In this document: positions 1-64,000 of the stretch, one piece after another
How the letters are laid out: every line of letters starts with the position of its first letter
How positions within the stretch are numbered: the stretch's first letter is position 1
Notes under the pieces: model-generated
Databases searched by the model: none
Seen by the model: the letters and a program-made list of their open reading frames with translations, nothing else
Told to the model about the DNA's origin: nothing
Source: an uncultured Scytonema sp.
GTDB lineage: Bacteria > Cyanobacteriota > Cyanobacteriia > Cyanobacteriales > Nostocaceae
Direction: 5' to 3'
Assembly: GCA_937873135.1 (NCBI GenBank)
Contig: CALMVQ010000037.1
Location: forward strand, 2,487 to 66,486
Length of the DNA: 64,000 bases
Made by a program: the position numbers and the translations under genes

Positions 1-1
1 A

Positions 2-712
2 GAGTCTCCACCCATTTTTGCCCAAGCAGCAGGAGCCTCACTCACTTACATCGCGGGGATTGCGCCTAATCCTGCTGGTGAAGCTATTCTTGTTCCCCAA
101 AACTCTCCTATCAAAACAGTAGCCGATCTTAAAGGCAAAAAAATAGCTTTTCAAAAAGGTTCTAGTGCTCATTACTTTCTAGTGCAAGTTTTAGAAAAAG
201 CCGGATTGCAATATAGCGATATTCAACCCGTATCTTTACCACCAGCCGATGCCCGTGCTGCTTTTGTTAAAGGTAGCGTGGACGCTTGGTCAATTTGGGA
301 CCCATTTTATGCAGCTGCAGAAAAAAATACCAATGCTCGTACTCTAATTGACGGCACTGGAATTAACAAACAAGGTGGATTTTATCTAGCTAGTCGTAAG
401 TTTGCTAACGAACAACCGCAAATAGTTAAGGCAATGTTAGAGGAAATTCAAAAGATAGAAGATTGGTCGGATAAAAATAGAGAAGCTGTGGCAGAAACTC
501 TTGTTGCTGCGTTGGGAATTGATTTAGAATCTATGAAAAAAGCAACTTTTAGAAGAAAATTTGGTGTCGTACCAATCAATGAAAAACTGATTACCGAACA
601 GCAGAAAGTTGCTGATACATTCCATAAGTTAAAATTAATACCAAAGCAGATCGATGTGAAAGCGGCTATGCTGAAACCAGAACAATACGCTGCTCTTTCA
701 CCCAAAATATAA
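2..712 (+). CDS. ssuA: ABC-type aliphatic sulfonate (SsuA/TauA-like) substrate-binding protein; N-terminus lies outside the window
   Basis: The frame of ORF 182..712 stays open to the window edge. The translated ESPPIFAQAAG...DLKGKKIAFQKGSSAHYF aligns with the full-length paralog at 21700..22776. Confidence 0.85.
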   Translation, partial: ESPPIFAQAAGASLTYIAGIAPNPAGEAILVPQNSPIKTVADLKGKKIAFQKGSSAHYFLVQVLEKAGLQYSDIQPVSLPPADARAAFVKGSVDAWSIWDPFYAAAEKNTNARTLIDGTGINKQGGFYLASRKFANEQPQIVKAMLEEIQKIEDWSDKNREAVAETLVAALGIDLESMKKATFRRKFGVVPINEKLITEQQKVADTFHKLKLIPKQIDVKAAMLKPEQYAALSPKI

Positions 713-779
713 TATGAGTTAGTGATTAATTGTTAAAGAAGATTTAACAAACAACTAACAACCATCAACTAACAACCTT

Positions 780-1598
780 ATGACGAATCCTACTGAGTTG
801 CTAAACAGTCGTTACGGTGCTAGTGCCGTTCATGTAGATGGTTTATGGAATGACAGCTTAACAAATCTGTTATCTCACCGCTCAATTCGTGCTTATAAAT
901 CTGATCCTTTGCCGTCAGGAACTTTAGAAATTTTGGTTGCGGCGGCTCAATCTGCGTCTACTTCATCGAATCTCCAAACATGGAGTGTCGTAGCTGTGGA
1001 AGATGCAAACCGCAAAGAAAAGTTATCACAACTGGCAGGAAATCAAGCACATATTCGGCAATGTCCACTATTCCTTGTTTGGTTGGCAGATTTAGCTCGC
1101 CTGACTCAGATTGCTGAAAGTCTCGGACTAGCACATGAAGGTTTAGATTACTTGGAAATGTTCCTGATGGCAACAGTAGATGCCACTTTGGCAGCTCAAA
1201 ATGCGAGCGTAGCTGCTGAATCTCTCGGCTTGGGAACAGTGTATATCGGTGCTATGCGTAACCAACCGGAAGAAGTGGCGAAGGTACTGAATTTGCCTTC
1301 GCAAGTTTTTGCTGTCTTTGGATTGTGTGTTGGTTATCCAGATCCGGCTCATGCTGCTGCGATCAAGCCGCGTTTACCACAATCGGCTGTGTTACACCGA
1401 GAAACTTATCAGTTAGAACAATCTGAAGCGATCACTCAGTACAACGAGGTCATGAAAGCATTCTACACTGCTCAACAGATGAATATTCCTGGCGATTGGT
1501 CGGAACACTCAGTCAAACGAGTTGGTTTTGCTCAGTCTTTATCGGGACGCGATCGCCTGCGTGAAGCCTTAAATAATCTTGGCTTCCAACTGCGGTGA
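780..1598 (+). CDS. NfsA/Frp-like NADPH-dependent flavin oxidoreductase (nitroreductase family)
   Basis: 272 aa. The N-terminal HRSIRAYK motif and overall nitroreductase-fold pattern are present, and the gene sits next to sulfonate uptake genes. Confidence 0.8.
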   Translation: MTNPTELLNSRYGASAVHVDGLWNDSLTNLLSHRSIRAYKSDPLPSGTLEILVAAAQSASTSSNLQTWSVVAVEDANRKEKLSQLAGNQAHIRQCPLFLVWLADLARLTQIAESLGLAHEGLDYLEMFLMATVDATLAAQNASVAAESLGLGTVYIGAMRNQPEEVAKVLNLPSQVFAVFGLCVGYPDPAHAAAIKPRLPQSAVLHRETYQLEQSEAITQYNEVMKAFYTAQQMNIPGDWSEHSVKRVGFAQSLSGRDRLREALNNLGFQLR

Positions 1599-1911
1599 CT
1601 TTTTTAAATACATTTTGATTCTTTTGGTGGCTTTAAACACGTGAAGCTCTCTTGACGGAAGCTTCCGCCCCCAAGACTTCACTTGAATGTATGATCAGCG
1701 CAAAAATTGGCGTTGCATAATTAAAGTATGAATTTTAGCCTCACGCATAGACGCGCGACTCGGCTTCCCGTAGGGTAGGCACAAAGACGCAAAGAATCGT
1801 TGTTTAGTCATCAGGGAAAATGTAAATTCATACCTCCATTAAGCAACGCCCGAAAATTTACCTTCAGCCGGATGCCCGTAACTCATAGCTGCCTTACTTT
1901 GTAAATTGATT

Positions 1912-1927
1912 TGGCATGGTTTTTGCA
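1912..1927 (+). promoter_or_regulatory. Candidate sigma-54 (-24/-12) promoter TGGCATGGTTTTTGCA upstream of the MFS gene
   Basis: GG-N10-GC spacing is exact and the -12 element is TTGCA. It is intergenic, on the same strand as the ATG at 1965 and about 38 bp upstream of it. It matches the 8768 promoter at 15 of its first 17 positions. Confidence 0.6.
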
Positions 1928-1964
1928 CAGAGGATAAGCAAACTATCATCATCACCAAGAACCT

Positions 1965-3206
1965 ATGCCAGAAAAGCGAAACCCAAGTGAAAAGAGTTTG
2001 CACGCACTAGATTACTTGAACCTGTTTTTAGCAGACGTGCGGGATGGTGTAGGACCATATCTGAATATCTACCTCAAAGGCTCGCAACATTGGAATCCTC
2101 AGCAAATCGGGATAGCCACAGCCGCCTCCTCAATTGCTACAGTGATTGCCCAAACACCTGCTGGTGCTTTGATTGACAGATTGAGCCAGAAACGGTTGTT
2201 GATTGTACTGGCTGCTGCTATAGTCACCTGTGGTTGCTTTTTTATAGCATTGTTTCCAAATTTGCAAGTGGTCATCGGCGCTCAGGTTTTGATTGGCATT
2301 GGTGCAGCGGTTTTTCCTCCTGCCATTGCGGCGATTACCTTGGGGTTGGTGGGGAATGACAAATTAGATCGGCGAGTCGGTCGCAATGAGACTTTCAATC
2401 ATTCAGGCAATTTACTAGCTGCTACTTTGGCGGGTCTTGCTGGTCAATTTATTGCGCCCAAATCCATCTTTTTTCTGGTTGGGTTAATGGCTGTCGCCAG
2501 TGCTTTTGCAGTTGCCAGAATTCGTGAGAAGGAGATTGACCACGATTTAGCGCGTGGTGATGCAGAAGAAAGCTCTTTGGAGGAAACAGAACCTCAAGAT
2601 AAGCAAGGAGGTATATTAAAGCTATTGAGTGACCGCCGTATACTCTTCTTCGCTACAGCAGTGGTTCTATTTCACTTTGCTAATGCGGCAATGTTACCTT
2701 TGGTTGGTCAAAGACTGGCTATAGATGGTAAAGGAACAGGATTAGATGGCACTGTTTATCTGTCTGCTTGCATTATTGTCGCTCAGTTAGTTATGATACC
2801 CACGGCAAACTTTGCTGGTCGCTTAGCAGAAGGTGGGCGAAAAGGCATCTTTTTAGTGGGCTTTGGTGTGTTGCCCATTCGGGGTGTACTTTACACACTT
2901 TCGCACAATCCCTTTTTTCTGGTTTCCGTACAAATCCTAGATGGAATTGCCGGCGGTATCTTCGGTGTACTTTCGATACTGATGGTTGCTGATTTAACTA
3001 AGGGAAGTGGTCGCTTTAATCTCACCCAAGGTATGCTTGCCACCTCGATTGGTATTGGTGCAGGTTTAAGTAATTTACTGGCTGGATTTGTGGTACAAAA
3101 AGCCGGATACAATGTTGGTTTTCTGATGCTGGCGGCGATCGCTGCTGTAGCTTTAGCCGTTTTCTGGTTTCTCGTACCCGAAACTAAACAACGGATAAAA
3201 AGCTGA
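1965..3206 (+). CDS. MFS transporter
   Basis: 413 aa with about 12 predicted hydrophobic helices, a central charged loop, and an MFS-like GALIDRLSQKR motif after TM2. Confidence 0.85.
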   Translation: MPEKRNPSEKSLHALDYLNLFLADVRDGVGPYLNIYLKGSQHWNPQQIGIATAASSIATVIAQTPAGALIDRLSQKRLLIVLAAAIVTCGCFFIALFPNLQVVIGAQVLIGIGAAVFPPAIAAITLGLVGNDKLDRRVGRNETFNHSGNLLAATLAGLAGQFIAPKSIFFLVGLMAVASAFAVARIREKEIDHDLARGDAEESSLEETEPQDKQGGILKLLSDRRILFFATAVVLFHFANAAMLPLVGQRLAIDGKGTGLDGTVYLSACIIVAQLVMIPTANFAGRLAEGGRKGIFLVGFGVLPIRGVLYTLSHNPFFLVSVQILDGIAGGIFGVLSILMVADLTKGSGRFNLTQGMLATSIGIGAGLSNLLAGFVVQKAGYNVGFLMLAAIAAVALAVFWFLVPETKQRIKS

Positions 3207-3508
3207 CAAGAAAAGCTTTTGCGCCTTCTGCCCTCTGCCTCCGTACTTCTGCCTTCATGTACTAGTTTCTTTTAGTCCGGAACAAATTAAACAGGGAATA
3301 AAATATGACCAAAAAGGTAAACATTTAAAAGCTATTGAGAAAGAGCAAGTTCCTCCACGCGGTAGTATTGGTCTTGTTCCTTCTCATGAAGTTAGTTACG
3401 ATTTAAAATCTAAAGTATTGGGAAAAGGTAAAGATGCACATTTTTCTTCACTTTCTAAAAGCCCTGCTGCATAAGGGTTACAAAATGTGCATCTTAGAAG
3501 TAACATTT

Positions 3509-3550
3509 TTAAGGTAATAATACTTTTGACTTTTGACTTTTGACGAACGC
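3509..3550. repeat. Partial copy of the ACTAGT/AAAAGTC-heptamer MITE family (GACTTTT x3)
   Basis: AATAATACTTTTGACTTTTGACTTTTGACGAACGCC is the reverse complement of the left part of the elements at 14217..14330 and 60875..60973. Confidence 0.6.
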
Positions 3551-3613
3551 CTCGGCTTCTTGAAGAAACCGGGGTTCTGAGATTTCATTCCTGCTGTATC
3601 ATCCATTTGTGCC

Positions 3614-4192
3614 TCAAAAAATAGGCAAATCTAAAACAAATTCTGGTAATACATTTTCTCCCGATAAATTTGCGGGTAATTGAACAATTTCAAAGGTTTG
3701 ATTGGGACGATAGATTTCTACTTGTTGTGCTTGGGGATTAATTAACCAACCTAACCGCAAACCACTGTTGAGGTATTCCTGCATTTTTTCTTGAAGTTGG
3801 GTCAGAGAGTCGGTGCGAGAACGCAATTCTATGACAAAATCAGGACATAATGGGGGAAACTTTTCTTGTTCTTCTGGTGTTAATGATTGCCAGCGTTCAT
3901 TAGTAACCCAAGCAACATCGGGAGAACGGTTTCCCCCATTCGGTAAACGAAATATGGTAGAAGAACTAAAGACTCTTCCCAGTTGAGTTTGACGGTTCCA
4001 CAACCAAAGTGAGCCGTTTAAATCAGCTTCTCGATTTCCACTGACTCCACCGACAGGAGGCATAATTATTAATTCTCCTTTAGTCGTTCGTTCCAATTGC
4101 CAATTTTGATTGTCTTGGCAGAGTTGGTAAAACTGCTCGTCGCTTAAGTCTACATTTTTTAAATTTAAAATTACCGTAGCTGAAGTAATCAT
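3614..4192 (-). CDS. Uma2 (DUF820) family endonuclease
   Basis: 192 aa with the GELIIMPP, SPDVAWV and PDFVIELRS motifs typical of the cyanobacterial Uma2 family. Confidence 0.85.
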   Translation of the reverse strand: MITSATVILNLKNVDLSDEQFYQLCQDNQNWQLERTTKGELIIMPPVGGVSGNREADLNGSLWLWNRQTQLGRVFSSSTIFRLPNGGNRSPDVAWVTNERWQSLTPEEQEKFPPLCPDFVIELRSRTDSLTQLQEKMQEYLNSGLRLGWLINPQAQQVEIYRPNQTFEIVQLPANLSGENVLPEFVLDLPIF

Positions 4193-4207
4193 TGCTGAAA
4201 AATTCCC

Positions 4208-4339
4208 ATGCCAAGGAAACGCCGTAATTTAAAAACTGGATACTCTTACCATATTACTACTCGTTGCAATAATCGCGAGTTTAAGTTAGCTAGGCGCGAG
4301 TGCCGGGGCGATCATCCATACTTATTTTGGAACCTCTAA
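4208..4339 (+). pseudogene. N-terminal remnant of an IS200-like / REP-associated tyrosine transposase
   Basis: Translates to MPRKRRNLKTGYSYHITTRCNNREFKLARRECR and then loses similarity and stops after 43 codons. Confidence 0.5.
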
Positions 4340-4542
4340 GAGCAAGGGAAGAGACAAAACATCGGCTGAGTTTGCCCGTGTAGCACAACAGACGGGTGGA
4401 CAGGCTTTTACTGACATAAGATTTTGGCAACAATTTTTAACTTACAACTATTTGAGTTTTAACTGAACCGTATTGGACCATAATCACAATGCTATTAATA
4501 ATATATTCTCCGGATTTAATATTACTAAATTGAAATAAGGAT

Positions 4543-5928
4543 TTATTGCCCATAAGTTTTTGAATCATCCAAACGCCTTCGTTTATGGGATGATTCAATC
4601 GCTGCAATTTTACGATATTTTGTCACTGTTCTGCGAGTTATTGGCAAATCAAACCTTACTCTTAAAAGTTGGGCTAGCTGTTCATCACTATAGGGATTGG
4701 TAAGTGATTCTTCTTCAATTAACTGTACGAGCATTTGTTGGATTTGTGGAGGAGTACGTCCGCCTACTAATGCTGGAACACATAGCAAATGCAACGGAAA
4801 AATTTGACTGTACGGGTTACTAATTAATATATACCGTCCCCGGACAATTCGGCTGATTGTGGAGTTACTGAGTCCTACCGATTGAGCGACTAATTGTTGT
4901 GGTGTAGGTACTAAATCTAAGCGATCGCGACTCTGCAAGAAAGCTTGCTGGCGTTCTACTAAAAATTGACCGACTTTGAGGAGATTTTCCTGCCATAGAT
5001 GTAATGCTGTAAGTAAGCTTTTTGCTTTTTTGTACAACACTTCTAGCTGTTGGGCTTCTCGCGTTCGCAGTTGAGATTTCTGCAAAAGCTCAACTGCTTC
5101 GGAATTTAGACAAAAGCGTTGCTCGACTTCAGAAGTTAAAGAAATTTGCCAACCACAAGCTGTTAATTTTGCTTTTAAATCGGGAGTTACAATAGGTGCA
5201 TTGTCATGACCAAAGTTTCTGGCAGGCCGAGGTTCTAATTCCTGAATTTCACGAATGGCGTCGTTTATTTTTTTGATATCTATATTCTGATAAGCTTGAT
5301 TTTGGAGCAACTTTTGTAGTAATATCTCACGATTAGAGCTTGCTTCTATAGAAGCACCAGTACAATTTGCTAATTCTTCTAAATACCCGTGAACTAATAG
5401 AAAAGCTAGACTTTGAGGCTTTTCTTTAAGTTGTAGTAACAGACACTCTTGTCCTGAACGAGCAGCAATTCCTGGGGGATCTAAACTTTGAAGAACAGGG
5501 ACAACTGCCTCTAATTCCCTTGCACTCCAGATACTACTACCATTTGCCCAAACGGTCGGAGTTTCTTCCAAGTATCCAGAGCTTGAGATCCATTGAGTTA
5601 AATAGATTAAAGCTTCACGTTGTCTTGATGGAATTGATAAGGCAGAGATTTGTCCAAATAGATGTTCGCTGAGACTTACGTACTGCGCGGGTAGAGTATA
5701 CCAATCTGGTAGAACATCCTCTAACAATGTTTCGCTTTTTTTCGCTAAAGTCGCATCCTCTATTAAAAATGGATTGTGTTTAGCCTCTTCCCGGACATAA
5801 TCTACTACTCGCTTCTGATCACATGGCAACAAGCGAACCAATTGCTGTAGCGTTGGATAAAGAACTGTTTGCGTTTCTAATTGTGTTTCTGTTGCAGGTG
5901 CGGCATTTAAAAAATTCATAAATTCCAT
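4543..5928 (-). CDS. rpoN: RNA polymerase sigma-54 factor (RpoN)
   Basis: 461 aa. Region I-like LQQLVRLL...EAKHNPFLIED is present. The C-terminal HTH is GLSNSTISRIVRGRY, and the RpoN box is ITRRTVTKYRKIA. An internal ATG at 5919 overlaps the upstream gene's stop as ATGA and may be the true start. Confidence 0.85.
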   Translation of the reverse strand: MEFMNFLNAAPATETQLETQTVLYPTLQQLVRLLPCDQKRVVDYVREEAKHNPFLIEDATLAKKSETLLEDVLPDWYTLPAQYVSLSEHLFGQISALSIPSRQREALIYLTQWISSSGYLEETPTVWANGSSIWSARELEAVVPVLQSLDPPGIAARSGQECLLLQLKEKPQSLAFLLVHGYLEELANCTGASIEASSNREILLQKLLQNQAYQNIDIKKINDAIREIQELEPRPARNFGHDNAPIVTPDLKAKLTACGWQISLTSEVEQRFCLNSEAVELLQKSQLRTREAQQLEVLYKKAKSLLTALHLWQENLLKVGQFLVERQQAFLQSRDRLDLVPTPQQLVAQSVGLSNSTISRIVRGRYILISNPYSQIFPLHLLCVPALVGGRTPPQIQQMLVQLIEEESLTNPYSDEQLAQLLRVRFDLPITRRTVTKYRKIAAIESSHKRRRLDDSKTYGQ

Positions 5929-7235
5929 TGCTGCTTTTTTTGCTCAAAGCTTTTGGCACAAAGTCCTAAAGCTTTGTGAGGTTCTTGGGGATAAAGAGCT
6001 AAAGCTCGGCGGATTAAGTTAAGCTCTAATTGAGCAACAGCTTGTTCCAAGTTTAAATCTATGTGGTTTTCTTGACTAAATATCAGATGCTCTGGTAATA
6101 TTGTACGCCCACCGGAAAGAATAGCTGCTCGCTCTAAAGTATTTTGCAACTCTCGTACATTTCCTGGCCAAGTATGACCTGTAAGTTTTTCCAAAGCCGC
6201 TCTTGTCATTGCGATTTTCACGCCATTACGCAAAGCAATGTAGCTTAAAAAATGTTGAGTCAGTTGCTCTAAATCTTCTAGGCGATCGCGTAAAGGCGGC
6301 AGTTCCATTCGTACCACATTCAAGCGATAATAAAGGTCTTCCCGAAATTGATTTAGGTTGACAAGCTGCTCTAAATTCCGATTGGTCGCTGCTATGATGC
6401 GGATATCTACGGTTTTGGTTTGGTTACTACCCAACCGCTCAAATGATTTATCCTGTAACACCCGCAATAGTTTCCCCTGAATCACTAAGCTCAACTCTCC
6501 AACTTCATCAAGAAATATCGTTCCACCATTCGCCTGCTCAAATCGACCGATTCGTAAATGATTGGCTCCGGTGAAGGCACCTTTTTCGTGCCCAAATAAC
6601 TCTGCCTCTAACAGATGTTCTGGAAGTGCCGCACAGTTGACTTTTACCAAAGGTCCACGACTACGAGGACTGGTAGTATGGAGAGTGGAAGCGACTAACT
6701 CTTTGCCAGTGCCTGATTCTCCGGTAATTAAGACTGTGGTATTGACTTGAGCAACTCTACCAATGAGTTTAAAGACGGATGCCATCGCAGGCGATCGCCC
6801 CAATAGTTCTTCTGGGTGTCCTAAAGCTTCGGGATTTGCTTCACCAAACTGATAGGCTAAAGCATGGGAGTGAGCTAAAGCCTTTTGAGTTAGATTGACC
6901 AAATCATCCAGAGAGAAAGGTTTAGTTAAGTAATCATAGGCTCCCAACTGTATCGCTTCAATCGCTGTACGACTTGTCCCATATGCCGTCATCACAATCA
7001 CAGGCAGTTCAAACAGTGTTTTTCCCAAAGCTTTAAGAACCTCACTCCCCTGAGTTTTGGGCATTTTCAGATCCAGAAACACTAAGTCAGGAGGAGATGC
7101 CGCATCTTGTTGAATGATCTTCAGTCCCTGCTGTCCATCTCCTGCTTCTACGACTGTGTGCCCAACATCATTAAGAATCTGCGCCATTGCCTGACGCAAA
7201 GCTTTTTCATCATCAATAATGAGAATTTTAGACAC
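5916..7235 (-). CDS. Sigma-54-dependent response regulator (NtrC/ZraR-type bacterial enhancer-binding protein)
   Basis: Receiver domain has IIDDE, FLDLKMP and TKPF. The AAA+ domain has Walker A GESGTGKE, the GAFTGA loop and IFLDEVGEL. A Fis-like C-terminal HTH is present. The GTG start overlaps the kinase stop by 8 nt. Confidence 0.9.
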   Translation of the reverse strand: MSKILIIDDEKALRQAMAQILNDVGHTVVEAGDGQQGLKIIQQDAASPPDLVFLDLKMPKTQGSEVLKALGKTLFELPVIVMTAYGTSRTAIEAIQLGAYDYLTKPFSLDDLVNLTQKALAHSHALAYQFGEANPEALGHPEELLGRSPAMASVFKLIGRVAQVNTTVLITGESGTGKELVASTLHTTSPRSRGPLVKVNCAALPEHLLEAELFGHEKGAFTGANHLRIGRFEQANGGTIFLDEVGELSLVIQGKLLRVLQDKSFERLGSNQTKTVDIRIIAATNRNLEQLVNLNQFREDLYYRLNVVRMELPPLRDRLEDLEQLTQHFLSYIALRNGVKIAMTRAALEKLTGHTWPGNVRELQNTLERAAILSGGRTILPEHLIFSQENHIDLNLEQAVAQLELNLIRRALALYPQEPHKALGLCAKSFEQKKQQWNL

Positions 7236-8706
7236 GAGTGTCTCCTGACTCCTGAGTCCTAGTTGGTAAATAAACGCTAAAAATAGTACAACCAGGCTCA
7301 GAGGTTAAACTAATATATCCTCCATGTCGCGTGACGATCTCGTGGCTAATTGCTAAACCCAACCCCGTTCCTTCCGGCTTTGTGGAATAGAAAGGCTCAA
7401 AAATTCGTTCGCGCTCTTCTGGTGACAAACCCGATCCTGAGTCTTTTACCCAAGTTACCAAATCGTCTTGCTGTTCTACACCCACCTCAACTCTCTCTCC
7501 TGCTGGACTAGCTTGGATAGCATTCAAAATTAAATTCACCATCACCTGTCCTAACTCCCGACGGCGCAGTAATATCTGGGGTAAAGCCTTAGCAGGCTCG
7601 TGATAGATGAGTGCAACTCCCTGTTCTTCTGCTGATAGACGCAGCAAGGAAACAGATTCCAAAGCGATCGCCTCTAGGGAAGTCCTCACCATTTCCTCCT
7701 CTGACTGATTTTGGTCAAAGTACATCAGTCGTTGCACCAAATGCTCTAAACGGTCTACTTGTTCTATTAAGCTAGCAGTCGGTAGAGTGGTTACCCCAAG
7801 ATTGTGGAGTTGTCGTTCTGTATACTGCAAATTCAGACGCATACTGGCTAGTGGATTGCGGACTTCATGGGCTACCCCCGCTACCAGATGTCCTAAAGAT
7901 GCCAAACGCTCGACTCGGTGTAGGCGCTGTTCTAACTCTTGGCGACGACATTGCATAGTATTAATCGCAGATCCCAACAATCCCATTTCTGCTGGTAGGG
8001 GTGGAATCAGCGAAGTTTTAGAATATTCCATCACCTTGATACTCTCATGGAGTCGCTGTACTCCCCGGTGAAGTTGTAAGGCAATATAAAAAGTCCAAGC
8101 TCCCACCACTAAATTTCCGAAAACTACCAGAAGACTCAGGACTTTTTGATCACCATCTTCGAGGCGAGGCATACGTTTCATTGTCCATACTGCTCCCCAT
8201 AAAGGTAGCGGATCTGCACGCAGTACCAAGATATCAAGACCTGATTTCCGGATTAATTCTTGGGGTAAGCCTTGGCTTGTCGCTCTCCGAGCTAATTGTA
8301 AAATTGTACTTCGCTCAACCGCAGGAATATCTTTTTTCGGGATAGGTCCTCCGTGGGTAGGAAACGCATAGCCTAATAGTCGATCTTGTTGCAGCAGGTA
8401 AAATCCCCCTTCTACTCTGGGAAAAACCGTGAGCGCTTCATTTGAGAGTTCCTCCAACTGCGTGTCTGGCTGCTTGCTTGACTTTGGTGTTTGCCCAAGC
8501 GGTAATTCCCAAAACAGCTTAATCAGTCTAGTATTGGCAAAAGTCAGTGTTCTTTGGTTTCTGGCTACCACTACACCCTCTAAACTTTGAAATAGCTGTA
8601 CTACCAGCAACAACGCAGCTCCACTTAAACCTAAAAACAGGACGCTCAGGATTGTGAGTTGCTGTCGGAGTGTCCAACTTTGGGGTAATACAAAGGGTTT
8701 CATCAC
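7228..8706 (-). CDS. Membrane sensor histidine kinase (two TM helices, periplasmic loop, HisKA plus HATPase)
   Basis: H-box GVAHEVRNPLAS, N-box LILNAIQA, G-boxes DSGSGL and GTGLGL. Hydrophobic helices lie near residues 17-40 and 190-212. Confidence 0.9.
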   Translation of the reverse strand: MMKPFVLPQSWTLRQQLTILSVLFLGLSGAALLLVVQLFQSLEGVVVARNQRTLTFANTRLIKLFWELPLGQTPKSSKQPDTQLEELSNEALTVFPRVEGGFYLLQQDRLLGYAFPTHGGPIPKKDIPAVERSTILQLARRATSQGLPQELIRKSGLDILVLRADPLPLWGAVWTMKRMPRLEDGDQKVLSLLVVFGNLVVGAWTFYIALQLHRGVQRLHESIKVMEYSKTSLIPPLPAEMGLLGSAINTMQCRRQELEQRLHRVERLASLGHLVAGVAHEVRNPLASMRLNLQYTERQLHNLGVTTLPTASLIEQVDRLEHLVQRLMYFDQNQSEEEMVRTSLEAIALESVSLLRLSAEEQGVALIYHEPAKALPQILLRRRELGQVMVNLILNAIQASPAGERVEVGVEQQDDLVTWVKDSGSGLSPEERERIFEPFYSTKPEGTGLGLAISHEIVTRHGGYISLTSEPGCTIFSVYLPTRTQESGDTRV

Positions 8707-8734
8707 ATATAGCTATCGAAGCAGATTCATAATG

Positions 8735-8750
8735 TGGCACTAACCTGCCA
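8735..8750. promoter_or_regulatory. Palindrome TGGCA-N6-TGCCA between the kinase start and the sigma-54 promoter
   Basis: A perfect 5+5 inverted repeat. GG-N9-GC spacing on both strands makes it a poor sigma-54 promoter, so it could instead be an operator. Confidence 0.3.
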
Positions 8751-8767
8751 AAGTCGTCTTGTATCTA

Positions 8768-8783
8768 TGGCACGATTTTTGCA
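8768..8783 (+). promoter_or_regulatory. Sigma-54 (-24/-12) promoter TGGCACGATTTTTGCA
   Basis: Exact match to the TGGCACG-N4-TTGCA consensus with GG-N10-GC spacing. It lies 62 bp from the divergent kinase start and 48-63 bp upstream of the in-frame GTG starts of the downstream gene. Confidence 0.7.
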
Positions 8784-8845
8784 CTATTACATTTCGGGAG
8801 CTGTATTCCATACAATTGCATTCAGGATTCGTGAGGTCGTCTTTT

Positions 8846-9820
8846 GTGAAAAATAACTCAGAAGTTCGGATTCCCAAAGAAATTGCTACAAATGTTTTTG
8901 CTCTGGCTGCTCACCTGTATGAGCAAGAAAAACAGGACTATTCCTTAGAGGAACTTATACAGGCAGGAGCCGAAGTACATATTCCAAGAGAGTTGATTCA
9001 AAAAGCTATACAGCAAATCCAAGCACAGCAAAGCTCAGTTCGCTCGCGACAGCAAAAGTTAAAATTAATCTTGATCAGTGGGAGTACAGGAGCCGCGATC
9101 GCGCTTATGAGTGTATTTGCTTACAATAGTGTTGCTAGTAACTTCATCGGAACTCAGCGATCGCCAGTAAACAATCTCCTGGCTACTGATTTGCGGAATA
9201 CTAACACTCAAGATATTCCTAACCCACTCCAACCGCCACCCCCAGTCTTCCCCAAAGCAGATGAAACGACTATGACAGGAGAGGTGCAACAATATATTCT
9301 TAACCCTGAAGGAAAGGTGGATGGACTCTTACTCAAAAATGGGTTACAAGTAAAATTTCCGCCTCATATGGGGGACAGCTTAGTAGCTTTGGTGACTCAG
9401 GGAACTAAAATCACTATTTCGGGAAAACCAGGCTTGTCTACCCGCTTTGGTGAAGAGGTAAAAGCTAGAAGCATTACTAATTCTCAAACTGGACAGACTT
9501 TAGTCGCTCAACCTCCCACCATACCGCCCCAACCGCCCGGCTTGAGCAACTACAGTACTTTATCTGTAGAGGGAACCGCCCAGCATTGGTTAGTGGGACA
9601 TAGAGGTGAGATAAATGGCGTCATTGTCTCCAATGGTGCAATTGTGAAGTTCCCACCACATGTAGGCAATCAGCTAGTCAATACGGCGAATGTAGGAGAC
9701 AAAATCCAAGCTCAAGGTTTTGGAACTCGCAACCCGGAAGGTCAGATTATACAAGCTACAGCGCTTTCTATCAATGGGCAAATCGTGTCTCTAGAACCAA
9801 AAGGCGTTGTCGATCCCTAG
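8846..9820 (+). CDS. Membrane-anchored protein of unknown function with two tandem ~80-aa periplasmic repeats
   Basis: The ORF 8759..9820 overlaps the promoter, so the start is more likely the GTG at 8846 (GAGG 9 nt upstream) or at 8831. One TM helix (LILISGSTGAAIALMSVF), Pro-rich linkers, and an internal duplication sharing a NG..VKFPPH.G..LV motif. Confidence 0.7.
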   Translation: MKNNSEVRIPKEIATNVFALAAHLYEQEKQDYSLEELIQAGAEVHIPRELIQKAIQQIQAQQSSVRSRQQKLKLILISGSTGAAIALMSVFAYNSVASNFIGTQRSPVNNLLATDLRNTNTQDIPNPLQPPPPVFPKADETTMTGEVQQYILNPEGKVDGLLLKNGLQVKFPPHMGDSLVALVTQGTKITISGKPGLSTRFGEEVKARSITNSQTGQTLVAQPPTIPPQPPGLSNYSTLSVEGTAQHWLVGHRGEINGVIVSNGAIVKFPPHVGNQLVNTANVGDKIQAQGFGTRNPEGQIIQATALSINGQIVSLEPKGVVDP

Positions 9821-9833
9821 CAGGCACTCTTAT

Positions 9834-9849
9834 TGGCATGAAAATTGCG
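9834..9849 (+). promoter_or_regulatory. Candidate sigma-54 (-24/-12) promoter TGGCATGAAAATTGCG
   Basis: GG-N10-GC spacing is exact and the -12 element is TTGC. It is intergenic and 213 bp upstream of the permease start. The -12 element is contributed by a HIP1-containing repeat arm. Confidence 0.45.
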
Positions 9850-9924
9850 ATCGCGTCTCTACGTTAAAATCCCTTCGGTAGTTTTCTTTCCTTGCGATGC
9901 CCGAAATCAAAGAGACGCGATCGC
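9847..9924. repeat. Inverted repeat GCGATCGCGTCTCT ... AGAGACGCGATCGC (14-bp arms, 50-nt spacer)
   Basis: Perfect 14-bp arms, each containing HIP1. The left arm overlaps the -12 element of the candidate promoter at 9834. Confidence 0.7.
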
Positions 9925-10061
9925 CCTTGTCTCTACACTATGCCCGAACCAGCAAAATACGGATTTAAACCGCCAAGACGCCAAGGACGCAGAGAAAGAA
10001 GGTAATAAAGATAGGTAATTTTACACTCCTGATGGGAGTCATCTAAAATCTGGGCATCCAA

Positions 10062-11246
10062 ATGATTGTTTTTAGATACATCGTCATTGTAGTGACTTAT
10101 GTCGGTTTGGGTTTAGGGTATATACCTGGTTTACGGATGAATCGAGCCAGTATTGCTCTAGTTGGTTCATCTTTGCTGATGGCATTGGGCGTTTTAGATC
10201 TTAAAGAAGCATGGGGAGCGATTGATTATAAAACGCTGATTTTCTTATTTAGCATGATGGCAATCAGCGCTAACCTGGCTTACTCTGGTTTTTTTCAACT
10301 AGTGCTGGATATGATCATGCGCTATTTCCGCAGTCCCCTTGGTTTGCTGATTGTTTTAACTTGCGGTAGTGCGATTCTCTCAGCTTTTTTTCTGAATGAT
10401 ACCATTGCCCTAATTCTTACTCCCTTGACTTTAGGCTTAGCTCAAACTTTAAACCTTAATCCTATTCCTTACTTACTTGCATTGGCGGGAGCAACTAATC
10501 TTGGTTCAGTCGCGACATTGAGTGGTAATCCTCAAAATATCTTAATTGGTTCTTTTTCTGGGATCAGCTATCTTGACTTTGCTAAAGCTTTAACTCCTAT
10601 TGCATTAATAAGTTTGTTGATTCAGATAGGTTTACTGTGGTTACTCTACCCTGATATCCGCTCTACTAAATCTTGCTTGAGTGGAGAACCTTTGCGATAT
10701 CGTGTATTCAAACCCCTACTGATTAAGAGTCTACTGATCACCGGCGGATTGTTGGTTGCATTCTTAATTGGGATACCCCCAGCCCAAGCAACACTAGTCG
10801 CAGCGGGTTTAATGTTTATCACCAGGCGAATCAAACCACAGCGAATTTTAAATAAGGTGGACTGGGATTTACTAGTGATGTTTTCTGGACTGTTTATTGT
10901 GACTGCTGGAGTGGAAAAATTAGGAGTATTGGATTTATTTGGCGGTTTTGTGCATACTCCCTTGAGCATATTAGGAGTTACTGCTCTTATGTCCAATTTA
11001 GTTTCTAATGTCCCGGCTGTATTGCTACTGAAACATTTAATTCCTCATCCAGATACAAAAACTTGGTTACTCTTAGCGGCTGGCTCTACCTTGGCTGGTA
11101 ATCTAACTTTGTTAGGTTCAGTTGCTAATTTAATTGTTGCGGAAGCTGTCGCCAAACAGGGACATCATTTGTCATTTTGGGAACATTTGCGTTTTGGCCT
11201 ACCGCTGACTGTCCTGACTCTCATTATCGCCTATTGGTGGATTTAA
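10062..11246 (+). CDS. ArsB/NhaD-superfamily (citrate-transporter-like) anion permease
   Basis: 394 aa and highly hydrophobic (about 10-11 helices). The SGNPQNILIG motif is typical of this permease superfamily. Confidence 0.8.
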   Translation: MIVFRYIVIVVTYVGLGLGYIPGLRMNRASIALVGSSLLMALGVLDLKEAWGAIDYKTLIFLFSMMAISANLAYSGFFQLVLDMIMRYFRSPLGLLIVLTCGSAILSAFFLNDTIALILTPLTLGLAQTLNLNPIPYLLALAGATNLGSVATLSGNPQNILIGSFSGISYLDFAKALTPIALISLLIQIGLLWLLYPDIRSTKSCLSGEPLRYRVFKPLLIKSLLITGGLLVAFLIGIPPAQATLVAAGLMFITRRIKPQRILNKVDWDLLVMFSGLFIVTAGVEKLGVLDLFGGFVHTPLSILGVTALMSNLVSNVPAVLLLKHLIPHPDTKTWLLLAAGSTLAGNLTLLGSVANLIVAEAVAKQGHHLSFWEHLRFGLPLTVLTLIIAYWWI

Positions 11247-11304
11247 CACCAGTAAGAGTAACATTATACACAAATTTTCCCATCAGTACAATTAGGTCAT
11301 GATG

Positions 11305-11416
11305 ACTAGTACAGATCGGCGGAAATAACCCACCCATCTGAAATAGTTAAAACCCTTACAAAATAAGGTTCTTTCTTTTTACTTTTTACTTTTTACTTTT
11401 GCCTTGTTGTACTAGT
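11305..11416 (-). mobile_element. MITE, family A (ACTAGT-terminated TIRs, AAAAAGT heptamer tract), 112 bp
   Basis: ACTAGT at both ends. About 85 nt are identical to the reverse complement of 14325..14436. Confidence 0.8.
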
Positions 11417-11437
11417 GACCTATGATTTTCGGTCAAC

Positions 11438-14245
11438 CTACAACCCTCTCATAATGATTCCATCCTTAGCACGCATATAAAGCACGGGTGTGGCAAAGTC
11501 GCGTTGCTCCAATCCGACTTCTATAGAAATGGCATTGCGGGTTGTTTGGATAGCTGCGTCAACTGGCCAACCAAGTGCTAGAGTACGGTAGAACTCCGAA
11601 GCGAACAGTTTGGCAGTAGTATCGTAGATGGAGTATTGCATAGAGACTACTGCGGGAATTAAGCGACATACTAAGTTAGGCGCTATACCAGCAAGGGCTT
11701 GCGAATTGGACACTGTTGCACCTTGACAGGAATTTAGTACTACTAATCCCAAATTGTTGTCACCCAAGAAGAAGTTGGCAAAGCGCTCATCATCCAATCT
11801 TTCTTCTTTGCCGTTTTCGTCTACGAGAGAAATATAACCTTTATTGTTCTCAAAGATACCATGACCGATAAAATGGAAGACATTGTAAGGCTTTTCGCGT
11901 AACTTTTGGTTAATGTTGCGGATAGTGGGTTCAGGCAGTACATCTAATTGAATTGTACCTGCTTCTAGATGTTTTGCTAGTGCAGAGCGAAGCAGTTTTT
12001 CTTCTCCATCAACATCCAATCGTGGTAAATCAGTTGGACTAGAGATGACTAACAGAATGAGGAGTGGCGAGCTACGAGGTTTAAGTTCGCGCTTTTTTAG
12101 GGGAATGTCAATATAACGCGAGAGTACGGTTCGGGTGTCATTTGCTAGAAAAGTCTCAGTTCGTTCGTCGTAGAGAAATTCCCACGGTAGGGTAGCTAAT
12201 TCGGGAGATTCAAACACCAAGCGCAGGCGCACATTATAATTATTTTCTTCTGCACCTGCCATTGTAGCCCGTAATTGACCGTAAATATCCATGGGGAAAA
12301 GCGCTTTGTAGAGTTTGCCGCCTAATCCTTTGAGTAAATCTTCATCTGTTTGTCCCTGCTCTATCAGTTGTAATGTCAGTTTAATTTCATTGATATCCAA
12401 CCGTAATTCGCCCTGTTCTTCCCCTTGTTCAGAGTCAACGCGAATTTTTTCGTCTTTCGTCACCAATACTTGAAAATCCTGGTAATTCATGGTATAGTTG
12501 TCTCTTGCAAAAGATAAAGATTCGTCTCTATCAAGCTTCAGTTCCCGTTGTAACGGTGTAGATTGGCGGTTGACTTCCCGATTTTCTTCAAGCGGTAGCG
12601 GACTAACATCGTCAATTAGCCTGCGCACATCGACTATTTCATAGCTAATTTCGCATTCAACTTGATATCGACCAGCATTTAAGCGCTTCCGCAATGAGTC
12701 CAGAGAATAAGTATGCGGAGTCTGACTTCCCTCACAGGTAGTGCAGTTGCAAGGAACAAGTGTGTTATACTGCAAACGTTCAAAAGACTGATGAATTTTT
12801 TCTAGTTCGTGAGTGACGACTGCTAGCAAGTCTTTCTTACGGTTTCCGGCAACACGGATTTTGATTTCCCTCTGATTATAGTCTTCAATGATTTCGGCAC
12901 GAGATTGATCTTTGTTGAGGACAACACCACTTCTCCAAACGAGGTTTTGCTGTTCAATCCAAGGGTGTGTCTCAACAATGAAGCGGGTGAGAATACCTTT
13001 GGGCATGAATTCGTATTTGTAGCGTAAAATGAGATTATTCGTATCGTCCCAAGTGTAGTCGGGTTGGTTGATATTAAGTAGTTGTGGTGCAATATAGTGA
13101 TTAGGACGATTGGGAATTGGGTAGCAAAGTTTGAAGCGCATCATAAGTTGGAGTAACTCATCTCGCATATCAGTATATTCGCCGTCAAGCCAAATTTCAG
13201 CAAGATTATTCTGAGTAAAACACCCCAGATTTTCCCTAACGGTTTTGTTGTCTAAAACTTTGTAAACGGCAGTTGTACCCCATTCTGGTTTGAGAATGAT
13301 ATAGTGTTTAAGTGTAGGATCGTCTTGAAAGTGCAGGCAAACGCCTAAATCGTGCAGATAACGACTCAACCGCAACATATCTTCGCGATCGCTTAAACTA
13401 TTCTGTAGGCAAAGTTGGTAGTATTCATCCTGACTGATGTAATTGCGGGAATCATTTTCTAAGGCATAACGGACTTTTACCCAGAGTTTTGGCAAAAGTT
13501 GACCAACGTGGGGAAGCCGACTAATATATGTTTGAATATTTTCTTTAATTTCGTCTAAACCGCGATTAGTAGCTAAGTTAGTTGGGAGAATTTCTTTGAG
13601 GTGAGCGAATTCTCCACGCAAGGAGCGATCATTAACCTCGCACTGACGGTCTTGTTTTTCATTTTTAATAATTAGAACCGGGCTATTGTCGTTTAAGAGT
13701 TCGGCAACCTTGAGCCACCAGTAAAAGTCGGTGTTTTGTGTGCGAGTATCAGCGACTAAAGCGTACAGAGAACGCTTAGTAAGGAAAAACTGGTGGGTTT
13801 GGTGGTAAATTTCTTGCCCGCCAAAATCCCAAATGTTGACGCGAAAGTCTTTGCCATTAGGTTGTGTGAAATGCCACTGAATCACATCAATGCCTGAAGT
13901 TGATTTTTCATCCGATTGAAGTTTGTAGCTTTCATTTTTAATTTTCTTGGCTAAAGAAGTTTTACCAGATCCCCCTTCACCAATAATTAAAAATTTGGCT
14001 TCATAAAAAGGTTCAGTTTCGGATGGATCTTGCACCCGAAAATAGAAATCAAGAATTTCCTTCACATCACCTGGATCTTCATTTAGGTTTTTTGAACCCA
14101 AAATCTCAGGTGGAATCGGCACTGGGTTCCCATGCAAATCCAGTTTTTTCAGCTTTGGTATTTGCCTAATTTCTGATGGCAGACTGCTCAGTTGATTGCT
14201 CTTAAGCTTTGGGAAAACTAGTGCCGCAAGGCGGAAGTCACTCAT
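11438..14245 (-). CDS. ROCO-type GTPase (residual LRR, Roc, COR) fused to a C-terminal CHAT (caspase-like) protease domain
   Basis: 935 aa. LRR remnant is NQLSSLPSEIRQIPKLKKLDLHGN. Roc P-loop is GEGGSGKTSLAK, with WDFGGQE as the switch II motif. The CHAT His/Cys dyad is FIGHG (H795) and LNSCQG (C840). Confidence 0.85.
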   Translation of the reverse strand: MSDFRLAALVFPKLKSNQLSSLPSEIRQIPKLKKLDLHGNPVPIPPEILGSKNLNEDPGDVKEILDFYFRVQDPSETEPFYEAKFLIIGEGGSGKTSLAKKIKNESYKLQSDEKSTSGIDVIQWHFTQPNGKDFRVNIWDFGGQEIYHQTHQFFLTKRSLYALVADTRTQNTDFYWWLKVAELLNDNSPVLIIKNEKQDRQCEVNDRSLRGEFAHLKEILPTNLATNRGLDEIKENIQTYISRLPHVGQLLPKLWVKVRYALENDSRNYISQDEYYQLCLQNSLSDREDMLRLSRYLHDLGVCLHFQDDPTLKHYIILKPEWGTTAVYKVLDNKTVRENLGCFTQNNLAEIWLDGEYTDMRDELLQLMMRFKLCYPIPNRPNHYIAPQLLNINQPDYTWDDTNNLILRYKYEFMPKGILTRFIVETHPWIEQQNLVWRSGVVLNKDQSRAEIIEDYNQREIKIRVAGNRKKDLLAVVTHELEKIHQSFERLQYNTLVPCNCTTCEGSQTPHTYSLDSLRKRLNAGRYQVECEISYEIVDVRRLIDDVSPLPLEENREVNRQSTPLQRELKLDRDESLSFARDNYTMNYQDFQVLVTKDEKIRVDSEQGEEQGELRLDINEIKLTLQLIEQGQTDEDLLKGLGGKLYKALFPMDIYGQLRATMAGAEENNYNVRLRLVFESPELATLPWEFLYDERTETFLANDTRTVLSRYIDIPLKKRELKPRSSPLLILLVISSPTDLPRLDVDGEEKLLRSALAKHLEAGTIQLDVLPEPTIRNINQKLREKPYNVFHFIGHGIFENNKGYISLVDENGKEERLDDERFANFFLGDNNLGLVVLNSCQGATVSNSQALAGIAPNLVCRLIPAVVSMQYSIYDTTAKLFASEFYRTLALGWPVDAAIQTTRNAISIEVGLEQRDFATPVLYMRAKDGIIMRGL

Positions 14246-14330
14246 TCAAAAGTCAAAAGTCAAAAGTATTATGGAATGGGCTTTTTATGGATTTGAAATG
14301 GTTGCCTTATTTCCGCCTTGTTGTACTAGT
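14217..14330 (+). mobile_element. MITE, family A2 (ACTAGT TIRs, AAAAGTC heptamers), 114 bp; contains the ROCO-CHAT start codon
   Basis: ACTAGTGCCGCAAGGCG...TCAAAAGTCAAAAGTATTATGGAAT...GTACTAGT aligns with 60875..60973. Confidence 0.8.
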
Positions 14331-14436
14331 ACAACAAGGCAAAAGTAAAAAGTAAAAAGTAAAAAGAAAGAACCTTATTTTGTAAGGGTTTTAACTATTT
14401 CAGATGGGTGGTTTATTTACGCCGTGACGTACTAGT
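14325..14436 (+). mobile_element. MITE, family A, 112 bp; abuts the A2 element at a shared ACTAGT
   Basis: An inverted, near-identical copy of 11305..11416. Confidence 0.8.
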
Positions 14437-14711
14437 ACTCCACCACATTAATCATGATAGCTTGTGAAAGTACGTAGTAAGCACGAAGAGTGCTTGCAAT
14501 TGAACGATAAATCGCTCACTACAAACCCATCAAAATCAATGTGGTGGGAAGGATTTATTAATAATATCAGCGTTGCATAAAACAAAGATGAAAATTCAAC
14601 CGCCGAGACGCCAAGAACGCCAAAAAATATTTTTTTCAACAGAAAAATAAAATTATACCGCAAATATGCAACGCCTATTAATCATACCAAAATAAACGAT
14701 GATTTGGATTT

Positions 14712-15334
14712 TTAAGAAATAAGTACTTTTTTGTTTCTTCCATATATCAATATATAAAAACCAAAAGCGAATAAGATAGTTGACCAAAAATAAATCGCTA
14801 ATCGATTATCAATTTTTTCCACTAAAGATAGTATTTTATGGTTTTTAACAAATTGATTAATATGAACCGCAATTGCTCGCTTCTCGTATTTGTTTGAATC
14901 TGAATAAGACGTAAAAGGAATTTCACCACTACTACTAGTACAACAAGGCAAAAGTAAAAAGTAAAAAGTAAAAAGAAAGAACACTTATTTTATAAGCTTT
15001 TTACCTATTTCAGATGGGTGGGTTATTTCCGCCGCTCTGTACTAGTTAGAATTATAACTCGATAAGTGTAACTAGTTTTTCGCTTATTATCTTTGTCTTT
15101 AATACGTTCAACTTTAGCACCCTGCAATAAATTTAACGGAATCTCCATTGATGTTGTTCCCAATAGTCCTGATGCAACTAGATGACAAGTACCAGGAGTA
15201 ACTCGACTGCAATTAAGGGTAGTAACTTGATTAGGTATTAAACATAAAACTCCAATGCCCATAAATAAAAATCCAAATACCCAAGAGCCTATTGAAGTCT
15301 GTCGTATATTTTCCATAATTAATTCTCTACACAA
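14712..15334 (-). pseudogene. Small two-TM membrane protein gene interrupted by a family A MITE
   Basis: ORFs 15023..15334 and 14712..14984 each end or start inside the MITE. Deleting 14940..15046 joins ...RVIILTS to SSGEIPF... in frame (about 171 codons). Confidence 0.65.
14934..15046 (+). mobile_element. MITE, family A, 113 bp
   Basis: Same TIRs, heptamer tract and core (CAGATGGGTGG) as 14325..14436, flanked by ACTAGT on both sides. Confidence 0.8.
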
Positions 15335-15514
15335 TTAAAATTAATTCTAAATGTAGTTATACTCAAATATTTTTCATATGTATATAGCTTTGAATATTTA
15401 AGGAATAGAACTTTTTCCAAAAAACTATAAAACCCTAACTTTATATAGCGAGTATAAATTCGTAGGATGTTATATAAATATTTCTACTGAAACTTACAAT
15501 TTGAAATTAGGATT

Positions 15515-15629
15515 GATATTGTATCCGTCTAATCACCTCACCGATCTTAGCATGCACCCCTCTCCCAAACTTGGGAGAGGGGCTGGGGGTGAGGGCGAGA
15601 ATCTATGAGACATAACTGAGAATCGCTAT
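15515..15629 (-). mobile_element. MITE, family alpha (core CCCCTCTCCCAA-N-TTGGGAGAGGGG), with its far end replaced by a beta-family terminus
   Basis: Reverse-complement match to 18601..18700. The left end GATATTGTATCCGTCTAATCACC resembles the beta-family terminus at 26121. Confidence 0.65.
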
Positions 15630-16115
15630 ATTACTAAATACAAAATTTTTAAACTTCATGACAAAATGATTAAGAGTTTCTACAAACTAAGTTTGACAAG
15701 AAAAGAATAAAAATATGGCATATAAATCGTTTCATTTGTATTATTCTTTAAAATATTACGCCAAATCTAATAATAACAATGCTGAATACACTGATTTAAT
15801 AGGAAAAATTATATCTGATACTTTTTGTGGCTTGTTAATGGTATATCCGTGTAATTTCTGATTGTGTGAAGCGTATTGATTTGATCGCTTCCATAGCCTA
15901 AGCAACCGTTAACACCTTGGGTAGTTTTGCTGATTTGGCACTTATTACCTGAATTGGAAGGGGCTAATCAGACTTCAATAGCAACTTCCGTGGCTTAAAC
16001 AGCAGATACGAGTAGAGGGTCGCGGTTGTCAAAACGAGATACATTGTGATATGTGAGAGATACGGCTAAACCTCTTACAGAATCCCCTTACATGAGTGGT
16101 GTGGGGAGCGTCAAT

Positions 16116-18323
16116 TCAAAGACCAGCGATTACAGAATCACCGGGAGCCACCGTTGCATCTAGAGTAGTGATTAGAGGCAACATTAATGTGAACGTGGTT
16201 CCCTGATTTTTGCCTTCACAGACAGCCGTAATGGTGCCTCCATGTAACTTGACAAGGTGATGGACAATTGCTAATCCAAGTCCCAAGCCTGCTTTTGTTT
16301 TGCTGCTTGCGTCCTCTGCTTGCCGAAAGCGGTCAAAGATGTACGGCAAAAATTCAGGCTCAATCCCCTTACCTGTATCAATCACTAGGATCGTAGCCTG
16401 GGATGGAGAGTAAGTCAGCAGGACTTCTACCCGCCCACCTTCTGGGGTGAACTTAATCGCGTTGGAGAGGAGATTGCAAACTATCTGCTGCAAGCGGTTG
16501 GGATCTGCCAAAACTTTGCCTAAGCAAGGGGCAATTATTGACTCCAAGCGAATCTGCTTGGCATCAGCCGCCAACTGTAAGTCATCAATCGCCGCTTGGA
16601 TCACTGGAGGCAAATCGATTGGCAATAACTGTAGCCGAATCTTACCTTGTACAATGCGAGTGACATCAAGCAAGTCTTCAATCAGTTGAGACTGCATTTC
16701 GGCATTGCGCTTAATAGTCTCCAAACCACGAGTGACGATTATTTCATTCTGTCTCTGCTTTAAGAGCAAGCGTGACCAACCCAGCATTGCGTTGAGCGGG
16801 GTGCGTAACTCGTGAGAGAGTACAGCGATAAATTCGTCTTTGCTAGTATTTGCCGCTTCTGCTTCCGCCCTTGCTGCTTGCTCACTCACAAAGAGTTGAG
16901 CGCGTTCTATTTCTGCCTGTTTACGAGCGGTGATGTCTTGGCTAACTGTCGCGATGCCAATGGGCCGACCTGTTTTTGGATCTTTAATGGCGAAGATATT
17001 GGAGTAGACTGGAATTGCCATTCCGGTTTTCAAGTGCCGGAACCGGAACTCACCAACCCATTGCCCAAGTTCATTCATAGCAGGAATAATCTGCTCCTGA
17101 AAATAAGCTAGATCTTCTGATGTGAAATATTCCGAAACAGGCCTTGGCTTCACCGCTTCATCGCCATCCAGCCCGACAAGCTTTTGTCCAGACTCATTGA
17201 TAAAGAGAATCTGACCCTCCCAGGTGGTAATGCCAATAAAGTCAGGACTGTTTTCAATCACGAGGGCGAGTTTTTGCCGCTCTTCCTCAATGCGATGGCG
17301 TTGAATGCCAAGGGCTATTCCATTTGCTACTGAGTCGAGGGCTTGAAGAGTTGTTTCTGCAAGTGGGGCGCGAGAAAACATTGCCAACACTCCCATCAGT
17401 TGGTCTTCGACCACTAGGGGGTAGCCAGCAAACGCCACCATTCCTGATTGCTTAGCCCACTCCTGGTCATGAATCTCACCATCACCGACGACTTGATTCG
17501 TTAAGTGAGGCTTACGGTTTTGAGCAATGCGTCCGATCTTAAACTGTCCTACGGTAATACAACTGTGAGGACCGTCAATATGGGTGTACAGCCCTGAACT
17601 TGCTTGTAATTCCAGTGTATTCGCTGCTTGATTCAGGGTCCAGATGCGAGCAAAGGCGGCACCCAGATGCCGAACTACAGCCTCGGTACACTCAGATAGC
17701 ATTTCCTGGAGTGAATAGCTCTGATTTAAAGACAGACTGACATCCTTAATGAGATCGGCTAAACGCGATCGCTCCAGTAGCACTTGCTGATTCTGCTTAA
17801 GTTGGACTTCAGCGAGACTCACTTGACGTGCCGCAAGGCGGAGTTCGAGTTCATCCACCACTATTGCGGCTAAGTCATACAGTGTGGCACGTTGCTCAAC
17901 CGTTAAGTCCTGGCGGGGTTGGCTATCTACCAAACACAACGTCCCTAGATTGAAGCCATCATGCGTGACGAGGGGAGCAGCCGCGTAGAACCGAATTCCC
18001 GGTTCACTCAGGGCAAATGGTTTGTAGGCGAAGCGAGGGTCCTCTCTGGTATCGGGAACCACTAAAACAGTGGGGGTTAAAATTGCAAAACTGCAAATGG
18101 TAGCATCGCGACTAATTTCAGTGTTTTCAAAGCCATAGGAAGACTTAAACCAGGCTCGGCGCTCATCGACAAAAGAAATTAGAGCAATTGGGACACCAAA
18201 TAATCGCGCCGCCAGGGCTGTAATTCGGTCAAAGCTGGCTTCAGGTGGAGTCTCCAGGACTTTGTAACTTCGCAGAGCCTCTAAGCGGCTTTTCTCATTG
18301 GATGGCTTGGGCGCATTCGTCAT
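16116..18323 (-). CDS. Multi-domain sensor histidine kinase (GAF-GAF-PAS-HisKA-HATPase)
   Basis: H-box SHELRTPLNAM and G-boxes DTGKGI and GLGLGLAIV are present. The N-terminal LEALRSY...DRIT motif is typical of GAF sensors. The likely start is the ATG at 18323 (MTNAPKP); the longest ORF extends to 18428. Confidence 0.85.
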   Translation of the reverse strand: MTNAPKPSNEKSRLEALRSYKVLETPPEASFDRITALAARLFGVPIALISFVDERRAWFKSSYGFENTEISRDATICSFAILTPTVLVVPDTREDPRFAYKPFALSEPGIRFYAAAPLVTHDGFNLGTLCLVDSQPRQDLTVEQRATLYDLAAIVVDELELRLAARQVSLAEVQLKQNQQVLLERSRLADLIKDVSLSLNQSYSLQEMLSECTEAVVRHLGAAFARIWTLNQAANTLELQASSGLYTHIDGPHSCITVGQFKIGRIAQNRKPHLTNQVVGDGEIHDQEWAKQSGMVAFAGYPLVVEDQLMGVLAMFSRAPLAETTLQALDSVANGIALGIQRHRIEEERQKLALVIENSPDFIGITTWEGQILFINESGQKLVGLDGDEAVKPRPVSEYFTSEDLAYFQEQIIPAMNELGQWVGEFRFRHLKTGMAIPVYSNIFAIKDPKTGRPIGIATVSQDITARKQAEIERAQLFVSEQAARAEAEAANTSKDEFIAVLSHELRTPLNAMLGWSRLLLKQRQNEIIVTRGLETIKRNAEMQSQLIEDLLDVTRIVQGKIRLQLLPIDLPPVIQAAIDDLQLAADAKQIRLESIIAPCLGKVLADPNRLQQIVCNLLSNAIKFTPEGGRVEVLLTYSPSQATILVIDTGKGIEPEFLPYIFDRFRQAEDASSKTKAGLGLGLAIVHHLVKLHGGTITAVCEGKNQGTTFTLMLPLITTLDATVAPGDSVIAGL

Positions 18324-18600
18324 CGTTTCTCCACAGATCTCCCTAATGAAGGAATTTAGCTTGTCGTCTTTCAGCCTGATATCCCTACCACAACGTGTTG
18401 AACAATAAGTCCATCTTAGGATAGACATAGCTTTATTTCCTAATCAGCAAAGAAAATTTGCTTCGGAACAATGATTGGAACTTACGCACTTTACAAATTA
18501 ACTCTTGTGTGCGTAAAGATCTAGCGTTAACTTCTGTACGAGCAAGTATTTCCCATTTCTATCTCACTCATGCATAAGTTGATTTTGCTTGCATTTAATC

Positions 18601-18728
18601 ATAGCAATTCTCAGTTGTATCTCATAGATTCTCGCCCTCACCCCCAGCCCCTCTCCCAAGTTTGGGAGAGGGGTGCATGCTAAGATTGGTGAGGAAATTC
18701 TGTATGTGACTTAAACGAGAAGTGCTAT
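18601..18728 (+). mobile_element. MITE, family alpha, full length (~128 bp; TIR ATAGCAATTCTC / GAGAAGTGCTAT)
   Basis: Matches 25994..26120 in direct orientation and 15515..15629 in inverted orientation. Confidence 0.7.
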
Positions 18729-19204
18729 AAAGAAGGAAGGGCAGCAAATAAGTCTGATTTACAGAGAGCAGATTTTTGTCAATGCGTAAGTCCTATCATT
18801 CATAAAGGGCATAATTTGCAAAGAATTGTTAAGATGACTGTAACATGACTCCGTATTATGCATCAGGCGCGACTCTCAAATACGAGTGTAGAGACGCAAC
18901 AAAGCTGCGCGTCTATTGTCTGCATCAGTTTTTATGTTGCATTTTTTTACAAATTAAACTTGTCTTTTCCATAAAGATATGCAATACTGCGAAAAGTAAA
19001 TACGATTAAGCGGTCAACTTACCGTAATTTATTGAAAACCATTGCTCAACAAAACTTTCATCTGAACAAATACTTTAAAAGTTCGGGACAAAGCAGTGTC
19101 AATAAAGGCTCTCGATAGCATTTATCGCTCGGTAGAGATCTGTTCATTGTTCTACTCGAGCTAAGGAGTCAGTCAGTAAGTCTGTGCAAATAATTATTAC
19201 TGAT

Positions 19205-19240
19205 TCATAGTTGGGTTTCAGCGCTGAAACCCAACTATGA
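19205..19240. promoter_or_regulatory. Perfect 36-bp palindrome TCATAGTTGGGTTTCAGC|GCTGAAACCCAACTATGA upstream of ssuB
   Basis: The two 18-nt halves are exact reverse complements with no spacer. It lies about 100-135 bp upstream of the possible ssuB starts. Confidence 0.4.
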
Positions 19241-19357
19241 AGGTAATTCTAATATTTTACATTTTGTCGCATAGTTACGTTTTTTCTCTTCGACCTACTT
19301 TATAGTTACCGTTTTTACCTGTGCAAGGCTTAACACTTGGAGGTTTTTTTGACAGAT

Positions 19358-20167
19358 ATGGAATCTGAATGGGGAATGCATTTAAAACTTGAAAGGCTGA
19401 AAAAGTCCTTCGGATCTCTACCAGTCTTGCGAGGCATAGATTTTGAGGTGATGCCAGGAGAATTTGTCGCAATTGTCGGTCGCAGTGGATGTGGCAAGAG
19501 TACAATGCTACGCCTGATTGCAGGACTAGACTCTCCAGATGCAGGGGCTGTATTTCTGGATGATAGACAATCCCATTGTCGGATCGGTCCAAGAGTACGG
19601 ATGATGTTCCAGGATGCCCGTTTATTGCCTTGGCAACGGGTACAGGCGAATGTGGAGCTAGGCTTGCTTGGCTCGAAACTGTTTGTGCGGCAAACTGCTT
19701 TACAAGTTCTCCGCTCTGTAGGATTGGAAGATCGCGCTCAGGATTGGCCTGCTGTACTTTCTGGCGGACAACGCCAACGGGTGTCTTTAGCAAGAGCATT
19801 GGCAAGTAAACCCTCTTTGTTGCTTCTAGATGAACCTCTCGGTGCTTTAGATGCTTTAACTCGGATTGAGATGCAACAATTAATCGAAGGTTTATGGCTC
19901 GAACAGAAATTTACTGCACTGCTGATTACCCATGATGTAGAAGAAGCTGTGGTTCTAGCAGATCGAGTTGTACTAGTGGAAAACGGTCAGATCGCTATGG
20001 ATTGTCCAATTTCCCTTCCGCGTCCTAGAGTTAGGGGAAATGCAGTCTTTGCCCAAACAGTAGAACACATTTTGCAGCGTGTAATGGGCAAATACGAAAG
20101 CAATCAAAGCAGATTTCAGTACTCAGAAGCCAATAGACAGAGTGAGTTCTCTATAACTGGCAGATGA
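19358..20167 (+). CDS. ssuB: Aliphatic sulfonate ABC transporter ATP-binding protein
   Basis: Walker [10 protein letters not shown], signature LSGGQRQR, Walker B LLLLDEP. The start is ambiguous (TTG 19337, ATG 19358 or ATG 19376). Confidence 0.85.
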
Positions 20168-20204
20168 ATAGTCAGTCATTCCAAACAACTAACAATTAAC
20201 AATT

Positions 20205-21392
20205 ATGGTACAACTGTTAGAAGTTAAACAAACTCAAGATTGGATTGCGATCGCTTCAACCCTCTCTCAGGAACTTGCCCAAACAGCTGTGGAACGGGAT
20301 GCTAAAGCGGGAGAGCCAAATTTGGAAGTACAGCGACTGCGTGAAAGCGGTTTGCTGCCGTTGGTCGTACCGAAAGAACATGGTGGAATTGGGGCAACTT
20401 GGGCAGAAGCCTTCAAAATTATCCAAAAACTTTCTTCATCTGATGGTTCTATTGGGCAATTGTATGGTAACCATCTTAATTTAACTGCTTTGGCGCATGT
20501 TTCGGGAACACCAGAGCAAAAGGATAGATACTATTGGGAAACATCACGGAATAATTTGTTTTGGGCTAATGCTATCAACACGTGGGATACTCGGTTGAAA
20601 ATTAGTCCAGACGGCGAACATTTCCGAGTCAATGGTGTTAAAAGTTTCGGCACAGGTGTTGATGTTGCCGATATGAGGGTTTTTAGCGCTGTAGGCGATG
20701 GCGCTGAACTCCCTTTCTTATTTGTCATTCCCAAAAGCCGGGAAGGTGTCGTTTCCAATCAGGATTGGGAGAATATAGGGCAACGGCGAACGGATAGTGA
20801 TACGTTCACATTTCACAATGTTTTGGTGAAAAAAGATGAACTTTTAGGACCTCCCAATCCTCCTGATAGTGCTTTTGCCACATTTCTGGGAATCATCGCC
20901 CAGCTTACCAAAACCCATGTATATCTGGGGATTGCAGAAGGAGCATTTGCGGCGGCAAAACAATACACCACAAACTATACTAAACCCTGGATCACATCAG
21001 GGGTAGATCGGATCCTGGCTGATCCCTATATCCTGCTTCACTACGGTGAACTCTGGACTGAACTCCAAGCTGCCATTGCTTTAGCCGATCAAGCTGCGGC
21101 AAAAGTACAACAAGCATGGGAGAAGGATATTAACGTGACTGTTGAAGAACGGGGAGAGGTGGCGATCGCTGTTTTTGCTGCTAAAGCTTTTGCGACAAGA
21201 GTGGGATTGGATATCACGACGAACATCTTTGAATTAATGGGAACCCGCTCCACTGCTACCAAATATGGATTTGACCGTTACTGGCGGGATCTACGCACCT
21301 TCACGCTTCACGATCCTGTAGATTACAAATTGCGAGACATAGGTAATTGGGTACTAAACCAGGAGTTACCAATCGTTACCCAATATTCGTGA
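20205..21392 (+). CDS. Acyl-CoA dehydrogenase-fold sulfur-acquisition oxidoreductase (SfnB/DszC-like)
   Basis: 395 aa with an ACAD-like fold pattern, embedded in the ssu cluster as SfnB-family genes typically are. Confidence 0.7.
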   Translation: MVQLLEVKQTQDWIAIASTLSQELAQTAVERDAKAGEPNLEVQRLRESGLLPLVVPKEHGGIGATWAEAFKIIQKLSSSDGSIGQLYGNHLNLTALAHVSGTPEQKDRYYWETSRNNLFWANAINTWDTRLKISPDGEHFRVNGVKSFGTGVDVADMRVFSAVGDGAELPFLFVIPKSREGVVSNQDWENIGQRRTDSDTFTFHNVLVKKDELLGPPNPPDSAFATFLGIIAQLTKTHVYLGIAEGAFAAAKQYTTNYTKPWITSGVDRILADPYILLHYGELWTELQAAIALADQAAAKVQQAWEKDINVTVEERGEVAIAVFAAKAFATRVGLDITTNIFELMGTRSTATKYGFDRYWRDLRTFTLHDPVDYKLRDIGNWVLNQELPIVTQYS

Positions 21393-21437
21393 CGCTCCTA
21401 CAAGGTATACAAGCATACAGTGTAGTAGTCTGTCAAG

Positions 21438-21590
21438 TCAAAGTAAAAAGTAAAAAGAGAATCCCCATAATTAAAATTAGGGGATCTTACGCTCACCTTT
21501 TTTGCTCGCACTATGTGTCCCCTAAAAAATATTTTTGAGTTTTCCATAAATAAAATTAGGGGCTTGAAACCGTTTTTTCTTTTTCTTTCT
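21438..21590 (-). mobile_element. Repeat/MITE, family C (~155-165 bp)
   Basis: Reverse-complement match to 59568..59732 (GGTGAGCGTAAGATCCCCTAATTTTAAT...GGGGATTCTCTTTTTACTTTTTACTT). Confidence 0.7.
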
Positions 21591-21653
21591 TTTGCCTTTT
21601 AACTTTTGCCTTGTTCAGTCAGGGTTTCATGTTTTCCTGCTCTCTTGCCAAGC

Positions 21654-21677
21654 GGTGGGTAATTCCCACCCTTTTTT
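21654..21677 (+). terminator. GC-rich hairpin GGTGGG-taatt-CCCACC followed by CTTTTTT
   Basis: It has the shape of an intrinsic terminator but lies only 23 nt before the ssuA ATG, so it could be an attenuator or part of a repeat. Confidence 0.4.
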
Positions 21678-21699
21678 CTTCATTCAATAGCGTCAACTC

Positions 21700-22776
21700 A
21701 TGCAAGGTTTGAAAAAAAAGTTTGAATCCTGGATACGGCTGCGAAAAACTCATCGTTACTTCTTATTTTTCCTTGGCTACTGCCTTGTGCTATCTAGTAT
21801 TCTATTGAGTTGCGGTACACCATCAAACACAACTCAGCAAACGGTAGCTTCTTCTAATAACGCTGCGAAGCAAGTGGTGAGGATTGTGCGTTCAAAACAA
21901 CTTACTTCTTTAGCAGTCTTAGAAAAGCAAGGCACCTTGGAAAAAAAATTGGCACCTCTAGGTTTTAACATAGAGTGGCCGGAGTTTGCTGCAGGACCAC
22001 AACAGTTAGAAGCCCTAAATGCAGGCGGACTTGATATTGCACTCACAGCAGAGTCGCCTCCCGTTTTTTCACAAGCAGCAGGTACACCCTTAATCTATTT
22101 GGTTACTATGCCTCCTAGTGGCAAAGCAATCTCGCTTTTAGTTCCTGTCAACTCTCCTATTAAAAGTGTTAGCGACTTAAAGGGCAAAAAGGTTGCTTTT
22201 CAAAAAGCATCTATTGGTCATTACCTCTTGGTAAAAGCGTTAGAAGCAGCGCGGTTAAAACTTAGCGATGTTGAGTCTATTTTTCTTCCACCGCCAGACG
22301 CAAATGTGGCGTTTAGTCAAGGAAAACTCAATGGCTGGTTCATCTGGGAGCCATTTGTCACTAGAGCAGAACAGAAGAAAGTAGGTCGTGTTCTCACAGA
22401 TGGCGACAAGTTGCGAGATACTGGTAACTTTTACTCGACCTCACGTCAGTTTTTCCAAGCTCATCCAGATGTTATTAAAGTCTTTCTTGAGGAACTACAA
22501 AAAGCCGAAATCTGGACTAAAGATCATCCTCAAGAAGTGGCCGAACTACTTTCTTCTAGCACTCAACTTGATGTACCTACGCTTAAGAACATGCATGATA
22601 AGTACGATTATGGGTTGCAACCTATTACTGAGAAAACCATCAACAAGCAGCAACAGGTTGCCGATCTCTGGTACAGCTTAAAACTTCTTCCGAAGAAGGT
22701 GAATGTTAGAGATGGATTTTTGACACCCGAACAGTATGCCGAAATTACTCCCAAGGATGTATTAGCTAAAAAGTGA
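21700..22776 (+). CDS. ssuA: Aliphatic sulfonate ABC transporter substrate-binding lipoprotein
   Basis: 358 aa with a signal peptide and an LLSCG lipobox. Paralog of the partial gene at 2..712. Confidence 0.85.
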   Translation: MQGLKKKFESWIRLRKTHRYFLFFLGYCLVLSSILLSCGTPSNTTQQTVASSNNAAKQVVRIVRSKQLTSLAVLEKQGTLEKKLAPLGFNIEWPEFAAGPQQLEALNAGGLDIALTAESPPVFSQAAGTPLIYLVTMPPSGKAISLLVPVNSPIKSVSDLKGKKVAFQKASIGHYLLVKALEAARLKLSDVESIFLPPPDANVAFSQGKLNGWFIWEPFVTRAEQKKVGRVLTDGDKLRDTGNFYSTSRQFFQAHPDVIKVFLEELQKAEIWTKDHPQEVAELLSSSTQLDVPTLKNMHDKYDYGLQPITEKTINKQQQVADLWYSLKLLPKKVNVRDGFLTPEQYAEITPKDVLAKK

Positions 22777-22786
22777 AAATTCCCAG

Positions 22787-23626
22787 ATGAAAAAATCCCA
22801 ATTAAAGTTCTATTTTAAAAATCGCCATACTCAGAAGATCATTCCTTGGGTTGTACCCTTGCTGCTACTTTTCCTATGGCAATTATTCTCCATGATCGGT
22901 TGGATTCCTACCAGAATTTTGCCTGCTCCTTTAAGTGTTGTCGGTGCGGCAATCCAATTAGCTAAGAGTGGGGAACTGTTTAGGAATATCAGCATCAGTG
23001 CAACTCGGGCAACAATGGGTTTCTTGATCGGGGGAAGTCTTGGTTTTGGCTTGGGTTTACTTAATGGAATTTCTCCCCTTGCTGAAGAGTTGTTGGATAC
23101 GTCTCTCCAGATGCTTCGTAATATTCCTAATTTGGCTTTGATTCCTCTGGTGATTTTGTGGTTTGGGATTGGAGAGGAAGCAAGGCTATTTCTTGTGTCC
23201 TTGGGTGTGATGTTTCCAATCTACTTAAATACCTTTCACGGAATTCGCAGTGTCGATCCCGGATTAATTGAAATGGGAAAAGTTTATGGCTTAAATGCCT
23301 GGGGTTTATTTTGGCGGATTATTCTTCCTGGGGCGATGTCTTCGATCTTAGTTGGTGTGCGTTTTTCTTTGGGGATCATGTGGCTGACGCTGATTGTCGC
23401 AGAGACGATCGCTGCTGACTCTGGGATCGGTTATATGGCGATGAATGCTAGAGAATTTATGCAAACAGATGTAGTGGTACTGAGCATCTTGCTGTATGCC
23501 TTGTTTGGTAAGCTAGCGGATGTGATCGCCAGAGCATTGGAAGGATACTGGTTGCAATGGAATCCCAGTTATCAGCGCAATAAGGAGAAGAAGCGTGAGA
23601 AGTTAACGCTCAGCAATTCTGTCTAA
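22787..23626 (+). CDS. ssuC: Aliphatic sulfonate ABC transporter permease
   Basis: 279 aa with six hydrophobic helices and a BPD-transporter-like loop (EAARLF...). Confidence 0.85.
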   Translation: MKKSQLKFYFKNRHTQKIIPWVVPLLLLFLWQLFSMIGWIPTRILPAPLSVVGAAIQLAKSGELFRNISISATRATMGFLIGGSLGFGLGLLNGISPLAEELLDTSLQMLRNIPNLALIPLVILWFGIGEEARLFLVSLGVMFPIYLNTFHGIRSVDPGLIEMGKVYGLNAWGLFWRIILPGAMSSILVGVRFSLGIMWLTLIVAETIAADSGIGYMAMNAREFMQTDVVVLSILLYALFGKLADVIARALEGYWLQWNPSYQRNKEKKREKLTLSNSV

Positions 23627-23778
23627 AATCTGTAGCTTAAATGCTGTTTTTTTTTGAAAAAAGTCTTGTCTTTAGTGCTTGGCTGTGCAACAATAGAGAC
23701 AATTCAATAAAATACTGTAAATTGATAGAAAAACCGTAAATTAACTGCAAAATTTTGCAACTAGTCTAAATAAGCATC

Positions 23779-24936
23779 ATGCATCTACTTTGGTTTATCC
23801 CAACTCATGGTGATGGGCGCTACCTAGGGACTGCAACAGGCGGACGGGCAGTAAGCTTTTCTTACCTGCGCCAGATTGCTCAAGCAGTCGATCATTTAGG
23901 CTACACGGGCGCTTTGTTACCTACCGGTCGTTCTTGTGAAGATGCTTGGATTATGGCATCAACGCTGGTAACTCACACACAAAAGATGCGCTTTCTGGTA
24001 GCAGTGCGTCCCGGTTTGGTATCACCTGGGGTTGCCGCAAGGATGGCTGCAACGTTTGATCGCGTTTCCGATGGACGCTTGCTGATTAATGTAGTGACAG
24101 GTGGCGATCCCGTAGAGTTGGCAGGGGATGGTTTGCACCTGAACCATGACGATCGCTACAAATTAACAGATGAGTTTTTAACAGTATGGCGGCAGATTGT
24201 TGGAGGCGAAGTCACTAATTTCCAAGGTGATTATTTCAATATCCACAATGGCAAGATTCTATTTCCCCCCATTCAAAAACCTCATCCTCCCTTGTGGTTT
24301 GGCGGTTCCTCTTCCATTGCCCAGCACATTGCTGCCAAACATGTGGATGTATACCTCACTTGGGGTGAACCACCGTCTCAAGTTGCAGAAAAGATTGCTT
24401 CAGTTCGCCGACTTGCAGAGGAACAAGGACGGAAGTTGCAGTTTGGTATTCGCTTGCATGTGATTGTGCGGGAAACCGAGAGCGAAGCTTGGGATGCTGC
24501 CAATCAATTGATTCGGTATTTGGATGCAGATGCGATCGCCTCTGCTCAGAAAACCTATGCTCGCATGGATTCCGTTGGACAACAGCGCATGAGTCAACTG
24601 CATGGTGGCAGTCAGGAAGCTTTGGAAATTAGCCCGAATTTGTGGGCGGGGATTGGTTTGGTGCGAGGTGGAGCGGGAACTGCTTTAGTAGGAGATCCCG
24701 ATACCGTTGCCGCCCGGATGTTGGAATATGCCGACTTGGGGATCGATAGTTTCATCCTCTCTGGTTATCCCCACTTAGAAGAGGCTTATCGAGTTGCAGA
24801 ACTACTTTTTCCTCGGTTGCCATTGGATATCCCAACAATTGAGCAACAGCAGGTGTTGAGTCCTTTTGGGGAAATTGTTGCCAATCAAGATTTCCCCAAG
24901 CAACAGAAAGCGAAAACAGCAGCCACCGTAGATTAA
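23779..24936 (+). CDS. ssuD: FMNH2-dependent alkanesulfonate monooxygenase
   Basis: 385 aa. The N-terminus [18 protein letters not shown] and the luciferase-like fold are typical of SsuD. Confidence 0.9.
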
Positions 24937-25002
24937 CACAAACATAACTTGCATTCAGCAAGGTTGAATGCTGACAAAACATCACCATGAGGATTTAAAA
25001 AG

Positions 25003-25569
25003 ATGGCTTATATTTTGGCGATCGCCGGCAGTCCTTCCCATCCTTCCAGAACCTACGCTCTTCTGGAATATGCCAAAAAGATTTTACAGCAAGACGGCTT
25101 CCAAACCGATATCATCTCTGTCCGCGATTTACCTGCTGAAGATTTGGTGTTTGGACGATACGATAGCCCTGCTTTGGAACAGCCAAAAGCCCTTTTAGAG
25201 AAGGCTGATGGTGTGATTATTTCCACCCCCATTTACAAAGCAGCATACACCGGAGTCTTGAAAACGTTTTTAGACTTGTTATCGCAAAGGGCTTTGTCGG
25301 GAAAAGTGGTGCTGCCCATTGCCACTGGTGGAACAATTGCTCATTTGTTGGCCATTGAATATGCCCTGAAACCTGTCTTGTCTGAATTGAGAGCAAGGCA
25401 TCTCTTGGGTGGTGTTTACGCAATAGACAAACAAATCCAAGTACAGGAAGATGGCAGTCTTCAGCTTGATGAAGAAATTGACCAAAGATTGAAAGATGCT
25501 CTACGTGAGTTTGTCCAATCTGTCAATCTTTTTCAACCAGTCGCTCAAGAATTGGCGCACGCAAATTAA
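25003..25569 (+). CDS. ssuE: NAD(P)H-dependent FMN reductase
   Basis: 188 aa with the ILAIAGSPSHPSRT flavodoxin-like motif, immediately downstream of ssuD. Confidence 0.85.
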   Translation: MAYILAIAGSPSHPSRTYALLEYAKKILQQDGFQTDIISVRDLPAEDLVFGRYDSPALEQPKALLEKADGVIISTPIYKAAYTGVLKTFLDLLSQRALSGKVVLPIATGGTIAHLLAIEYALKPVLSELRARHLLGGVYAIDKQIQVQEDGSLQLDEEIDQRLKDALREFVQSVNLFQPVAQELAHAN

Positions 25570-25678
25570 TCACAACGTTCTCCTACAAAATGCCAGTAGC
25601 AGGTGATTAGCTCCTTGTCCATCTGCTACTTTCCTTCTGATGTCTTTTCAGTAAAATTATTTAGTATAAATAGTAGCA

Positions 25679-25948
25679 ATGAATCAGCAATCTGATTTTC
25701 TCTCTAATCTATATGATTTTCTCTATCCTCGCAGTCCTGATTATGATCACTTCAAGCCAGAGGATCTGGTTTTTAACGCCAATTTACAAGATTTTTCCCA
25801 ACGAGTAAGTTACATCTGTAACCTGCAAACCAATGGTAAACTTTCCCCACAAGAGGCATACAACCAAATTCAAATCCTCTGGAAACAATTGAAGGGTGCT
25901 AAAAAAGAACTCAACCGGGAAGCGGAGTTAAAAATTAAAAAAGCTTAA
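25679..25948 (+). CDS. Small hypothetical protein
   Basis: 89-aa ORF with no overlap with repeats. No function recognised. Confidence 0.45.
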   Translation: MNQQSDFLSNLYDFLYPRSPDYDHFKPEDLVFNANLQDFSQRVSYICNLQTNGKLSPQEAYNQIQILWKQLKGAKKELNREAELKIKKA

Positions 25949-25993
25949 ATTGCAGACTGTCTAGCAATTCCGAATGGTATGAAAAAGATAACT

Positions 25994-26120
25994 ATAGCGG
26001 TTCTCAATTATATCTCATACGTTCTCGCCCTCTCCAGGTGCCCCTCTCCTAAGTTTGGGAGAGGGATGCACACTAAGATCTGTGAGGGCATTATGTATGT
26101 GACAAAAACGAGAAATACTA
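25994..26120 (+). mobile_element. MITE, family alpha
   Basis: Aligns along its whole length with 18601..18728. Confidence 0.7.
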
Positions 26121-26258
26121 GATATTGTGTCCGTCAAATCACCCATACTAAAAGAACCCCAACCCAACCCCTAAGCGCTGGCGGGGAGGTGAGATAAAGC
26201 GCAGCGAGGGGCGAGTGGGGTTCAGACGAAATTAAGGTTAATTTACTGGACATGATAT
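26121..26258 (+). mobile_element. MITE, family beta (TIR GATATTGTGTCCG / TGGACATGATAT)
   Basis: Terminal inverted repeats are present, and the internal CCCCAACCCCTAAGCGCTGGCGGGGAGG core is shared with 26592..26737. Confidence 0.7.
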
Positions 26259-26357
26259 TATCTCTTCACTCTTTATGCTGCGGCTCTTTTTATCAATTAT
26301 TAAATATATTATCTGTAAAAAAAACCACAATTATGTTTAACTACTTAGGAGGCAGCA

Positions 26358-26543
26358 ATGTATTTTAAACACATAGAACGAGAGTTGATGGAGGGTGAAC
26401 CTTGGGCGGCTCATCCAATTGAGCGAATTGAGTATTGTTACCAGATGCGGGATTTGTGGGAAATAGAGAACAAGCAAAAACATACTTTCAGACAAAGACT
26501 TTGGCGTGCATGGTTATCTTGGAAGTCGTCCCGCTTGAAGTAA
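26358..26543 (+). CDS. Small hypothetical protein (61 aa)
   Basis: Good RBS (TAGGAGGCAGCA ATG). It lies between the two beta MITEs. Confidence 0.4.
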   Translation: MYFKHIERELMEGEPWAAHPIERIEYCYQMRDLWEIENKQKHTFRQRLWRAWLSWKSSRLK

Positions 26544-26591
26544 ATCATACTACATCCTAATTTCATTGCAGAAGTCTCACCTACGGCAGTC

Positions 26592-26737
26592 ATATCGTGT
26601 CCGTCAAATCATCCATAATTAAAGAACCCCACCCCGTTTTGGCTGACGCCAAAGCGCCCCTCCCCGCCAGCGCTTAGGGGTTGGGGGTGGGGTTCAGTGT
26701 CTGGAACTATTACGACTAATCAAGCGGACATGATATC
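26592..26737 (+). mobile_element. MITE, family beta
   Basis: ATATCGTGTCCGTCAAATCA...GCGGACATGATATC, in the same orientation as 26121..26258. Confidence 0.7.
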
Positions 26738-27443
26738 AACCAGGATTTTCTATACTGCTTTAATGCAGAAATCTCCATTTATTTTTCATCTGTGGAATAA
26801 ATTTAAAATCTAAAATCCTTAAGCCTAAGAGTACAGAGCGTGGAGTCAATCCGTACATTCGGTTAGAGGTTGACTTTCTTTGCACAGCTGGGAGTTCCAG
26901 AGGAAATATTTGCCTTGCATCCTGATTTTGTAAAGACTAAAAATAATTTGTATTGCTCACCTTGACTTTTATTAGCAAAACATTACAAAATCTTGTTTTT
27001 TGATACTATTGCTATGGTAGTATGTTAACTAATTACGGTTGGTCACTCAAATAAACGTATTTTCCTGGTATAATCAACGGATAGGAGATATCTATAGTAA
27101 AGACCTTAGAGGCACTGAGATGAAGGAGTAAATTTTTGCTAGTTTTTAGGCAACCAATGGTTGGACGACTTAATGCTGGCACTAGAAATGCACTTATCCA
27201 ACCCATGAGTGTGCTGCTGGCGTAGCTGTTCAATGGTAGAAAAAGTTGCTTTCATAGATATAAAGCAAGTTTTTGTTTTTCTTGTTTCAGTCTCTAATTT
27301 TTATAGAGAGTGAGATAAGTCATGATTAATAAAATTGTACACTCATTTCAACCAACTTGTCTAGTCTAAGCAGGTCTGGTTTAAAATCGTCTTCTTTAAA
27401 TCTTAATTCTTGGAGCTTAGTCTTAGTAGAGTCGTCAAAATTA

Positions 27444-28451
27444 ATGAAACCACTATTTTTTAGTCGAGCGAACAGTCATTTTTTACAAACATTACTAATG
27501 TTTGTGGCTTTGGGTATGACTTCTTGTAGCGGTGCCGAGGAACAGAAGCGGCAGATAAGTATTGATGGTGGAACCGTTGGTTATCCACTTCATCAAGCAG
27601 TTGCTGAAGAATATAAAAAGGTGAAACAAGATGCCCAAATTAGCGTTGCTTTTAGTGGTACTGGCGGTGGCATGAGTAAGTTCTGTTCCGGGCAAATTGA
27701 TATTGCTGGTGCTTCACGCGCTATAAAAAAAGAGGAAATTGCTAAATGTAAAAAGCAGGGAATTAATTTTGTAGAGTTACCTGTCGCTCTCGATGGAATT
27801 GCTGTCATTACTAATAAGAAAAATGATTTTGTGAAATGCTTATCGATTCCAGAACTTAATAAAATGTGGAGTCCCAAATCAACTAATAAAATAAAAAACT
27901 GGAATCAAATTAATGCGAAGTTCCCCAACCAAAAGTTGACGCTTTATGCGCCTTCTTCAGATACTGGAACATTTGACTACTTCACACAAGCTATTAATAA
28001 AAAATCCAAAGCTGGTCGGACAGATTACACTTCAACTCAAAATCAAAACGTTCTTGTTCAAGGAATTGCTGGTGATGAGAACGCAATAGGTTACGTGGGT
28101 ATTTCTTACTACTTAGCAAAGAAAAATCAGCTACAGCTCGTTGCGGTGCAAACTCCGAAAGGAAATTGTGAAACACCAGAGCCGTCATCCAAAGTTGCTA
28201 CCAACACCTACACACCTTTGTCTCGTCCTCTATTCATATATGTTAGCCAAAAGTCCCTGGACAGTAAGCCAGTAGTCAAGGATTTTGTTAATTTCTATTT
28301 AGACAATTCTAAGAAGTGGGTTCAACAGTCTGGCTACGTTGAACTTACTGATGAGACTTATGGCAAGGTAAAACAAAGGTTTACTTCTGATACAACAGGT
28401 TCCAAATTCCTAAAAGCAAAACCTGGAGATCCGATTGCGAAGTATCTTTAA
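27444..28451 (+). CDS. pstS: Phosphate ABC transporter substrate-binding protein
   Basis: SGTGGGMSKF and IAGASR motifs. The likely start is the ATG at 27444, giving a lipoprotein-like signal peptide (LGMTSC). The longest ORF starts with TTG at 27357. Confidence 0.85.
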   Translation: MKPLFFSRANSHFLQTLLMFVALGMTSCSGAEEQKRQISIDGGTVGYPLHQAVAEEYKKVKQDAQISVAFSGTGGGMSKFCSGQIDIAGASRAIKKEEIAKCKKQGINFVELPVALDGIAVITNKKNDFVKCLSIPELNKMWSPKSTNKIKNWNQINAKFPNQKLTLYAPSSDTGTFDYFTQAINKKSKAGRTDYTSTQNQNVLVQGIAGDENAIGYVGISYYLAKKNQLQLVAVQTPKGNCETPEPSSKVATNTYTPLSRPLFIYVSQKSLDSKPVVKDFVNFYLDNSKKWVQQSGYVELTDETYGKVKQRFTSDTTGSKFLKAKPGDPIAKYL

Positions 28452-28540
28452 GAAAAATTGGTTAGGGCTAATAACTATTAGCTAATGGAATGTAATGATC
28501 AATCCAAAATCTAAAATTTAAAATCCAAAATTGTTAAGTT

Positions 28541-29467
28541 ATGCAGAACGCAAATCATCGGGAAGATGACGGATCGCTTGATAGAAGTGCATCTGACGAT
28601 ATTCAAGAAAAAATTGTCGAGGTACTATTATTTTGCTGCGGATTGGTTTCTATCCTCACGACTATTGGCATTATCGCAATTATTTTACAAGTGACGTGGG
28701 AGTTTTTCCAAAAGGTTCCCTTTACTAAGTTCTTTTTTGATACCCAGTGGACACCGCTGTTTGCAGAGCAACATTTTGGCATTTGGCCTTTGATTAATGG
28801 TACTTTACTAACAACAGTGATCGCCATGTTGGTTGCCATTCCTCTAGGTTTATCTTCTGCGATCTATTTAAGTGAGTATGCTCAACCTAAAGTAGCAGCA
28901 ATTTTACGTCCAGCCGTGGAACTACTGGCGGGAATACCTACTGTTGTTAACGGCTACTTTGCGCTGTTGTTTTTAACACCCTTGCTGCGGAATTTTCTGC
29001 CGCTAGAAATCTTCAATGCCACAAGTGCTGGAATCATGATGGGAGTTATGATTATTCCCACCGTCGGTTCCATCAGTTTAGACTCCATCAGATCTGTTCC
29101 TCGATCTTTACGAGAAGGAGCTTATGGATTGGGGCTGACTAAGCTAGAAGCTATATTGAAAATTGTTCTTCCTGCTGCTCTTTCTGGAATTATTGCTTCA
29201 ATTATTCTCGGCATTTCTCGAGCTGTTGGTGAAACAATGACTGTCCTCATTGCTGCGGGACAACAACCAAAGTTGACTGCGAATCCAATGGAATCCATAG
29301 AAACAATGACAGCTTATATGGCTCAAATTTCCGGTGGAGATAGTCCCCGGAACAGCATCAACTACGACACCTTATACGCGGTGGGAGCAGTTTTGTTCTT
29401 AATAACTTTGGCATTAAACATTTTCAGTCATTGGTTTTCTAACCGCTTTAAGGAAAAATACGATTAA
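28541..29467 (+). CDS. pstC: Phosphate ABC transporter permease PstC
   Basis: 308 aa with six helices and the EAA-like loop SLREGAYGLG. Confidence 0.85.
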   Translation: MQNANHREDDGSLDRSASDDIQEKIVEVLLFCCGLVSILTTIGIIAIILQVTWEFFQKVPFTKFFFDTQWTPLFAEQHFGIWPLINGTLLTTVIAMLVAIPLGLSSAIYLSEYAQPKVAAILRPAVELLAGIPTVVNGYFALLFLTPLLRNFLPLEIFNATSAGIMMGVMIIPTVGSISLDSIRSVPRSLREGAYGLGLTKLEAILKIVLPAALSGIIASIILGISRAVGETMTVLIAAGQQPKLTANPMESIETMTAYMAQISGGDSPRNSINYDTLYAVGAVLFLITLALNIFSHWFSNRFKEKYD

Positions 29468-29586
29468 TCAGAGCGAAAAGTTGCACAGACGCTTCAAAGC
29501 AGCTTGTTAAGACAAATTTGCCTTCTGTACAGACGCAACAAAGCAGTGCGTCTGTACATTTACGGACTCTTTCAATAGTAATAGAT

Positions 29587-30474
29587 ATGACTACTTCAAT
29601 TTCAGAGGATTCTCAAGAATTTACTCCAAATATAGAGAAGAGAGAAGCGATCGGCAAGATATTTGAATATATATTTTTGCTCGGGTTGCTAATTGGTTTA
29701 TTTGTCCTGGCTCTTTTGATTTTTGATATTGGGAAAGATGGATTAGCCAGATTTTTTACACCAGGTTTTTTAACTGAAACGCCTTCTCGGTTCCCTGATC
29801 AAGGAGGTGTCCTTCCTGCAATTGTTAGCAGTCTTCTTTTAGGACTCATCGTGATTTTAGTTGCAGTCCCAATTGGCGTGGGAGCCGCTTTGTATCTCGA
29901 AGAATATGCACCGAAAACCTGGTGGAGTGATCTTATTGAGATTAACATTAGCAACCTGGCAGGAGTCCCCTCAATTGTTTATGGATTGCTGGGTTTAGGT
30001 GTTTTTAACTATCTTTTGGGATTTGGACCAGCTTTGATTTCTGGGGCACTTACTTTGTCGTTGTTGTCTTTACCAGTCATTATTGTGACATCTCGAGAAG
30101 CTATTCGAGCAGTTCCAGATTCTCTTAGAAATGCTTCCTACGGCTTAGGCATAACTAAATGGCAAACTGTTAGCAATCATGTCTTACCATATGCCGTTCC
30201 AGGCATCTTAACGGGGGTAATTATTTCCGTCTCCCGCGCCATTGGAGATGCTGCGTGTCTGATTGTGGTGGGGGCTGTCAGTTTCCTGACATTCAACCCT
30301 GGTTTGTTCCAAAGATTTATGGCATTGCCCATCCAAATTTACAGCTACATCACTCGTCCTGAGCCTGGTTTTGCCAACGCAGCAGCAGCAACAATCATTG
30401 TTTTGCTGCTGGTGATTTTAGCTTTGAATGGCATAGCAATATATATTCGGCAACGCTTCTCGGTGCTGAATTAG
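29587..30474 (+). CDS. pstA: Phosphate ABC transporter permease PstA
   Basis: Contains the loop SLRNASYGLGITKWQT. The start is taken as the ATG at 29587; the longest ORF begins at 29518. Confidence 0.85.
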   Translation: MTTSISEDSQEFTPNIEKREAIGKIFEYIFLLGLLIGLFVLALLIFDIGKDGLARFFTPGFLTETPSRFPDQGGVLPAIVSSLLLGLIVILVAVPIGVGAALYLEEYAPKTWWSDLIEINISNLAGVPSIVYGLLGLGVFNYLLGFGPALISGALTLSLLSLPVIIVTSREAIRAVPDSLRNASYGLGITKWQTVSNHVLPYAVPGILTGVIISVSRAIGDAACLIVVGAVSFLTFNPGLFQRFMALPIQIYSYITRPEPGFANAAAATIIVLLLVILALNGIAIYIRQRFSVLN

Positions 30475-30592
30475 CATAGTGGGAAATGGGTAATATGTAA
30501 GAAAAATACAATTAACAAAATACCAATTCCCAACCAGAACAAACACGCTTCTAGAAAAGATTTTATACCAACACAAAGAGCGGGAAAGAAAG

Positions 30593-31423
30593 ATGACTTA
30601 CGGCAACAGCAAAAGCACAGTAGATAACGTACTAGAAGTTGATCAGAAAAATGCAATTTTTGATATCGAAGGGGTTAAGGTCTATTACAGTGGCTTGATG
30701 GCGCTTCAGTCAGTCAATATGAGAATTCCTGAGAAACAGATAGTCGCTTTTATTGGACCTTCAGGGTGTGGTAAAAGTACTTTATTGCGTTGCTTCAACC
30801 GCATGAACGATCTAATCCCTGGCGCTACGGTTGAAGGAAGGCTAAATTACCGCCATAGAAATATTTACGCTCCCAAAGTTAATTCGGTAAAACTACGGCG
30901 TCAAGTAGGGATGGTTTTCCAAAGGCCGAATCCTTTTCCCAAGTCAATTTATGAAAACATTGCCTTTGCACCGCGCACTAATGGTTATAAAGGCAATATG
31001 GATGAATTGGTGGAACAATCGCTGAGACGGGCGGCGATTTGGGATGAAGTCAAAGACAAACTCAAATCGAAGGGGACAGCCTTATCTGGCGGACAACAGC
31101 AACGACTTTGCATTGCACGAGCGATCGCCATGAAACCAGATGTCCTGTTGATGGATGAACCTTGTTCTGCTCTAGATCCGATTTCAACTCGTCAGGTTGA
31201 AGAACTTTGCCTTGAACTCAAGGAACAATACACCATTATTATGGTAACCCACAACATGCAGCAAGCCTCGCGGACAGCAGATTGGACTGCTTTTTTCAAC
31301 ACCGAAACAGACGAACATGGCAAACGCAGAGGAAGATTAGTCGAGTTCAGTCCTACTGACATAATGTTCAGTTCTCCTACGACTCAGGAAGCTGAGGAAT
31401 ATATCAGTGGCCGTTTCGGTTAA
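30593..31423 (+). CDS. pstB: Phosphate ABC transporter ATP-binding protein
   Basis: Walker [10 protein letters not shown], signature LSGGQQQRL, Walker B VLLMDEP. Confidence 0.9.
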
Positions 31424-31432
31424 CCTTTGAAC

Positions 31433-31468
31433 GCACCCCAGCTATAATCTCTGATTTAGCTGGGGTGC
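31433..31468. terminator. 11-bp stem hairpin GCACCCCAGCT...AGCTGGGGTGC between the convergent pstB and the HNH-like gene
   Basis: Perfect 11-bp stem with a 14-nt loop. There is no clear T-run on either strand. Confidence 0.45.
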
Positions 31469-31566
31469 ATTCGCTACGTAGCCCTTTGACTACGCAACGT
31501 TCCCAGAGCTATTATTTGCGATTGGCTACCTCGGTAAGTTTGTTGAAAAGTCGCTCGCAACATATG

Positions 31567-32007
31567 TCAAAGCTCATCACTTGACCAGCCCTCCCTTGCA
31601 AGGCAGAAGGCAGAGGCTTGATTGCCGAAGGAATAAGTAATCTTTTGGGAAGGAAGCAAAATTTCAAACCAATCTTCTGCCAAATCAAAGGGGTCAAGTA
31701 CTTGGTCATCAAGAGTGCCTTTGGTACTATTAATCCAAGCAGAAGCAAAACGTAAATTGCTCCATTCGTAAGCCAAATTGCGATAATTTTCGCGGCTAAG
31801 AAAATGGTCTACCGTACCAACTGGTTCGTACATCACTGAATAAGCACAAAGATTATTGAAGCCATCAGCTAAAATACTTTTAAACGGCGACCAATAATCC
31901 CTAGTTCCTTTTTTTTGTTCTGGATTTTTCAATAACCAAGCATTCCCCGGTACTCTCACTTTGTCATCAAAATCTGAAGGTTCTGGTAGAGGTTTAAAGG
32001 GTATCAT
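31567..32007 (-). CDS. TIGR02646-like HNH-superfamily protein (PtuB-like; Cys-poor variant)
   Basis: 146 aa. The pattern CAYS...VDHFLSR...YEWSNLRFAS..IN.TKG matches the CaYCE...EHf.Pks...W.NL..aC..CN..Kg family signature with the Zn-ligand Cys positions substituted. Confidence 0.6.
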   Translation of the reverse strand: MIPFKPLPEPSDFDDKVRVPGNAWLLKNPEQKKGTRDYWSPFKSILADGFNNLCAYSVMYEPVGTVDHFLSRENYRNLAYEWSNLRFASAWINSTKGTLDDQVLDPFDLAEDWFEILLPSQKITYSFGNQASAFCLAREGWSSDEL

Positions 32008-32095
32008 TATAATATTATGCTCCCGATCAACCAGAAGTTCTTTTTTCTGATGTGACTATCCAACGGGGCCAAAATGGGTCATGTCCAGGTAAAAC

Positions 32096-34332
32096 CCACC
32101 TTCCGCACCCTAAGCGTCACACATCAACAAAAAGCTGACAGGGTAGTACAGAAGAACTAAGTTAAATGCAAAAATCAAGAGACTTAATGAGAAGAAGTAG
32201 CATTAATTAGAGGATTTGGCGAAAAGAGGAAGTTTTGTGATGAGACAGAAGAAAGGGAAAACTTCATAGTTAAAAAAAATAATTGATAACAAAAAGATAA
32301 ATGAGAGAATTGCAACAGAAGTAGTGGAGAATACTGTTGTGATGTTGAATGCAGAAGACATTGAAATTCAGAACATAGACCATCTAGGGATAGTAGCAGG
32401 AATAATAGATTCTATAGGATTAGTAGAAATAATCAATGAATTAATAGGTGAAGAAAAAGAAGAAAAAGTAAGTCCAGGTCATGTAGTCAAAGCCATGATC
32501 TTGAACGGCTTAGGATTTGTATCCAAACCTTTGTATATGTTTCCCAAATATTTTGAAACAATAGCCTGTGAACATTTAATAGGACAAGGAGTCAAACCAG
32601 AATATCTAAACGACGATAAACTGGGGAGAGTCATGGATAAACTATTTATAAAAGGACTGGATACAATATTTTTTATCATTGCTTTAAAAGCAGCTAAAAA
32701 GTTTAATGTATCACTGTCAACATCACATCTAGATTCATCATCAATGCACGTGCATGGGGAATACAATACCAGCTTACCAGAAGTAATATTTGAAAATCAA
32801 CAATTAGGAAATACCCAAGACATAGAAGATTTAACAGTAAAATCACCAAAAGAAATTACCATAACTTACGGTTATTCAAGAGATCATAGACCAGACTTAA
32901 AACAATTTATCATAGAACTAATATGTTCAGGAGATGGGGACATACCAATATTTTTGAAACTAGCATCAGGAAACCAATCAGACTCATCATGCTTTGGAAA
33001 AATAGCAGTTGAGTATCAAGAACAATTAGAAGTTAACAGTCTCATAGTTGCAGACTGCGCTTTATATACAGAATCAAATCTGAAATTGATGTCAGAATTA
33101 CGCTGGTTATGTCGAGTGCCATTAAGTATTAACATCGCACAATCACTAATATCAACATTACCAGAATTGGAATTTATCGATAATAATTTGCTCGGATATA
33201 AACTTGCTTCAAAAACAGTCACTTATGGAGAAATAGAACAAAGATGGTTGGTAGTACAAAGCCAAGATAGAAGAGAATCAGATCTGCGTAAACTCTCACA
33301 AAAAATTAATAAGGCAGAGTCAAAAGCTATTCAGGAATTGAAAAAGTTATCACAAGATAAATTTGCACCTTGTTGCTGATGCAATCAAGGCATTATCAAA
33401 ACTATCAAAACAATTTAAGTATCACCAAATTCAAGAAAGTAAAGTTACTGAAATCACATCTAACAAAAAAGATAATTCAGCAGGAATATCTTACCAAATT
33501 TCAGCTACAGTATCTAAGAATGAAAGTAAAATTAATACAGAAATTCTGAGTGCAGGGCGTTTCATTCTTGCCACAAATCTTTTAGACTCAAATGAACTCA
33601 GTGACGACTCAATACTGAGTGAATATAAAGCCCAGCAGTCCTGTGAGAGGGGATTTGGTTTTCTTAAAGATCCATTATTTTTTGCCGATAGTATTTTCCT
33701 CAAAAGCCCTGAAAGAATTCAATCTCTAGGAATGATTATGGGTTTATGTCTGCTGGTTTATACATTGGCTCAACGTCAAGTAAGAGCCGCTTTATCTGAG
33801 TCGAAATCAACGATTAAAAATCAGTTGGGTAAAGCAACTGACCGCCCCACTTTGCGTTGGATATTTCAATGCTTTCAGTGTATTCATTTAGTTAAATTTA
33901 ACAACGCAAAATACGTTTCTAATTGGACTAATGATAGGAATTTTATCCTGAATCTTTTACCAGATGATTGTCTTCGTTATTATCAATTAATCACGTAATT
34001 ATTATCTCTATTAATTTAATATAGACGTTACCTGAAGCTCATCGTTTTGATTCATAGCTCTAATTTACTATGTCAAAAATCTAGTTCGGTCACTTCAATT
34101 CATTATTCTAATTTATGATTTCAGTGTTTAACATCTTCTTTTATTTATCTCATCCGAATCTATCTGCCATCAGTTCTTATTGCTCCTTATTGACACTCTT
34201 GTTTTGATGCCATTTTTGGTGATTGATGGCTGCTCAAATCTCTTTTTTGTCTAAATCTGTCTGTTTTTATTCTTACTTGCCTTTTTTCTCTCAGTAATTT
34301 CCCTATCGTGACAGTTGGGGTGCGGAATGTGG
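32096..34332 (+). mobile_element. IS element (IS1634/IS4-like), 2237 bp, with imperfect 25-bp TIRs and an 8-bp target site duplication
   Basis: The left inverted repeat (IRL) CCACCTTCCGCACCCTAAGCGTCAC matches the reverse complement of the right one (IRR), CCACATTCCGCACCCCAACTGTCAC, at 21 of 25 positions. GGTAAAAC is duplicated at 32088..32095 and 34333..34340. Confidence 0.8.
32324..33998 (+). pseudogene. IS1634-family DDE transposase split by one frameshift near 33363..33379
   Basis: ORF 32324..33379 (DHLGIVAGIIDSIGLVEIINE...) continues in another frame as 33363..33998 (...ADAIKALSKL...). Confidence 0.7.
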
Positions 34333-35552
34333 GGTAAAACCCTCTGCAATTCTTGATGGATTTGTGCTTGCGTTCTTAAGTTTTCATTCCATACCCCCAT
34401 ATGATCATTACGCATCCATGCTTCTGCTGCTTCAATCGCAATTTCTGCTTCTTGAGAACGGGCTTGTTTAAGTCCAAAAATTTCTGAGGTTAGCCAGCCA
34501 ACAGTATCCCCTTGTTTTGACCAAGGTACTTCCTCAAGAGTTACTTTTCTATCTTCTAATTTGAATAAAAATAATCTGTCTTCCTCCTGCTCAAAATTTG
34601 GTTCCAAAGAAGCAAGAATAAGTGGAGAATGGGTAGTTACTAAAGTCTGTACTTTAATGGATGCCTGCAAGGAAGCAACTACCGTTAAAATTGCTGGTAA
34701 AATTACCCTCTGCCAACTCGGATGGAGGTGAGATTCAATTTCATCAATTAACAAAACTATCTGCTTTACAGGCTCTTGCTGTCGCAATTCCGAAGCCAAA
34801 GTATGTTCGTACCAAGTCCATACTAGTAAATAAGCAAGTCCCAAAATCCGCTTCATTCCCGCCGAAACTTGAGTAACAGGAACACTACCATAAGGGAGAT
34901 TAATTGTTGGAATCTCCCGTACATCTTCCACAGAAACTCGCGTTGGTTCTCCCACGGATATCCATTCGTCGGGATGTGGTGCAAGTTTTTTAATCACACT
35001 AGAAAAAAGTAGAAATGGATATTTATTAGGTTGATTCTGCCATGTTACCCAATCTTCAATTAACCCATTACAAAGCACTTTATCGTTTGATTTTAAACCA
35101 TTCCACAGAGAAGAAGAAGTAAAATTATAAGCATCATCGCGTTTGCGTACTGGGTCGTAAACAGAGAAACCTCCATCAACCCGAACATAAATTACCACTG
35201 ACGAAACGGCTTGATGGTTTTGTTCTCGTTCTGTGGGGGAAATTTCCTCCACAGAGCTTGAGCGTAAATTACGCCATTGTTGTGAAGAAAAATCAAATAA
35301 ACTCTGATATTCCTTATTGATTTCTCCTTGGACATTATTAACTAAAGCTGTAATTTGGGGATGTTTATCTCTTCCCTGTTGCACATAAGCTACCTGTTCT
35401 ACCCAATTATTGGTAAGAACCCACCAAGTAATATCAAGTAAAAAACTTTTACCCAGACCGTTATCACCCGTAAATATATTCAGCCTCGAAGCAAATTCAA
35501 CATTAAAATGGTCAGATGGACCTACTTGTTGAAGGTGAAGTTCTTTTAACAT
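34251..35552 (-). CDS. ABC/AAA_21-type ATPase (PtuA-like); 3' end replaced by IS-derived sequence
   Basis: Walker A GDNGLGKS, signature-like SAGMKR, Walker B LLIDEIESHLHP, H-loop TTHSP. The last 26 codons (from 34331 down) lie inside the IS. Confidence 0.75.
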   Translation of the reverse strand: MLKELHLQQVGPSDHFNVEFASRLNIFTGDNGLGKSFLLDITWWVLTNNWVEQVAYVQQGRDKHPQITALVNNVQGEINKEYQSLFDFSSQQWRNLRSSSVEEISPTEREQNHQAVSSVVIYVRVDGGFSVYDPVRKRDDAYNFTSSSLWNGLKSNDKVLCNGLIEDWVTWQNQPNKYPFLLFSSVIKKLAPHPDEWISVGEPTRVSVEDVREIPTINLPYGSVPVTQVSAGMKRILGLAYLLVWTWYEHTLASELRQQEPVKQIVLLIDEIESHLHPSWQRVILPAILTVVASLQASIKVQTLVTTHSPLILASLEPNFEQEEDRLFLFKLEDRKVTLEEVPWSKQGDTVGWLTSEIFGLKQARSQEAEIAIEAAEAWMRNDHMGVWNENLRTQAQIHQELQRVLPHIPHPNCHDREITERKKASKNKNRQI

Positions 35553-35799
35553 CCGAATATTCCTGTAGTAGTATTAACCGATTATTTCACCGGATGGTAT
35601 TTCCCATCTTTACTGTACAGCTTTAGCAGTAGTTTTCTTTTTTCAAGTAATTGGATGATATAAATTTGTTGTAAGAATTGATGAGCCAGAATCCAGGGGT
35701 CAGAATAGTTAGTGATACTGTTGGTGAAGTCGAAAAAGGGCAGACGTGGGACAATATTTACGTACCTAGCAATCGACCATAGCATCGCTAAAGCAGAGA

Positions 35800-36000
35800 G
35801 GAATAGTCAAAGTGCTTCAACAAAAGTCAATTAGCCCTGAACGGTTACGAGACAGAGCGTATTGCTGACGCTGCTTTTCCCAAAGGCAGTATTTACATTA
35901 CCATGCGTAAGGAAATCGGAACTCTCTACAACTTTTCAAGATTTTGAAGCACTATTTCCCACGCATGGGCAACCAGCTTTTAGTCCTTGGCGATTAGCGA
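35800..36000 (+). pseudogene. Remnant of an IS1182/IS5-type transposase N-terminus
   Basis: Translated ...FQDFEALFPTHGQPAFSPWRLA... resembles the conserved GRPA.sPwrLA segment. It is interrupted by stops and truncated. Confidence 0.45.
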
Positions 36001-36160
36001 TTAGCTTGTATCACAAGTACCAGCCCTACTCATTCGAGATCACGGTGTGACAGTTTGGGCATCTTCGGAAGAAACAGCCCGCAATTATATTGAGTTGGTG
36101 GACTATATTTTCTGCTATATGGTTGCAACAAGGCAGATATTGGGTGGGTGAGGTAGATCG

Positions 36161-36616
36161 TCACTGATTGCTTCTCACTTCATTTTCCGTCAGGCGATTG
36201 AGGTATCTTTCGATTAAGAGAATGGCGACAATATCATCTATTGGTCGTGGTGGTTGTCGCATACCTTGTGGCAATAGCTTCGAGAGTCCTTTTGGGGGGT
36301 ACATTTGCCAATAGCGATCGCGTGCTTCTAAGCTAGAGTAGCGCTCATCTACTAAAACAATATTTAGTGGATCTGCTAGTTTCTGATGGAGTTGCTGTTT
36401 CCATTGCTTGGCTGTGGTTTGATCCCCCATCACAAGTAAAGAAATAGGAAACCTTTGACGCAGCGTCATGATAGTGGCGATCGCCTCAGCTGCTGATACA
36501 ACTTGGTGATAATGCAATCGCCGGTCCACTCCCATGATCGCTAAACCACATTTATCTCGACCTGGATCAAAGCCTAAAATCACCGGTTGTGTTGGCGAAA
36601 ATTCACGGAGTGTCAT
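36161..36616 (-). CDS. YqgF/RuvX-like putative resolvase/nuclease
   Basis: 151 aa with ILGFDPGRDKCGLA and LVDERYSSLEA, matching the YqgF pattern (G.D.G..r.G.A ... DEr.T). Confidence 0.7.
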   Translation of the reverse strand: MTLREFSPTQPVILGFDPGRDKCGLAIMGVDRRLHYHQVVSAAEAIATIMTLRQRFPISLLVMGDQTTAKQWKQQLHQKLADPLNIVLVDERYSSLEARDRYWQMYPPKGLSKLLPQGMRQPPRPIDDIVAILLIERYLNRLTENEVRSNQ

Positions 36617-37448
36617 TCGATTTTGGATTTTGGATTTTGGATTGATAAGAGCGGTTTATACCGTTCGCATGAGAATGCGCGGATTTTATATTTATGATAT
36701 TGAATAACCCAAGTTGACATCACCAGCATATGTGATATGTTGGTGACCCAGCACGCTCATGAGTGTCTCCCGCGTCCTGGTAAGGAGCGAACCCCGAAGA
36801 GTTATTAGGTCATGAGGAACTCGGAAATGGGGAATCGGGAATATAGCATTTATCGTTTGAGTCACATACATAAAATCTTCACAATACCCTATAATAAACC
36901 GATTATCCAAAGTTGTGAGAGGAAAAAATGTATAAGACACAACTGAGAAATACTATAATTTCTTACCCATTCCCTACTACCGATCCCATTACCAGCCTGC
37001 GTCCTTCCAACTAATTTGCGAGACGTTAATACCTTTAATCATATGACCTACTCGGGGGGTAAACTAAATCTACTTAAAGCTATGCGCTCGCCGTAGAAGT
37101 GTCTTGAATTGCTGCTGTCTTCTAATTTGGTGGTGGCTGTAGCACGTTGGCAACAATAGGCTTGAGTTTCCCAAATTAGAGCCAATGCACGCCCCACCCT
37201 TGCAATGAACCTAATTTATTGTATGTCAATGCTCTGGCGATTCCGCACAAGTGCATTATTTCATCGACTTGTGCCGAATCCCAACAAGAAACAACAGGGA
37301 TTATCTGAGTGTAGGTTTGTTCAATTGTCGATTTTTTACCCTGCTGTTTCTTGTTTGACCTCGCCATAACTTCTCTTTTTCTCGTGTAACTTTATGATAA
37401 CATATACTTAGACGAGCAACCCGATGTAAATCTAAAGATTATTGTCAA

Positions 37449-37631
37449 ATGGGACAGAAAAAAGTCAGGGGAGTTGGGCAGGACTATAACGAAGTCAAAC
37501 TTCACATTCACATTGTCTTAACTCCCACAGCTAAGCAACTATTGCTTGAACGAGTCAAAGAACGTGGGTGTAGAAGTATCAGTGATTTGGTGGAAAAATG
37601 GGCAAGAGGGGAACATACTTACTTTTGCTAA
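37449..37631 (+). CDS. Small putative ribbon-helix-helix-like protein
   Basis: 60 aa. VLTPTAKQLLLERVKERGCRSISDLVEKWAR resembles RHH/CopG-type folds. Weak. Confidence 0.3.
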   Translation: MGQKKVRGVGQDYNEVKLHIHIVLTPTAKQLLLERVKERGCRSISDLVEKWARGEHTYFC

Positions 37632-37777
37632 GCTTTAAGTAGATTTAAGGCAATCTGCTTCACCGCTAATGGTAAAAAAGGCATTCTTCCTTAGCATTCT
37701 GACGCTGAAAAAATGCAGAACCTTGGTTGCATTTTATTTTGTCTCCGTCCCTTAGCCATTAGTTATCGCTTTTCTAA

Positions 37778-39274
37778 TTAGTTTGAGGTACTAAAAATTA
37801 TTTGTCCATTTTGGATTGCGACTAGTTTGACTCTAAGAGGTCCGGCTGTGTAAGTTTCTTCTGCTGCGAGGGCTTTGATATCTAGAGGTTGCTCATACTG
37901 TTTCAACTGGGCGATAAAGCGAATAAAGGCACCGTCTATCTGAATATTTTCGACAATTCCGGCATTACGAGCACGAAATTGAGAAGCAGCAATCAGCTGT
38001 TCGAGCCGCTGCTGCAACTGATAAGCTGTCATGGTTTTCGGATCTGCTGTCGTTGAAGCTATCACCTCGCCTGCGGAAAAAACCACTTGATTGCGTGCAA
38101 CATCAGCAAAAAATTCTATTCGCTTTTCTCCCCTAACATAATTACCTGCGGAGAAAATTCGTACCACATATTCTTTACCATCACTAATCTGCTTGCTCAA
38201 TTGTTCAACTTGCTGCTTACTATAATCCAGGATTTGCTCGTTTACTGGATTTGTACCAGGCTCAGTGAGTTCGGTAATCGCTGTGTGATTGGCTTCAAGT
38301 AAAATTTCCAGCACCACTTGACTAGCAGAGGAGGCTTCTTGAAGATGAACTATCCCAGAAGTGAGAATCTGACCGCGTACCAATGCCAGTTTACCCAAAC
38401 GCAGGTCACGATAAGACTGGTAAAATTTTTCTAGCTTTGCGACTTCCCGTTCTAAATAATCCTGTTGTGCTTCCAATTCTTTGAGGCGAGATTCTCGTTG
38501 GGCAAGCATTTGCTCTCGCCCTGTAATTTCTAGATTGCGCTTTTGAATCAGTCGATCCAATTCAGATATTTTTTGATCGCGCAGTTCTATGCCAATCTGA
38601 CGATGGGCAAGTTCGCGATCACGTCTTTGAATAGCCGCTCTAGCATCATCAATCGCTTTTTTGGCTTCGCTGTACAGTCGCTGACGTTCTATCTTACGTA
38701 GTTCAATTTCTACCAGCAGCCTTTTTTTCTCATTGTTCAGGTTTTGAAGTTGTGCTATGGCTTGCTTATATTGAGTAACAACTTGATTCAACTCAGTTTG
38801 AGTTTGCTGGAGTTGCGCTTGAGTTTGATTTTGTTGGGCAATCGTGCGGTTTAATTGGGCTTGGGTGACTTGTTGTTTGGCGATCGCTGCCAGTAACGAC
38901 TGATTAATAAAGCGCAAGTTTTCCTGAGCCTTTGCTTGTTCAAGTCTAGCTTGGTTTAGCTCACTTTCTACCTGGCTTTTCTGGGTTTCTGTCGTTTTTA
39001 GCTGTTCGCGCTTGTGCCTGAGGTCTTTCTGAATATCTTCTAATTGAAATACCCCTTTACGCAATCCTTCATCTGCAGCAAACAAAATTGCCAAGGTTGA
39101 TGCTGAAATCAAGCTTCCTGTAAAAAGAGTTACCAGTATAGCTGTGTTTTTTGGGCGCAGGTTGAATAGTGAGAGGCGCTTTTTGCCAACACGTGTGCCA
39201 ATGCGATCGCCCACGGTGGCAATAAAGCCTCCCAGAATCAGAATTGCTGCTATGAGGATGTAGCCAGTGGTCAT
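37778..39274 (-). CDS. DUF3084-type coiled-coil membrane protein
   Basis: Two N-terminal TM helices (ILIAAILILGGFIATVGDRIG) followed by a long Q/E/K-rich coiled coil, typical of the cyanobacterial DUF3084 family. Confidence 0.75.
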   Translation of the reverse strand: MTTGYILIAAILILGGFIATVGDRIGTRVGKKRLSLFNLRPKNTAILVTLFTGSLISASTLAILFAADEGLRKGVFQLEDIQKDLRHKREQLKTTETQKSQVESELNQARLEQAKAQENLRFINQSLLAAIAKQQVTQAQLNRTIAQQNQTQAQLQQTQTELNQVVTQYKQAIAQLQNLNNEKKRLLVEIELRKIERQRLYSEAKKAIDDARAAIQRRDRELAHRQIGIELRDQKISELDRLIQKRNLEITGREQMLAQRESRLKELEAQQDYLEREVAKLEKFYQSYRDLRLGKLALVRGQILTSGIVHLQEASSASQVVLEILLEANHTAITELTEPGTNPVNEQILDYSKQQVEQLSKQISDGKEYVVRIFSAGNYVRGEKRIEFFADVARNQVVFSAGEVIASTTADPKTMTAYQLQQRLEQLIAASQFRARNAGIVENIQIDGAFIRFIAQLKQYEQPLDIKALAAEETYTAGPLRVKLVAIQNGQIIFSTSN

Positions 39275-39650
39275 CTTCAGCTACCGACGTTATCCCTCCA
39301 GATACAGCCTACTACTTCCAGCCCTTGTCTGTGGGGAATTGGAGATTGGCAATACCTGAAATGACTTAATACTAGAGGTTGATTTCCAGTTGTGGAGTGT
39401 GTGCTATATCTAAAAAACACGGACATGCCTCATAGAGAAAGGGGAGACAAGGAATTCGGTTTGGCAGGCAAGAGAGAAGGACAGAGGGAGGCATTCGGTT
39501 AAGGGAGAGAAGAACCGCTTCCTTGTCCCTGTTGTCTGCCTGATCTTCCTTATCTTCCTTGTCGTCCAAATCTTCCTTGTCAATTGTTATTCAGCTTACC
39601 GTTATGTGTCGTTTCTCTACATTCAAGTTCCTTTACAACCAAGCCTGTTT

Positions 39651-40322
39651 TTAGGTAAACTGCCGACTTAAAGTCACAGGCTTATGAACAGTAATTTTTT
39701 TCTTGTGAATTGAAATCATCTTTTTTTCGCGTAAATCGCCCAGTAACCTGGTTACAGTAACGCGAGTAGAGCCAATTGCCTCTGCGATCGCTTGATGAGA
39801 CAGCTTCAGGTCAATTGTGATTCCATCTGCACAAGGTAAGCCAAAATCACGACAAAGAATTAATAAAAAACTTACTAACCTCGAACCCATGTCTCGGTGG
39901 GCAAGCGTTTCAATCATCATCTCTGTCTGTAAAATCCGCGAAGATAAACCCCGCAGCATTAACATCGACAACTCTGGATTTTCCTTGAGTGCTTGTTCTA
40001 CCTGTTCAATCGGTGCTGATAGCAGTTCCGCAGGCGTAAAAGCAACCGCATGGTAAAACCGATCTGATTTGTTTCCTGTAAGGAGGGACAAAACGCCAAA
40101 AACACTGTTTTCCCGCAATAGCGCTACTGTTATTTCTTCTCCTGCTTCGTACACCCTGGAGAGTTTTACAGCACCTTTCAAAAGAAAATAAACTCGTTCA
40201 GCTGGATCGCCAGGAAAAAAGATCGTTTTGTTACGCTCAAACGTTTCCACAACTGGCGGAAACGCTCCGGTCGCCATCTGACGAAAAACATTTGCGAGGG
40301 CTTTATCTTGTGTCACGATCAT
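39651..40322 (-). CDS. ntcA: Global nitrogen regulator NtcA (CRP/FNR family)
   Basis: [58 protein letters not shown]... and the [22 protein letters not shown] are essentially the Anabaena/Nostoc NtcA sequence. Confidence 0.97.
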
Positions 40323-40409
40323 CTCCCTTCCCCTACCCAATGCCGGAAAACTAAAATAGATTACCTAAGAATACACCACTAAAATCAATAAGACATGGTC
40401 AACCTTTCG

Positions 40410-40423
40410 GTACTTTCCTATAC
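40410..40423. promoter_or_regulatory. NtcA-box-like GTA-N8-TAC upstream of ntcA
   Basis: GTACTTTCCTATAC lies 88-101 bp upstream of the ntcA ATG. Confidence 0.4.
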
Positions 40424-40703
40424 TTAACCTCTTTACCTCATCTTTATTTGTTGGTGATGTTACACAATTTTTCATTTTTTCAATTTACTACTATTTCATA
40501 GTTACTTGAAAGGTTGTCACTAAAAAGTTTTATGAAGAGAAAAATCAGACAATTTGGCAACATCTTAAGAAATTAACAAGAATTGACTGGGGCAAACAGC
40601 CGAAATAATAATCATGTTTGTAAATCTACCTAAAAATAAAGACAAACTGGGTCTCAGATTCTAGTATGCTCCTAATGAGCGATCGCATGAAGAATTTATT
40701 TGT

Positions 40704-41480
40704 ATGCTAGACCTGACTGGAAAAAACGCCCTTGTAACAGGCATTGCTAATAACCGCTCCATTGCTTGGGGTATCGCCCAACAACTGCATAAAGCAGGAG
40801 CTAACTTAGGTATTACTTACTTGCCTGATGAACGAGGCAAAATGGAAAAAAAAGTCGCAGAGTTGGTAGAACCCCTCAACCCCAATCTTTTTCTTCCCTG
40901 TAATGTAGAGCTAGACGAGCAAATTCAATCTACCTTTGAGGTGATCCGCGATAAGTGGGGCAAGCTGGATATCCTTATACATTGTCTTGCGTTTGCAAAC
41001 AAAGAAGATTTAAGCGGAGACTTTAGTCAAACGTCACGTTCTGGCTTCAATCAAGCTTTAGAAATAAGTACATATTCACTGGTAAAACTGAGTGGTATAG
41101 CTAAACCTTTGATGATAGAAGGAGGAAGTATACTTACTCTTACATATTTAGGTGGTGTCAGAGCAATTCCTAACTACAATGTTATGGGAGTTGCCAAAGC
41201 AGGGCTGGAAACGAGTGTACGATACTTGGCAGCTGAACTCGGTCCACACAATATTCGAGTCAATGCCATCTCCGCAGGTCCCATCCGCACTTTAGCTTCT
41301 AGTGCCGTAGGCGGCATTTTAGACATGATCCACCATGTAGAACAAGTCGCACCACTTCGCCGCACTGTCACTCAGCTTGAAGTTGGCAATGCAGCTACTT
41401 TCTTATGCAGTGACTTGGCAAGTGGAATTACAGGGCAAGTCCTGTATGTGGATGCAGGATATGAAATTATGGGAATGTAA
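40704..41480 (+). CDS. fabI: Enoyl-ACP reductase (NADH)
   Basis: 258 aa with GIANNRSIAWGIA and YNVMGVAKAGLE (the Y-x6-K catalytic region). Confidence 0.92.
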   Translation: MLDLTGKNALVTGIANNRSIAWGIAQQLHKAGANLGITYLPDERGKMEKKVAELVEPLNPNLFLPCNVELDEQIQSTFEVIRDKWGKLDILIHCLAFANKEDLSGDFSQTSRSGFNQALEISTYSLVKLSGIAKPLMIEGGSILTLTYLGGVRAIPNYNVMGVAKAGLETSVRYLAAELGPHNIRVNAISAGPIRTLASSAVGGILDMIHHVEQVAPLRRTVTQLEVGNAATFLCSDLASGITGQVLYVDAGYEIMGM

Positions 41481-41555
41481 AATGATGGATAGTTGTTGGT
41501 TGAAAAAATGACGACTCACAACTATCCGCCATACACATTCCATTCCCTATTCCTT

Positions 41556-42179
41556 ATGCAAACAAGCGAGCGCAAAATTCTCTCTATCTCCCCTCGGATG
41601 GCCTCTGTTCACCGCACTACAGGCGAAACGGATGTACAAGTGACAATCGATCTTGATGGTACGGGGAGTTGCAAGGCGGCAACCGGCATTCCCTTTTTAG
41701 ATCACATGTTGCACCAAATCGCCTCTCATGGCTTGATTGATTTGGATGTACGATGTCAGGGAGACTTGCACATCGACGACCATCACAGTAACGAAGATGT
41801 GGGGATCACCTTAGGGCAAGCTTTCAGCAAAGCACTAGGCGATCGCAAAGGAATTGTGCGCTTTGGTCATTTTTTCGCACCTTTAGATGAAGCCTTAATT
41901 CAGGTGGCGCTTGACTTCTCCGGACGTCCCCACATCAGCTATGGTTTGCAAATTCCATCAGAGCGAGTCGGAACCTACGACACCCAACTGGTGCGGGAAT
42001 TCTTTGTAGCATTAGTAAACCACAGCCAGATGACACTGCATATTCGTCAGCTTGATGGCATAAATTCTCATCACATTATTGAGGCGACGTTTAAAGCGTT
42101 TGCACGGGCAATGCGGATGGCAATAGAGATCGATCCTCGTCGTGCTGGCCTGATTCCAAGTTCTAAGGGGATATTATGA
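41556..42179 (+). CDS. hisB: Imidazoleglycerol-phosphate dehydratase
   Basis: Contains [34 protein letters not shown] and [16 protein letters not shown] motifs. The start is taken as the ATG at 41556; the longest ORF starts at 41493. Confidence 0.9.
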
Positions 42180-42288
42180 CCCCGGTTGACAGACCTCGCC
42201 TAATTTTTACACCTAAATACTGATAATATTGTTGAAAAAACGGGTAACCTTTAGATAACCGTATATTTGCTGTTGCCCCTAGTACAAA

Positions 42289-43266
42289 ATGAAGTCTGTC
42301 GCAGACGTCTCGAATTCTCAAATCAATACCCCAGACACTCCGCCAGTGGTGGTCACTTCTGAGTTGCGCAAAGTATACCGCACTGGCTTCTTTTTGAATC
42401 AAAAAGTCGTATCTCTTAAAAGCTGTTCAGTGACAGTTTATCAAGGTGAAACTTTTGGGTTGCTAGGACAAAACGGAGCGGGGAAAACCACACTGTTAAA
42501 ATTATTACTAGGAATCATCCGTCCCACCTCAGGAAGGGGATTGTTGTTGGGCAAGCCACTAGGCGATCGCAGTGTCAAACAACGCATCGGCTACTTGCCA
42601 GAAAATCCCTATTTGTATGACTTCCTCACGGGCTGGGAATTTTTACAGTTTGCGGCTGGATTATTTCAAATTCCCCGGAGTGTACGCCGTCAACGCATCC
42701 CTCAACTACTGGAATTGGTGGGATTATCTCAAGCTGATGCTCTTCATAAGCAGATGCGTCGATACTCTAAAGGAATGTTACAGCGTGTCGGTGTGGCACA
42801 AGCACTCATTAACGATCCAGAATTGGTGTTTCTTGATGAGCCAATGTCTGGTCTCGATCCTATAGGACGCTACCAAATACGCGAAACTATCTTGACACTT
42901 AAAGCTGCTGGTAAGACAATTTTTTTCAACAGTCATATTCTTAGTGAGGTGGAGCAAATTTGCGATCGCGTTGCTATCCTCGACCGAGGTGAATTAGTTT
43001 GCTCTGGTTCACTCGACCAACTGTTAGGAATATCTACCACGTATCAGGTCCAAGGTCAAGGGGGTAACTGGGAGATTCTCAAAAAGTGGGTTCCCAATCT
43101 AGACTATTTACCCGATGGTTCTTGGCAAGGTACACTTCAAGGCGATTCCTATGATTTTTTAGCCAGTCTTCGTTTAATGGGAGCAAGAGTCAAGACTATA
43201 AAATTGTTCCGTCCTTCTTTAGAAGAGTTTTTTATGCAGCAGATTCAGCCAATGCAAAAGAGGTAA
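42289..43266 (+). CDS. ABC transporter ATP-binding protein (ABC-2 type)
   Basis: Walker A GQNGAGKTT, signature YSKGMLQRV, Walker B VFLDEP. Confidence 0.85.
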   Translation: MKSVADVSNSQINTPDTPPVVVTSELRKVYRTGFFLNQKVVSLKSCSVTVYQGETFGLLGQNGAGKTTLLKLLLGIIRPTSGRGLLLGKPLGDRSVKQRIGYLPENPYLYDFLTGWEFLQFAAGLFQIPRSVRRQRIPQLLELVGLSQADALHKQMRRYSKGMLQRVGVAQALINDPELVFLDEPMSGLDPIGRYQIRETILTLKAAGKTIFFNSHILSEVEQICDRVAILDRGELVCSGSLDQLLGISTTYQVQGQGGNWEILKKWVPNLDYLPDGSWQGTLQGDSYDFLASLRLMGARVKTIKLFRPSLEEFFMQQIQPMQKR

Positions 43267-43691
43267 TCAGCAACGATTTTACTACGTCAATCGACTTAAC
43301 AGCTAATAGAAACAACCAGTACTGTTCACTATTGACAAAAAAACACCAATAGGCGACAGAAAATATACTGCTCTAGAGTTGGAACTAGTTCAATGAAAGT
43401 GGCTAGTAAAGCTCCCAAATCATTAAAAAATAAAAAATAAAAAAGCTTGAAACAATTGGTTGTTGGTAGTTTGGGATAGTAAGTAGATTTCGGATATAAC
43501 TAACTAGTTTTTGTACTTAAACTATATAAACTTTAAATTAACTTCATTAAAAATTTAAGTTGACTAGACAGTTTTTTTCGGAAAAATAGGGTGGGCGCTG
43601 AAAGAAAAAATATTAGGGAACTAGAATGTTTGGGAATAGTCGAGATTAAAATGTTTAGACAGTACTTCAGTGACAGTAGTCTCAGGTAAAC

Positions 43692-45173
43692 ATGCATAAT
43701 GTAGGTTTGTTGAAATCCCTTACTCAGCCAGTTGCAGGTGTCGCTTTATTAGTTAATGTCACTATGGCTTTCCCAGGTGCTAGTCTGGCACAAAAACCAC
43801 CTGCACGAAAACAACCAGTATATTCAATTACACAAACAGTTACACGAATCAATTCAACTTATACATTGGGAGGAGGCGATCGCATCCGAATCAACGTATT
43901 TGAAGTTCCCGAATATTCAGGTGAGTACCAAATTCCCCCAGGCGGAGCAGTCAACTTACCTTTAGTTGGCAGTGTATCAGTTTTAGGGCTGACGACAGAA
44001 CAGTCGGCTGATTTAATTGCTAGGAAATATAGTCGCTATCTCAAACGTCCCATTATCTCAGTCAATCTTTTATCGCCTCGCCCTATCAATATTTTCGTTG
44101 CTGGAGAAATCACACGTCCTGGTTCTTACAGTCTGAGCCTACAAGGAGGCGCAGGTAACGATCCTGGCGTACAATACCCAACTGTATTATCAGCACTGAC
44201 GACAGCGCAAGGAGTCACCCAAAGCGCGGACATTAGTAAAGTAGAATTACGGCGTAAGTTAGGACGAGGTCCAGAGCAAGTCGAAATTATCAATTTGGAC
44301 GAACTCCGACGCACGGGGAGAGTATCGCAGGATCTGACCTTAAGGGATGGAGACACTATTTACGTGCCAATGGCAGCCACTTTAGATATAGCAAATGCAC
44401 GTAATTTAGCTGCAACAAGCTTTGCCGCCGACCCTACCAGACCCCGCACAGTTACGGTCATTGGTGAAGTTATACGTCCAGGAAGTTATCTCATCTCCCC
44501 AGGTAGTACAGAGACTTCAGCATCTACCAGTTCAAGTGGTACAGGTGCACCAAGCATAACCGGTCAACCAACTATAACCAGAGCTCTACAGGTAGCCGGA
44601 GGAATTACAGCACAAGCTGATGTTCGTAATGTTGTAGTACGCCGACCTACAAGAACTGGTGGACAACAAACTATTAAGATCAATCTCTGGCAGTTATTGG
44701 GAAGTGGAGATTCCAATCAAGATATAATTGTGCAAGATGGAGATACTATTTTCTTCCCGACTGCAACTGAAATTAGCAGTGCGGAAGCGACTCAATTAGC
44801 TAGTACGACTTTGTCTCCTACAGTGATCCACGTCAACGTAGTGGGTGAAGTTAAAAAACCAGGAGTCACAGACGTTCAGCCAAATAGCTCCTTAAATCAA
44901 GCCCTACTTGCAGCAGGTGGATTCAATGATGCCAGAGCGAGCAGAGCTAAAATAGATTTGATTCGCCTCAATCCAGATGGCTCTGTGACTAAACGTCAAG
45001 TAAAAGTAGATTTGGCATCAGGAATTAACGAGCAAACCAATCCCATACTCCGCAATAATGATGTTCTGCTAATCAGTCGGAACGGCATTACCAAGAGTTC
45101 TGAAACAGCAAATAATCTACTTAGTCCTTTAGGTACTATCTTAGGGATTTTCCGAGCTTTCTTCGGGTTCTAG
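43692..45173 (+). CDS. Polysaccharide export protein (Wza/KpsD-like, repeated SLBB-type units)
   Basis: Signal peptide present. GDRIRINVFE...PPGGAVNLPLVG is a Poly_export-like motif, and DGD(T)I(Y/F)(V/F)P occurs repeatedly. Confidence 0.75.
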   Translation: MHNVGLLKSLTQPVAGVALLVNVTMAFPGASLAQKPPARKQPVYSITQTVTRINSTYTLGGGDRIRINVFEVPEYSGEYQIPPGGAVNLPLVGSVSVLGLTTEQSADLIARKYSRYLKRPIISVNLLSPRPINIFVAGEITRPGSYSLSLQGGAGNDPGVQYPTVLSALTTAQGVTQSADISKVELRRKLGRGPEQVEIINLDELRRTGRVSQDLTLRDGDTIYVPMAATLDIANARNLAATSFAADPTRPRTVTVIGEVIRPGSYLISPGSTETSASTSSSGTGAPSITGQPTITRALQVAGGITAQADVRNVVVRRPTRTGGQQTIKINLWQLLGSGDSNQDIIVQDGDTIFFPTATEISSAEATQLASTTLSPTVIHVNVVGEVKKPGVTDVQPNSSLNQALLAAGGFNDARASRAKIDLIRLNPDGSVTKRQVKVDLASGINEQTNPILRNNDVLLISRNGITKSSETANNLLSPLGTILGIFRAFFGF

Positions 45174-45275
45174 GTATGCAAATGGGCTTGTAATTGTAAC
45201 TTAATTTCTACTCACTTATGCCCATCTCTACTCATTTTCCGGTAAGTCTAATATAAGTTGATCAACAAATTCCCT

Positions 45276-45312
45276 AAGCCGTTCTTTCCAGTCAGGGACG
45301 GCTTTTAATTTT
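45276..45312 (+). terminator. Weak intrinsic terminator-like hairpin AAGCCGT...ACGGCTT followed by TTTTAATTTTT
   Basis: 7-bp stem with a 15-nt loop and a T-rich tail, about 100 nt downstream of the export gene. Confidence 0.35.
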
Positions 45313-45388
45313 TCTCGCACACCAACTCTTACGTTGAAACAAACAGGTGTCCGGTCAAAAGGTTTGTTGCGTTAAGCAACGTCGGTTT

Positions 45389-45420
45389 ATGTAGAGACGT
45401 TCCACCGAACGTCTCTACAT
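45389..45420. repeat. Palindromic repeat ATGTAGAGACGTTC-cacc-GAACGTCTCTACAT
   Basis: Perfect 14-bp arms. Related GTAGAGACGC / GCGTCTCTAC motifs recur at 9855, 9933, 18889 and 29527. Confidence 0.6.
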
Positions 45421-45882
45421 GCTTAAAATTTACTCATCCGGTTTGGGAAAGTTTGCCTCTAAATAGGACAAAGGGGCAGAGGGCAGCTATGCTGAAGGTA
45501 ATCAATAAAAGAAGCTCGATAAGACAAGGTTTCAAGTCCTCGATTTTATTTATGGAAAAAAGGAAATATGTCTGATCGAGACGCATAGCGCGCAAAGTCT
45601 GCCGGGGGAAACTTACAAGAGCGCGCGAGCTTTGCAAAAAATACTACGTCCATACTTCGAGCCCCTGAATTCATTTAGGGAACTCCAAGAAATAAATTAT
45701 CCAATTCTTAGACTCGACCGACTTCTTCTATTCCCCCTGCTAGAATGCTCCCTCGTGATTGATTATTTTTTTATTTGGAAGTCCTTTTTGGGGCTTTACT
45801 TCAGCACGGTTGCCTTTATCATAGCTGCCTCGCCGTCAAGAGCGGCTTGACCCCTTTTGTATCATTTTACCCCAAACCTGCT

Positions 45883-46737
45883 ATGCCCCTGGACTACTCA
45901 GGTCAAAATTTGCGAGGCCGCTCCTTTAGTGGTCAAGATTTATCAGGAGCTAACTTTTCTGAATCTGACATCCGTGGGGTAAACTTTTCAACGGCTATCC
46001 TCAAAGGTGCAAATTTTAGGTATGCCTTGGCAGGATTACCACACCGTTGGGCTATTGGTTTAGTCATTGGTTCATGGCTATTGTCAGGAATATCAGGGCA
46101 GTTTTCCGGTTTGGCAGGGTTTTTAGTTACACTTACATTAGACAGAATCAACCCTGTCAACTTCAATGCTGGTGTGGCATCCTCGCTCATGCTAGTCGTG
46201 TTCTTGATCATAACTATATGTTATGGTCTAGGAACTGTCAGTATTACTGTTGCAATCGCAATAGGGATCGCTATTGATATCGCTTTCGCTTTCGGTTTTG
46301 AAGTCATTGTGATTGTTGCTGGTTCTTTGGCTTTCACTACTGCTAGTGCTAGTGTTTTAGCTGTTGCGCTTGCAATAGTGGTCTTCAGTACAATTACAAC
46401 TAAGGTAGCAGCAAAACTAGCGATTGTAGTTGCGCTCACTGTTGCTGTTGCTATTGCAACCAAGCTCAGTGGTACTAGTGCGATCGCTCACATAGTCGCA
46501 GCCACGGTCGCGGTTGCTGTAACACTACTTGGTACATACGTTGGTCACCGGACTCTGGCTAATGACCAAAAATACAAATTAATTTGGTCGCTTGTCACGA
46601 GATTAACTGCAAGAGGCACAAGCTTTAATGGTGCTGACTTGACCGACGCTGACTTCACACAAGCGACACTTAAGCATACTGACTTTAGAAACACTATTTT
46701 CGCTTCTACTTATAAGAATAGACATCAAGAGAAATGA
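45883..46737 (+). CDS. Pentapeptide-repeat protein with a central Ala/Val/Ile-rich multi-TM region
   Basis: N-terminal GQNLRGRSFSGQDLSGANFSESDIRGVNFS and C-terminal GADLTDADFTQATLKHTDF pentapeptide repeats. The start is taken as the ATG at 45883. Confidence 0.75.
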   Translation: MPLDYSGQNLRGRSFSGQDLSGANFSESDIRGVNFSTAILKGANFRYALAGLPHRWAIGLVIGSWLLSGISGQFSGLAGFLVTLTLDRINPVNFNAGVASSLMLVVFLIITICYGLGTVSITVAIAIGIAIDIAFAFGFEVIVIVAGSLAFTTASASVLAVALAIVVFSTITTKVAAKLAIVVALTVAVAIATKLSGTSAIAHIVAATVAVAVTLLGTYVGHRTLANDQKYKLIWSLVTRLTARGTSFNGADLTDADFTQATLKHTDFRNTIFASTYKNRHQEK

Positions 46738-46831
46738 TGTAGGGGCTCTCGGGCAAGAGCCCCACAAGTTTTCACAAAGCGAGGAACAAATGACTGTTGA
46801 GTGCTGACTAATGAATAGTGACTAGTCACTA

Positions 46832-48484
46832 ATGATTCATATGCAATTCCAGCTTGCTAAAAATCGGCGTCAGGTATACTGGGCACAAGGATTATTGTGC
46901 GGTTTGACGATCGCTATGGGTTGGGGTACGGGAATGCCCTCCACTTTAGCCGCAGAAACAGTAACCATCCGCCTCGGTCCGTTTCAACAGTCAGTTGCGA
47001 TCTCGGACTTAGAAAAATTTGCCAAAACTGGGAGACTGCCTGAACAGCTGCAAATCTTTTCACCCATGCTGACACCACAAATACGAGCATTACTAACAAG
47101 GCGGTTGGCAGTCAATCCTAATATTGCAGACAAATTCATTAGTCAATTCATCCAAACGCCATCGGGTAAACAATTAATAACATCCTTAGGATTTGCTTTA
47201 CCAAACAGCACGGTAGAAAGCCTGCAAGCAACCCTGAACCTCACCTTGAGGCAGGTAAATGGTTTGAGTCCATTGAGTTTTTTACGCGCTTACCCGCAGG
47301 ATAATGTCACTGTAGATGCAACTAAAGCGATTGGTTTAGCTATCGAATTCAATGCCAATCATCTACAAAGCGAAGCTCTAGGGATTTTGCTAGCAAGAGA
47401 GTTATCATTAGACAATAATACACTTAGTAAACCAGCTTTTGACCCAACTGTTAGAGGCACTCAAATAGTTGAGCAGCAAACACTGTTTCTTCACGACAGA
47501 AGACGCGATCGCCTCATTCCGGTCGATATGTATTGGAGTCAAGGTAAAGCTCAAAATCCTCTAGTTGTCATCTCTCATGGTTTTGGTGCCAACCGGAAAT
47601 TTTTTCGCTCTCTAGCGCTTCATCTCGCTTCCAGAGGTATTACTGTTGCCGCAATTGAACATCCTGGTAGTAACGATGTCGCTGTCAGTAGATCCGCAGA
47701 TAAAAGCAGCTTGTCACAGTTATTAAAAGCCACGGAATTTATTGACCGACCTAAAGATATTAGCTTTTTACTTAATGAACTGGCGAGACTGAACACTCAA
47801 CCAGGACAACTTCAAGGAAAATTAAATACAGAGAATGTGACTGTCATTGGTCATTCCTTGGGTGGTTACACTGCTTTGGCTTTGGTGGGAGGAGAGTTAA
47901 ATTTAGACAAATTGCGGCAATTCTGCAAAGATTCTCTCTCTATTGGCGAATCTCCAGGAGATTGGTTACAGTGTACCGCAGCTTCTTTGCCAGATCACAA
48001 ATTACAGTTGAAAGATGAACGAGTGAAGAGTGTGATCGCTCTTAACCCCCTGGTTGGTGAACTTTTTGGCGATAAAGGGCTCACACACATCACTCCTCCA
48101 GTTTTAATCTTAAGCGGAACTGAAGATGCCCTCACCCCAGCACTAAGGCATCAAATAGAACCCTTTAACCAACTGCGAGGTCCTAAGTATTTGTTAACAG
48201 CCATTGGTGGCACTCACTTAAGTATCAGTGATTCGGAGTATCCAGTAACTGAAGCTACCTCCATTGTCCAAGAACGGCGTGGAGAAGAAACCAAATACCT
48301 CCGTCAATTAATTCGCGGTGTGAGTTTGGCATTTATCAAACAACAGACACCAGAAGCCAAAATTTACCAACCTTTCCTAACACCAGCCTACGCCCAATCT
48401 CTCTCTACACCCCAAATGCCGTTACGTCTTGTTTCCGAGTTACCAGCAAGTATCAAATCTTTGCTGGATTTTGCAGTAAAGTAA
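46832..48484 (+). CDS. DUF1400-type N-terminal domain plus alpha/beta hydrolase
   Basis: Signal peptide, an ETVTIRLGPFQQSVAISDLEKFAKTG region, and the nucleophile elbow GHSLGG. Confidence 0.75.
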   Translation: MIHMQFQLAKNRRQVYWAQGLLCGLTIAMGWGTGMPSTLAAETVTIRLGPFQQSVAISDLEKFAKTGRLPEQLQIFSPMLTPQIRALLTRRLAVNPNIADKFISQFIQTPSGKQLITSLGFALPNSTVESLQATLNLTLRQVNGLSPLSFLRAYPQDNVTVDATKAIGLAIEFNANHLQSEALGILLARELSLDNNTLSKPAFDPTVRGTQIVEQQTLFLHDRRRDRLIPVDMYWSQGKAQNPLVVISHGFGANRKFFRSLALHLASRGITVAAIEHPGSNDVAVSRSADKSSLSQLLKATEFIDRPKDISFLLNELARLNTQPGQLQGKLNTENVTVIGHSLGGYTALALVGGELNLDKLRQFCKDSLSIGESPGDWLQCTAASLPDHKLQLKDERVKSVIALNPLVGELFGDKGLTHITPPVLILSGTEDALTPALRHQIEPFNQLRGPKYLLTAIGGTHLSISDSEYPVTEATSIVQERRGEETKYLRQLIRGVSLAFIKQQTPEAKIYQPFLTPAYAQSLSTPQMPLRLVSELPASIKSLLDFAVK

Positions 48485-48660
48485 GTACCCAATCATATAA
48501 TTAGGGTTCATAGCTTAAAGCTAATGGGTGACGACGGTCTTGCTTGTTACCGCCACTTATGATATGAAAATTACACATTGTAGAGATTAGACTGAAGGTA
48601 GGACAAGGCAATACCGCGTCCTTAAAGTAAATTCCTTTAAAAGCTGGATAGGGAGCATAC

Positions 48661-49509
48661 ATGGAGCCAATTATTGCTATAGTCTTAGTACTCATAGGCT
48701 ACGCATTAGGATCTGCAAAACTTATTAATCAAGGGAATGAAGCCTTAGTAGAGCGCTTGGGGCAATATCATCGCAAACTTAACCCAGGTCTCAACTTCAT
48801 TGTTCCCCTAGTCGATCAAATTGTGATGGAGGATACAACACGAGAACAGGTTTTAGACATAAAGCCTCAGAATGGTATCACCAGAGACAACATCTTTTTG
48901 GAAGTAGATGGCGTCGTCTACTGGCGCATCAAAGATATCAAGAGAAGCTTTTACGAAATTGACGATCTCCAACAGGCGCTGACAAACTTAACAGCAACGA
49001 CACTTCGGGAAGTTGTCGCCCGGAACACCTTGGAAGAAATCAATGCCGCTAGATCTGAGGTGAACAGATCCCTCTTGGATGAGTTAAATATTCAAACGAC
49101 AGAGTGGGGAGTTCAAATTATGCGGGTAGATATTCAGAGCATTACACCACCTGAGAGTGTCAGGAAGTCGATGGAAGAGCAACGGGCATCTGAAATCAAA
49201 AGCCGCGCTGCGATAACAGAAGCAGAGGGAGAGCGACAAGCTGCGATTTTGAAAGCAGAAGGAACGAAAAGCTCTATGAAAATTATTTCTGAAGCTTTAC
49301 GTACTATTCCCGACAGTCAGGAAGTTTTGCGATTTATCGAGAATCAAGAACAAATTAATGCTAGCTACAAACTCAGTGAGAGCAAAAATGCCAAAGTTGT
49401 GTTTGTAGACGCAAACGCGAGAAAGTCCCCAGACATGATTAACCGTATATCTCTTGGGGAAGCACGTCACGAAATGATTCATTCTCATGAAGAAGAGGAA
49501 GAAGTTTAA
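48661..49509 (+). CDS. SPFH/Band-7 (stomatin/HflC-like) protein
   Basis: An N-terminal TM helix followed by the ERLGQYHRKLNPGLNFIVP motif. Confidence 0.85.
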   Translation: MEPIIAIVLVLIGYALGSAKLINQGNEALVERLGQYHRKLNPGLNFIVPLVDQIVMEDTTREQVLDIKPQNGITRDNIFLEVDGVVYWRIKDIKRSFYEIDDLQQALTNLTATTLREVVARNTLEEINAARSEVNRSLLDELNIQTTEWGVQIMRVDIQSITPPESVRKSMEEQRASEIKSRAAITEAEGERQAAILKAEGTKSSMKIISEALRTIPDSQEVLRFIENQEQINASYKLSESKNAKVVFVDANARKSPDMINRISLGEARHEMIHSHEEEEEV

Positions 49510-49511
49510 TC

Positions 49512-50378
49512 TCAAAACAGGACATGCGGAGACTGCCTGAAAAGTGCATCGGCAACCAGGCAAACATCACGCATCTCTCTAACATCGTGAATTCGGAGAA
49601 TATTAGCCCCTTTAACAATAGCAGCACAACACGCCGCCGCTGTTCCCCAGGCTCGTGCTTTCGGGTCTGGTTGATTCAAAATTCGACCAATGAAACTTTT
49701 GCGAGATGGTCCTACTAAAATCGGACAGTTGAGTTGATGCAATTCGGGCAAGCGGCGAAAAATTTCTAAATTTTGCTCGTAGTTTTTCGCAAAGCCAATA
49801 CCAGGATCGATAATTATTTTTCCTCGCTTGATGCCTACCGCAGTTGCAGCAACAATTTGTCCTGCTAAAAAACGAGAAATCTCCCCCATCAAATCCTGAT
49901 AATGAGTGAGATGATGCATCGTCTGCGGGTTTCCTCGGATGTGCATTAACACAATTGGCACACCCTTTTTTGCCACAGTTAGCAGCATTTCTGGGTCAAA
50001 TGTGCCTCCCGATATATCATTGACTACATCGGCTCCCGCTTCAATAGACTTTTTTGCTACCTCAGCCCTAGTTGTATCTATTGAAATTGGTACGGAAATT
50101 TGTTCTCGTAGTATCTCCAAAACTGGTAGCACCCGATCTAGTTCCTCTGCAAGGCTTATTTGCTCTGCTTTCGGTCGAGTCGATTGACCGCCTACATCGA
50201 TAATGTCCGCACCAGCAGATACTAATGCTTGTGCTTGTAATAAAGCAGTTTTCGGCGTGTTAAAATTGCCACCATCACTGAAACTATCAGGCGTAATATT
50301 TAAAACACCCATTAAATAAGTCCGCTGTTCCCACTCAAAACTGTGTCCCCGAATCATTAGGTTATTTAGGTCTGGCAT
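49512..50378 (-). CDS. folP: Dihydropteroate synthase
   Basis: Contains GVLNITPDSFSDGG, DVGGQSTRP and IDPGIGFAK motifs. The start is taken as the ATG at 50378; the longest ORF starts with TTG at 50393. Confidence 0.92.
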   Translation of the reverse strand: MPDLNNLMIRGHSFEWEQRTYLMGVLNITPDSFSDGGNFNTPKTALLQAQALVSAGADIIDVGGQSTRPKAEQISLAEELDRVLPVLEILREQISVPISIDTTRAEVAKKSIEAGADVVNDISGGTFDPEMLLTVAKKGVPIVLMHIRGNPQTMHHLTHYQDLMGEISRFLAGQIVAATAVGIKRGKIIIDPGIGFAKNYEQNLEIFRRLPELHQLNCPILVGPSRKSFIGRILNQPDPKARAWGTAAACCAAIVKGANILRIHDVREMRDVCLVADALFRQSPHVLF

Positions 50379-50512
50379 ATCATAAACTACCAAGCTTTAC
50401 CCGCCAACGCTCTCATCAGTTTGCTTCTTCCTCAAATAGAGAATTTTTGAGAGTTAACAGTTGACTGTCAACTCCCAAGAACCATATGAGTAAATGACAT
50501 CTGGAAATGCAA

Positions 50513-51256
50513 CTAAGCACTGTAATTCACAATGCGAGCAAAACTTGCAGGTTCTAAACTTGCTCCTCCCACCAGCGCACCATCTATTTCTGGTTGAGCC
50601 ATAATTTCATCTATATTACTGGGTCGGACGGAACCACCATATTGAATCGGTACATTAGGATTACTCAACTGGCTGCGAATTGACTTAATGATCAGATTGG
50701 CTTCTTTTGCTTCACAAGTGTCACCAGTGCCGATCGCCCATATGGGTTCATAAGCAATCACTAAACTCTCTTGATCAACGTTTACCAGGTCTTTTTTTAT
50801 CTGAGTCGCAATCAATGATTTGGTTTCATTGGCATCACGCTGTTGTTTCGTTTCACCCACACAAAGAATTGGGGTAAGACCATAGCGTTGAGCGGCTCTA
50901 AGTCGCAGATTTACGGTTTCGTCCGTTTCGCCAAAGTATTGTCGCCGTTCACTATGACCGACAATCACATAACGCACCCCCATTTCCGTCAGCATCGATG
51001 CAGAAATTTCACCTGTGAAAGCTCCGCATTCTTCCCAATGCACATTTTGTGCTCCCAAATTTACACGACTCCCGTGCAAATTTCTGGATAACACGCTTAA
51101 ATCAGTAAAGGGAACGCACAATACAACTTCTCGCTCTTCAGGGGTTTCCTCTAAGGTAGGCAGAAATCCTTGTAAAAACTCCTCGGAATCTGCCTGGGTT
51201 TTAAACATTTTCCAGTTACCAGCAATAACGATTTTCCGCACAGGTAATTTAGTCAA
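50513..51256 (-). CDS. tpiA: Triosephosphate isomerase
   Basis: Contains [25 protein letters not shown] and GGASL motifs. Confidence 0.95.
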
Positions 51257-51619
51257 AATCCTTAAGCTACTAGATGCATATTTTAGTTTAGGGCTTTTTT
51301 ATGATCATTTATCAAGAAGTATATAGCCAACCGTTTTCCAGCTATAATTTATACTTTATGTACTTATAAGGTCATCGAAAAAGTGGGCAGGGCTTCCTGT
51401 GCCTACCTGTACAGAATATTTAATATGTACGAATTCGGGAATTGCTATACTCATCTCTCCTTCATCTTCATAATAAAAATCACTAGGATCGAAGTGGCTT
51501 AAACTTAAAATCTGTCGAAGGAAAGTTCGCTACGCAGGGAAACCCCTCGGGCAGGCATCACCGCCAAGAGCGCTGGCTTCCTGGCAACTTTCTGCAAAAT
51601 CTATGGCTCCAAAATTGAT

Positions 51620-53101
51620 ATGAATTCGATATTACCCGATCCCGATCCCAGCGATTCGCCCAGCACAAATGAAAATTCCTTGAACGGCGAAGACGAACTC
51701 GATAGCGCTATTTCCGGCTTTGAAGAAATTCAGGCGGAACTTAACTATCAACAGGCACAGACAGCACTCTCAAATTTAGTCGCTCATCTCGATCTCAAAC
51801 CCCAAGAAAGAGAAGGACTTGAGCAGGAAATTGCCGATTTGGAAATGATGCTCTCAAAATTAGAGCGCATGGTCGTACAAATTGCTACCTTTGGAATGGT
51901 GGGACGGGGTAAATCTTCCTTGCTTAATGCTTTGGTAGGACAACCAGTGTTTGAAACGGGTGCGTTGCATGGCGTTACGCGTACTGCCCAACGAGTGAAT
52001 TGGAGTGTTGATGAAGAAGCCATTGGGGAAACAGAACGCACTTTACGAGTCACTCTACCTGCAATAGGTGAATCGCAGGTGGAATTAATCGATACACCTG
52101 GGTTAGACGAAGTGGATGGTGAAACCCGTGCGGCTTTAGCTCAACAGGTAGCAAAACAAGCGGATCTGATTCTGTTTGTGATTGCTGGCGACATGACGAA
52201 ACTAGAACACCTCGCTCTGTCTCAGTTGCGGGAAGTGGGTAAACCAATATTATTAGTGTTTAACAAAGTAGACCAGTTTCCAGAAGCAGACAGGATGGCA
52301 ATTTATCACAAAATCCGGGATGAACGGGTGAGGGAAATTCTGTCTCCTGAGGAAATTGTGATGGCAGCAGCATCGCCATTGGTGAAAACGGCAATTCGTC
52401 GCCCAGATGGAACGAGGAGCGTACAGTTACGTGCAGGGACTGCCCAAGTCGAAGAACTGAAGCTGAAAATATTGGAGATTTTGCACCACGAAGGCAAAGC
52501 CTTGGTTGCGCTGAACAGCATGCTTTATGCTGACAACGTCAATGAGCAATTGGTGCAGCGCAAACTGATGATTCGGGATTTGAGTGCAAATCAGTTGATT
52601 TGGAAAGCTGTGATGATCAAAGCTGTGGCGATCGCTCTCAATCCTGTAACGGTTGTAGATTTTCTCACTGGTGCGATCATTGATATTGTTCTAATCCTGG
52701 GTTTATCAAAGCTTTACGGCATTCCCATGACAGAAGTGGGAGCGCTGAAATTGTTACAAAAAATCGCCCTGAGTATGGGCGGTATTGGTGCCAGTGAACT
52801 GCTAGCTTCTTTAGGCTTGAGTTCTCTGAAAACTTTACTTGGTATTTCTGTACCCGCGACTGGTGGTGCTTCTTTCGGACCTTATTTGTCAGTCGCACTC
52901 ACACAAGCTAGTGTTGCTGGTGTTTCTACTTACGGTATTGGTCAAGTTACCAAAGCTTATTTAGCTAATGGGGCAACATGGGGAGCAGATGGTCCTAAAG
53001 CCATAATTAATAGAATTTTGGCATCCCTTGATGAAAGTTCAATTCTCAACCGGATCAAAGACGAATTACTTGAAAAAATAAAAGTGAGGAGCGAAAAATA
53101 A
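51620..53101 (+). CDS. GTP-binding protein with a C-terminal DUF697-like membrane domain
   Basis: G1 is GMVGRGKSSLLNAL, G3 is DTPGLDE and G4 is NKVD. The C-terminus is hydrophobic. Confidence 0.75.
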   Translation: MNSILPDPDPSDSPSTNENSLNGEDELDSAISGFEEIQAELNYQQAQTALSNLVAHLDLKPQEREGLEQEIADLEMMLSKLERMVVQIATFGMVGRGKSSLLNALVGQPVFETGALHGVTRTAQRVNWSVDEEAIGETERTLRVTLPAIGESQVELIDTPGLDEVDGETRAALAQQVAKQADLILFVIAGDMTKLEHLALSQLREVGKPILLVFNKVDQFPEADRMAIYHKIRDERVREILSPEEIVMAAASPLVKTAIRRPDGTRSVQLRAGTAQVEELKLKILEILHHEGKALVALNSMLYADNVNEQLVQRKLMIRDLSANQLIWKAVMIKAVAIALNPVTVVDFLTGAIIDIVLILGLSKLYGIPMTEVGALKLLQKIALSMGGIGASELLASLGLSSLKTLLGISVPATGGASFGPYLSVALTQASVAGVSTYGIGQVTKAYLANGATWGADGPKAIINRILASLDESSILNRIKDELLEKIKVRSEK

Positions 53102-53185
53102 AGTGAGGAATGGGGAATCAAATGAAGAACGAGTATGAGAAAGGAATAAAAACTATAGCTCCTAATTCCTAACTCTTACCGCTTC

Positions 53186-54850
53186 TTAGTTTCTACTCTT
53201 AAAAGAGTTTAACCAATGTCTGACCTGCTCGGCAGCAATATCGCGAGAGCCCAGACCAAAAGATAGAGCAACAGCGATCGCCACGGCTCCTAGTAAAAGT
53301 CCAAAGGCTAAATTCACAATATCCGTGGCAACACCGATCTGTTGCAATGCCATTGCTGATACTAGACAAATAATCGCAATCCGCGCTACTTGACCCAAGA
53401 TCCTTGCTTGGCGATCGCCAGAACTGGTAATGATATTAAAAGCTAGATTTGCTAAAAACAACCCAACAGCAAACACCACCAAACCTGCCAAAATTCGCCC
53501 CAAGATAACGACTATACCCGTGACGAGGATTGTTAGTGCCTGAATATTCAAGATATTGACTGCGGCGACAGTTGCAAACAGCATAATGCCGACTAAGACA
53601 ATAATGCCGACCACTTCCGATGGGGTACGGGTTGAGATTCGACTTTGTGGTGTTGTTGGTTCTGGAATCACAACTCTTCTCGTCGGTGATGGCAGACCTA
53701 AGATCGAGAAAATGTTGTCAAAACCTATACTTGTGAGGATATTGGTAACGAGTTCTGCAACGAATCGTCCAAAGAAATAGGCAATAATCAAAATAGCTGC
53801 TGCCGTAAAGATTGCAGGCAGTGTATTGAGAATCTGTTGCAGCATGGAAATTGCTGGCACAGAAATTGCCTGAATTTGGAGAGTGTTCAACGCGGCGATC
53901 GCAACAGGGATCAAAATCAAGACATAGACAAGTGTGCCGATAATCGCTGATAGAGATTGCATCCCTGTTGAACTACTGCGGGTGAACCCAAACCGACTCC
54001 CCAAATTGTCAATGCCAGTTGTCATTAACAAGTTCGTGACAATCCGCCGCACGATATTCGCCACAAACCAGCCAATTGCCGCAATGAGTATTGCACCGAG
54101 AATATTTGGCAGAATTGACAGAATCTGTGTAATCAGAGTTTGTACTGGTTGTAGTGCCTGCCTGAGCCCTAGTGCATCTAGTATCGGGGCAAGAAACAGT
54201 AAAAAGATAAACCAATATAGGGCATTGCCAATTGTCTCACTTAGTGAGACACGACTACTGCTTAGGGAGGTTGTGTCTTCTGGTGGATTTACGCGCTCGT
54301 CTATTCGTAATGCGTTCAATCCACGTACAGTTATTAGTTTGACTACTGTGGCTACTAACCAAGCTGCCGCAAAAAGGATTGCCGCACCCACAAGCTTGGG
54401 TAAGAAATCACCAACTTGATTGAGAAAACTATTGAGTGGCTGAGAAGCAACTCTGAGATTTAGAGTGTCTAAAACGGCAACTATCGTGATCAGCAATATA
54501 GCCCAGAAGACTAAGCTGGAGATAATTTTCTCCACCTGGGGAAGTTCTCTACCCGTGATTCCAGTAGCAATCCGGTTATCGATATTTGTACGATTGAGCA
54601 GGGAACGAGTCAGTGCAGCTGCGATCGCCGCAATTACCCAACCAACTAACAAAATCAGTACGGCTCCCAACAATGTGGGCAGAAAATTAATCACCTGCTG
54701 CAAGCTTCCTTGCGCGTAATCGACGATACCACCAGGTTGAGTTGTTGGTAACGTTGGCGATTGTGCTAATAATCGCTGTCCTCCGGTTGACCTACCAACT
54801 TCCATCACCTGGATTATTCCTTGCCAAGTTGTGTTCATGGTTTTCTGCAA
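53186..54850 (-). CDS. Multi-pass membrane protein built from repeated conserved-TM-helix units (mechanosensitive-channel-associated type)
   Basis: 554 aa with a repeated (L/I)P.(L/I)(L/V)GA..I....W..A pattern about five times. Confidence 0.6.
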   Translation of the reverse strand: MQKTMNTTWQGIIQVMEVGRSTGGQRLLAQSPTLPTTQPGGIVDYAQGSLQQVINFLPTLLGAVLILLVGWVIAAIAAALTRSLLNRTNIDNRIATGITGRELPQVEKIISSLVFWAILLITIVAVLDTLNLRVASQPLNSFLNQVGDFLPKLVGAAILFAAAWLVATVVKLITVRGLNALRIDERVNPPEDTTSLSSSRVSLSETIGNALYWFIFLLFLAPILDALGLRQALQPVQTLITQILSILPNILGAILIAAIGWFVANIVRRIVTNLLMTTGIDNLGSRFGFTRSSSTGMQSLSAIIGTLVYVLILIPVAIAALNTLQIQAISVPAISMLQQILNTLPAIFTAAAILIIAYFFGRFVAELVTNILTSIGFDNIFSILGLPSPTRRVVIPEPTTPQSRISTRTPSEVVGIIVLVGIMLFATVAAVNILNIQALTILVTGIVVILGRILAGLVVFAVGLFLANLAFNIITSSGDRQARILGQVARIAIICLVSAMALQQIGVATDIVNLAFGLLLGAVAIAVALSFGLGSRDIAAEQVRHWLNSFKSRN

Positions 54851-55140
54851 TTCAGGTTATATACTCTTGCAAAAACACACTTTTAGTGCTTGTGAAGTAG
54901 ATTACTGTCAACAATTTTCAACTTCGGCAAGTTCACGTGTGTTTTGCCTACAAATTTACCAGTAAAAGTAGCACAAAAGGTTGATATTAAGCGGAATTTT
55001 TTTATAGTAATTAGTACCGCAATTAGGAGAACAGCAATCAACAAAGGAAGCACTCAGGCGTGATTATTTTTCCCCTCCCCCTACTCTTTGTTGAGCATTT
55101 TGGGTTATTCTAAGTGCAGCAGCAGCATAAAAGATGTGCA

Positions 55141-55584
55141 ATGTTCCAAACTTTTGAACAATCAATTCAAATTAATGCCACAGCTACAGTGGTGGAGCGT
55201 TGTATTACAGATCGTGTATTAATGCATCGCTGGCTCAATCCGGTGTTGCGTTGTGAACCTGTAGGCGACTGGAGTACTGATGTCGGTAGTCAAAGTCGGT
55301 TTGTTGTACAAATACCTGTCATCAAACCTACATTAGATAACAAAGTTGTGGAAAGACAACCAGGCTTGGTCGTATGGCAGTTTGAAGGTTTTTTTAGAGG
55401 ACGCGATCGCTGGGAATGTCAACCAGCAGATAAAGGAACTTGCCTGCTGAACCGTTTTGAATTCGAGATTCCCAACCCGCTAGTCAGTTGGGGTTTTAAA
55501 ACCTTTGCTCAAGCTTGGACAAAAGATGATATGCAAGCTCAACTGCGTCGTCTCAAGCGTGTAGCAGAGGAAATCGGCACTTGA
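55141..55584 (+). CDS. SRPBCC (polyketide cyclase/START-like) family protein
   Basis: About 147 aa. The FEQSIQINA....V...I beginning is typical of SRPBCC proteins. Confidence 0.6.
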   Translation: MFQTFEQSIQINATATVVERCITDRVLMHRWLNPVLRCEPVGDWSTDVGSQSRFVVQIPVIKPTLDNKVVERQPGLVVWQFEGFFRGRDRWECQPADKGTCLLNRFEFEIPNPLVSWGFKTFAQAWTKDDMQAQLRRLKRVAEEIGT

Positions 55585-55699
55585 TCATCAGTTTCAGCTT
55601 GCAGGCGGTATCAGGACAATAGTGCCATCATTCTCACAGATTGATGCTAACTTTGGCGGTGGAAATATTACCAATACCCTTATTAAAGATGACGACAAT

Positions 55700-56239
55700 T
55701 TACTTGCTAGCTGGCGTTTTTGTGTCAAAATACTCGCGCCAACGGCTGATCCGACCATCCTTAAAATCAACGATGATGACGTCATCTGCTTGATTACGAC
55801 GACCTGTGTTTTTTTCAGTATCTTCGTAGTGCCACTGTACCGCAGCCTGATTATGATCAACAATAATCCGCTGAATGTCTATTTTCACATCTTTATACCG
55901 CTGAGCAAAATGTGTTACTTCTTCTCGAATTCTCCCCTGTCCAAGCCACATTTGACCAGGTATCATGAGTTCACCGTCAGGCGTAAACAGTTGTGTGAGT
56001 GCATCAGCGTCTTGAGCAATCCAAGCCTCTCTGGCTTTCTCAATTAACGATTCAACATCCTGTTGCCTCTTAGATTGATTAACAAATACATATACACTAC
56101 TAACGAGTACACCAAAGATGAGCGCTATTACGATCCATTTAGATAGCTTTGCCATCCAGATTTTTCCCAAGCTCTTTTTCTCTATCATTACATCTTGAAC
56201 ACTACCAACGTTTATATTTTGGGTTGTGTCGTCTCCCAA
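55700..56239 (-). CDS. Membrane-anchored SnoaL/NTF2-like domain protein
   Basis: An N-terminal TM helix is followed by a ...W...DADAL..LF..DG segment, and the protein ends in ...RWREYFD. Confidence 0.6.
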   Translation of the reverse strand: MGDDTTQNINVGSVQDVMIEKKSLGKIWMAKLSKWIVIALIFGVLVSSVYVFVNQSKRQQDVESLIEKAREAWIAQDADALTQLFTPDGELMIPGQMWLGQGRIREEVTHFAQRYKDVKIDIQRIIVDHNQAAVQWHYEDTEKNTGRRNQADDVIIVDFKDGRISRWREYFDTKTPASK

Positions 56240-56280
56240 GGGGAGAAGCCCCGTCTATGAGCGAGCGGGGTGCTGACTAA

Positions 56281-56330
56281 TTGGTAATTAGTAATTAGTG
56301 ATTAGGGAAAAGGTGATTGGTAATTGGGTA
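56281..56330. repeat. STRR-like heptamer tract (TAATTGG / TAATTAG / TGATTAG units)
   Basis: Consecutive 7-nt units are visible directly. Confidence 0.7.
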
Positions 56331-56410
56331 CTTGCTTGTTATTCTTTCTTTCCGTTACCCATGTGACCGGGACACGGAAAGAAAGTTACCATACCCTGCA
56401 CCGAAGCCCT

Positions 56411-56506
56411 GACGCTCGAAGACTCGCTACCGCTGACGCTCGAAGACTCGCTACCGCTGACGCTCGAAGACTCGCTAACGCTAACGCTAACGCTAACGCT
56501 AACGCT
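56411..56506. repeat. Tandem repeat: 3 x 24 bp (GACGCTCGAAGACTCGCTACCGCT), then AACGCT x 4 (5 counting the end of unit 3)
   Basis: Units 1 and 2 are identical, and unit 3 has one change (C to A). The hexamer run follows directly. Confidence 0.9.
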
Positions 56507-56737
56507 GCGCTATCGGGTGACGCTCCAACTGGAGCGTCCGCTACGTGTAGCTTGCTTAGAGAGGAGGGGTACGTCGTTCAAGGCAGCGTCTCCCTTTGGG
56601 AGAAGATCGCAGTCGCCGTCTCTAGCGGGCTAACCCTCATACAGCGCTGCTCTGTCTACGGAATTGCTTATCGCTTGCAACTCAAGCTTTTTTAATTTTG
56701 AGTTCCAAGGTAGCAGTACTAGCATCTGAGGTGATTA

Positions 56738-57037
56738 CTACGAGAGTGCATCCTCCTGATGGGTGCGAATGGTGCAGTCAGATGCCGGATAGGCATAGCA
56801 AGTGAGTACATTTCCTGCCGCAATCTGCTCGTCATCTAAAAAATTTTGATCGGACTGGTCAACTTTACCCTCAACAAGCGTTCCATTGCATGTTGAACAA
56901 GATCCGGCACGACATGAATAGGGTAGATCTATTTCTGCTTCTTCTGCGGCATCGAGAATATACACATCGTCATCGACCTCAATGGTTTTGTCTAAACCTT
57001 CTTCTTCATTAATTAATCTAACTTTATAAGTTGCCAT
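56738..57037 (-). CDS. Plant-type [2Fe-2S] ferredoxin
   Basis: [14 protein letters not shown]...[14 protein letters not shown]...VLTC, with the cluster cysteines conserved. Confidence 0.92.
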
Positions 57038-57371
57038 GCAATAGTCCTCTGATTAAAAAAAACAGCAGTTGGATCGGAAGAATTTAGCCCGTAGTTTCAA
57101 GCACTTAGCTGGCTTAAGTTATCAGCATTAGGCTTAGAGCAGATGTTTGACAGAAGTTTTTTTCTGTGTTAACGCCTGATTTGCTAAAGTGCTGAATAAT
57201 TACGTCTAAGTTTTAGACTAGCAGTCTCTGTAGTTTAACTTAAATAACATTTACACAAAAACTCATTTAACTTAACTAAATTTATTAAACCGTAAAGATT
57301 TTTTCATATAAAAATTAACTTCATCGCTTACTCTAGATTTTGAGCCAACTACATAGTACTAAAGACGTTTT

Positions 57372-59324
57372 ATGGTATCTACTCCTCCTTCTCAGGGTTC
57401 ATCAGGTCAATATGAAGTTGCTGATCCACAAAATAAAGTTGAGTCACTCGTTGTCGCTGAGTCAAAACAAGAGGATAGTGAACTAAATCTAGAGTTTTTA
57501 TATACTAGAGATATCGAGTTTCGTCAAGAAACTATTTATTTTATTATTGTTGACCGTTTCTGTGATGGTGAAGAAGATAATAATGAAGGTCCGAACCCAG
57601 AACTTTACGATCCCGAACAAAAGGATTGGGGAAGATATTGGGGTGGGGATCTGCAGGGAGTTATTGATAAACTCGACTACTTAAAAAACATGGGAGTGAC
57701 AGCAGTTTGGCTGAATCCCTTGTTTGAGCAAGTTGAGGCATTATTTGTTTCACAAGCGGCAATTCATGGTTACTGGACAAAGGATTTTAAAAGAATTAAT
57801 CCTCGGTTGATTGGCAAAGACGAAGAATCTTCTCTCAACAAAACTCAAGATACCAGGAATACAACCTTTGATAGGTTGATTGATGAATTGCACAAACGGC
57901 AGATGAAATTGGTGCTAGATATTGTCTGCAATCACAGCAACCCAGATTTTAGCGGCAAGAAGGGTGAACTGTACGACGACGGAGTAAAAATTGCTGATTT
58001 CAACAATGATGTCAATGACTGGTATCACCACTATGGGCAAGTCACAAATTGGGAAGATGAGTGGCAGGTACAAAATTGTGAATTGTCTGGTTTAGCTACT
58101 TTCAATGAAAACAATCCCGAATACCGAGATTATATTAAATCTGCTATCAAGCAATGGCTAGATCGAGGGGTGGATGCGTTAAGGGTTGATACCGTTAAGC
58201 ATATGCCTATTTGGTTTTGGCAAGAATTCAACGCTGACATTATCAAGCATAAACCTGACGTTTTTATCATGGGAGAGTGGATTTACAGCAATCCCCAAGA
58301 TGATCTTTCGGTTGAATTTGCCAATGAATCTGGCATGACAATTCTCGACTTTGGGTTTGCAACTGCAATTCGGTTAGCGTTAGGGCAATACGCACCGGAG
58401 GGATTTCATTTGGTTCAGGATGTCCTAAACCTGGATCATCGCTACTACGGGGCAACGGAGCTGATCACGTTTGTTGATAATCATGATATGCATCGGTTCC
58501 AAACGTTGAACTCTAATCCAGAACTGTTGCGTTTGGCGATTGTCGTTATTATGACATCTCGTGGTATTCCCTGTATTTTTTACGGCACTGAGCAGTATTT
58601 GCACAACGATACCAATTGGGATAACAATCCCTACGGTAACAACGATCCCTATAACCGTCCAATGATGGAAAAATGGGATACTCACGCGCCTCTTTATCGG
58701 GATATTCGATTACTCTCAGGTTTGCGACGACTGAATCCATCCATATCAATGGGGAGTCAGTGGCAAAAGTATCTCACTCCGGACATCTATTGCTATGTCA
58801 GGCGTTATCGTGAATCATGCTGTTTCGTGGCTATGAATCGAGGTGAGGCTGTCACACTTGATACGGTTGAGACAGAGTTACCTAACGGAGAACACACTTG
58901 TATTTTAACACGACGCAAGTTTGAGGTACAAGATGGAAAACTGCAAAACTTACAATTAGAGGCAAGGGATGCGATCGTTCTCAGCCATGTTGGTGAACGG
59001 GTTAAAGGACAAACGATTGTACGGGTGCAACTTAATAGCGTTGAGACAAAGCCAGGTGAAATCGTTGTCGTTATGGGAGATTGTCCGGAGTTAGGTAACT
59101 GGGATATTGCTAAAGCTTTTCCACTGGAATATATCAATACCAGTACCTGGTTTGGGGAAATTCCTTTTAATGAAAGTGTTGGCAAGCTAATTTCTTACAA
59201 ATATGCCCTGTGGCGCGAAGGTAAATCGCCGTTGCGAGAAAATCTGGTTGCACGTCGTTGGGTGATCGCTAATGAAGGTACAGTGAAATGGCGAGATAAA
59301 TGGGCCTCAGGGCGTGAGTCTTGA
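57372..59324 (+). CDS. GH13 alpha-amylase-family enzyme with a C-terminal CBM20 starch-binding domain
   Basis: GH13 regions DIVCNHS, GVDALRVDTVKHM, IMGEW and FVDNHDM are present. The C-terminal GNWD...W pattern is CBM20-like. Confidence 0.85.
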   Translation: MVSTPPSQGSSGQYEVADPQNKVESLVVAESKQEDSELNLEFLYTRDIEFRQETIYFIIVDRFCDGEEDNNEGPNPELYDPEQKDWGRYWGGDLQGVIDKLDYLKNMGVTAVWLNPLFEQVEALFVSQAAIHGYWTKDFKRINPRLIGKDEESSLNKTQDTRNTTFDRLIDELHKRQMKLVLDIVCNHSNPDFSGKKGELYDDGVKIADFNNDVNDWYHHYGQVTNWEDEWQVQNCELSGLATFNENNPEYRDYIKSAIKQWLDRGVDALRVDTVKHMPIWFWQEFNADIIKHKPDVFIMGEWIYSNPQDDLSVEFANESGMTILDFGFATAIRLALGQYAPEGFHLVQDVLNLDHRYYGATELITFVDNHDMHRFQTLNSNPELLRLAIVVIMTSRGIPCIFYGTEQYLHNDTNWDNNPYGNNDPYNRPMMEKWDTHAPLYRDIRLLSGLRRLNPSISMGSQWQKYLTPDIYCYVRRYRESCCFVAMNRGEAVTLDTVETELPNGEHTCILTRRKFEVQDGKLQNLQLEARDAIVLSHVGERVKGQTIVRVQLNSVETKPGEIVVVMGDCPELGNWDIAKAFPLEYINTSTWFGEIPFNESVGKLISYKYALWREGKSPLRENLVARRWVIANEGTVKWRDKWASGRES

Positions 59325-59529
59325 TTTAGCTACTGGAGTGTCAAAAATGCTTGGATTGTAGGCAATAAGCATTTCAGAATGGTTTGTTTATTTCCGCGCC
59401 TGGTATACTAATCAGATTTTTTAGGGGTTGGGAGAAACCCCTTCAACTACTATCAGCTTTTTGCTGACAACTGACAGAACTTGGCAAAAATTAAAAGTGA
59501 GCCAGCGCGATCTTGGGGGTTTCCCCCAT

Positions 59530-59566
59530 GAGTGCCTTTTAAACCCGGAGGGTTTAAAAGGCACTC
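59530..59566. repeat. 17-bp-stem palindrome GAGTGCCTTTTAAACCC-gga-GGGTTTAAAAGGCACTC
   Basis: Perfect arms, immediately left of the family C repeat. Confidence 0.7.
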
Positions 59567-59567
59567 A

Positions 59568-59732
59568 TAAAGAAAAAGAAAAAACGGTTTCAAGCCCCCA
59601 AATCGATGGAAAACCAAAAAATATTTTTTTAAGGGGACACATAGTGCGAGCAAAAAAGGTGAGCGTAAGATCCCCTAATTTTAATGATGGGGATTCTCTT
59701 TTTACTTTTTACTTTTTACTTTTTACTTTTTA
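59568..59732 (+). mobile_element. Repeat/MITE, family C, ending in a (TTTTTAC)n heptamer tract
   Basis: Inverted copy of 21438..21590. Confidence 0.7.
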
Positions 59733-59739
59733 AGGCTAT

Positions 59740-60558
59740 CTATCTTCCAAGCTGAGTTAGCAACTGCCGAATGACTGTCGCATCTCGAGCATTGGGCACT
59801 TTTGCTAGATAAGTTTCTAAGTCGTTTGCAGCTTGAGAAAAGCGACCAAGTTGGTAACAGACAATACCTCGATCGCGCAATTCTAACTCCGCATTGGGAA
59901 ACAGCAGTAAAATTCGTTCAATTGCTGCTAGTGTTTTCTCTAATTTTTGTCGTTGAAGGTATTTACTCTTCAGATTAGTTAGCATCCGTGCCAAAAATTG
60001 TCTATGAGTCACTGTTGCTAAAAATTCTGGTTGTAGCGTTACTGGTTGCTGATAAATTTGATTAAGCTTTTCCTGGCAATCTTGTGCAAACAAGATCTCG
60101 CCACGATTGAAGGCGTCAACAAAAATATCCATTTCCTCAATGTCAGGGCGGATCAAGAAATGTCCTGGCATTCCAACTCCCACCATCGGAAAATTAATCC
60201 GACGAGCAATTTCCAGGTAAATCAGCGATAGGGTAATGGGTATCCCCAGTCGGCGATCAATCACTTCATTCAAAAAGCTGTTACGAGGATCGTCGTATCC
60301 TTTCTGATTGCCAGCAAATCCTAAGTCATCGAACAGATACTGATTGAGAGTCTGAATGACACGCAGAGGATACCGATGTGATGGCAAGCGTTCTTCAGCT
60401 TCCACTGCCATTGTTTCTAAGGCGTTAAGGTATTCATCAGGTTCTAAGTCGGGATATTCTTCTTGTGCAATGTACAAAGCCGCCTTTGCTAGATCGATAC
60501 ACTCATCAGGCTGCTGGATCTCTTGGTAAAAAAGTTGCCGTGCTGACGAGAAATTCAT
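59740..60558 (-). CDS. SirB1/transglutaminase-like N-terminal domain plus TPR protein
   Basis: 272 aa. Contains IPITLSLIYLEIARRINFPMVGVGMPGHFL (a UPF0162/SirB1-like core) and a C-terminal TPR region. Confidence 0.7.
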   Translation of the reverse strand: MNFSSARQLFYQEIQQPDECIDLAKAALYIAQEEYPDLEPDEYLNALETMAVEAEERLPSHRYPLRVIQTLNQYLFDDLGFAGNQKGYDDPRNSFLNEVIDRRLGIPITLSLIYLEIARRINFPMVGVGMPGHFLIRPDIEEMDIFVDAFNRGEILFAQDCQEKLNQIYQQPVTLQPEFLATVTHRQFLARMLTNLKSKYLQRQKLEKTLAAIERILLLFPNAELELRDRGIVCYQLGRFSQAANDLETYLAKVPNARDATVIRQLLTQLGR

Positions 60559-60874
60559 ACGCTATTGCTGAGTGCAGAGTTTATCAAAAAAGTCAAGTTA
60601 TGCCTCACCCAAACGGGAGATCATCTCTTTGCGAAATCGCATAGATCCTAAGTGTAGAACATATTTAGTTAAACGGCATGGAACTGCTCTCTTTGCATTC
60701 AAGCAAGGGGGGCACTTTTTTATCCAGGACTCACGCACTCTCAAGCCTGAAACCTCGATCCCCTTCCAGCATGTCTAAACGCGGATTCGGATCCCTATGA
60801 TTTTCGGTCAGGAATAATAGTCGTTTTTTGTTTCCAAGCGGTTACATTTAAGTATGTAGGTACAAATAAAGCTA

Positions 60875-60973
60875 ACTAGTACCGCAAGGCGTTCGTCAAA
60901 AGTCAAAAGTATTATGGAATATGCTTTTTAGGGATTTTAAATGGTTGCTCTATTTACGCCCTAGAGTACTAGT
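60875..60973 (+). mobile_element. MITE, family A2 (ACTAGT TIRs, AAAAGTC heptamers), 99 bp
   Basis: ACTAGTACCGCAAGGCGTTCGTCAAAAGTCAAAAG...TATTTACGCCCTAGAGTACTAGT. Confidence 0.8.
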
Positions 60974-61042
60974 TAGGGCAGAATATTTCTGTTGATGGTA
61001 GTTTGGCTTGATTTGGAGCTTTCTTACTTAAAGATAAAGTCT

Positions 61043-62419
61043 ATGGAAACCGCAGATGTGATTGTAATTGGGAGCGGTCAAGGTGGTGTTCCCTTGGCTG
61101 CTGATTTTGCAAAGCAAGGACGTAAAGTCATTTTATTTGAACGGGATGCTTTAGGTGGGAGTTGTATCAATTACGGCTGCACCCCCTCTAAGGCATTCTT
61201 AGCTGCAGCCCATTCAGCAGGTCGATCTCGCAAAGCCAAGAATTTAGGCATTCACGTACAGGTAGAGGTTGACTTCCCGGCAGTCATGGAACGAGTGCGC
61301 GGGATTCGCCATAGCTTTAATCAAGGTGTCACAAAGCGTTTGGATAGTGCAGGTGTGAAAGTGGTGTGTGCCGACGCCTCATTTAGTGGCGATCGCACAA
61401 TTACGGGCGGTGAGGTTACGGTTCAGGCTCCCTTAGTTGTGATTAATACTGGTACATCGTCATTGATTCCTGACATTCCCGGTTTATCAGGGACACCTTA
61501 TCTTACTAACCGTAACTTCTTTGATTTGCAAGAATTGCCCAAACGTCTGCTGGTTGTGGGAGGTGGGTACATTGCGCTGGAATTGGGACAGGGGGCTGCC
61601 CGTTTGGGAATGCAAACTCAGATAATTGTGCGGGGCGATCGCATCTTGAGTCAAGAAGAGTCGGATGTGAGTGACACTCTGCTTGAAGCATTCCAGCAAG
61701 ACGGTATTCAACTTCATTTTCACGTCAACGTTGAGCAGGTAATACACAAAGATGGGATATTCACCGTTAAACTGAGCAATGGTCAAGAACTCCAAGGTGA
61801 AGCCTTACTAATTGCCACCGGACGCAAACCTAACACCAGTAATCTTAACTGTGCTGCCACTGGTGTTGAGTTAGACCAACACGGTTACGTCAAAATTAAT
61901 GAGCAGTTTCAAACAACCAATCCTGGAGTCTACGCCATTGGCGATGTTGCCAAACAACCAGCATTTACGCATGTGTCTTGGGAAGACTATCGACGCCTAA
62001 AGGCAATTTTGTGCGGCGAAAACCGGACTCGTAACGACCGGGTACTTGGTTATGCCGTTTATACAGAACCCCAAGTCGGACGAGTCGGAATGACTTTAGA
62101 ACAAGCATTAGAGAAGGGAATTAATGCCCGTGCTGTTATCCTACCTATGAGTTCTATTGCCCGCGCTATTGAGTGGGGGCACGACCTTGGCTTTTACCGC
62201 TTGGTTGTTGACCAAGATACTGATAAGATTTTGGGAGCAACACTGGTAGGTTACGAAACGGCTGAGATCGTACACGTGTTTTTGTCCTTGATGGAAGCAG
62301 GAGCTACGTGGCAATTGTTAGAGCAGTCCGTTCATATCCATCCTACTTATGGTGAAGCTTTACCAAGTTTGGCACGGTTGCTAATTGGGCAAGATCTGCC
62401 GAATTGTCCTAATATGTGA
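61043..62419 (+). CDS. FAD-dependent pyridine nucleotide-disulfide oxidoreductase (MerA/Lpd-like)
   Basis: FAD motif VIGSGQGG, redox disulfide GGSCINYGCTPSK, NAD motif VVGGGYIALE, and a C-terminal HIHPTYGE dimerisation motif. Confidence 0.85.
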   Translation: METADVIVIGSGQGGVPLAADFAKQGRKVILFERDALGGSCINYGCTPSKAFLAAAHSAGRSRKAKNLGIHVQVEVDFPAVMERVRGIRHSFNQGVTKRLDSAGVKVVCADASFSGDRTITGGEVTVQAPLVVINTGTSSLIPDIPGLSGTPYLTNRNFFDLQELPKRLLVVGGGYIALELGQGAARLGMQTQIIVRGDRILSQEESDVSDTLLEAFQQDGIQLHFHVNVEQVIHKDGIFTVKLSNGQELQGEALLIATGRKPNTSNLNCAATGVELDQHGYVKINEQFQTTNPGVYAIGDVAKQPAFTHVSWEDYRRLKAILCGENRTRNDRVLGYAVYTEPQVGRVGMTLEQALEKGINARAVILPMSSIARAIEWGHDLGFYRLVVDQDTDKILGATLVGYETAEIVHVFLSLMEAGATWQLLEQSVHIHPTYGEALPSLARLLIGQDLPNCPNM

Positions 62420-62859
62420 GCAGAAATGTTTCTATGACCAAACACAAAAGATGTAGCGCAAAAATTCATTTATGTTGCAAAAGCGCAATGTTAGCGACGC
62501 TCGCAGCCTCTTCGCTACTGAGAAGGGAGACTTGGAGAGCTTTTATTATGTCTAATTAGATTGACTTTATATGAGTTAGCATTGACCGCGGACGTATGAC
62601 GTTTGTTTTTAACAGCCATAATTACAGACAGAAGTTTGCACACAACAACACAAGAAATAATATTAACTAATGTTAATATCATTGCATCTATGAGAGTCAT
62701 AAAGAATTCCCCTTTGATTAATTTGTACTGAGAATTTTGAGTGAGGAAAAATTCATCAAACCGATTAAAAGCAACATTTTGAGTTTCTTGTAGCTGAAGG
62801 TACGTTGCTTTTAATTTCGGTTTCCATGTTTACACATTTAAGTGTTCCATCAATAACTT

Positions 62860-64000
62860 CTACATAATGACCTTCTCCCGCTCGGCAAGCGGTTTGCGGT
62901 AACGCTCGATTAAGTCATTCCACTGCACGACGATAGTGCTTCCCTTCTTTTCCTGTTGCTCTTCCCAGATTGACAAAAAGTCAAGGCAGGTGTGATCGAT
63001 GTATCTGAGCATCTGCAAATGAAGATGAATTTCTTTCCCTGGGGAAATTTGCTCAAGGACTTTAGCAAGCTGAGGTAGCCGAATAAACGTCGCCACTCCC
63101 TCTAGATACACGTTAATCCGTTGGTTGTTTTCATCTGGAAGGACATGGATAGAGAGGTGGGAAACTTTGTAGATGAGCTTGATTGCTGACAGCACAAGAC
63201 CGAGTAGCACGCCAAAGAGTAGGTCTTCAGCAAGAATTCCACCTAAAGTAGCAAAGTAGATGAACACGGGGATACGCCCGTATTGTTGCAGCTTGCGGAT
63301 ATTCTCAACTTTCACTAGCTTATAGCCTGTGACGACTAGAATTGCCGCGAGGCAGGAGGTGGGAATTAAATTTAGTAACGAAGGCGCAACGGCAACAAAA
63401 GCTAACAGCCACACGCCATGAAAAATCGCAGATACTCGGGTTTTAGCTCCTGCTTCCAAGTTCACAGAACTACGGGCAATCACACCTGTCATCGGTAGCG
63501 CTCCCAGCAAGCCACAAATCATGTTGCCAACGCCTTGGGCTACCAGTTCGCGGTCAAAATTAGTTTTTGAATCGTGCTGAAGTCTATCCACCGCTACAGC
63601 TGAGAGTAAGCTTTCTGCACTGGCGATGAAGGCGATCGCCATCGCTTCCATGAGCAATGATGGCTTCAAGAGACTGATCAAGTTCTCTAGCTTTGGGAAG
63701 TGAATCGTACTGACAAGATTATCGGGTACATTGACGTACTGAACAGGCAACTTCATCACAGTGGCGATCGCAGTTACGATCACAACAGCAACAAGGGAGC
63801 CTGGGAGCAATCTTAATCTTTTTGGCTTGAACTTATTCCACACGAGGAGCGTGACAATGGTAATTAGACCGACAATGCCTGCAATGAGATGGTTGCCGCC
63901 TTGAGGAGAAAAGATTACGTTGTAGAACTCGCTAGGAATAGAAAGTAGGTTATTGATTCCGTGTGCCTTGGGCTTGCTGTCAAACATGACATGGAATTGA
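62860..64000 (-). CDS. SulP-family anion permease with a C-terminal STAS domain; N-terminus beyond the window end
   Basis: The frame stays open past the ATG at 63987 to the window edge. A hydrophobic core is followed by a STAS-like IDHTCLDFL segment. Confidence 0.8.
   Translation of the reverse strand, partial: QFHVMFDSKPKAHGINNLLSIPSEFYNVIFSPQGGNHLIAGIVGLITIVTLLVWNKFKPKRLRLLPGSLVAVVIVTAIATVMKLPVQYVNVPDNLVSTIHFPKLENLISLLKPSLLMEAMAIAFIASAESLLSAVAVDRLQHDSKTNFDRELVAQGVGNMICGLLGALPMTGVIARSSVNLEAGAKTRVSAIFHGVWLLAFVAVAPSLLNLIPTSCLAAILVVTGYKLVKVENIRKLQQYGRIPVFIYFATLGGILAEDLLFGVLLGLVLSAIKLIYKVSHLSIHVLPDENNQRINVYLEGVATFIRLPQLAKVLEQISPGKEIHLHLQMLRYIDHTCLDFLSIWEEQQEKKGSTIVVQWNDLIERYRKPLAEREKVIM

Follow-up and report, generated by a model that had tools for sequence, protein, structure and literature searches.

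The 17-nt element at 1912..1928 is very probably a sigma-54-dependent promoter of the adjacent MFS transporter gene; judged from sequence comparison, it would belong to a small regulon lying beside the genes of its own regulators. The window (the whole stretch of DNA analysed, 64,000 nt) comes from a cyanobacterium. Promoters of this type are commonplace and very well known; of interest are the phylum in which this one occurs and the compact cassette that brings a sigma factor dedicated to it. The system is unusual because its host belongs to a phylum described in reviews as free of sigma-54: a survey of 2011 found this factor missing from all 29 cyanobacteria then sequenced (PMC3162934); a paper of 2024 on cyanobacterial sigma factors credits the genomes with sigma-70 genes only (PMC11119718); a regulon survey of 2025 mentions, in one sentence, rpoN in Gloeocapsa PCC 7428 and Leptolyngbya O-77 (PMC12316311). 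The literature search returned no sigma-54 promoters, activators or regulon described for cyanobacteria, and no transcriptome, start-site or mutant support for any cyanobacterial sigma-54 promoter.

The site at 1912 and the neighbouring genes

The following features of the window were considered (coordinates, strand, assignment):

780..1598: nitroreductase gene, on the other side of a 366-nt gap from the MFS gene
1912..1928 (+): sigma-54-type promoter, MFS gene, TGGCATGGTTTTTGCAC; -24 GG at 1913-1914, -12 GC at 1925-1926
1937..1939 (+): predicted transcription start, 11-13 nt past the -12 C, leader ca. 27 nt; placed from standard sigma-54 geometry
1965..3206 (+): MFS_1 transporter gene, 413 aa; Pfam MFS_1, 9e-45
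4543..5928 (-): rpoN, divergent cyanobacteria-specific sigma-54, 461 aa
5916..7235 (-): NtrC-type response regulator/activator (bEBP); REC, AAA+ with GAFTGA, AAA-lid, 44-aa vestigial C-terminal tail
7228..8706 (-): sensor histidine kinase, HisKA and HATPase_c; membrane-associated N-terminal sensor region matching no family
8768..8784 (+): twin sigma-54-type promoter, TGGCACGATTTTTGCAC, for the gene starting at 8846
8846..9820 (+): gene of a cassette-specific membrane protein, 324 aa; start GTG 8846 with GAGG before it
9834..9849 (+): third site of sigma-54 type, tentative, TGGCATGAAAATTGCG; departs from the consensus at one position; precedes the permease gene
10062..11246 (+): CitMHS/ArsB-type anion permease gene

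Sequence and position: TGGCATGGTTTTTGCA occupies 1912..1927 of the plus strand with a gap of exactly 10 nt between GG and GC; the site lies in the intergenic gap 1599..1964 (366 nt), is co-oriented with the MFS gene and stands 37 nt before its ATG (1965). The GG-N10-GC spacing, the TTGCA -12 element, the strand, the distance to the gene and the intergenic location had been given in a preliminary description of this DNA and were confirmed, the coordinates being exact. The identity with the site at 8768 at 15/17 positions, also claimed there, was reproduced, both sites falling into one motif family; the sigma-54 operon placed between the two sites is the minus-strand operon of histidine kinase, NtrC-type activator and RpoN that they flank, RpoN and the GAFTGA activator being found in it.

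Statistics: exact matches to TGGCAYGNNNNTTGCW were counted on both strands of the 64 kb; 2 were observed, 0.023 being expected from base composition. The looser pattern TGGC-N7-TTGCW (3 found, 1.5 expected) and the 17-mer with 3 mismatches were not enriched in the window, and the significance thus rests on the full consensus. In order to avoid circularity, a position weight matrix (PWM) was built from 15 sites of other genera only and then scanned over the window: 33.1 bits (8768), 32.8 bits (1912), next best 7.4 bits; in 40 simulated 64-kb sequences the maximum averaged 12.2 ± 2.8 bits, the largest value being 18.0. The extended consensus TGGCAYG-N4-TTGCW is matched exactly by the site at 1912. 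Chance origin of the motif is excluded. That it is a functionless chance match could be argued from the commonness of short GG-N10-GC patterns and from the unenriched looser pattern, but the counts of the full consensus, a matrix score far above the null maximum and the conservation of orthologous positions in four genera leave this reading next to no probability. Two weak sites, at 27177 and 53855, scored below the null and were treated as chance; the latter falls within an ORF called on the opposite strand. Rfam gave no RNA family at threshold anywhere in the window.

Putative target genes: the MFS protein (dN/dS 0.11-0.24) gave distant matches only in the PDB, viz. NorA and VGLUT. The start codon GTG 8846 was set by alignment of orthologues; the encoded protein has a helical N-terminal region and a TM segment, two of its domains are predicted to be OB folds, and its family comprises 55 clusters, the named ones all being cyanobacterial and from genera also present in the rpoN clade. 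Pfam and PDB sequence searches with this protein gave no match; in the AlphaFold2 model (pLDDT >90 over residues 140-320) two OB folds stand behind the membrane anchor, and Foldseek returned tandem-OB SSB and RPA proteins, a likeness at the fold level only. In Nostoc the MFS promoter is followed, on one strand, by the MFS gene and immediately after it by the permease gene, an arrangement that points to a functional link between the two transporters. The site at 9834 is kept in Rhizonema (L002, L003) and is marked tentative because it scored only 5.8 bits with the cross-genus PWM, under the null maximum; the leader of the permease gene folded no better than shuffles (z = -0.49). The genes of the MFS protein, the permease and the OB protein adjoin rpoN in Nostoc, Scytonema and Microcoleus.

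Conservation of the motif in related loci

Stretches of 20 kb were fetched from Stigonema (L006), Nostoc DSM 114159 (L007), S. hofmannii PCC 7110 (L008), Chroogloeocystis (L009), Thermoleptolyngbya (L010), Calothrix (L011), Nostoc TCL240-02 (L012) and Microcoleus (L013). Kinase, activator and rpoN were present in L006-L013 in identical order and strand, with inserted genes between them in Microcoleus only. The motif was located as follows:

L007 14514, L008 13166, L012 13958: before the MFS orthologue (54-74% identical)
L007 6752, L008 7230, L012 7149, L013 9022: before the orthologue of the 8846 gene (48-68% identical)
L007 7013, L008 7290, L012 7213: before the kinase operon itself
L012 16560; L010 12202, 12233; L011 11385; L009 2946; L013 9064: before other adjacent genes

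The core TGGCAY(G/A)NNTTTTGCAC was found at 22 sites in 12 loci; all 22 are co-oriented with the downstream gene at 26-212 nt from its start codon, and the variable core positions are those that vary in the general sigma-54 consensus as well. The motif precedes the MFS orthologues in L001, L002, L003, L007, L008 and L012; the site at 8768 is kept in L002, L003, L004, L006, L007, L008 and L012. The preliminary description had suggested a single local regulon extending to either side of the operon, and this suggestion gains support because the motif recurs before orthologous genes in relatives (those of the MFS and the 8846 genes), with diverged flanks; the cyanobacterial host, the activator without a recognisable DNA-binding domain and the weaker site at 9834 had no place in that description.

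The site at 1912 is identical in three Rhizonema MAGs, and in the Rhizonema comparison (four genomes) near-identity begins ca. 3 nt ahead of the -24 element and extends to the ATG. In L001 and L002 the DNA upstream of this point has been replaced by unrelated sequence, which sets the boundary of conservation at the promoter. Comparison of the window with Nostoc L007 gave dS 0.8-1.3, 3/17 differences in the core of the MFS promoter and unalignable flanks; at this dS an unconstrained 17-mer would have been lost. As control, Chroococcidiopsis sp. CCNUC1 was taken, in which rpoN is absent within 10 kb of the MFS orthologue (66% identity); no such motif was found throughout 21 kb of this genome.

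These comparisons also bear on transcription of the MFS gene by a sigma-70-type polymerase from TTTGCA (1922)-16 nt-TATCAT (1949), with GG-N10-GC as an incidental feature or a second promoter. A consensus scan gave the pair 9/12 matches in overlap with the site at 1912, and all described cyanobacterial promoters use sigma-70-family factors (PMC11119718); however, the scan found 3 such sites as compared with 3.5 in shuffles, i.e., chance level, before the MFS orthologues of L007, L008 and L012 the GG-N10-GC core is kept but TATCAT is not, and the identical core before other cassette genes would be left unexplained. Transcription from this pair is accordingly improbable as the explanation of the site. 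A weak basal sigma-70 promoter could coexist with the site at 1912.

Signs of decay were observed as well: the kinase-proximal motif is decayed in Rhizonema (GG-N9-GC, variable), the window itself included; the OB gene was lost in Stigonema; the Microcoleus cassette is broken up by IS605 and HNH genes. The cyanobacterial HIP1 octamer (GCGATCGC) occurs in the window in 39 copies (expected 0.35), 10 of the 39 within 1.5-10 kb; it is as dense in the cassette as elsewhere in the window, which indicates that the cassette has long been resident.

Sigma factor, activator and kinase

RpoN: the sigma-54 of the window is real but divergent. Pfam scores: AID 29.7, CBD 114.7, DBD 98.7 bits, each above its cut-off; alignment with the solved sigma-54 structures (K. 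pneumoniae/E. coli) extends over residues 85-453; the HTH STISR and the RpoN box TRRTVTKYR (vs. ARRTVAKYR) are kept. Region I is short, contains LQQLVRLL and is weakly conserved, many members of the clade giving no Pfam AID match; the score with the NCBIfam equivalog TIGR02395 was 222.8 bits, below the cut-off of 277.35. This shortfall and the weak Region I speak against the main reading. A search of 5.8 billion proteins gave ca. 93 clusters of 45-94% identity, all named ones being cyanobacterial: Rhizonema, Stigonema, many Nostoc, Brasilonema, Scytonema hofmannii PCC 7110, Chroogloeocystis, Chroococcidiopsidaceae, Calothrix, Thermoleptolyngbya and Leptolyngbya; beyond this clade the identity falls sharply to ca. 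30% (Nitrospinae, Nitrospirae). In a scan of one genome per species, an RpoN of 84-94% identity was confined to four MAGs of Nostocales, three from Rhizonema and one from Iningainema. This result, together with the HIP1 count above, marks the window as cyanobacterial (Rhizonema-like). The clade was absent from the PLSDB plasmids (best match 31% identical). The dN/dS of 0.23-0.33 corresponds to purifying selection.

The constraint so measured is moderate only and, together with the patchy distribution of the cassette and the Microcoleus insertions, the Stigonema gene loss and the decayed Rhizonema motif given above, it could be taken to mean that the site is a sigma-54 promoter by descent in a cassette that is now an inactive relic of horizontal transfer, incompatible with the cyanobacterial RNA polymerase. 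Against this stand the RpoN clusters, which form a cyanobacteria-only clade across several orders with intact domains, the promoter cores retained although neutral sites are saturated, and the long residence shown by the HIP1 density; a dead relic is quite unlikely, since 17-nt non-coding islands would not persist.

Activator: Pfam matches were Response_reg (3e-29) and Sigma54_activat (6e-72); the protein is 70-88% identical across cyanobacterial orders, with GAFTGA, D55 and K105 invariant. HTH_8 gave no Pfam match at E ≤ 0.001 with the whole protein or at E ≤ 10 with the isolated tail. The 44-aa tail is kept in 5/8 activators, and its first helix aligns with the start of HTH_8 of an acidobacterial homologue; this homology and retention make residual DNA binding possible. 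In the other 3/8 (Stigonema, S. hofmannii, Nostoc TCL240-02) the protein ends just past the AAA lid, and the loci of these three still carry promoters. Miscalling or truncation of the gene could account for the three short activators.

An operator function of the 17-mer, for the vestigial tail or another DNA-binding protein, would be in keeping with the derivation of the tail from HTH_8, with its retention in most relatives and with the outcome of the 8-mer search below, in which no other tail-binding site was found. It is nevertheless most unlikely, because the motif is strictly directional (22/22 co-oriented) and not a dyad; moreover, the invariant positions are the sigma-54 -24 and -12 elements at their obligatory spacing, and the loci with a tail-less activator retain the motif.

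Enhancer: a crude 8-mer search for a shared upstream enhancer over -200..-4 of 19 promoters gave nothing above shuffles, the sole recurrent word being the reverse complement of the divergent promoter. The usual upstream activator sequence lies ca. 80-150 nt upstream and is not obligatory; none was found for the site at 1912, which fits an activator without a DNA-binding domain. The palindrome TGGCA-N6-TGCCA (8735..8750) was tried as an activator site and as a minus-strand sigma-54 promoter of the kinase operon and was rejected: its spacing is GG-N9-GC, and it is not kept in L003 or L004. From the degenerate HTH, the lack of a conserved enhancer in this search and the interchangeable upstream DNA we infer that the activator probably works without an enhancer; this is the weakest part of the model.

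Known systems, origin and proposed switch

Canonical promoters: the proteobacterial sigma-54 (-24/-12) consensus of Barrios et al. 1999 is reportedly YTGGCACGrNNNTTGCW. The present sites resemble canonical ones in GG and GC 10 nt apart, in TGGCAY and TTGCA, in the co-oriented position upstream of a gene and in the AAA+ activator with GAFTGA; they differ in the cyanobacterial host, in a clade consensus with an extended -12 region (TTTTGCAC) and in having no detectable upstream activator site.

Two-component systems: ZraS and ZraR were among the best NCBIfam matches of kinase and activator, AtoS and AtoC being the top ones. ZraP/ZraSR, the envelope-stress system of E. coli and Salmonella, likewise has an operon of kinase and sigma-54 activator that runs divergently from a gene whose product faces the envelope. 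The two divergent promoters of the Nostoc and Scytonema loci are both of sigma-54 type, an arrangement implying that the operon is autoregulated. ZraR binds the intergenic region and has a DNA-binding domain of Fis type, ZraP is soluble and periplasmic, the Zra regulon is not known to contain transporter genes, and rpoN lies elsewhere in the genome; here, by contrast, the protein is membrane-anchored with tandem OB folds, transporters are among the putative targets and rpoN is in the locus. DctB/DctD-dctA of rhizobia and AtoS/AtoC of E. coli exert two-component sigma-54 control over a solute-uptake gene, and share with the cassette a kinase, an NtrC-type activator, a neighbouring secondary transporter and a -24/-12 promoter; DctD and AtoC, however, bind upstream enhancers, their sigma factor is encoded outside the locus and the transporters are of other families. 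FlgR (Helicobacter pylori) and CtcC (Chlamydia) are REC and AAA+ activators without a functional HTH, presumed to act from solution in genomes with few or single activators; they differ in their flagellar or late developmental targets and in an rpoN not co-transcribed with the activator, and most members of the present family, unlike them, carry the 44-aa remnant of an HTH domain.

Origin: a locus of Pyrinomonadaceae (Acidobacteriota; L015) contains, in order, HK, DMT_6, MFS and bEBP genes, the products being 59% (MFS), 45% (activator) and 37% (kinase) identical to those of the window; the linkage of transporter and two-component genes thus exists outside cyanobacteria. L015 differs in that its activator has the full HTH_8 and rpoN is absent from the locus; a search of it for -24/-12 consensus sites with up to 2 mismatches allowed gave none, and a donor relationship is therefore speculative. 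Homology of the whole module with L015 is plausible, and the comparison suggests joint horizontal acquisition with a sigma factor new to the recipient.

Proposed switch: RNA polymerase with the local sigma-54 would bind the -24 GG and the -12 GC to form a closed complex unable to open by itself. The histidine kinase would sense an envelope or solute signal and phosphorylate the receiver domain of the activator, whose AAA+ ring would then touch sigma-54 via the GAFTGA loop and spend ATP on opening the promoter, probably engaging the polymerase from solution and not from an enhancer; transcription would begin near 1937-1939. The same switch would drive 8768 (tandem-OB membrane protein) and possibly 9834 (anion permease).

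It appears rather likely that the cassette is a portable, self-sufficient module, in which a kinase, an activator minus its DNA-binding domain and a dedicated divergent sigma-54 are co-transcribed and control a handful of neighbours (MFS, anion permease, tandem-OB protein); in Nostoc and Scytonema the regulators may, in addition, have a -24/-12 promoter of their own. Sigma-54 would then act as a single-purpose factor of ECF type, not as a global one, and it would have to work with the cyanobacterial polymerase core with its split beta-prime subunit; sigma-54 is not known to use this core, which speaks against the main reading.

With the sites described, a neglected cyanobacterial sigma-54 clade gains its first concrete set of promoters and a candidate regulon; Scytonema hofmannii PCC 7110, Nostoc sp. 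TCL240-02 and Nostoc sp. DSM 114159 are culturable carriers. Questions that become testable are whether sigma-54 can drive an unusual polymerase core, how an activator without a DNA-binding domain finds its promoters, and what signal induces two transporters in strains commonly found as lichen or plant symbionts. A tightly off, activator-dependent promoter free of cross-talk with the host could serve as an orthogonal switch in cyanobacterial engineering.

Weaker candidate sites and the kinase-proximal motif

Sigma-54-type candidates in the window and a repeat in the permease leader:

9834..9849, plus strand: third GG-N10-GC site, weaker, TGGCATGAAAATTGCG, in the stretch that separates the OB-protein gene from that of the CitMHS/ArsB-type permease
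9847..9860 and 9912..9925: 14-bp inverted repeat with two HIP1 sites, within the permease-gene leader
27177..27192, plus strand: TGGCACTAGAAATGCA, about 150–180 nt upstream of a PstS-like phosphate-binding protein gene
8734..8750, minus strand: TGGCAGGTTAGTGCCAC, upstream of the kinase gene

Site TGGCATGAAAATTGCG was kept in Rhizonema loci L002 and L003, but the cross-genus matrix (built from sites of other genera) gave it no more than 5.8 bits. The inverted repeat was not followed by a T run, and the whole permease leader folded no better than its shuffles. The match at 27177..27192 is probably due to chance, since its score (4.5 bits) fell under the null for that matrix, the maximum over simulated sequences. 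The spacing of TGGCAGGTTAGTGCCAC was GG-N9-GC, i.e., 1 nt too short, and the motif was variable in L003 and L004; the kinase operon of Nostoc and Scytonema was preceded by a proper TGGCAYAGTWTTTGCAC. The Rhizonema lineage appears to have lost the putative sigma-54 autoregulation.

Cassette genes and their surroundings

8846..9820, plus strand: membrane-protein gene specific to the cassette, downstream of the 8768 promoter; two OB-fold domains are predicted in its product
5916..6050: conserved C-terminal tail of the activator (44 aa), LEQAVAQLE..LIRRAL.LYP...H.ALGL....F.QK..QWNL
3614..4192, minus strand: Uma2-family endonuclease gene, flanked by rpoN and the MFS gene
182..1598 and 19337..25569: sulfonate-utilisation-like genes
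11438..14245: Roc-COR-CHAT protein
16116..18428: GAF-PAS kinase

No Pfam family was matched by the 8846..9820 product; its protein family comprised 55 clusters, the named members being exclusively cyanobacteria of genera that also bear the rpoN clade. The activator tail, missing from three of eight relatives, resembles a Fis-type HTH that has degenerated to a remnant. Transporter genes of Nostoc and Scytonema followed rpoN more directly than in the window, where the Uma2-family gene intervenes. The cassette could have been inserted into a sulfur-scavenging cluster, because sulfonate-utilisation-like genes lie on either side of it (NMT1-type binding proteins, ABC ATPase and permease, luciferase-like monooxygenase, FMN reductase, acyl-CoA-dehydrogenase-like protein and nitroreductase); the Roc-COR-CHAT protein and the GAF-PAS kinase are encoded between the cassette and the second of these groups.

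Related loci and the predicted regulon

L015 (Pyrinomonadaceae, Acidobacteriota), 3071..8150: kinase, DMT_6, MFS and sigma-54 activator, in this order
L012 (Nostoc TCL240-02), 16560..16575, minus strand: strong site
L010 (Thermoleptolyngbya), 12202..12248: strong sites
L009 (Chroogloeocystis), 2946..2961: strong site
L011 (Calothrix), 11385..11400: strong site

The acidobacterial cluster may be related to the cyanobacterial module or may have been its donor. Its MFS protein was 59% identical to that of the window, and its activator has a full HTH_8 domain; a search of L015 for a consensus -24/-12 site found none. Signs of local decay were seen in two cassettes. Stigonema (L006, 6700..7125) retained the promoter motif without the OB-protein gene downstream; in Microcoleus (L013, 11507..15845), HNH, IS605 OrfB and Y1 transposase genes were inserted into the cassette, adjoining or separating the kinase and activator genes.

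The strong sites of L012, L010, L009 and L011 carry the same motif and precede other genes beside rpoN, including an operon with an OFeT_1 iron permease as the last gene, a divergent pair adjoining an OmpR-type regulator, and a cluster of methyltransferase and TonB-receptor genes; the content of the predicted regulon therefore differs from lineage to lineage.

Follow-up and report, generated by a model that had tools for sequence, protein, structure and literature searches.

A putative self-contained sigma-54 signaling module in a subset of Cyanobacteria

A phylum long held to be free of sigma-54 carries an intact kinase-activator-sigma-54 operon. The three genes were analyzed in a 64-kb stretch of DNA from an uncultured Scytonema sp. 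(the whole stretch is referred to as the window), and they belong to a module that is real, functional-looking, and essentially undescribed. We consider it likely that the cassette is a functional, self-contained sigma-54 signaling module native to a subset of the cyanobacteria. Since the identifiable promoters front envelope and transport genes, its output would be a small envelope and transport response.

Results

The operon comprises the following genes:
7228..8706, minus strand: sensor histidine kinase (HK), 492 aa, first gene of the operon
5916..7235, minus strand: bEBP (response regulator and sigma-54 activator), 439 aa
4543..5928, minus strand: RpoN (sigma-54), ORF of 461 aa, probable start at ATG 5919

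The earlier note had proposed these three ORFs, and both their extents and every motif that it named in HK, bEBP, and RpoN were recovered. The two junctions described there are borne out: HK and bEBP share 8 nt (GTGTCTAA), and bEBP ends in an ATGA that includes an rpoN ATG. This ATG is not the first but the second of the ORF (M4, position 5919), and because homologs start at this codon, the RpoN product is likely to have 458 aa. As had also been remarked, rpoN is without lptB, hpf, and ptsN as neighbors; it sits between bEBP and a Uma2 gene.

The cassette DNA is native cyanobacterial DNA, and the host is Rhizonema-like. The window contains an NtcA_cyano equivalog match of 380 bits (39651..40340, minus strand) and about 80-fold-enriched HIP1 sites (39 versus 0.5 expected), four of which lie inside the three cassette genes, in line with the cyanobacterial host assumed beforehand. 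The GC content of the cassette genes is that of the surrounding DNA, and the flanks of the cassette are kept within genera.

At least 46 cyanobacterial species harbor this RpoN clade, and the order HK-bEBP-rpoN is kept in about 40 of the 46 loci. The cassette is present on chromosome-sized contigs of cultured strains, e.g., Scytonema hofmannii PCC 7110, Gloeocapsa PCC 7428, and Nostoc TCL240-02. Truncated or frameshifted copies occur in several lichen-associated Nostoc (L006, L043, L045, and L046), and model strains were absent among the organism-named matches. NCBI annotation already labels these genes sigma-54. The earlier note had regarded cyanobacteria as devoid of rpoN and bEBPs; papers from 2023-2024, in which cyanobacteria are still said to have no sigma-54, agree with it, but the species counted above do not, and a 2025 survey names Gloeocapsa PCC 7428 and Leptolyngbya O-77 in passing as exceptions (PMC12316311). 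The cassette is thus common, but none of the cyanobacterial cassettes has been characterized, and for this reason the objection that such gene pairs may be both common and already characterized does not apply.

In the HMM searches that had been proposed as a check, all three proteins passed, including the Pfam thresholds of the sigma-54 domains. HK has Pfam HisKA and HATPase_c matches, an H-box (HEVRNPL, residues 280-286), and N, G1, and G2 boxes. Its hydropathy indicates TM1 at ~18-48, an extracytoplasmic domain of ~145 aa, and TM2 at ~192-210, followed by the HisKA/HATPase_c core. HK orthologs are 56-97% identical and adjoin bEBP in about 40 loci (dN/dS of 0.15-0.18).

The bEBP matches Response_reg, Sigma54_activat (241 bits), and AAA_lid_14 in Pfam and has a dN/dS of 0.07-0.18. 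Its receiver residues are D8/D9, D55, T83, and K105, and the AAA+ domain contains Walker A (GESGTGKE, residues 172-179), Walker B (IFLDE), and GAFTGA (219-224). The previous designation as an NtrC-type bEBP holds for the intact receiver, Walker A, and GAFTGA, but HTH_8 is undetectable, so that this designation does not apply in full. The best NCBIfam matches of the cassette all stay below their cutoffs (given in parentheses), i.e., AtoC with 431.8 (714), NtrC with 444.5 (558.6), and AtoS with 233.5 (646) bits; ZraR (358 versus a cutoff of 760) and ZraS (170 versus 479) are also among them.

RpoN consists of region I, a short region II, the core-binding domain, an HTH (LSNSTISR, residues 353-360), and the RpoN box (RRTVTKYR, 432-439). 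Sigma54_AID (29.7 bits; cutoff, 23.8), Sigma54_CBD (114.7), and Sigma54_DBD (98.7) all exceed their gathering thresholds, which upholds the description as a full-length RpoN. The score against TIGR02395 (222.8 bits) is below the cutoff of 277.35 and counts against the functional reading. Residues 82-450 align with E. coli/Klebsiella sigma-54 structures. Cyanobacterial RpoNs form one monophyletic, highly diverged clade with only ~25-30% identity to those of other phyla, and rpoN evolves faster than its neighbor genes (dN/dS of 0.23-0.33). Judged by the ratios of the four genes tested (0.07-0.33 overall), the cassette genes are under purifying selection.

The predicted targets and sigma-54 promoters in the window are as follows:
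8846..9820, plus strand: Unk353, predicted target, membrane-anchored tandem-OB-fold protein
10062..11246, plus strand: CitMHS/ArsB-NhaD-superfamily permease, predicted target (Pfam CitMHS, 227.6 bits)
1965..3206, plus strand: MFS_1 transporter, predicted target (Pfam MFS_1, 153.5 bits)
8768..8782, plus strand: predicted P(Unk353), TGGCACGATTTTTGC, perfect -24/-12 match, 64 nt before GTG 8846
1912..1926, plus strand: predicted P(MFS), TGGCATGGTTTTTGC, 53 nt before ATG 1965
9834..9848, plus strand: possible internal sigma-54 promoter with one mismatch, TGGCATGAAAATTGC, located between Unk353 and CitMHS, 228 nt upstream of the start of the latter
8734..8751, minus strand: TTGGCAGGTTAGTGCCAC, degenerate remnant of the kinase operon's autoregulatory sigma-54 promoter, GG-to-GC spacing one base short

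Unk353 begins with a cytoplasmic helical N-domain of ~60 aa, which is followed by a single TM helix and a Pro-rich linker. Two OB-fold domains make up the extracytoplasmic part, both with a pLDDT of >90 in the AF2 model; Foldseek retrieved tandem-OB proteins. Full-length homologs make up only ~55 clusters, of which every organism-named one is cyanobacterial, and the OB module is part of a wider unannotated secreted family. About 30 loci show the CitMHS gene linked to the cassette. In Nostoc, MFS and CitMHS form an operon headed by MFS according to synteny, and in other lineages CitMHS stands behind MFS or Unk353 without a sigma-54 site of its own. Unk353, MFS, and CitMHS stay linked to the cassette even though gene orders differ between lineages.

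Sigma-54 sites were sought within 10 kb on either side of each cassette and in the window, about 850 kb in total. Strict sites (TGGCA[CT]-N5-TTGC) numbered 89 in 792 kb versus 2.4 expected, nearly all of them preceding cassette genes and oriented correctly. Positions left free by the search match the extended consensus, i.e., G after TGGCAC in 64 of the 89 sites and A after TTGC in 82. P(Unk353), which diverges from the kinase operon, has counterparts with at most one mismatch (29 perfect) upstream of all 30 Unk353 orthologs; the distance to the start is 46-98 nt in 29 cases and 312 nt in L039. Since P(Unk353) lies within the longest possible ORF (8759..), that upstream start is excluded. Orthologous sites precede 27 of 31 MFS genes at a distance of 53-90 nt. 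The site at 9834 is a possible sigma-54 promoter, less certain than P(Unk353) and P(MFS): it is conserved only in near-identical Rhizonema loci and overlaps a HIP1-containing inverted repeat; Aetokthonos (L038) has a similar site (GAAAATTGC). A -24/-12 element is thus present at each of the three genes that the earlier note had nominated as targets, and two of these elements recur as conserved sites in about 30 species. At the place of the degenerate remnant, ~39 nt before the HK start, 20 of 37 loci possess an intact TTGGCATAGTTTTTGCAC. No sigma-70-type promoter was found for the kinase operon of the window.

Discussion

The three regulatory genes would be translationally coupled and cotranscribed. 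We infer that the ~145-aa domain of the membrane kinase detects an extracytoplasmic signal and that the kinase phosphorylates D55 of the activator, whose phosphorylated REC would release the AAA+ ring or allow its assembly. The GAFTGA loops of the ring would contact region I of the sigma-54 encoded by the cassette. This sigma-54 would already form a closed complex with core RNA polymerase at the -24/-12 promoters, and ATP hydrolysis would open them. The outputs would lie next door, namely the tandem-OB-fold gene, the MFS transporter, and possibly the CitMHS permease, which may alternatively be read through from the OB-fold gene. In many relatives, the sigma-54 promoter of the kinase operon itself would close a positive feedback loop; because this promoter is degenerate in the window, basal expression there would have to come from another promoter.

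It is extremely unlikely that the cassette was acquired by an old horizontal transfer and is now inactive, or that it is contaminating DNA from outside the cyanobacteria. The broken copies in lichen-associated Nostoc, the evolutionary rate of rpoN, and the absence of model strains among the named matches might suggest it, but such a reading is effectively refuted by dN/dS values well below 1, the intactness of all catalytic motifs, the conservation of the Unk353 promoter in 30 of 30 orthologs, the HIP1 sites within the genes, the presence of NtcA in the same window, the matching GC content, and the occurrence in more than 40 cyanobacterial genomes, multimegabase contigs included. The earlier comparison with a private sigma factor for one pathway gains strength from the promoter elements on all three nominated genes, with exclusivity judged from ~850 kb of flanking sequence. 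A functional module that is not private, i.e., one with a wider chromosomal regulon and possibly other activators, whose neighbors are just the most visible targets, seems rather improbable. It would accord with the restriction of the scan to the surroundings of the cassettes, with some cyanobacterial AAA+ homologs that lack REC or have other N termini (e.g., Scytonema UIC 10036 and Leptolyngbya 7M), and with Chlamydia, where the single activator without a DNA-binding domain controls dozens of genes (PMC7482065). Two further sigma-54-like sites in the window might be added, but the perfect one at 53855 lies antisense inside a mechanosensitive-channel gene, and at the 27177 site, which precedes a PstS-family gene by 180 nt, the -12 element is defective (ATGC). 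Moreover, strict sites outside the cassette genes number ~2 in ~850 kb, which is the chance expectation (~2.6), the 64 kb contain a single GAFTGA and a single RpoN box, and all cyanobacterial bEBPs among the 120 matches listed fall in one clade.

Judging from its C terminus, the bEBP of the window probably acts without a classical enhancer. The protein ends in a diverged tail of 45 aa that has no Pfam match at E<=10 and no recognizable HTH_8. PF02954 was found in none of the cyanobacterial bEBP homologs among the matches listed; many outgroups with ~50% identity have it. Clade B bEBPs are ~390 aa long and end directly after the AAA lid, and tail loss is independent in Iningainema and Stigonema. 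The lack of HTH_8 in the cyanobacterial activators, together with a sub-lineage devoid of the C-terminal domain, suggests activation without enhancers. It is conceivable, if somewhat doubtful, that activation is instead classical and the tail a working helix-turn-helix on upstream activating sequences near the target promoters. The tail is near-invariant across long-form bEBPs (PHKALG, FEQKKxQWNL), can be aligned in register, allowing for deletions of 3 aa and 11 aa, to the HTH_8 region found in AtoC-like relatives, and is predicted to form a helix, a short helix, and a helix (pLDDT of 65-87), so it may still bind DNA. However, the 3-residue deletion falls in the turn region, and hhalign assigned HTH_8 a probability of only 29%. 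A low-power enhancer test revealed no k-mers common to the regions upstream of one genome's target promoters, neither for the three promoters of the window nor in four other genomes. Sister cassettes with the same promoters have bEBPs without any tail, and back-to-back promoters leave only 42-58 bp between their -24 elements in several loci, which counts for enhancer independence. Since the activator probably lacks a classical enhancer, specificity would come from pairing one sigma-54 with one activator, a rule to be read with two pairs in at least one genome; one Chroococcidiopsidaceae contig carries two paralogous cassettes with near-identical promoters, where activators lacking a DNA-binding domain would be prone to cross-talk, which counts against this account.

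In Chlamydia, rpoN is located apart from ctcBC, and CtcB is not known to be a membrane sensor. The regulon there is a dispersed one with a developmental role, whereas here the recognizable targets adjoin and sigma-54 would be translationally coupled to the activator. CtcB-CtcC resembles the cassette in having one sigma-54 and one two-component activator per genome, an AtoC-like REC-AAA+ protein, and targets that are largely membrane proteins. CtcC sets a precedent for activation without an enhancer: it combines REC with an ATPase, has no DNA-binding domain, and resembles AtoC most closely (PMC7482065).

In the envelope-stress system of E. coli, the ZraSR operon is divergent from the strongly induced gene of ZraP, an accessory protein located outside the cytoplasm, and both promoters are sigma-54 dependent and autoregulated. 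The same divergent arrangement of a kinase/activator operon and an accessory-protein gene, with two sigma-54 promoters in many relatives, is found in cyanobacteria, but the accessory protein is a membrane-anchored tandem-OB-fold protein and not of the ZraP/CpxP type. Furthermore, ZraR has HTH_8 and binds the intergenic region, and E. coli rpoN is located elsewhere and serves many activators. With the AtoS-AtoC/NtrB-NtrC family the cassette shares the REC-AAA+ architecture and the GAFTGA mechanism, but its bEBP lacks HTH_8 and its targets are unrelated to ato and gln genes. FlgR of Helicobacter and Campylobacter is an activator working without an enhancer-binding domain; FlgS-FlgR differs from the cassette in its flagellar regulon, cytoplasmic kinase, and unlinked rpoN.

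A pathway-dedicated sigma factor beside its regulator, often autoregulated, is also seen in ECF sigma/anti-sigma cassettes and in the specialized rpoN paralogs of Rhodobacter sphaeroides, which has three to four rpoN variants (PMC3162934). ECF sigmas, as members of the sigma-70 family, are regulated through sequestration and not through an ATPase. The paralogs of R. sphaeroides occur beside a general sigma-54 and activators that bind DNA, whereas in the cassette the sole sigma-54 of the genome region is the dedicated one.

A complete sigma-54 operon in a cyanobacterial host

The operon described in an earlier note on this DNA was confirmed, and the interpretation offered there is supported with three corrections, which concern the spread and annotation of the module, the type of the activator and the term "private." All three minus-strand open reading frames (ORFs) lie at the coordinates claimed for them; they are listed here with the three linked genes of the cassette.

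7228..8706, minus strand: histidine kinase, ORF of 492 aa
5916..7235, minus strand: response regulator/AAA+ activator (bEBP), ORF of 439 aa
4543..5928, minus strand: sigma-54 (RpoN), ORF of 461 aa
8846..9820, plus strand: Unk353 homolog, linked cassette gene
10062..11246, plus strand: CitMHS/ArsB-NhaD-type permease, linked cassette gene
1965..3206, plus strand: MFS transporter, linked cassette gene

An 8-nt overlap (GTGTCTAA) joins the kinase stop to the activator start, and the activator TGA shares an ATGA with an rpoN ATG, both as the note had it; this ATG is the second of the ORF (position 5919) and the start used in homologs. Each motif cited for the three proteins was found at a defined position. 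The proposed full length of the sigma factor was borne out by Pfam matches to Sigma54_AID for region I (PF00309; 29.7 bits versus a cutoff of 23.8), Sigma54_CBD for the core-binding domain (PF04963; 114.7 bits) and Sigma54_DBD for the DNA-binding domain (PF04552; 98.7 bits). The region I motif LYPTLxQLVxLLP...NPF is invariant across the clade and alignable to Escherichia coli region I, and the segment that begins with the core-binding domain and ends with the RpoN box can be aligned to the E. coli and Klebsiella sigma-54 chains of solved holoenzyme structures. The helix-turn-helix LSNSTISR occupies positions 353-360 and the RpoN box RRTVTKYR (reference form ARRTVAKYR) positions 432-439. The score against the TIGR02395 equivalog model was 222.8 bits, below the trusted cutoff of 277.35. 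On its sequence, the RpoN of the window is a diverged sigma-54 lineage. It would be expected to associate with core RNA polymerase at -24/-12 promoters and to depend on an AAA+ activator for open-complex formation, which the canonical conserved sites adjoining rpoN support indirectly.

The activator combines a receiver domain (PF00072, Response_reg, 101.8 bits), in which D8, D9, D55, T83 and K105 are all present, with an AAA+ domain (PF00158, Sigma54_activat, 241.3 bits) with intact GESGTGKE, IFLDE and GAFTGA motifs and an AAA_lid_14 match. In the kinase, HisKA (PF00512, 37.8 bits) and HATPase_c (PF02518, 86.3 bits) were matched, the H-box and the N, G1 and G2 boxes were confirmed, and an extracytoplasmic domain of ~145 aa lies between two transmembrane (TM) segments. 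The whole 64-kb window contains one GAFTGA and one RpoN box. Among NCBIfam equivalogs, the activator missed the cutoffs for AtoC (431.8 versus 714), NtrC (444.5 versus 558.6) and ZraR (358 versus 760), as did the kinase those for AtoS (233 versus 646) and ZraS (170 versus 479). Whereas the cognate targets of ZraPSR, AtoSC and NtrBC are zraP, ato or gln genes, the candidate targets of the present system encode an OB-fold protein plus two permeases. An Rfam scan of positions 1500-11500 gave no credible match, the sole sub-threshold one having an E value of 0.16.

A non-cyanobacterial contaminant can be excluded as the source of the cassette, because the window encodes an NtcA equivalog (380 bits versus a cutoff of 245), carries 39 HIP1 octamers versus 0.5 expected, four of them within the three regulatory genes, has an even GC content across the cassette, and shares its gene order, Uma2 insertion included, with its closest relatives, i.e., Rhizonema metagenome-assembled genomes from lichens (91-97% protein identity). 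The cyanobacterial host and the HIP1 sites named in the note are thereby substantiated. The insertion, a gene for a Uma2-family putative endonuclease (3614-4192, minus strand) between rpoN and the MFS gene, was found only in the Rhizonema lineage among the compared loci.

Distribution and ancestry of the module

Sigma-54 and its activators were missing in all 29 cyanobacterial genomes available to Francke et al. in 2011 (PMC3162934), a 2024 paper on the sigma factors of cyanobacteria states that they have sigma-70 genes only (PMC11119718), and a 2023 PNAS paper describes cyanobacteria as being without sigma-54 (PMC10120043). A 2025 survey names Gloeocapsa PCC 7428 and Leptolyngbya O-77 as exceptions in a single sentence (PMC12316311). 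The presence of rpoN and a bEBP in a cyanobacterium, which the note had singled out as an oddity, holds for this window but is not peculiar to it: the module family occurs in dozens of cyanobacterial species and has already been annotated automatically. A search of 5.8 billion proteins yielded ~93 clusters of RpoN homologs at 45-94% identity, every named one of them cyanobacterial, with hosts that include Rhizonema, Stigonema, many Nostoc, Scytonema hofmannii PCC 7110, Brasilonema, Chroogloeocystis, Chroococcidiopsidaceae, Calothrix, Thermoleptolyngbya and Leptolyngbya. Outside the cyanobacteria, identity falls sharply to ~30% (Nitrospinota, Nitrospirota).

A scan limited to one genome for each species gave 46 cyanobacterial loci; in ~40 of them, the genes for kinase, activator and RpoN lie side by side in one orientation. 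The cyanobacterial RpoNs form a single clade with a long branch and two sub-lineages in a neighbor-joining tree. No donor lineage of the cassette was identified among the nearest non-cyanobacterial bEBPs and rpoN loci: of the closest bEBPs, which show ~49-54% identity, one is an orphan from Thermomicrobiales (locus L203) and the other (locus L204) is encoded close to an rpoN whose product is just 25% identical to the RpoN of the window, and only 1 of 34 non-cyanobacterial rpoN loci has an adjacent bEBP (Filifactor, L079). Carriage on plasmids was considered and rejected, all 356 plasmid matches to RpoN being non-cyanobacterial and below 31% identity. Flanking genes are shared within Nostoc and likewise within Microcoleus, from which stable residence of the locus on the chromosome is concluded.

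Comparisons with close and distant relatives gave dN/dS values of 0.23-0.33 for rpoN, 0.07-0.18 for the activator, 0.15-0.18 for the kinase and 0.14-0.32 for Unk353. Together with the truncated copies in a few lichen-associated Nostoc, these values indicate that most lineages have retained the module and some have lost it. The decayed Nostoc cassettes (L006, L043, L045 and L046) lack the kinase, have a frameshifted rpoN or have a truncated activator, and MFS and CitMHS often persist in them with their sigma-54 promoters. Four cyanobacterial activator homologs (P0264, P0267, P0268 and P0271, from, e.g., Leptolyngbya sp. 7M and Scytonema sp. UIC 10036) with 75-81% identity to the activator of the window over the aligned AAA+ part have no receiver domain or a different N-terminus, and may represent alternative input modules or gene fragments.

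Predicted sigma-54 promoters and candidate target genes

Strict sites of the form TGGCA[CT]-N5-TTGC, and variants with one mismatch, mark the neighborhood of the operon.

8768: perfect site TGGCACGATTTTTGC, P(Unk353), its end 64 nt before the Unk353 start, divergent from the kinase gene
1912: P(MFS), one mismatch, 53 nt before the MFS gene
9834: one mismatch, CitMHS start 228 nt downstream

The sites at 8768 and 1912 have GG at -24, GC at -12 and the spacing of sigma-54 promoters, and are intergenic, directed at a gene and conserved. Across orthologous loci, sites with at most one mismatch precede Unk353 in 30 of 30 cases, MFS in 27 of 31 and the kinase operon in 20 of 37. In 792 kb there are 89 strict sites versus 2.4 expected, virtually all of them at cassette genes, and the positions left unconstrained in the search match the canonical extended sigma-54 consensus. 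The kinase operon of the window has a degenerate promoter only (TTGGCAGGTTAGTGCCAC at 8734-8751, minus strand), with a spacing one base short. The site at 9834 is kept only in near-identical genomes and overlaps an inverted repeat, and for these reasons it is rated a possible, not a probable, sigma-54 promoter of CitMHS. The repeat itself (9840-9931, in the Unk353-CitMHS spacer) consists of 21-nt arms with HIP1, 86% complementary, around a 50-nt loop; it extends over the -12 element and may serve as a terminator or attenuator or form a 5' stem-loop.

Two further sites outside the cassette both fit chance expectation. A perfect TGGCAC-N5-TTGC at 53855-53869 (plus strand) lies antisense in a mechanosensitive-channel gene (53186..54850, minus strand) and is probably fortuitous, an antisense promoter being possible. 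At 27177-27191 (plus strand), TGGCACTAGAAATGC has a defective -12 element (ATGC) and is located 180 nt upstream of a PstS-family phosphate-binding gene (27357..28451). A metagenome scan for the exact string TTGGCACGATTTTTGCA, aimed at a distant regulon, matched at least 80 loci, and none among the 80 listed was cyanobacterial (HIP1 and cassette homologs were absent); the string is too near the universal sigma-54 consensus to single out regulon members. The designation of RpoN as a private sigma factor agrees with promoters at the adjoining genes, but is to be read as a statement about the local sequence.

Unk353, CitMHS and MFS are linked to the regulatory trio across loci in an order that varies by lineage; in Nostoc, MFS and CitMHS form one unit downstream of the MFS promoter. 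Unk353 has just ~55 full-length homolog clusters, the named ones all cyanobacterial. Its N-terminal domain is conserved, helical and cytoplasmic and is followed by a single TM helix, a variable linker rich in proline and a pair of extracytoplasmic domains, both of which are predicted by AlphaFold with pLDDT values of >90 and identified as OB-folds by Foldseek. The tandem-OB module alone belongs to a wider family of secreted proline-rich proteins (~1,500 representative clusters at 50% identity) with the motif G-V-x-x-Y-L-L-N-P-E-G-x-V-D-G-L-L-L-x-N-G-x-Q-V-K-F-P-P-H. No Pfam model covers this family, matches of its members in the representative library (P0296-P0442) to DUF5666 or tRNA_anti-codon being weak. 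A longer Unk353 ORF from a TTG at 8759 was rejected; the conserved promoter would fall inside the extension, and homologs begin at the equivalent of 8846. Directly beyond CitMHS, the gene at 11438-14245 (minus strand) specifies a Roc-COR-A-COR-B-CHAT protein of 935 aa, in which a GTPase is combined with a caspase-like domain.

Probable activation without a classical enhancer

The note had classified the activator as an NtrC-type bEBP. Its receiver and its AAA+ domain with GAFTGA support this, but it is not a complete NtrC-type protein, as it has no recognizable HTH_8: PF02954 matched neither the whole protein nor the isolated tail at an E value of ≤10. The domain is absent from all cyanobacterial activator homologs and was found in many of the nearest outgroups (~50% identity, AtoC-like). 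The cyanobacterial activators fall into two length classes, i.e., a long form of ~440 aa with a conserved 45-aa tail and a short form of ~390 aa, typical of the second RpoN sub-lineage, that stops just past the AAA lid; independent tail losses have occurred inside the long-form lineage in Iningainema and Stigonema.

The long-form tail is in register with the outgroup HTH_8 region, but with deletions of 3 and 11 aa, and positional homology is plausible from the alignment. A profile-profile comparison with HTH_8 (hhalign) gave a probability of 29%, and the tail is modeled as three helices by AlphaFold, in a bEBP model that is poor overall (mean pLDDT 51) and was for this reason read only for the tail and receiver segments. 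A search for k-mers common to the regions upstream of target promoters in one genome returned only STRR-type repeats or physically overlapping regions, and the -24 elements of divergent promoters are just 42-58 bp apart in several loci. The absence of HTH_8, the length classes and tail losses, the lack of common k-mers and the close -24 elements together favor enhancer-free activation, which is firmly predicted for the short-form cassettes and is the somewhat preferred reading for this window. Chlamydia CtcC, for which enhancer-free activation has been described (PMC7482065), provides a precedent. In some Nostoc loci (L008 and L036), STRR-like repeats (AAAGGGGAAAGG...) occur in the divergent-promoter spacers, which grow from ~58 to ~180 bp.

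Proposed circuit and paired cassettes

An extracytoplasmic signal would lead to autophosphorylation of the kinase and phosphate transfer to D55 of the activator, whose AAA+ ring would then assemble. Its GAFTGA loops would contact region I of the co-encoded sigma-54 in closed complexes on the neighboring promoters, and ATP-driven opening would follow. The predicted output is a membrane-anchored periplasmic OB-fold protein and two secondary transporters. The Unk353 gene, divergent from the kinase, appears to be the most invariably promoter-associated target, and positive autoregulation of the circuit would be expected in relatives with an intact kinase-operon promoter. ZraP/ZraS and CpxP/CpxA are models for an accessory protein that feeds back on a kinase, and by analogy the OB-fold protein may, speculatively, act on the kinase in this way.

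A 57-kb (57,146-bp) Chroococcidiopsidaceae contig harbors two complete paralogous sigma-54 cassettes (L081 and L035) ~10 kb apart. One activator is of the long form (439 aa) and one of the short form (389 aa), and the -24/-12 promoters are near-identical in both. If neither activator reads DNA, this arrangement implies either designed cross-activation or specificity in the pairing of activator and sigma-54. It is conceivable, albeit on balance doubtful, that cyanobacteria possess their own deep sigma-54 lineage fitted to their atypical polymerase, in which a private, single-input factor serves a handful of adjacent promoters with an activator devoid of an enhancer-binding domain. If so, the two cassettes would represent orthogonal sigma-54 pairs in one cell or a deliberate convergence of signals.

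Significance

The kind of system, i.e., sigma-54, AAA+ activator and two-component sensor, is already known. Searches of open-access papers and bioRxiv yielded no account of this operon or of its promoters, truncated activator or linked targets, and no relevant paper on a "dedicated" rpoN-two-component operon. The locus corrects the still-repeated claim that cyanobacteria have sigma-70-type factors only and constitutes a minimal natural sigma-54 circuit with sensor, activator, sigma factor and targets in ~10 kb. It makes testable the docking of sigma-54 on the cyanobacterial RNA polymerase, which has a split beta-prime subunit and bears SI3, the action of an AAA+ activator without enhancer DNA when there are no competing partners, and the orthogonality of two sigma-54/activator pairs in one cell. 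A tightly-off, signal-inducible expression switch for cyanobacterial synthetic biology might also be derived from the module. The named hosts, e.g., Rhizonema and Nostoc lichen photobionts, Scytonema, Stigonema, Brasilonema, Chroococcidiopsidaceae and Microcoleus, are, as we presume from their names, mostly terrestrial, subaerial or symbiotic, which hints that the module serves envelope or solute homeostasis in such habitats.

Elsewhere in the window, a low-GC stretch at 32000-35600 (0.34-0.36) contains an ORF with DUF4277 and another for an AAA_15/AAA_21 ATPase that weakly resembles PtuA (Septu/retron effector), and may be a small defense or mobile islet. A second low-GC stretch is located at 14-16 kb.

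Follow-up and report, generated by a model that had tools for sequence, protein, structure and literature searches.

Cyanobacteria are, to our knowledge, viewed in textbooks as a phylum without sigma-54. Sigma-54 was missing in 29 of 29 cyanobacterial genomes (PMC3162934), a 2024 paper credits cyanobacteria with sigma-70 genes only (PMC11119718), and a 2025 survey devotes one sentence to rpoN, noting it in two strains, and gives its presence in 1 of 65 genomes (PMC12316311), its supplements returning, under a term search, a presence table only, with no promoters or regulon. A stretch of 64,000 nucleotides of DNA from an uncultured Scytonema (hereafter, the window) carries an exact -24/-12 consensus between two divergent genes, which raises the question of whether this site is a functional sigma-54 promoter and, if so, which sigma factor, activator and genes it serves. 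Taking the evidence as a whole, we consider it probable that 8768-8783 functions as a sigma-54-dependent promoter and that it is one output of a compact regulatory module that has its own sigma factor.

The promoter at 8768-8783 and the gene that it faces

The features of this region are as follows:
8759-8767, plus strand: conserved extension abutting the -24 element, TTGTATCTA (CTGTATCTT in other genera)
8768-8783, plus strand: predicted sigma-54 (-24/-12) promoter, TGGCACGATTTTTGCA, upstream of the gene for an OB-fold membrane protein
8846-9820, plus strand: predicted target gene for a single-pass membrane protein of 324 residues, start codon GTG at 8846, Shine-Dalgarno sequence GAGG at 8833-8836

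The 16-mer at 8768-8783 matches TGGCACG-N4-TTGCW exactly, on the plus strand and with its GG and GC in canonical register, just as the original prediction had described it. This exact pattern occurs once in the 64-kb window, compared to 0.02 occurrences expected from 100 dinucleotide-preserving shuffles, so that the chance estimate of about 0.1 first attached to the site was conservative. When the pattern was relaxed to TGGCAYG-N4-TTGC, three matches were found in the window (at 1912, 8768 and 9834) versus 0.08 expected, and three or more were seen in none of the 100 shuffles. The promoter lies 62 bp from the kinase GTG, within a divergent region of 139 bp that extends from the kinase start (GTG 8706 or ATG 8703, minus strand) to the downstream gene. 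Its position and its orientation, away from an operon encoding a kinase and a sigma-54 activator and towards the gene of a periplasmic protein anchored in the membrane, are those that had been claimed. Transcription is predicted to start at about 8794.

Comparisons between genomes showed that TGGCACGATTTTTGCA is unchanged in Rhizonema and Iningainema and that, in an alignment of seven genomes, the invariant columns gather on TGGCA.GA..TTTGCAC, with no conservation in the flanks. Sites of this type are invariant even across genomes whose OB-fold proteins are merely 44-70% identical. The adjoining extension at 8759-8767 has invariant T/A columns at 8762, 8763 and 8766 (alignment A4) and is confined to promoters of OB-fold genes, those of the MFS genes described below being without it. 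A search for TGGCAY-N5-TTGC in about 241 kb (12 sequences) gave 30 matches, 28 of which are intergenic according to an open reading frame proxy, stand beside a cassette of the kind described below and face a gene; of the two that the proxy flagged as genic, only the one at 53855 of the window is inside a real gene. At the level of sequence, these comparisons confirm the 8768 site as an evolutionarily conserved sigma-54 promoter, and we infer that it would depend on sigma-54 in vivo.

The longest open reading frame downstream (from TTG 8759) overlaps the promoter, and its start had already been suspected to be wrong, with 8831 or 8846 as the real one. Since the residue encoded by GTG 8846 is the first residue in 27 of 28 aligned homologues, since a GAGG Shine-Dalgarno sequence is located 9 nt upstream of this codon and since one related locus (L002) has a 1-nt insertion downstream of the promoter and ahead of where GTG 8831 lies, which marks that stretch as non-coding, the suspicion was justified and the true start is GTG 8846. 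The protein that it opens begins with a conserved cytoplasmic N-terminal helical domain, followed by a transmembrane helix, a linker rich in Pro and, in the periplasm, two OB-fold domains. Its AlphaFold model contains two beta-barrels, with a pLDDT above 90 over most of residues ~140-320, and Foldseek relates it to tandem-OB SSBs at a generic fold-class level only (TM 0.17-0.25). It matched no Pfam or NCBIfam family, and its homologues are all cyanobacterial (55 of 55) and all annotated as 'hypothetical'.

The kinase-activator-rpoN operon and its other predicted outputs

The regulatory genes, and the further sites and genes that may belong to the same module, are the following:
4543-5928, minus strand: rpoN, encoding sigma-54 (461 residues), with AID, core-binding and DNA-binding domains and the RpoN box RRTVTKYR
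5916-7235, minus strand: sigma-54 activator (bEBP) with REC, AAA+ and lid; GAFTGA, Walker A and Walker B intact
7228-8706, minus strand: sensor histidine kinase (HisKA and HATPase_c), H-box HEVRNPL
8736-8751, minus strand: putative relic of an autoregulatory -24/-12 site, TGGCAGGTTAGTGCCA, facing the kinase operon, with a GG-GC spacing that is one base short
1912-1927, plus strand: second predicted sigma-54 promoter, TGGCATGGTTTTTGCA, 38 nt before the ATG of the MFS gene
1965-3206, plus strand: MFS transporter, 413 residues, predicted target gene (Pfam MFS_1, 153.5 bits; dN/dS 0.11-0.23)
9834-9849, plus strand: probable third sigma-54 promoter, TGGCATGAAAATTGCG, 14 nt past the stop of the OB-fold gene and 213 nt before the permease ATG
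10062-11246, plus strand: CitMHS/ArsB-like permease (ion-transporter superfamily), 394 residues, predicted target gene (Pfam CitMHS, 227.6 bits)

The original prediction had left out that rpoN is the third gene of the operon, that two further -24/-12 promoters are present in the window, that the host is cyanobacterial and that relatives have, in the equivalent divergent region, another site directed at the kinase operon, which is decayed here. All three Pfam domains of the RpoN protein exceed their gathering scores, and its alignment to solved sigma-54 structures from K. pneumoniae and E. coli (residues 85-453, E ~6e-26) shows that the RpoN box, the HTH and the region I motif are retained. Considering that its score against the NCBIfam equivalog TIGR02395 (222.8 bits) does not reach the cut-off of 277.35, it is a divergent member of the family, and it falls in a cyanobacteria-only clade, covering several orders at 45-94% protein identity, while being ~30% identical to any other RpoN. 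A look-up of its exact sequence found no record, so that the sequence places the source organism no closer than as Rhizonema-like. In the activator, Pfam recognizes Response_reg (residues 4-115), Sigma54_activat (145-310, 241 bits) and the lid (316-386); the motifs GAFTGA, GESGTGKE and DEVGE are present and the receiver aspartate, found by eye in LVFLDLKMP, is intact. The kinase, which probably starts at ATG 8703, has two transmembrane helices flanking a periplasmic sensor of ~150 residues with a PDC/Cache-like modelled topology. Since the alignment behind this model is shallow (10 sequences), its pLDDT is 64 and no PDB match to the sensor was found at E<=0.001, no ligand can be inferred. The reading frames of all six genes are intact, with dN/dS values of 0.07-0.33 (0.23-0.33 for rpoN), and neither a second activator nor a second rpoN was found within the window.

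The kinase-activator-rpoN operon recurs among 11 related loci, one of which (L001) is without it. Its carriers are Rhizonema, Iningainema, Nostoc (two complete chromosomes), Scytonema PCC 7110, Chroogloeocystis, Thermoleptolyngbya, Microcoleus and Chroococcidiopsidaceae; in Rhizonema NSF051, rpoN is found without adjacent kinase and activator genes. The cassette bears the signature of a cyanobacterial host: HIP1 occurs 39 times in the window, compared to 0.35 expected, with sites inside all cassette genes. A plasmid origin was rejected, as this rpoN is on no cyanobacterial plasmid and every plasmid match has less than 31% identity.

The site at 1912 is the same in three related loci (L001-L003), whereas, further upstream, the genomes have unrelated sequences, their similarity ending about 5 bp ahead of TGGCA. 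In Nostoc (L006 and L012) and Scytonema (L007), the MFS gene likewise has such a site in front of it. The site at 9834, which is probably a third sigma-54 promoter, is the weakest among the three. Only two loci keep it, L002 and L003, both from close relatives (dS ~0.1); in other genera, the permease gene is located downstream of a gene bearing a -24/-12 site and has no site of its own. The permease gene is syntenic with the cassette in L002, L003, L006, L010 and L012, and its NCBIfam DASS/ArsB matches stay below cut-off. A riboswitch or attenuator in its 213-nt leader was discarded (folding z = +0.88; 95-nt indel relative to Rhizonema), and an Rfam search of the whole window returned no known RNA family. 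The ArsB-like permease, together with methyltransferases and an OFeT_1 permease in relatives, had given rise to the idea of an arsenic or metal role; this found no support, as the methyltransferases match generic class I SAM-MTase models only, far below the ArsM cut-offs.

On the plus strand, positions 8736-8751 read as a palindrome, TGGCA-N6-TGCCA. An intact kinase-facing site is present at the equivalent position in L006, L007, L011 and L012, and, in several loci, 16-49 bp separate back-to-back promoters. A 15-nt version of the kinase-facing site is common to the window, Rhizonema and Iningainema; it varies among these close relatives while the adjoining promoter stays invariant. We infer that, in most of the other cyanobacteria that carry the module, this second -24/-12 site would autoregulate the kinase-activator-rpoN operon, and that 8736-8751 is probably its relic, autoregulation having apparently been lost in the lineage of the window. 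With such a relic in place of an active site, the operon would probably be expressed from a weak sigma-70-type promoter in this lineage. A scan for sigma-70 promoters over 8700-8860 returned nothing on either strand and no operon promoter was identified, so that it is from purifying selection that we assume sigma-54 to be expressed here. A weak candidate spotted by eye (aCGACt-17-cATTAT, minus strand) was not relied on.

A proposed mechanism and its alternatives

We propose that the kinase (7228-8703) would sense an envelope or periplasmic signal and phosphorylate the receiver domain of the REC-AAA+ activator (5916-7235), the activated ATPase of which would then remodel, through its GAFTGA loop, closed complexes of RNA polymerase and the module's sigma-54 (4543-5928) that are parked at the -24/-12 promoters at 1912, 8768 and 9834. 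The MFS transporter, the tandem-OB-fold periplasmic protein and the CitMHS/ArsB-like permease would then be switched on as an envelope/transport response. Of this scheme, the analysis established the sites and the genes, with their intact motifs, their occurrence together, their conservation and their purifying selection; control by phosphorylation and a role in the envelope or in transport are what these parts suggest.

The matches of the activator to NtrC/AtoC/ZraR models stop at about residue 384, and no HTH was found in the C-terminal tail that follows, either by Pfam at E<=10 or in a profile search of all PDB chains; the proposal that this tail is a vestigial Fis-type HTH gained no support from either search. 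A comparison of the sequences upstream of separate promoters, taken from the window, L002, L007 and L012, gave no common 8-mer and at most one common 7-mer; it was a crude one, of exact words over 200 bp only. Since the activator appears to be without a detectable DNA-binding domain and since no common upstream motif was found, activation probably takes place from solution and without an enhancer, as for FlgR and CtcC.

A conventional dependence on enhancers, with the activator binding near the promoters via its tail of 45 residues, for instance at TTGTATCTA or downstream of the transcription start site, appears unlikely to us, even if the conservation of the tail in six lineages (28 of 59 columns invariant), its resemblance by eye to the helix pattern of a Fis-type HTH and the conserved 9-nt extension that abuts -24 in OB-fold gene promoters argue in its favor. 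The tail could be an unrecognized DNA-binding element and the conserved TTGTATCTA its site. However, beyond being unmatched by Pfam HTH_8 and by any PDB chain in the above searches, the tail is missing from, or exchanged for another sequence in, 4 of 10 lineages, all of which keep their promoters, including the TGTATCTT extension, and both the MFS promoters, devoid of this extension, and the scarcity of shared upstream words go against it. Enhancers are not normally located directly against -24.

The module could also be dead, as a horizontally acquired fossil that has ceased to work with the cyanobacterial polymerase and whose promoter-like sites would seem to persist only because of comparisons that are too shallow. 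Such a non-functional remnant would fit with the reported lack of sigma-54 in nearly all cyanobacteria (PMC3162934, PMC11119718 and PMC12316311, the last with 1 of 65 genomes), with an operon for which no promoter was found in the window and whose kinase-facing site has decayed, and with the rpoN of Rhizonema NSF051 that stands without a neighboring kinase and activator. We nevertheless consider it very improbable, because the frames are all intact at dN/dS values of 0.07-0.33, the catalytic and recognition motifs are all preserved, the RpoN clade extends over several orders at 45-94% identity and the sites are invariant next to unconserved flanks and to OB-fold proteins that are 44-70% identical.

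The original prediction had compared the locus with zraP/zraSR of E. coli, and the divergent layout, in which the target gene has the sigma-54 promoter, stands, whereas membership in the ZraPSR family does not. As an orthologue, the locus would be a cyanobacterial zinc or envelope-stress system in which a divergently encoded periplasmic repressor-chaperone feeds back on the kinase. The two loci do have in common a kinase and a sigma-54 activator arranged divergently from a periplasm-exposed protein, as well as REC-AAA+ activator chemistry, the ZraS/ZraR models match the catalytic parts, and the OB-fold protein may feed back on the kinase. Nevertheless, there is little chance that the locus is a ZraPSR orthologue: the NCBIfam scores are far under the cut-offs (170.5 against 479 for the kinase with ZraS, 358.4 against 760 for the activator with ZraR) and are surpassed by those of AtoS/AtoC/NtrC models, the activator has no detectable HTH, and the target is a membrane-anchored tandem OB-fold protein instead of a soluble helical protein with a ZraP/CpxP-like domain. 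Unlike in E. coli, the operon also includes rpoN and is predicted to control two additional transporter genes, in a cyanobacterial host.

That 8768-8783 is a chance match or the operator of an unrelated regulator is hardly credible: matches with one mismatch are indeed expected about 2.6 times per window, and the sites at 27177 and 53855, with one mismatch each and the latter inside a gene, look like chance and were not retained as promoters, but the exact match is expected only 0.02 times, rpoN is adjacent, nearly all of the 30 equivalent sites in 12 sequences are cassette-adjacent, intergenic and gene-facing, and conservation tracks the -24/-12 pattern exactly.

The preferred reading thus stays that of a conserved sigma-54 promoter that is served by the sigma factor encoded next to it. 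Cyanobacterial rpoN is not an isolated oddity, as it comes with a dedicated kinase, a dedicated activator and conserved -24/-12 promoters, so that a predicted regulon can be read from the sequence. A broader reading, which we put forward tentatively as an open possibility, is that several cyanobacterial orders (Nostocales, Chroococcidiopsidales, Oscillatoriales and Leptolyngbya-like forms) may maintain a deeply divergent, cyanobacteria-specific sigma-54 as a minimal, portable and enhancer-free regulon that works with the cyanobacterial polymerase. Such a regulon would group a kinase, an activator with no DNA-binding domain and a sigma factor, one of each, in a single operon, together with a few adjacent envelope/transport promoters. 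If true, this would overturn the statement that cyanobacteria use sigma-70 factors only, and would give cyanobacterial biology and engineering a native and orthogonal transcription switch that is tightly off/on. The RNA polymerase of cyanobacteria is unusual, with a split beta-prime subunit and a giant SI3 insertion, and a functional module would raise the question of how sigma-54 and an AAA+ activator operate with such an enzyme. It would also offer a natural series that goes from autoregulated modules to one without autoregulation, and a compact, probably enhancer-free sigma-54 switch of possible use in synthetic biology. The locus offers three promoters, with as many regulator genes and as many target genes, which can be put to the test in strains that grow in culture and are completely sequenced, among them Scytonema hofmannii PCC 7110 and Nostoc sp. 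TCL240-02.

Comparison with known sigma-54 and ECF systems

Activators without a D domain are a recognized group (group 5) that includes FlgR and CtcC (a table in PMC7175178; PMC7482065). The module described here resembles the CtcB-CtcC-sigma-54 system of Chlamydia and the FlgS-FlgR-RpoN system of Helicobacter in that a kinase would act on a REC-AAA+ activator without a detectable DNA-binding domain, with one or very few activators per sigma-54 and a small regulon, which concerns membrane and envelope proteins in the case of Chlamydia. It differs from both by the grouping of sigma-54, activator and kinase in one operon that is flanked by its own predicted target promoters, by the conserved 45-residue C-terminal tail of the activator in six lineages, and by its predicted targets, which are transporters and an OB-fold protein, whereas those of the known systems are genes of flagella or type III secretion. 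In our case, independence from enhancers is a prediction.

In Rhodobacter capsulatus, nifU2-rpoN forms an autoactivated superoperon, according to PMC6925177, which cites Cullen et al. 1994. Similarly, rpoN lies behind a sigma-54-type promoter in the Nostoc, Scytonema and Chroococcidiopsidaceae relatives, which implies positive autoregulation and the need for a basal promoter too. The R. capsulatus activator NifA is, however, encoded elsewhere and binds an enhancer and, in the lineage of the window, the autoregulatory site lacks one base of spacing and is drifting, so that the loop has apparently been lost.

ECF sigma/anti-sigma modules are portable units in which a dedicated sigma factor and its signalling partners, often autoregulated, control a few nearby target promoters. 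By analogy, the module described here would be a portable unit that has its own sigma factor together with signal-transducing partners, but its sigma factor belongs to an unrelated family, and its promoters would be switched on by ATP-dependent open-complex formation rather than by the release of an anti-sigma factor.

A candidate sigma-54 promoter and its neighbouring operon

The -24/-12 site predicted at 8768-8783 was the sole exact match to TGGCACG-N4-TTGCW in 64 kb (0.02 expected from dinucleotide-preserving shuffles), in agreement with the exact consensus claimed for it. The 139-bp gap that holds it separates the minus-strand kinase gene (GTG 8706 or ATG 8703) from a plus-strand ORF, and the proposed 62 bp to the kinase start hold for GTG 8706. 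As was also proposed, the ORF in its longest form, called from TTG 8759, runs over the promoter, and the real start, GTG 8831 or 8846, is further downstream. In one relative, an extra nucleotide stands between the promoter and the GTG 8831 position, so this stretch is not coding; the residue encoded by GTG 8846 is the start in 27 of 28 aligned homologues, and a GAGG is found 9 nt upstream of it. Considering these observations together, the target gene is 8846-9820, with a predicted leader of ~52 nt.

The original prediction also described a kinase operon beside this promoter. Its kinase and activator were identified, while its gene count has to be corrected to three, the third gene being rpoN.

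Features of the module in the window (coordinates, strand, description)
1912-1927, plus: sigma-54-type site TGGCATGGTTTTTGCA, relaxed pattern, 38 nt before the ATG of the MFS gene
1965-3206, plus: MFS transporter gene
4543-5928, minus: rpoN; Sigma54_AID, CBD and DBD each above the Pfam gathering score
5916-7235, minus: REC-AAA+ activator; Sigma54_activat 241 bits, GAFTGA and Walker A and B intact
7228-8703, minus: histidine kinase; HisKA and HATPase_c, H-box HEVRNPL
8751-8736, minus: kinase-facing site TGGCAGGTTAGTGCCA, GG-GC one base too close
8768-8783, plus: sigma-54-type site TGGCACGATTTTTGCA, exact TGGCACG-N4-TTGCW
9834-9849, plus: sigma-54-type site TGGCATGAAAATTGCG, relaxed pattern, 14 nt past the stop of the OB-fold gene (8846-9820)
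10062-11246, plus: CitMHS/ArsB-like permease gene

The receiver Asp of the activator was identified by eye in LVFLDLKMP, and the activator gene overlaps rpoN by 13 nt. RpoN residues 85-453 align to the solved Klebsiella and E. coli sigma-54 structures (E ~6e-26), and the RpoN box (RRTVTKYR in the window versus RRTVAKYR in solved sigma-54), the HTH (STISRIV versus STISRVT) and the region I motif (PTLQQLVRLL versus PQLQQAIRLL) are all kept. Since it scores 222.8 bits with the NCBIfam rpoN equivalog model, below the cut-off of 277.35, this RpoN is considered divergent. No second activator or second rpoN was found in the window. All six module genes are under purifying selection (dN/dS 0.07-0.33 versus Rhizonema and Iningainema).

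A relaxed pattern, TGGCAYG-N4-TTGC, gave three matches in the window (1912, 8768 and 9834) when 0.08 were expected, a number reached in 0 of 100 shuffles, and each of these sites is intergenic and faces a gene. The 9834-9849 site is 213 nt upstream of the permease gene, which may have an added sigma-54-independent promoter, as suggested by a sigma-70-like TTTACA-18-TAAAAT at 10020-10049, shortly before its ATG (10062). The permease leader contains a HIP1-based inverted repeat at 9847-9924 (GCGATCGCGTCTCT ... AGAGACGCGATCGC); the complete leader is not more stably folded than shuffled sequences (z = +0.88), and it shows a 95-nt indel relative to Rhizonema. Elsewhere, TGGCACTAGAAATGCA at 27177-27192, ~180 bp before a PstS-like phosphate-binding protein gene (27357-28451), has one mismatch (-12 = ATGCA) and is probably a chance match, 2.6 of which are expected. 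TGGCACAGAAATTGCC at 53855-53870, which fits TGGCAY-N5-TTGC inside a long minus-strand ORF (53186-54850), also looks like chance.

The finding is real and of more interest than originally proposed: the 8768-8783 site probably functions as a sigma-54 promoter, with the adjoining kinase, activator and sigma-54 serving it, although we infer all functional steps of the module from sequence.

Recurrence of the module and its host

The kinase-activator-rpoN operon recurs in Rhizonema (two loci, L002 and L003), Iningainema, Nostoc sp. DSM 114159, Scytonema PCC 7110, Chroogloeocystis siderophila, Thermoleptolyngbya, Microcoleus sp. N3A4, a Chroococcidiopsidaceae MAG and Nostoc sp. TCL240-02. Rhizonema NSF051 is the exception, with rpoN present and the adjoining kinase and activator genes absent; a pentapeptide-repeat/CHAT gene stands in their place, directly upstream of rpoN (locus L001, 54-2456). 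In the window, a 935-aa Roc-COR-CHAT protein gene (Ras-like GTPase and caspase-like CHAT; 11438-14245, minus) adjoins the module, and a gene for a Uma2-family putative endonuclease (3614-4192, minus) lies directly downstream of rpoN, a place that it keeps in L002 and L003 (192-aa ORFs).

Across the window and 11 related loci (~241 kb), TGGCAY-N5-TTGC had 30 matches, whereas ~1 was estimated by chance from base-composition arithmetic. Of these, 28 were intergenic (using ORFs as a proxy), cassette-adjacent and gene-facing; one (locus L009 of Thermoleptolyngbya, 12202) overlaps just a probably spurious ORF, and the last (window 53855) is within a long ORF. When the DNA before the OB-fold gene is aligned from seven genomes, the invariant columns are concentrated on TGGCA.GA..TTTGCAC and the flanks are essentially unconserved, apart from three invariant positions (T, A, T) of a 9-nt extension abutting the -24 element upstream (TTGTATCTA / CTGTATCTT). 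MFS promoters from four genomes show the same pattern, with invariant columns on -24/-12 and unconserved flanks. Ahead of the MFS promoter, even closely related genomes have nothing in common until ~5 bp before TGGCA and are near-identical from there to the ATG, so the conserved unit starts at the -24 element.

The HIP1 octamer GCGATCGC, a cyanobacterial signature, occurs 39 times in the window (0.35 expected), including within rpoN, the activator, kinase and target genes, and the GC content of the cassette is that of its surroundings. The closest rpoN relatives are from Rhizonema (91-94% protein identity) and Iningainema (84%). A database-wide search returned an RpoN clade of ~90 clusters, cyanobacterial without exception wherever the source names an organism (Nostoc, Scytonema hofmannii PCC 7110, Brasilonema, Stigonema, Chroogloeocystis, Chroococcidiopsidaceae, Calothrix, Thermoleptolyngbya and Leptolyngbya), with identities of 45-94% and several members on 7-11 Mb contigs; outside it, identity falls sharply to ~30% (Nitrospinota, Nitrospirota and others). 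None of the cyanobacterial plasmids searched carries an RpoN of this kind. These features mark the host as a cyanobacterium and the sigma-54 module as native to its genome.

Targets, activation and autoregulation

The promoter was said to point into the gene for a membrane-anchored periplasmic protein, and this stands: basic residues before a single TM helix indicate an N-in, C-out topology by the positive-inside rule. Instead of a ZraP/CpxP-type domain, the protein has tandem OB-folds. A conserved helical N-terminal domain of ~60 aa is followed by the basic residues, the TM helix, a variable Pro-rich linker and two repeats that AlphaFold models as beta-barrels (pLDDT >90 over most of residues ~140-320). 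Foldseek matched tandem-OB single-strand-binding proteins (E ~5e-5, TM 0.17-0.25), a match that gives the fold class only. The protein belongs to no Pfam or NCBIfam family, and its 55 homologues are all cyanobacterial "hypothetical" proteins, from the genera of the rpoN clade plus Microcoleus. Its N-terminal domain (residues 1-60, 8846-9030) has invariant A21, E36, Q39, A40 and A54 and matches no known family; with cytoplasmic and periplasmic domains joined by one TM helix, the protein is built like one that relays a signal or gives feedback.

The other window targets are the MFS transporter and the permease, of the ion-transporter superfamily; an arsenic or metal reading of the module was not supported. 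Nostoc TCL240-02 (L012, 484-3078) has a further -24/-12 site before three genes: one for a 212-aa OB-fold protein paralogue (30% identity over 142 aa), a frameshifted one (1353-2364) and one for an OFeT_1-family permease. Chroogloeocystis (L008, 2946-5153) and Thermoleptolyngbya (L009, 12233-14616) have such a site before homologous secreted PKGxxPPP-repeat proteins followed by a 420-440-aa SAM methyltransferase, which would represent a different output set of the same sigma-54 module; a TonB-dependent receptor gene comes next in Chroogloeocystis, and Thermoleptolyngbya has a further site before an OmpR-type regulator gene. The predicted targets share a cell envelope and transport theme, fitting the general proposal that sigma-54 governs the bacterial exterior (PMC3162934).

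Matches of the activator to NCBIfam NtrC, AtoC and ZraR stop near residue 384, and those to the solved NtrC1, NtrC4, ZraR and FleQ structures by residue 380-411. Its last 50 residues had no Pfam match even at E<=10, and a tail profile from six lineages, searched against all PDB chains, gave no DNA-binding domain of the Fis or NtrC type (E<=10). Conservation of the tail in these six lineages, like the 9-nt extension, would suit enhancer-like activation through DNA binding by the activator, which we nevertheless consider unlikely. Iningainema, Scytonema and the Chroococcidiopsidaceae MAG lack the tail, Nostoc TCL240-02 has another sequence in its place, and these four lineages retain the same promoters. 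Separate promoters in the window, L002, Scytonema PCC 7110 (L007) and L012 were compared for common upstream words: none of 8 nt turned up, and never more than one of 7 nt. Nostoc DSM 114159 (L006) does have a few common upstream words, of repeat-sequence appearance. Its 344-bp divergent region (L006 6800-7000) is full of GGGAATA/GGGAACA heptamer-type repeats that form inverted blocks between two sigma-54 sites. Back-to-back promoters are just 16-49 bp apart in several genomes. Since no DNA-binding domain was found, four lineages lack the tail or have it replaced, few upstream words are common and REC-AAA+ activators without a D domain, FlgR and CtcC, are a recognised group (PMC7175178; PMC7482065), enhancer-independent activation is favoured, at an even chance or slightly better.

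Four relatives (Nostoc DSM 114159, Scytonema, the Chroococcidiopsidaceae MAG and Nostoc TCL240-02) carry another intact -24/-12 site in the divergent region, this one directed at the kinase-activator-rpoN operon, and the Microcoleus operon follows promoted genes on the same strand; these arrangements imply that sigma-54 would be positively autoregulated in these relatives. In the window, the kinase-facing site occupies the corresponding position and forms, on the plus strand, a palindrome (TGGCAC-TAAC-CTGCCA) 17 bp upstream of the promoter. Rhizonema and Iningainema keep its 15-nt length with another sequence (GTGTCA; TGGCTCTTGAGTGCA), and the target-facing promoter is invariant in all three. 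Sigma-54 promoters do not tolerate altered -24/-12 spacing; being one base short, the kinase-facing site is thus most simply, and rather probably, a dead relic of an autoregulatory promoter. A consensus scan of the divergent region gave no sigma-70-type promoter. The autoregulation proposed in relatives resembles that of the R. capsulatus nifU2-rpoN superoperon, described in PMC6925177 as autoactivated and also needing a weak constitutive promoter.

Comparison with known systems

Sigma-54 was absent from 29 of 29 cyanobacteria surveyed in 2011 (PMC3162934), and cyanobacterial genomes were described in 2024 as having sigma-70 genes only (PMC11119718). In a 2025 study (PMC12316311), one sentence names rpoN in Gloeocapsa PCC 7428 and Leptolyngbya O-77; a term search of the supplements returned a presence table alone, in which 1 of 65 genomes has rpoN, and neither promoters nor a regulon. 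Since NCBI annotation already calls these cyanobacterial genes sigma-54, the existence of the gene is not new; no description of the promoters, module architecture or regulon was found in the literature searched, which leaves out most subscription journals.

The analogy with E. coli zraP/zraSR extends to the divergent arrangement and to none of the other testable defining features. Closest in mechanism are Chlamydia CtcB-CtcC-sigma-54 and Helicobacter FlgS-FlgR-RpoN. Four features together set the present module apart: sigma factor, activator and kinase form one operon flanked by its own targets; its sigma-54 belongs to a deeply divergent lineage specific to cyanobacteria; the host phylum has been described as lacking sigma-54; and the modules form a natural series from predicted autoregulated ones to one with autoregulation apparently lost.

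Follow-up and report, generated by a model that had tools for sequence, protein, structure and literature searches.

Two independent lesions in a stand-alone Septu operon of a Rhizonema-like cyanobacterium

The locus described here is, with a probability of about 0.87, a stand-alone two-gene Septu operon (ptuA for the ATPase, ptuB for the HNH nuclease) that has been pseudogenised by two independent lesions and has lost its defence function. It lies within a 64,000-nt stretch of DNA (the window) from a Rhizonema-like heterocystous cyanobacterium, in a variable spot whose flanking genes are ruvX and pstB. The operon belongs to a known system and has decayed recently through a known kind of event, and it does not constitute a new system.

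Gene identities and organization of the locus

The features of the locus, in window coordinates, are the following:

31567..31646, minus strand: non-native ptuB tail, 26 unrelated codons (QKITYSFGNQASAFCLAREGWSSDEL) and a stop, in place of a conserved 72-aa helical C-terminal domain
31581..31646: truncated copy of a high-copy dispersed repeat, recognized by word depth, its edge coinciding with the ptuB breakpoint
31647..32007, minus strand: ptuB native codons 1-120, HNH nuclease domain with catalytic D67-H68, N84 and N93, zinc-ligand cysteines absent
32008..32026, minus strand: native ptuA-ptuB spacer, 19 nt, of equal length in the ortholog L001 (18/19 bases identical)
32027..32095, minus strand: orphaned ptuA 3′ end, the last 19 codons (GHDPFWPRWIVTSEKRTSG) and TGA, with the conserved tail motif LPGHDPFWPRWIV
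32088..32095: target-site duplication, left copy (GGTAAAAC, 8 bp)
32096..34332, plus strand: IS1634-family IS, 2237 bp, assigned by NF033559, Pfam DUF4277 and inverted repeats, its transposase antisense to the ptu genes
32096..32110 and 34318..34332: IS terminal inverted repeats (CCACCTTCCGCACCC / CCACATTCCGCACCC, 14/15 positions matching)
32324..33998, plus strand: split transposase gene, ORFs 32324..33379 and 33363..33998, with a +1-nt frameshift near 33367
34251..34332, minus strand: chimeric IS-encoded ptuA tail, 26 codons (HIPHPNCHDREITERKKASKNKNRQI) and a TAG stop
34333..34340: target-site duplication, right copy (GGTAAAAC, 8 bp)
34333..35552, minus strand: ptuA native codons 1-407, ABC/SMC-like ATPase, assigned by PADLOC, Pfam and identity to L001

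The ptuA ORF of the window (34251..35552, minus strand) encodes 433 aa, and the ptuB ORF (31567..32007, minus strand) encodes 146 aa, only the first 120 of its codons being native. A sequence-only reading had taken the two genes for the PtuA/PtuB pair of Septu, and PADLOC places both proteins in that system. The restored PtuA matches the PtuA profile PDLC00307 with an E-value of 9e-174 (residues 1-424 of 426 covered), and the match runs through profile position 421 of 424 only when the orphaned 3′ piece is rejoined; the window PtuB matches PDLC00348 with an E-value of 5e-49, over profile positions 1-128 of 198 only. PtuA also scores above the Pfam cut-offs for AAA_15 (67.1 bits) and AAA_21 (66.5 bits), and its motifs, Walker A GDNGLGKS, SAGMKR, Walker B LLIDEIE and TTHSP, are all kept in the interrupted protein.

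Predicted structures of close relatives agree with this assignment, their best matches being solved PtuA and PtuB chains. The model of a PtuA relative has E. coli Septu PtuA (8eea) as its best fold match (E 3.9e-13); the AlphaFold2 monomer has a mean pLDDT of 68.7, with residues 407-430, the region of the lost tail, below 50. For the full-length PtuB relative P0002 the AlphaFold2 model reaches a pLDDT of 91, and PtuB chains fill the first 11 places among its PDB fold matches. The description of the nuclease as TIGR02646-like was right as to relatedness; the score of the window PtuB (23.5 bits, E 4.6e-05) is under the curated cut-off of 52.15, which leaves it outside the trusted range of that family.

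The IS insertion and the native junction

In the ancestral arrangement ptuA and ptuB were adjacent and co-oriented, and in the window a 2237-bp IS, with its transposase gene in antisense, now stands between them. All the coordinates earlier proposed for this element and its 8-bp duplication were reproduced, as were the replacement of the last 19 ptuA codons by 26 IS-encoded ones and the parting of ptuB from its operon, and the element could be assigned to the IS1634 family: its transposase ORFs score 269.2 and 131.9 bits against NCBIfam NF033559 (cut-off 100), covering profile positions 2-309 and 317-482 of 483. It shares with IS1634-family elements the NF033559 and DUF4277 transposase, the terminal inverted repeats and the direct target duplication, and differs in that its transposase is split by a +1 frameshift which is absent from related copies in other runs. 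Those copies, in runs X2, X3 and X7, have one base fewer at 33367, and removing this base in silico gives a single 558-aa transposase ORF; the unshifted form was found in no contig of the source run (X1). The element of the window thus lacks the single uninterrupted transposase ORF that an autonomous element needs. In the source run it has a word depth about double that of its flanks.

Deletion of the IS together with one duplicate yields a 426-aa ptuA ORF ending in ELQRVLPGHDPFWPRWIVTSEKRTSG, whose TGA stop (32029..32027) is followed by the 19-nt spacer and then by the ptuB ATG at 32007. This junction, which had been reconstructed from the window, was found identically in the IS-free Rhizonema ortholog L001, where a 426-aa PtuA, with the same 19-residue tail and TGA stop, is separated by 19 nt from a 192-aa PtuB. 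The two genes are 5-20 nt apart in 14 of the 18 loci examined. In ptuA, therefore, the insertion left 407 native codons, removed 19 and added 26 from the IS. The lost 19-aa tail includes the conserved GHDPFWPRWIV, and the tail motif is kept as far as Polyangia orthologs.

The insertion is neither a chance resemblance nor a misassembly. In the related run X2 the site is empty, the sequence passing from 32087 directly to 34333 (a skip of 2245 bp). Two stretches are spanned by Logan contigs of the source run: 31617..32392, with the ptuB breakpoint and the left-hand IS junction, and 34304..35900, with the right-hand one. L019, a second assembly made from the same strain, shows this structure too, agreeing over 12.4 kb with only 2 mismatches; one differing base, at 34252, changes the TAG stop to TCG, and the chimeric ptuA tail is there 53 codons long.

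The decay is recent: ptuA is 95-96% identical to the L001 gene (dN/dS 0.23, dS ~0.08), and codons 1-120 of ptuB give against the intact ortholog a dN/dS of 0.35, again with a dS of ~0.08.

Truncation of ptuB

The ORF at 31567..32007 had been read as the HNH gene, and this holds for its HNH domain (codons 1-120); the gene is not complete, its C-terminal domain having been lost. DNA identity to L001 is 96.9% as far as 31647 and then homology ends abruptly. Full-length PtuB relatives measure 185-200 aa with a conserved C-terminal domain, and the lost residues 121-192 are highly conserved clade-wide. In the P0002 model the C-terminal helices occupy residues 131-194, and their counterpart (residues 121-192) is absent from the window PtuB. 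The catalytic columns D67-H68, N84 and N93, which the window protein keeps, are invariant or nearly so across the clade. The disruption by the IS, as originally described, is real; the interpretation built on it was incomplete, since the truncation of ptuB is a second lesion that had been overlooked.

In place of the lost domain the ORF runs into a short dispersed repeat. The contig word depths of the source run add up there to ~926, compared with 31.5 in the flanks, corresponding to roughly 25-30 copies. The other copies have differing flanks before 31581 and a common sequence past 31646, so that the copy at ptuB is a truncated one. No further copy of the 66-bp repeat was found in the window or in 19 loci, it has no Rfam match, and an exact 24-mer scan of metagenome contigs gave 0 matches. 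The possibility that the repeat is part of the IS was rejected, the IS matching only itself within the window. A weak in-frame tblastn alignment that ran to residue 163, which could have made the tail a diverged C-terminal domain, was likewise set aside as chance, since the DNA shows no homology there and the tail consists of the repeat.

Proposed mechanism of inactivation and alternative explanations

In solved complexes two PtuA C-terminal extensions enclose the helical C-terminal domain of PtuB, forming a nine-helix bundle, and toxicity depends critically on the PtuA extension (PMC12819146); a second report gives Eco7 and Septu 8EEA the same PtuA-PtuB architecture (PMC12673091). By these accounts, the PtuA dimer of intact Septu clamps the C-terminal helices of PtuB between its two C-terminal extensions, and PtuA keeps the nuclease inactive until infection. 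In the window, the IS1634-family element entered ptuA at codon 408 with an 8-bp duplication, exchanging the conserved tail for IS-encoded residues and moving ptuB 2.26 kb from its operon promoter, and the other lesion cost ptuB its 3′ third, with the helical C-terminal domain, at the junction with the truncated high-copy repeat. [quoted passage not shown] Homology thus suggests an interface role for the lost segments, and we infer that a PtuA-PtuB complex could not form in the window strain and that defence would be lost. Identity between the clade and the solved PtuA and PtuB proteins is only ~15-20%, and its C-terminal segments were placed on the solved interface by similarity of fold and by conservation.

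That the IS is the only lesion, ptuB being complete and merely divergent, so that the Septu operon would work again once the IS was removed, is highly improbable. The exactness of the IS reconstruction favours this explanation, as does a ptuB ORF that stays open for 146 codons with D67-H68, N84 and N93 in place; it is contradicted by the coverage of just positions 1-128 in the 198-position PADLOC profile, by the C-terminal domain which the ortholog and 67 relatives of 185-200 aa have and the window PtuB has not, by the drop in DNA identity from 96.9% to nothing at 31647 and by a tail that consists of a dispersed repeat. Since ptuB is itself truncated, the IS is not the sole lesion and its precise excision would not restore function; lacking the C-terminal domain, the IS-restored operon would not give a functional pair unless ptuB was also repaired. 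An origin of the IS insertion, the ptuB breakpoint or both as chimeric joins at repeats during assembly is scarcely credible: both breakpoints do adjoin repeated DNA (the IS at ~2 times and the 66-bp repeat at roughly 25-30 times the flanking depth), but a perfect 8-bp duplication with exact restoration of a conserved ORF is the signature of real transposition, independent X1 Logan contigs cross the ptuB breakpoint and both IS junctions, and L019 agrees with only 2 mismatches over its 12.4 kb.

It is very unlikely that the locus is active in an altered form, in which the PtuA-IS chimera would work as an ATPase and an outward promoter at the IS end would express the truncated HNH protein, freed from PtuA control, as a stand-alone nuclease or toxin. 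Some residual or altered activity of the pair may be considered from the sequence in that the ATPase motifs and the HNH catalytic residues remain; few nonsynonymous changes separate the genes from the intact ortholog, a sigma-70-like site inside the IS (32436..32409, minus strand) points toward the ptuB remnant, and cyanobacteria have other PtuB ORFs that are truncated (P0005, P0007, P0015, P0051 and P0083). However, few parts of PtuA and PtuB are as conserved as the two segments that were lost, characterised systems need the PtuA C-terminal extension for toxicity and show nuclease activity for PtuAB complexes, not for PtuB alone (PMC12819146), and selection would act against an unregulated nuclease. 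The scan for promoter-like sites shows no enrichment, with 12 against the 14.8 expected from shuffled sequence, and the low dN/dS is explained equally well by the recent inactivation that we favour.

Relation to known systems

The pair resembles Septu type I (8EE4, 8EEA, 8SUX; PDLC00307/PDLC00348) in having an AAA_15/AAA_21 ATPase followed within ~20 nt by an HNH nuclease, in the full-length PADLOC match of the restored PtuA, in the PtuA/PtuB chains found as best folds of its relatives and in intact relatives that carry the PtuB helical C-terminal domain with neither a reverse transcriptase nor a third gene. It differs in that the window copy is broken twice, by the IS in the ptuA 3′ end and by the loss of the ptuB C-terminal domain, in that the whole cyanobacterial clade is without the Cys4 zinc site of characterised PtuB (PMC12673091), and in its distance from the solved proteins (~15-20% identity), Pfam finding no HNH domain. 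When the intact ortholog proteins were searched against PDB sequences, PtuA was matched in its Walker B region only, and PtuB marginally (E 0.41).

Retrons of type I-A (Ec78/Eco7, Ec83/Eco4) have homologous ATPase and HNH folds and a PtuB that docks in a like manner through its C-terminal domain. Unlike in these retrons, no reverse transcriptase or msr/msd RNA is found near the window pair, the NCBIfam equivalogs for retron PtuA and PtuB are far under their cut-offs (57.7 vs 500 and 15.4 vs 150), and PtuA measures 426 aa as against about 550 aa; judging by length alone, it should be without the retron-specific N-terminal extension and coiled coil. In the window and in five intact loci, whose neighbours vary and are unrelated, the pair is accompanied by neither a reverse transcriptase nor a conserved third gene, and an Rfam search of 31000..37500 gave no hit. 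A retron association was rejected on these grounds.

The absence of zinc cysteines, for which the nuclease had been called a divergent variant, holds at the level of the clade and is not special to this copy. In the 67 full-length relatives only C54 is conserved among the Cys4 zinc-finger positions, the others being S/T57, A88 and W91, and C-x-Y-S and W-x-N vary hardly or not at all; in Retron-Eco7 PtuB the finger is formed by C43/C46/C78/C90 (PMC12673091). As judged from these sequences, the missing cysteines are a trait of the whole PtuB subfamily already in PADLOC. Tentatively, and with rather low probability, the cyanobacteria-centred PDLC00307/PDLC00348 clade might represent a functional subtype with a zinc-free PtuB nuclease, combined with repeated Septu loss in Rhizonema lichen photobionts. 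The packing of the invariant C-x-Y-S ... W-x-N would then replace the Cys4 finger, which is essential in Retron-Eco7 PtuB, and the repeated loss would point to relaxed selection or a cost of defence inside the symbiosis.

Annotation value and related Rhizonema genomes

Defence-system finders would miss the locus or call an intact Septu, and its proper record is that of a pseudogenised Septu with two lesions. Literature searches on Rhizonema defence systems, and on Septu together with cyanobacteria and IS, returned nothing relevant. The locus adds one data point on the fast turnover of defence genes in cyanobacterial symbionts and opens no new question. It offers a natural example in which both halves of the predicted PtuA-PtuB docking interface have been removed, with an intact allele in a sister genome, and the intact and broken alleles may serve as natural mutants for the interface model in a PtuB clade without zinc-ligand cysteines.

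Apart from the window copy, the same locus is broken independently in a sister Rhizonema genome, and independent multi-hit inactivations at the ruvX-pstB locus are seen in two of the three Rhizonema-type genomes examined.

Identity of the Interrupted Gene Pair

The two minus-strand genes that the sequence-only reading had named as the PtuA ATPase and PtuB HNH nuclease of the Septu anti-phage system were recovered, with the element between them, as follows.

34251..35552, minus strand, interrupted ptuA ORF, 433 aa, with the motifs GDNGLGKS, SAGMKR, LLIDEIESHLHP and TTHSP
32096..34332, inserted element, 2237 bp, between the ptuA and ptuB ORFs
32324..33998, IS transposase, split into 32324..33379 and 33363..33998
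31567..32007, minus strand, ptuB remnant ORF, 146 aa

Profile searches agreed with this naming. The ATPase ORF restored by in silico deletion of the IS aligned over residues 1-424 to positions 1-421 of 424 of the PADLOC PtuA profile PDLC00307 (E 9e-174) and scored above the Pfam cut-offs for AAA_15 and AAA_21, and the small ORF matched the PADLOC PtuB profile PDLC00348 (E 5e-49). The latter had no match in Pfam and reached 23.5 bits against TIGR02646, below the cut-off of 52.15. In a PDB fold search with the AF2 model of a full-length PtuB relative, P0002 (pLDDT 91, pTM 0.81), the top 11 matches were PtuB chains from the solved structures of Septu and retron I-A complexes, among them 9nnb_J, 9u9y_H and 8eea_G, all with a probability of 1.00. 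For the PtuA relative P0121 the model was weaker (pLDDT 68.7), but its best fold match was still 8eea_B, the E. coli Septu PtuA (E 3.9e-13). The system is Septu type I, already known, in a new host lineage; it differs from retron I-A in standing alone, with no reverse transcriptase. Three PtuA relatives (P0234, P0235 and P0240; 62-63% identical, about 562 aa) carry an additional N-terminal PF20731 domain, a form for which PADLOC has the longer model PDLC00270.

Insertion of an IS1634-Family Element into the ptuA 3′ End

The element was confirmed as an IS by its transposase, which scored 269 and 132 bits against NF033559 (IS1634; cut-off 100) and begins with a DUF4277 domain, by its inverted-repeat ends (CCACCTTCCGCACCC and CCACATTCCGCACCC, matching at 14 of 15 positions) and by the duplication of GGTAAAAC on either side (32088..32095 and 34333..34340). 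The split of the transposase reflects a +1-nt frameshift at about 33367, where related copies in the public runs X2, X3 and X7 have one base fewer; deleting the base at 33367 in silico gave a single ORF of 558 aa. No unshifted form was found among the contigs of the source run, in which the depth of the IS was about twice that of its flanks.

Deletion in silico of the element with one repeat copy gave a 426-aa ORF ending in ...ELQRVLPGHDPFWPRWIVTSEKRTSG and stopping at TGA (32029..32027), which a 19-nt spacer separates from the ptuB ATG at 32007; the insertion had put 26 IS-encoded codons in place of 19 native ones, as first described. The same tail, stop and spacer length occur in the IS-free locus of the Rhizonema sp. 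NSF051 MAG (L001; 95-97% DNA identity to the window locus), which encodes an unbroken 426-aa PtuA and a 192-aa PtuB and shares 18 of the 19 spacer bases. In the source run X1, contigs read through the left and the right junction of the IS. L019, another assembly of this strain, has the same structure with 2 of 12441 bases different, and contigs of the related run X2 contain the empty site, joining 32087 to 34333 and so skipping 2245 bp, the length of the IS together with one duplicate. The IS insertion is genuine, and its reconstruction is exact.

At window position 34252 (position 3756 in L019) the coding strand reads A in the window and C in L019, turning TAG into TCG, and the chimeric PtuA-IS ORF of L019 is 460 aa long compared with 433 aa in the window. 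This difference likely stems from variation among IS copies or from polymorphism.

A Second Lesion Truncates ptuB

The reading of the locus as a Septu system disrupted by an IS was supported, yet it was incomplete because ptuB is truncated too. The window ORF covers the PADLOC PtuB profile only over positions 1-128 of 198, and its DNA is 96.9% identical to L001 from the start down to window position 31647, with no identity beyond. Relatives listed as full length mostly have 185-200 aa and are strongly conserved in a C-terminal segment, LQLVLTD.VP...AEFTL.RL.LRDDERV.RQRQ.WY.LY..G..TL.GLEKKAPLIARA, in place of which the window protein ends in 26 codons of unrelated sequence (QKITYSFGNQASAFCLAREGWSSDEL). 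In the source run, 31581..31646 proved to be a short dispersed repeat: its summed word depth rises to about 926 where the flanks have 31.5, roughly 25-30 times. Ahead of 31581 the other copies are flanked by different DNA, and past 31646 they run on into a common sequence, ATACACGATTAGACTC.... Thus ptuB was cut at a junction with a truncated copy of the repeat. A search for this repeat in Rfam, the fetched loci and an exact scan of metagenome contigs gave no match.

Predicted Consequence of the Two Lesions

In the literature, PtuA binds ATP and holds PtuB in check. For E. coli PtuAB, degradation of phage DNA has been reported, the DNase being inhibited by ATP binding and enhanced when cellular ATP drops upon infection (PMC12673091), and a newer report describes cleavage of tRNA-Tyr by Septu (PMC13096335). 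PtuB docks through its helical C-terminal domain onto the C-terminal extensions of a PtuA dimer, forming a joint bundle of nine helices, and toxicity depends critically on the PtuA extension (PMC12819146); the arrangement is equivalent in Retron-Eco7, and Septu 8EEA binds PtuB similarly (PMC12673091).

The missing part of PtuB corresponds, in the model of P0002, to a β-strand at 122-125 and four helices within residues 131-194. On the PtuA side, the IS displaced a tail with the motif LPGHDPFWPRW[IL]V, conserved from Nostocales to Polyangia; PtuA residues 407-430 have a pLDDT below 50 in the AF2 monomer model. By homology, the two lesions would take away the two sides of the PtuA-PtuB docking interface. 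The locus is best read as a doubly inactivated pseudo-operon, whose function would be lost and which IS excision would not rescue. The kind of event, an IS disruption followed by further decay, is already known.

Zinc Cysteines in the PtuB Clade

The usual Zn-ligand cysteines had been noted as missing from the window protein. This is correct, but not a peculiarity of this copy: in each of 67 full-length relatives, the HNH region contains fewer than four cysteines. All of them share C54, Y56, H68, N84, W91 and N93; serine or threonine occupies position 57, and most have alanine at position 88. In Retron-Eco7 PtuB, by contrast, zinc is bound by four cysteines, and changing all four to alanine abolished defence (PMC12673091). 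The clade, unlike characterised PtuB proteins, thus lacks a Cys4 zinc site; PADLOC already has a PtuB model for it. The clade-wide absence of these cysteines and the repeated, independent loss of the system in Rhizonema are mildly novel.

Age of the Decay and Parallel Losses

Compared with the intact ortholog, ptuA codons 1-406 had a dN/dS of 0.23 and ptuB codons 1-120 one of 0.35, with dS about 0.08; ruvX gave 0.155 against L002. Most of the divergence thus arose under purifying selection, and the inactivation is recent.

L002, the sister genome Rhizonema sp. PD37 (6001..12960), keeps the DUF3084-ruvX-ptuA synteny of the window; its ptuA is interrupted by an in-frame stop at codon 142 and broken off at codon 355. 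There is no ptuB; instead, 5.9 kb of other DNA precede pstB, among them IS66 fragments and genes with a CHAT and a PIN domain. These lesions differ from those in the window, and the decay is independent. Three cyanobacterial and deltaproteobacterial loci of the same clade are likewise degenerate, with only a ptuB fragment (L005), no ptuB (L006) or an N-terminally truncated ptuA (L018), and several PtuB entries from other cyanobacteria (P0005, P0007, P0015, P0051 and P0083) are truncations of 107-143 aa.

Gene Neighbourhood

Scanning a single genome for each species yielded 18 loci, in 14 of which ptuB follows ptuA by 5-20 nt. An Rfam search around the window pair gave no match, and no third gene was shared by five intact loci, which have beside them, among others, genes for a Gp49-like protein, a C5 methylase and a relaxase with MobC. 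In a Coleofasciculaceae contig (L009, 2467..4046), intact ptuAB adjoins NikA/MobC-like and MobA/VirD2 relaxase genes, which suggests carriage on a mobilisable element.

The window pair is flanked by ruvX and pstB, which appear to bound a hotspot of variation. Between ruvX and ptuA, a stretch of about 450 bp (35680..36129) is absent from L002, where the flanking homologous blocks are directly joined, and L001 shares only 35680..35871 of it. Just downstream of pstB lies a GC-rich palindrome, GCACCCCAGCTA...TAGCTGGGGTGC (31429..31472). As a similar element occurs in another context in L002 (10955..11024), the palindrome is probably a terminator or one copy of a dispersed repeat.
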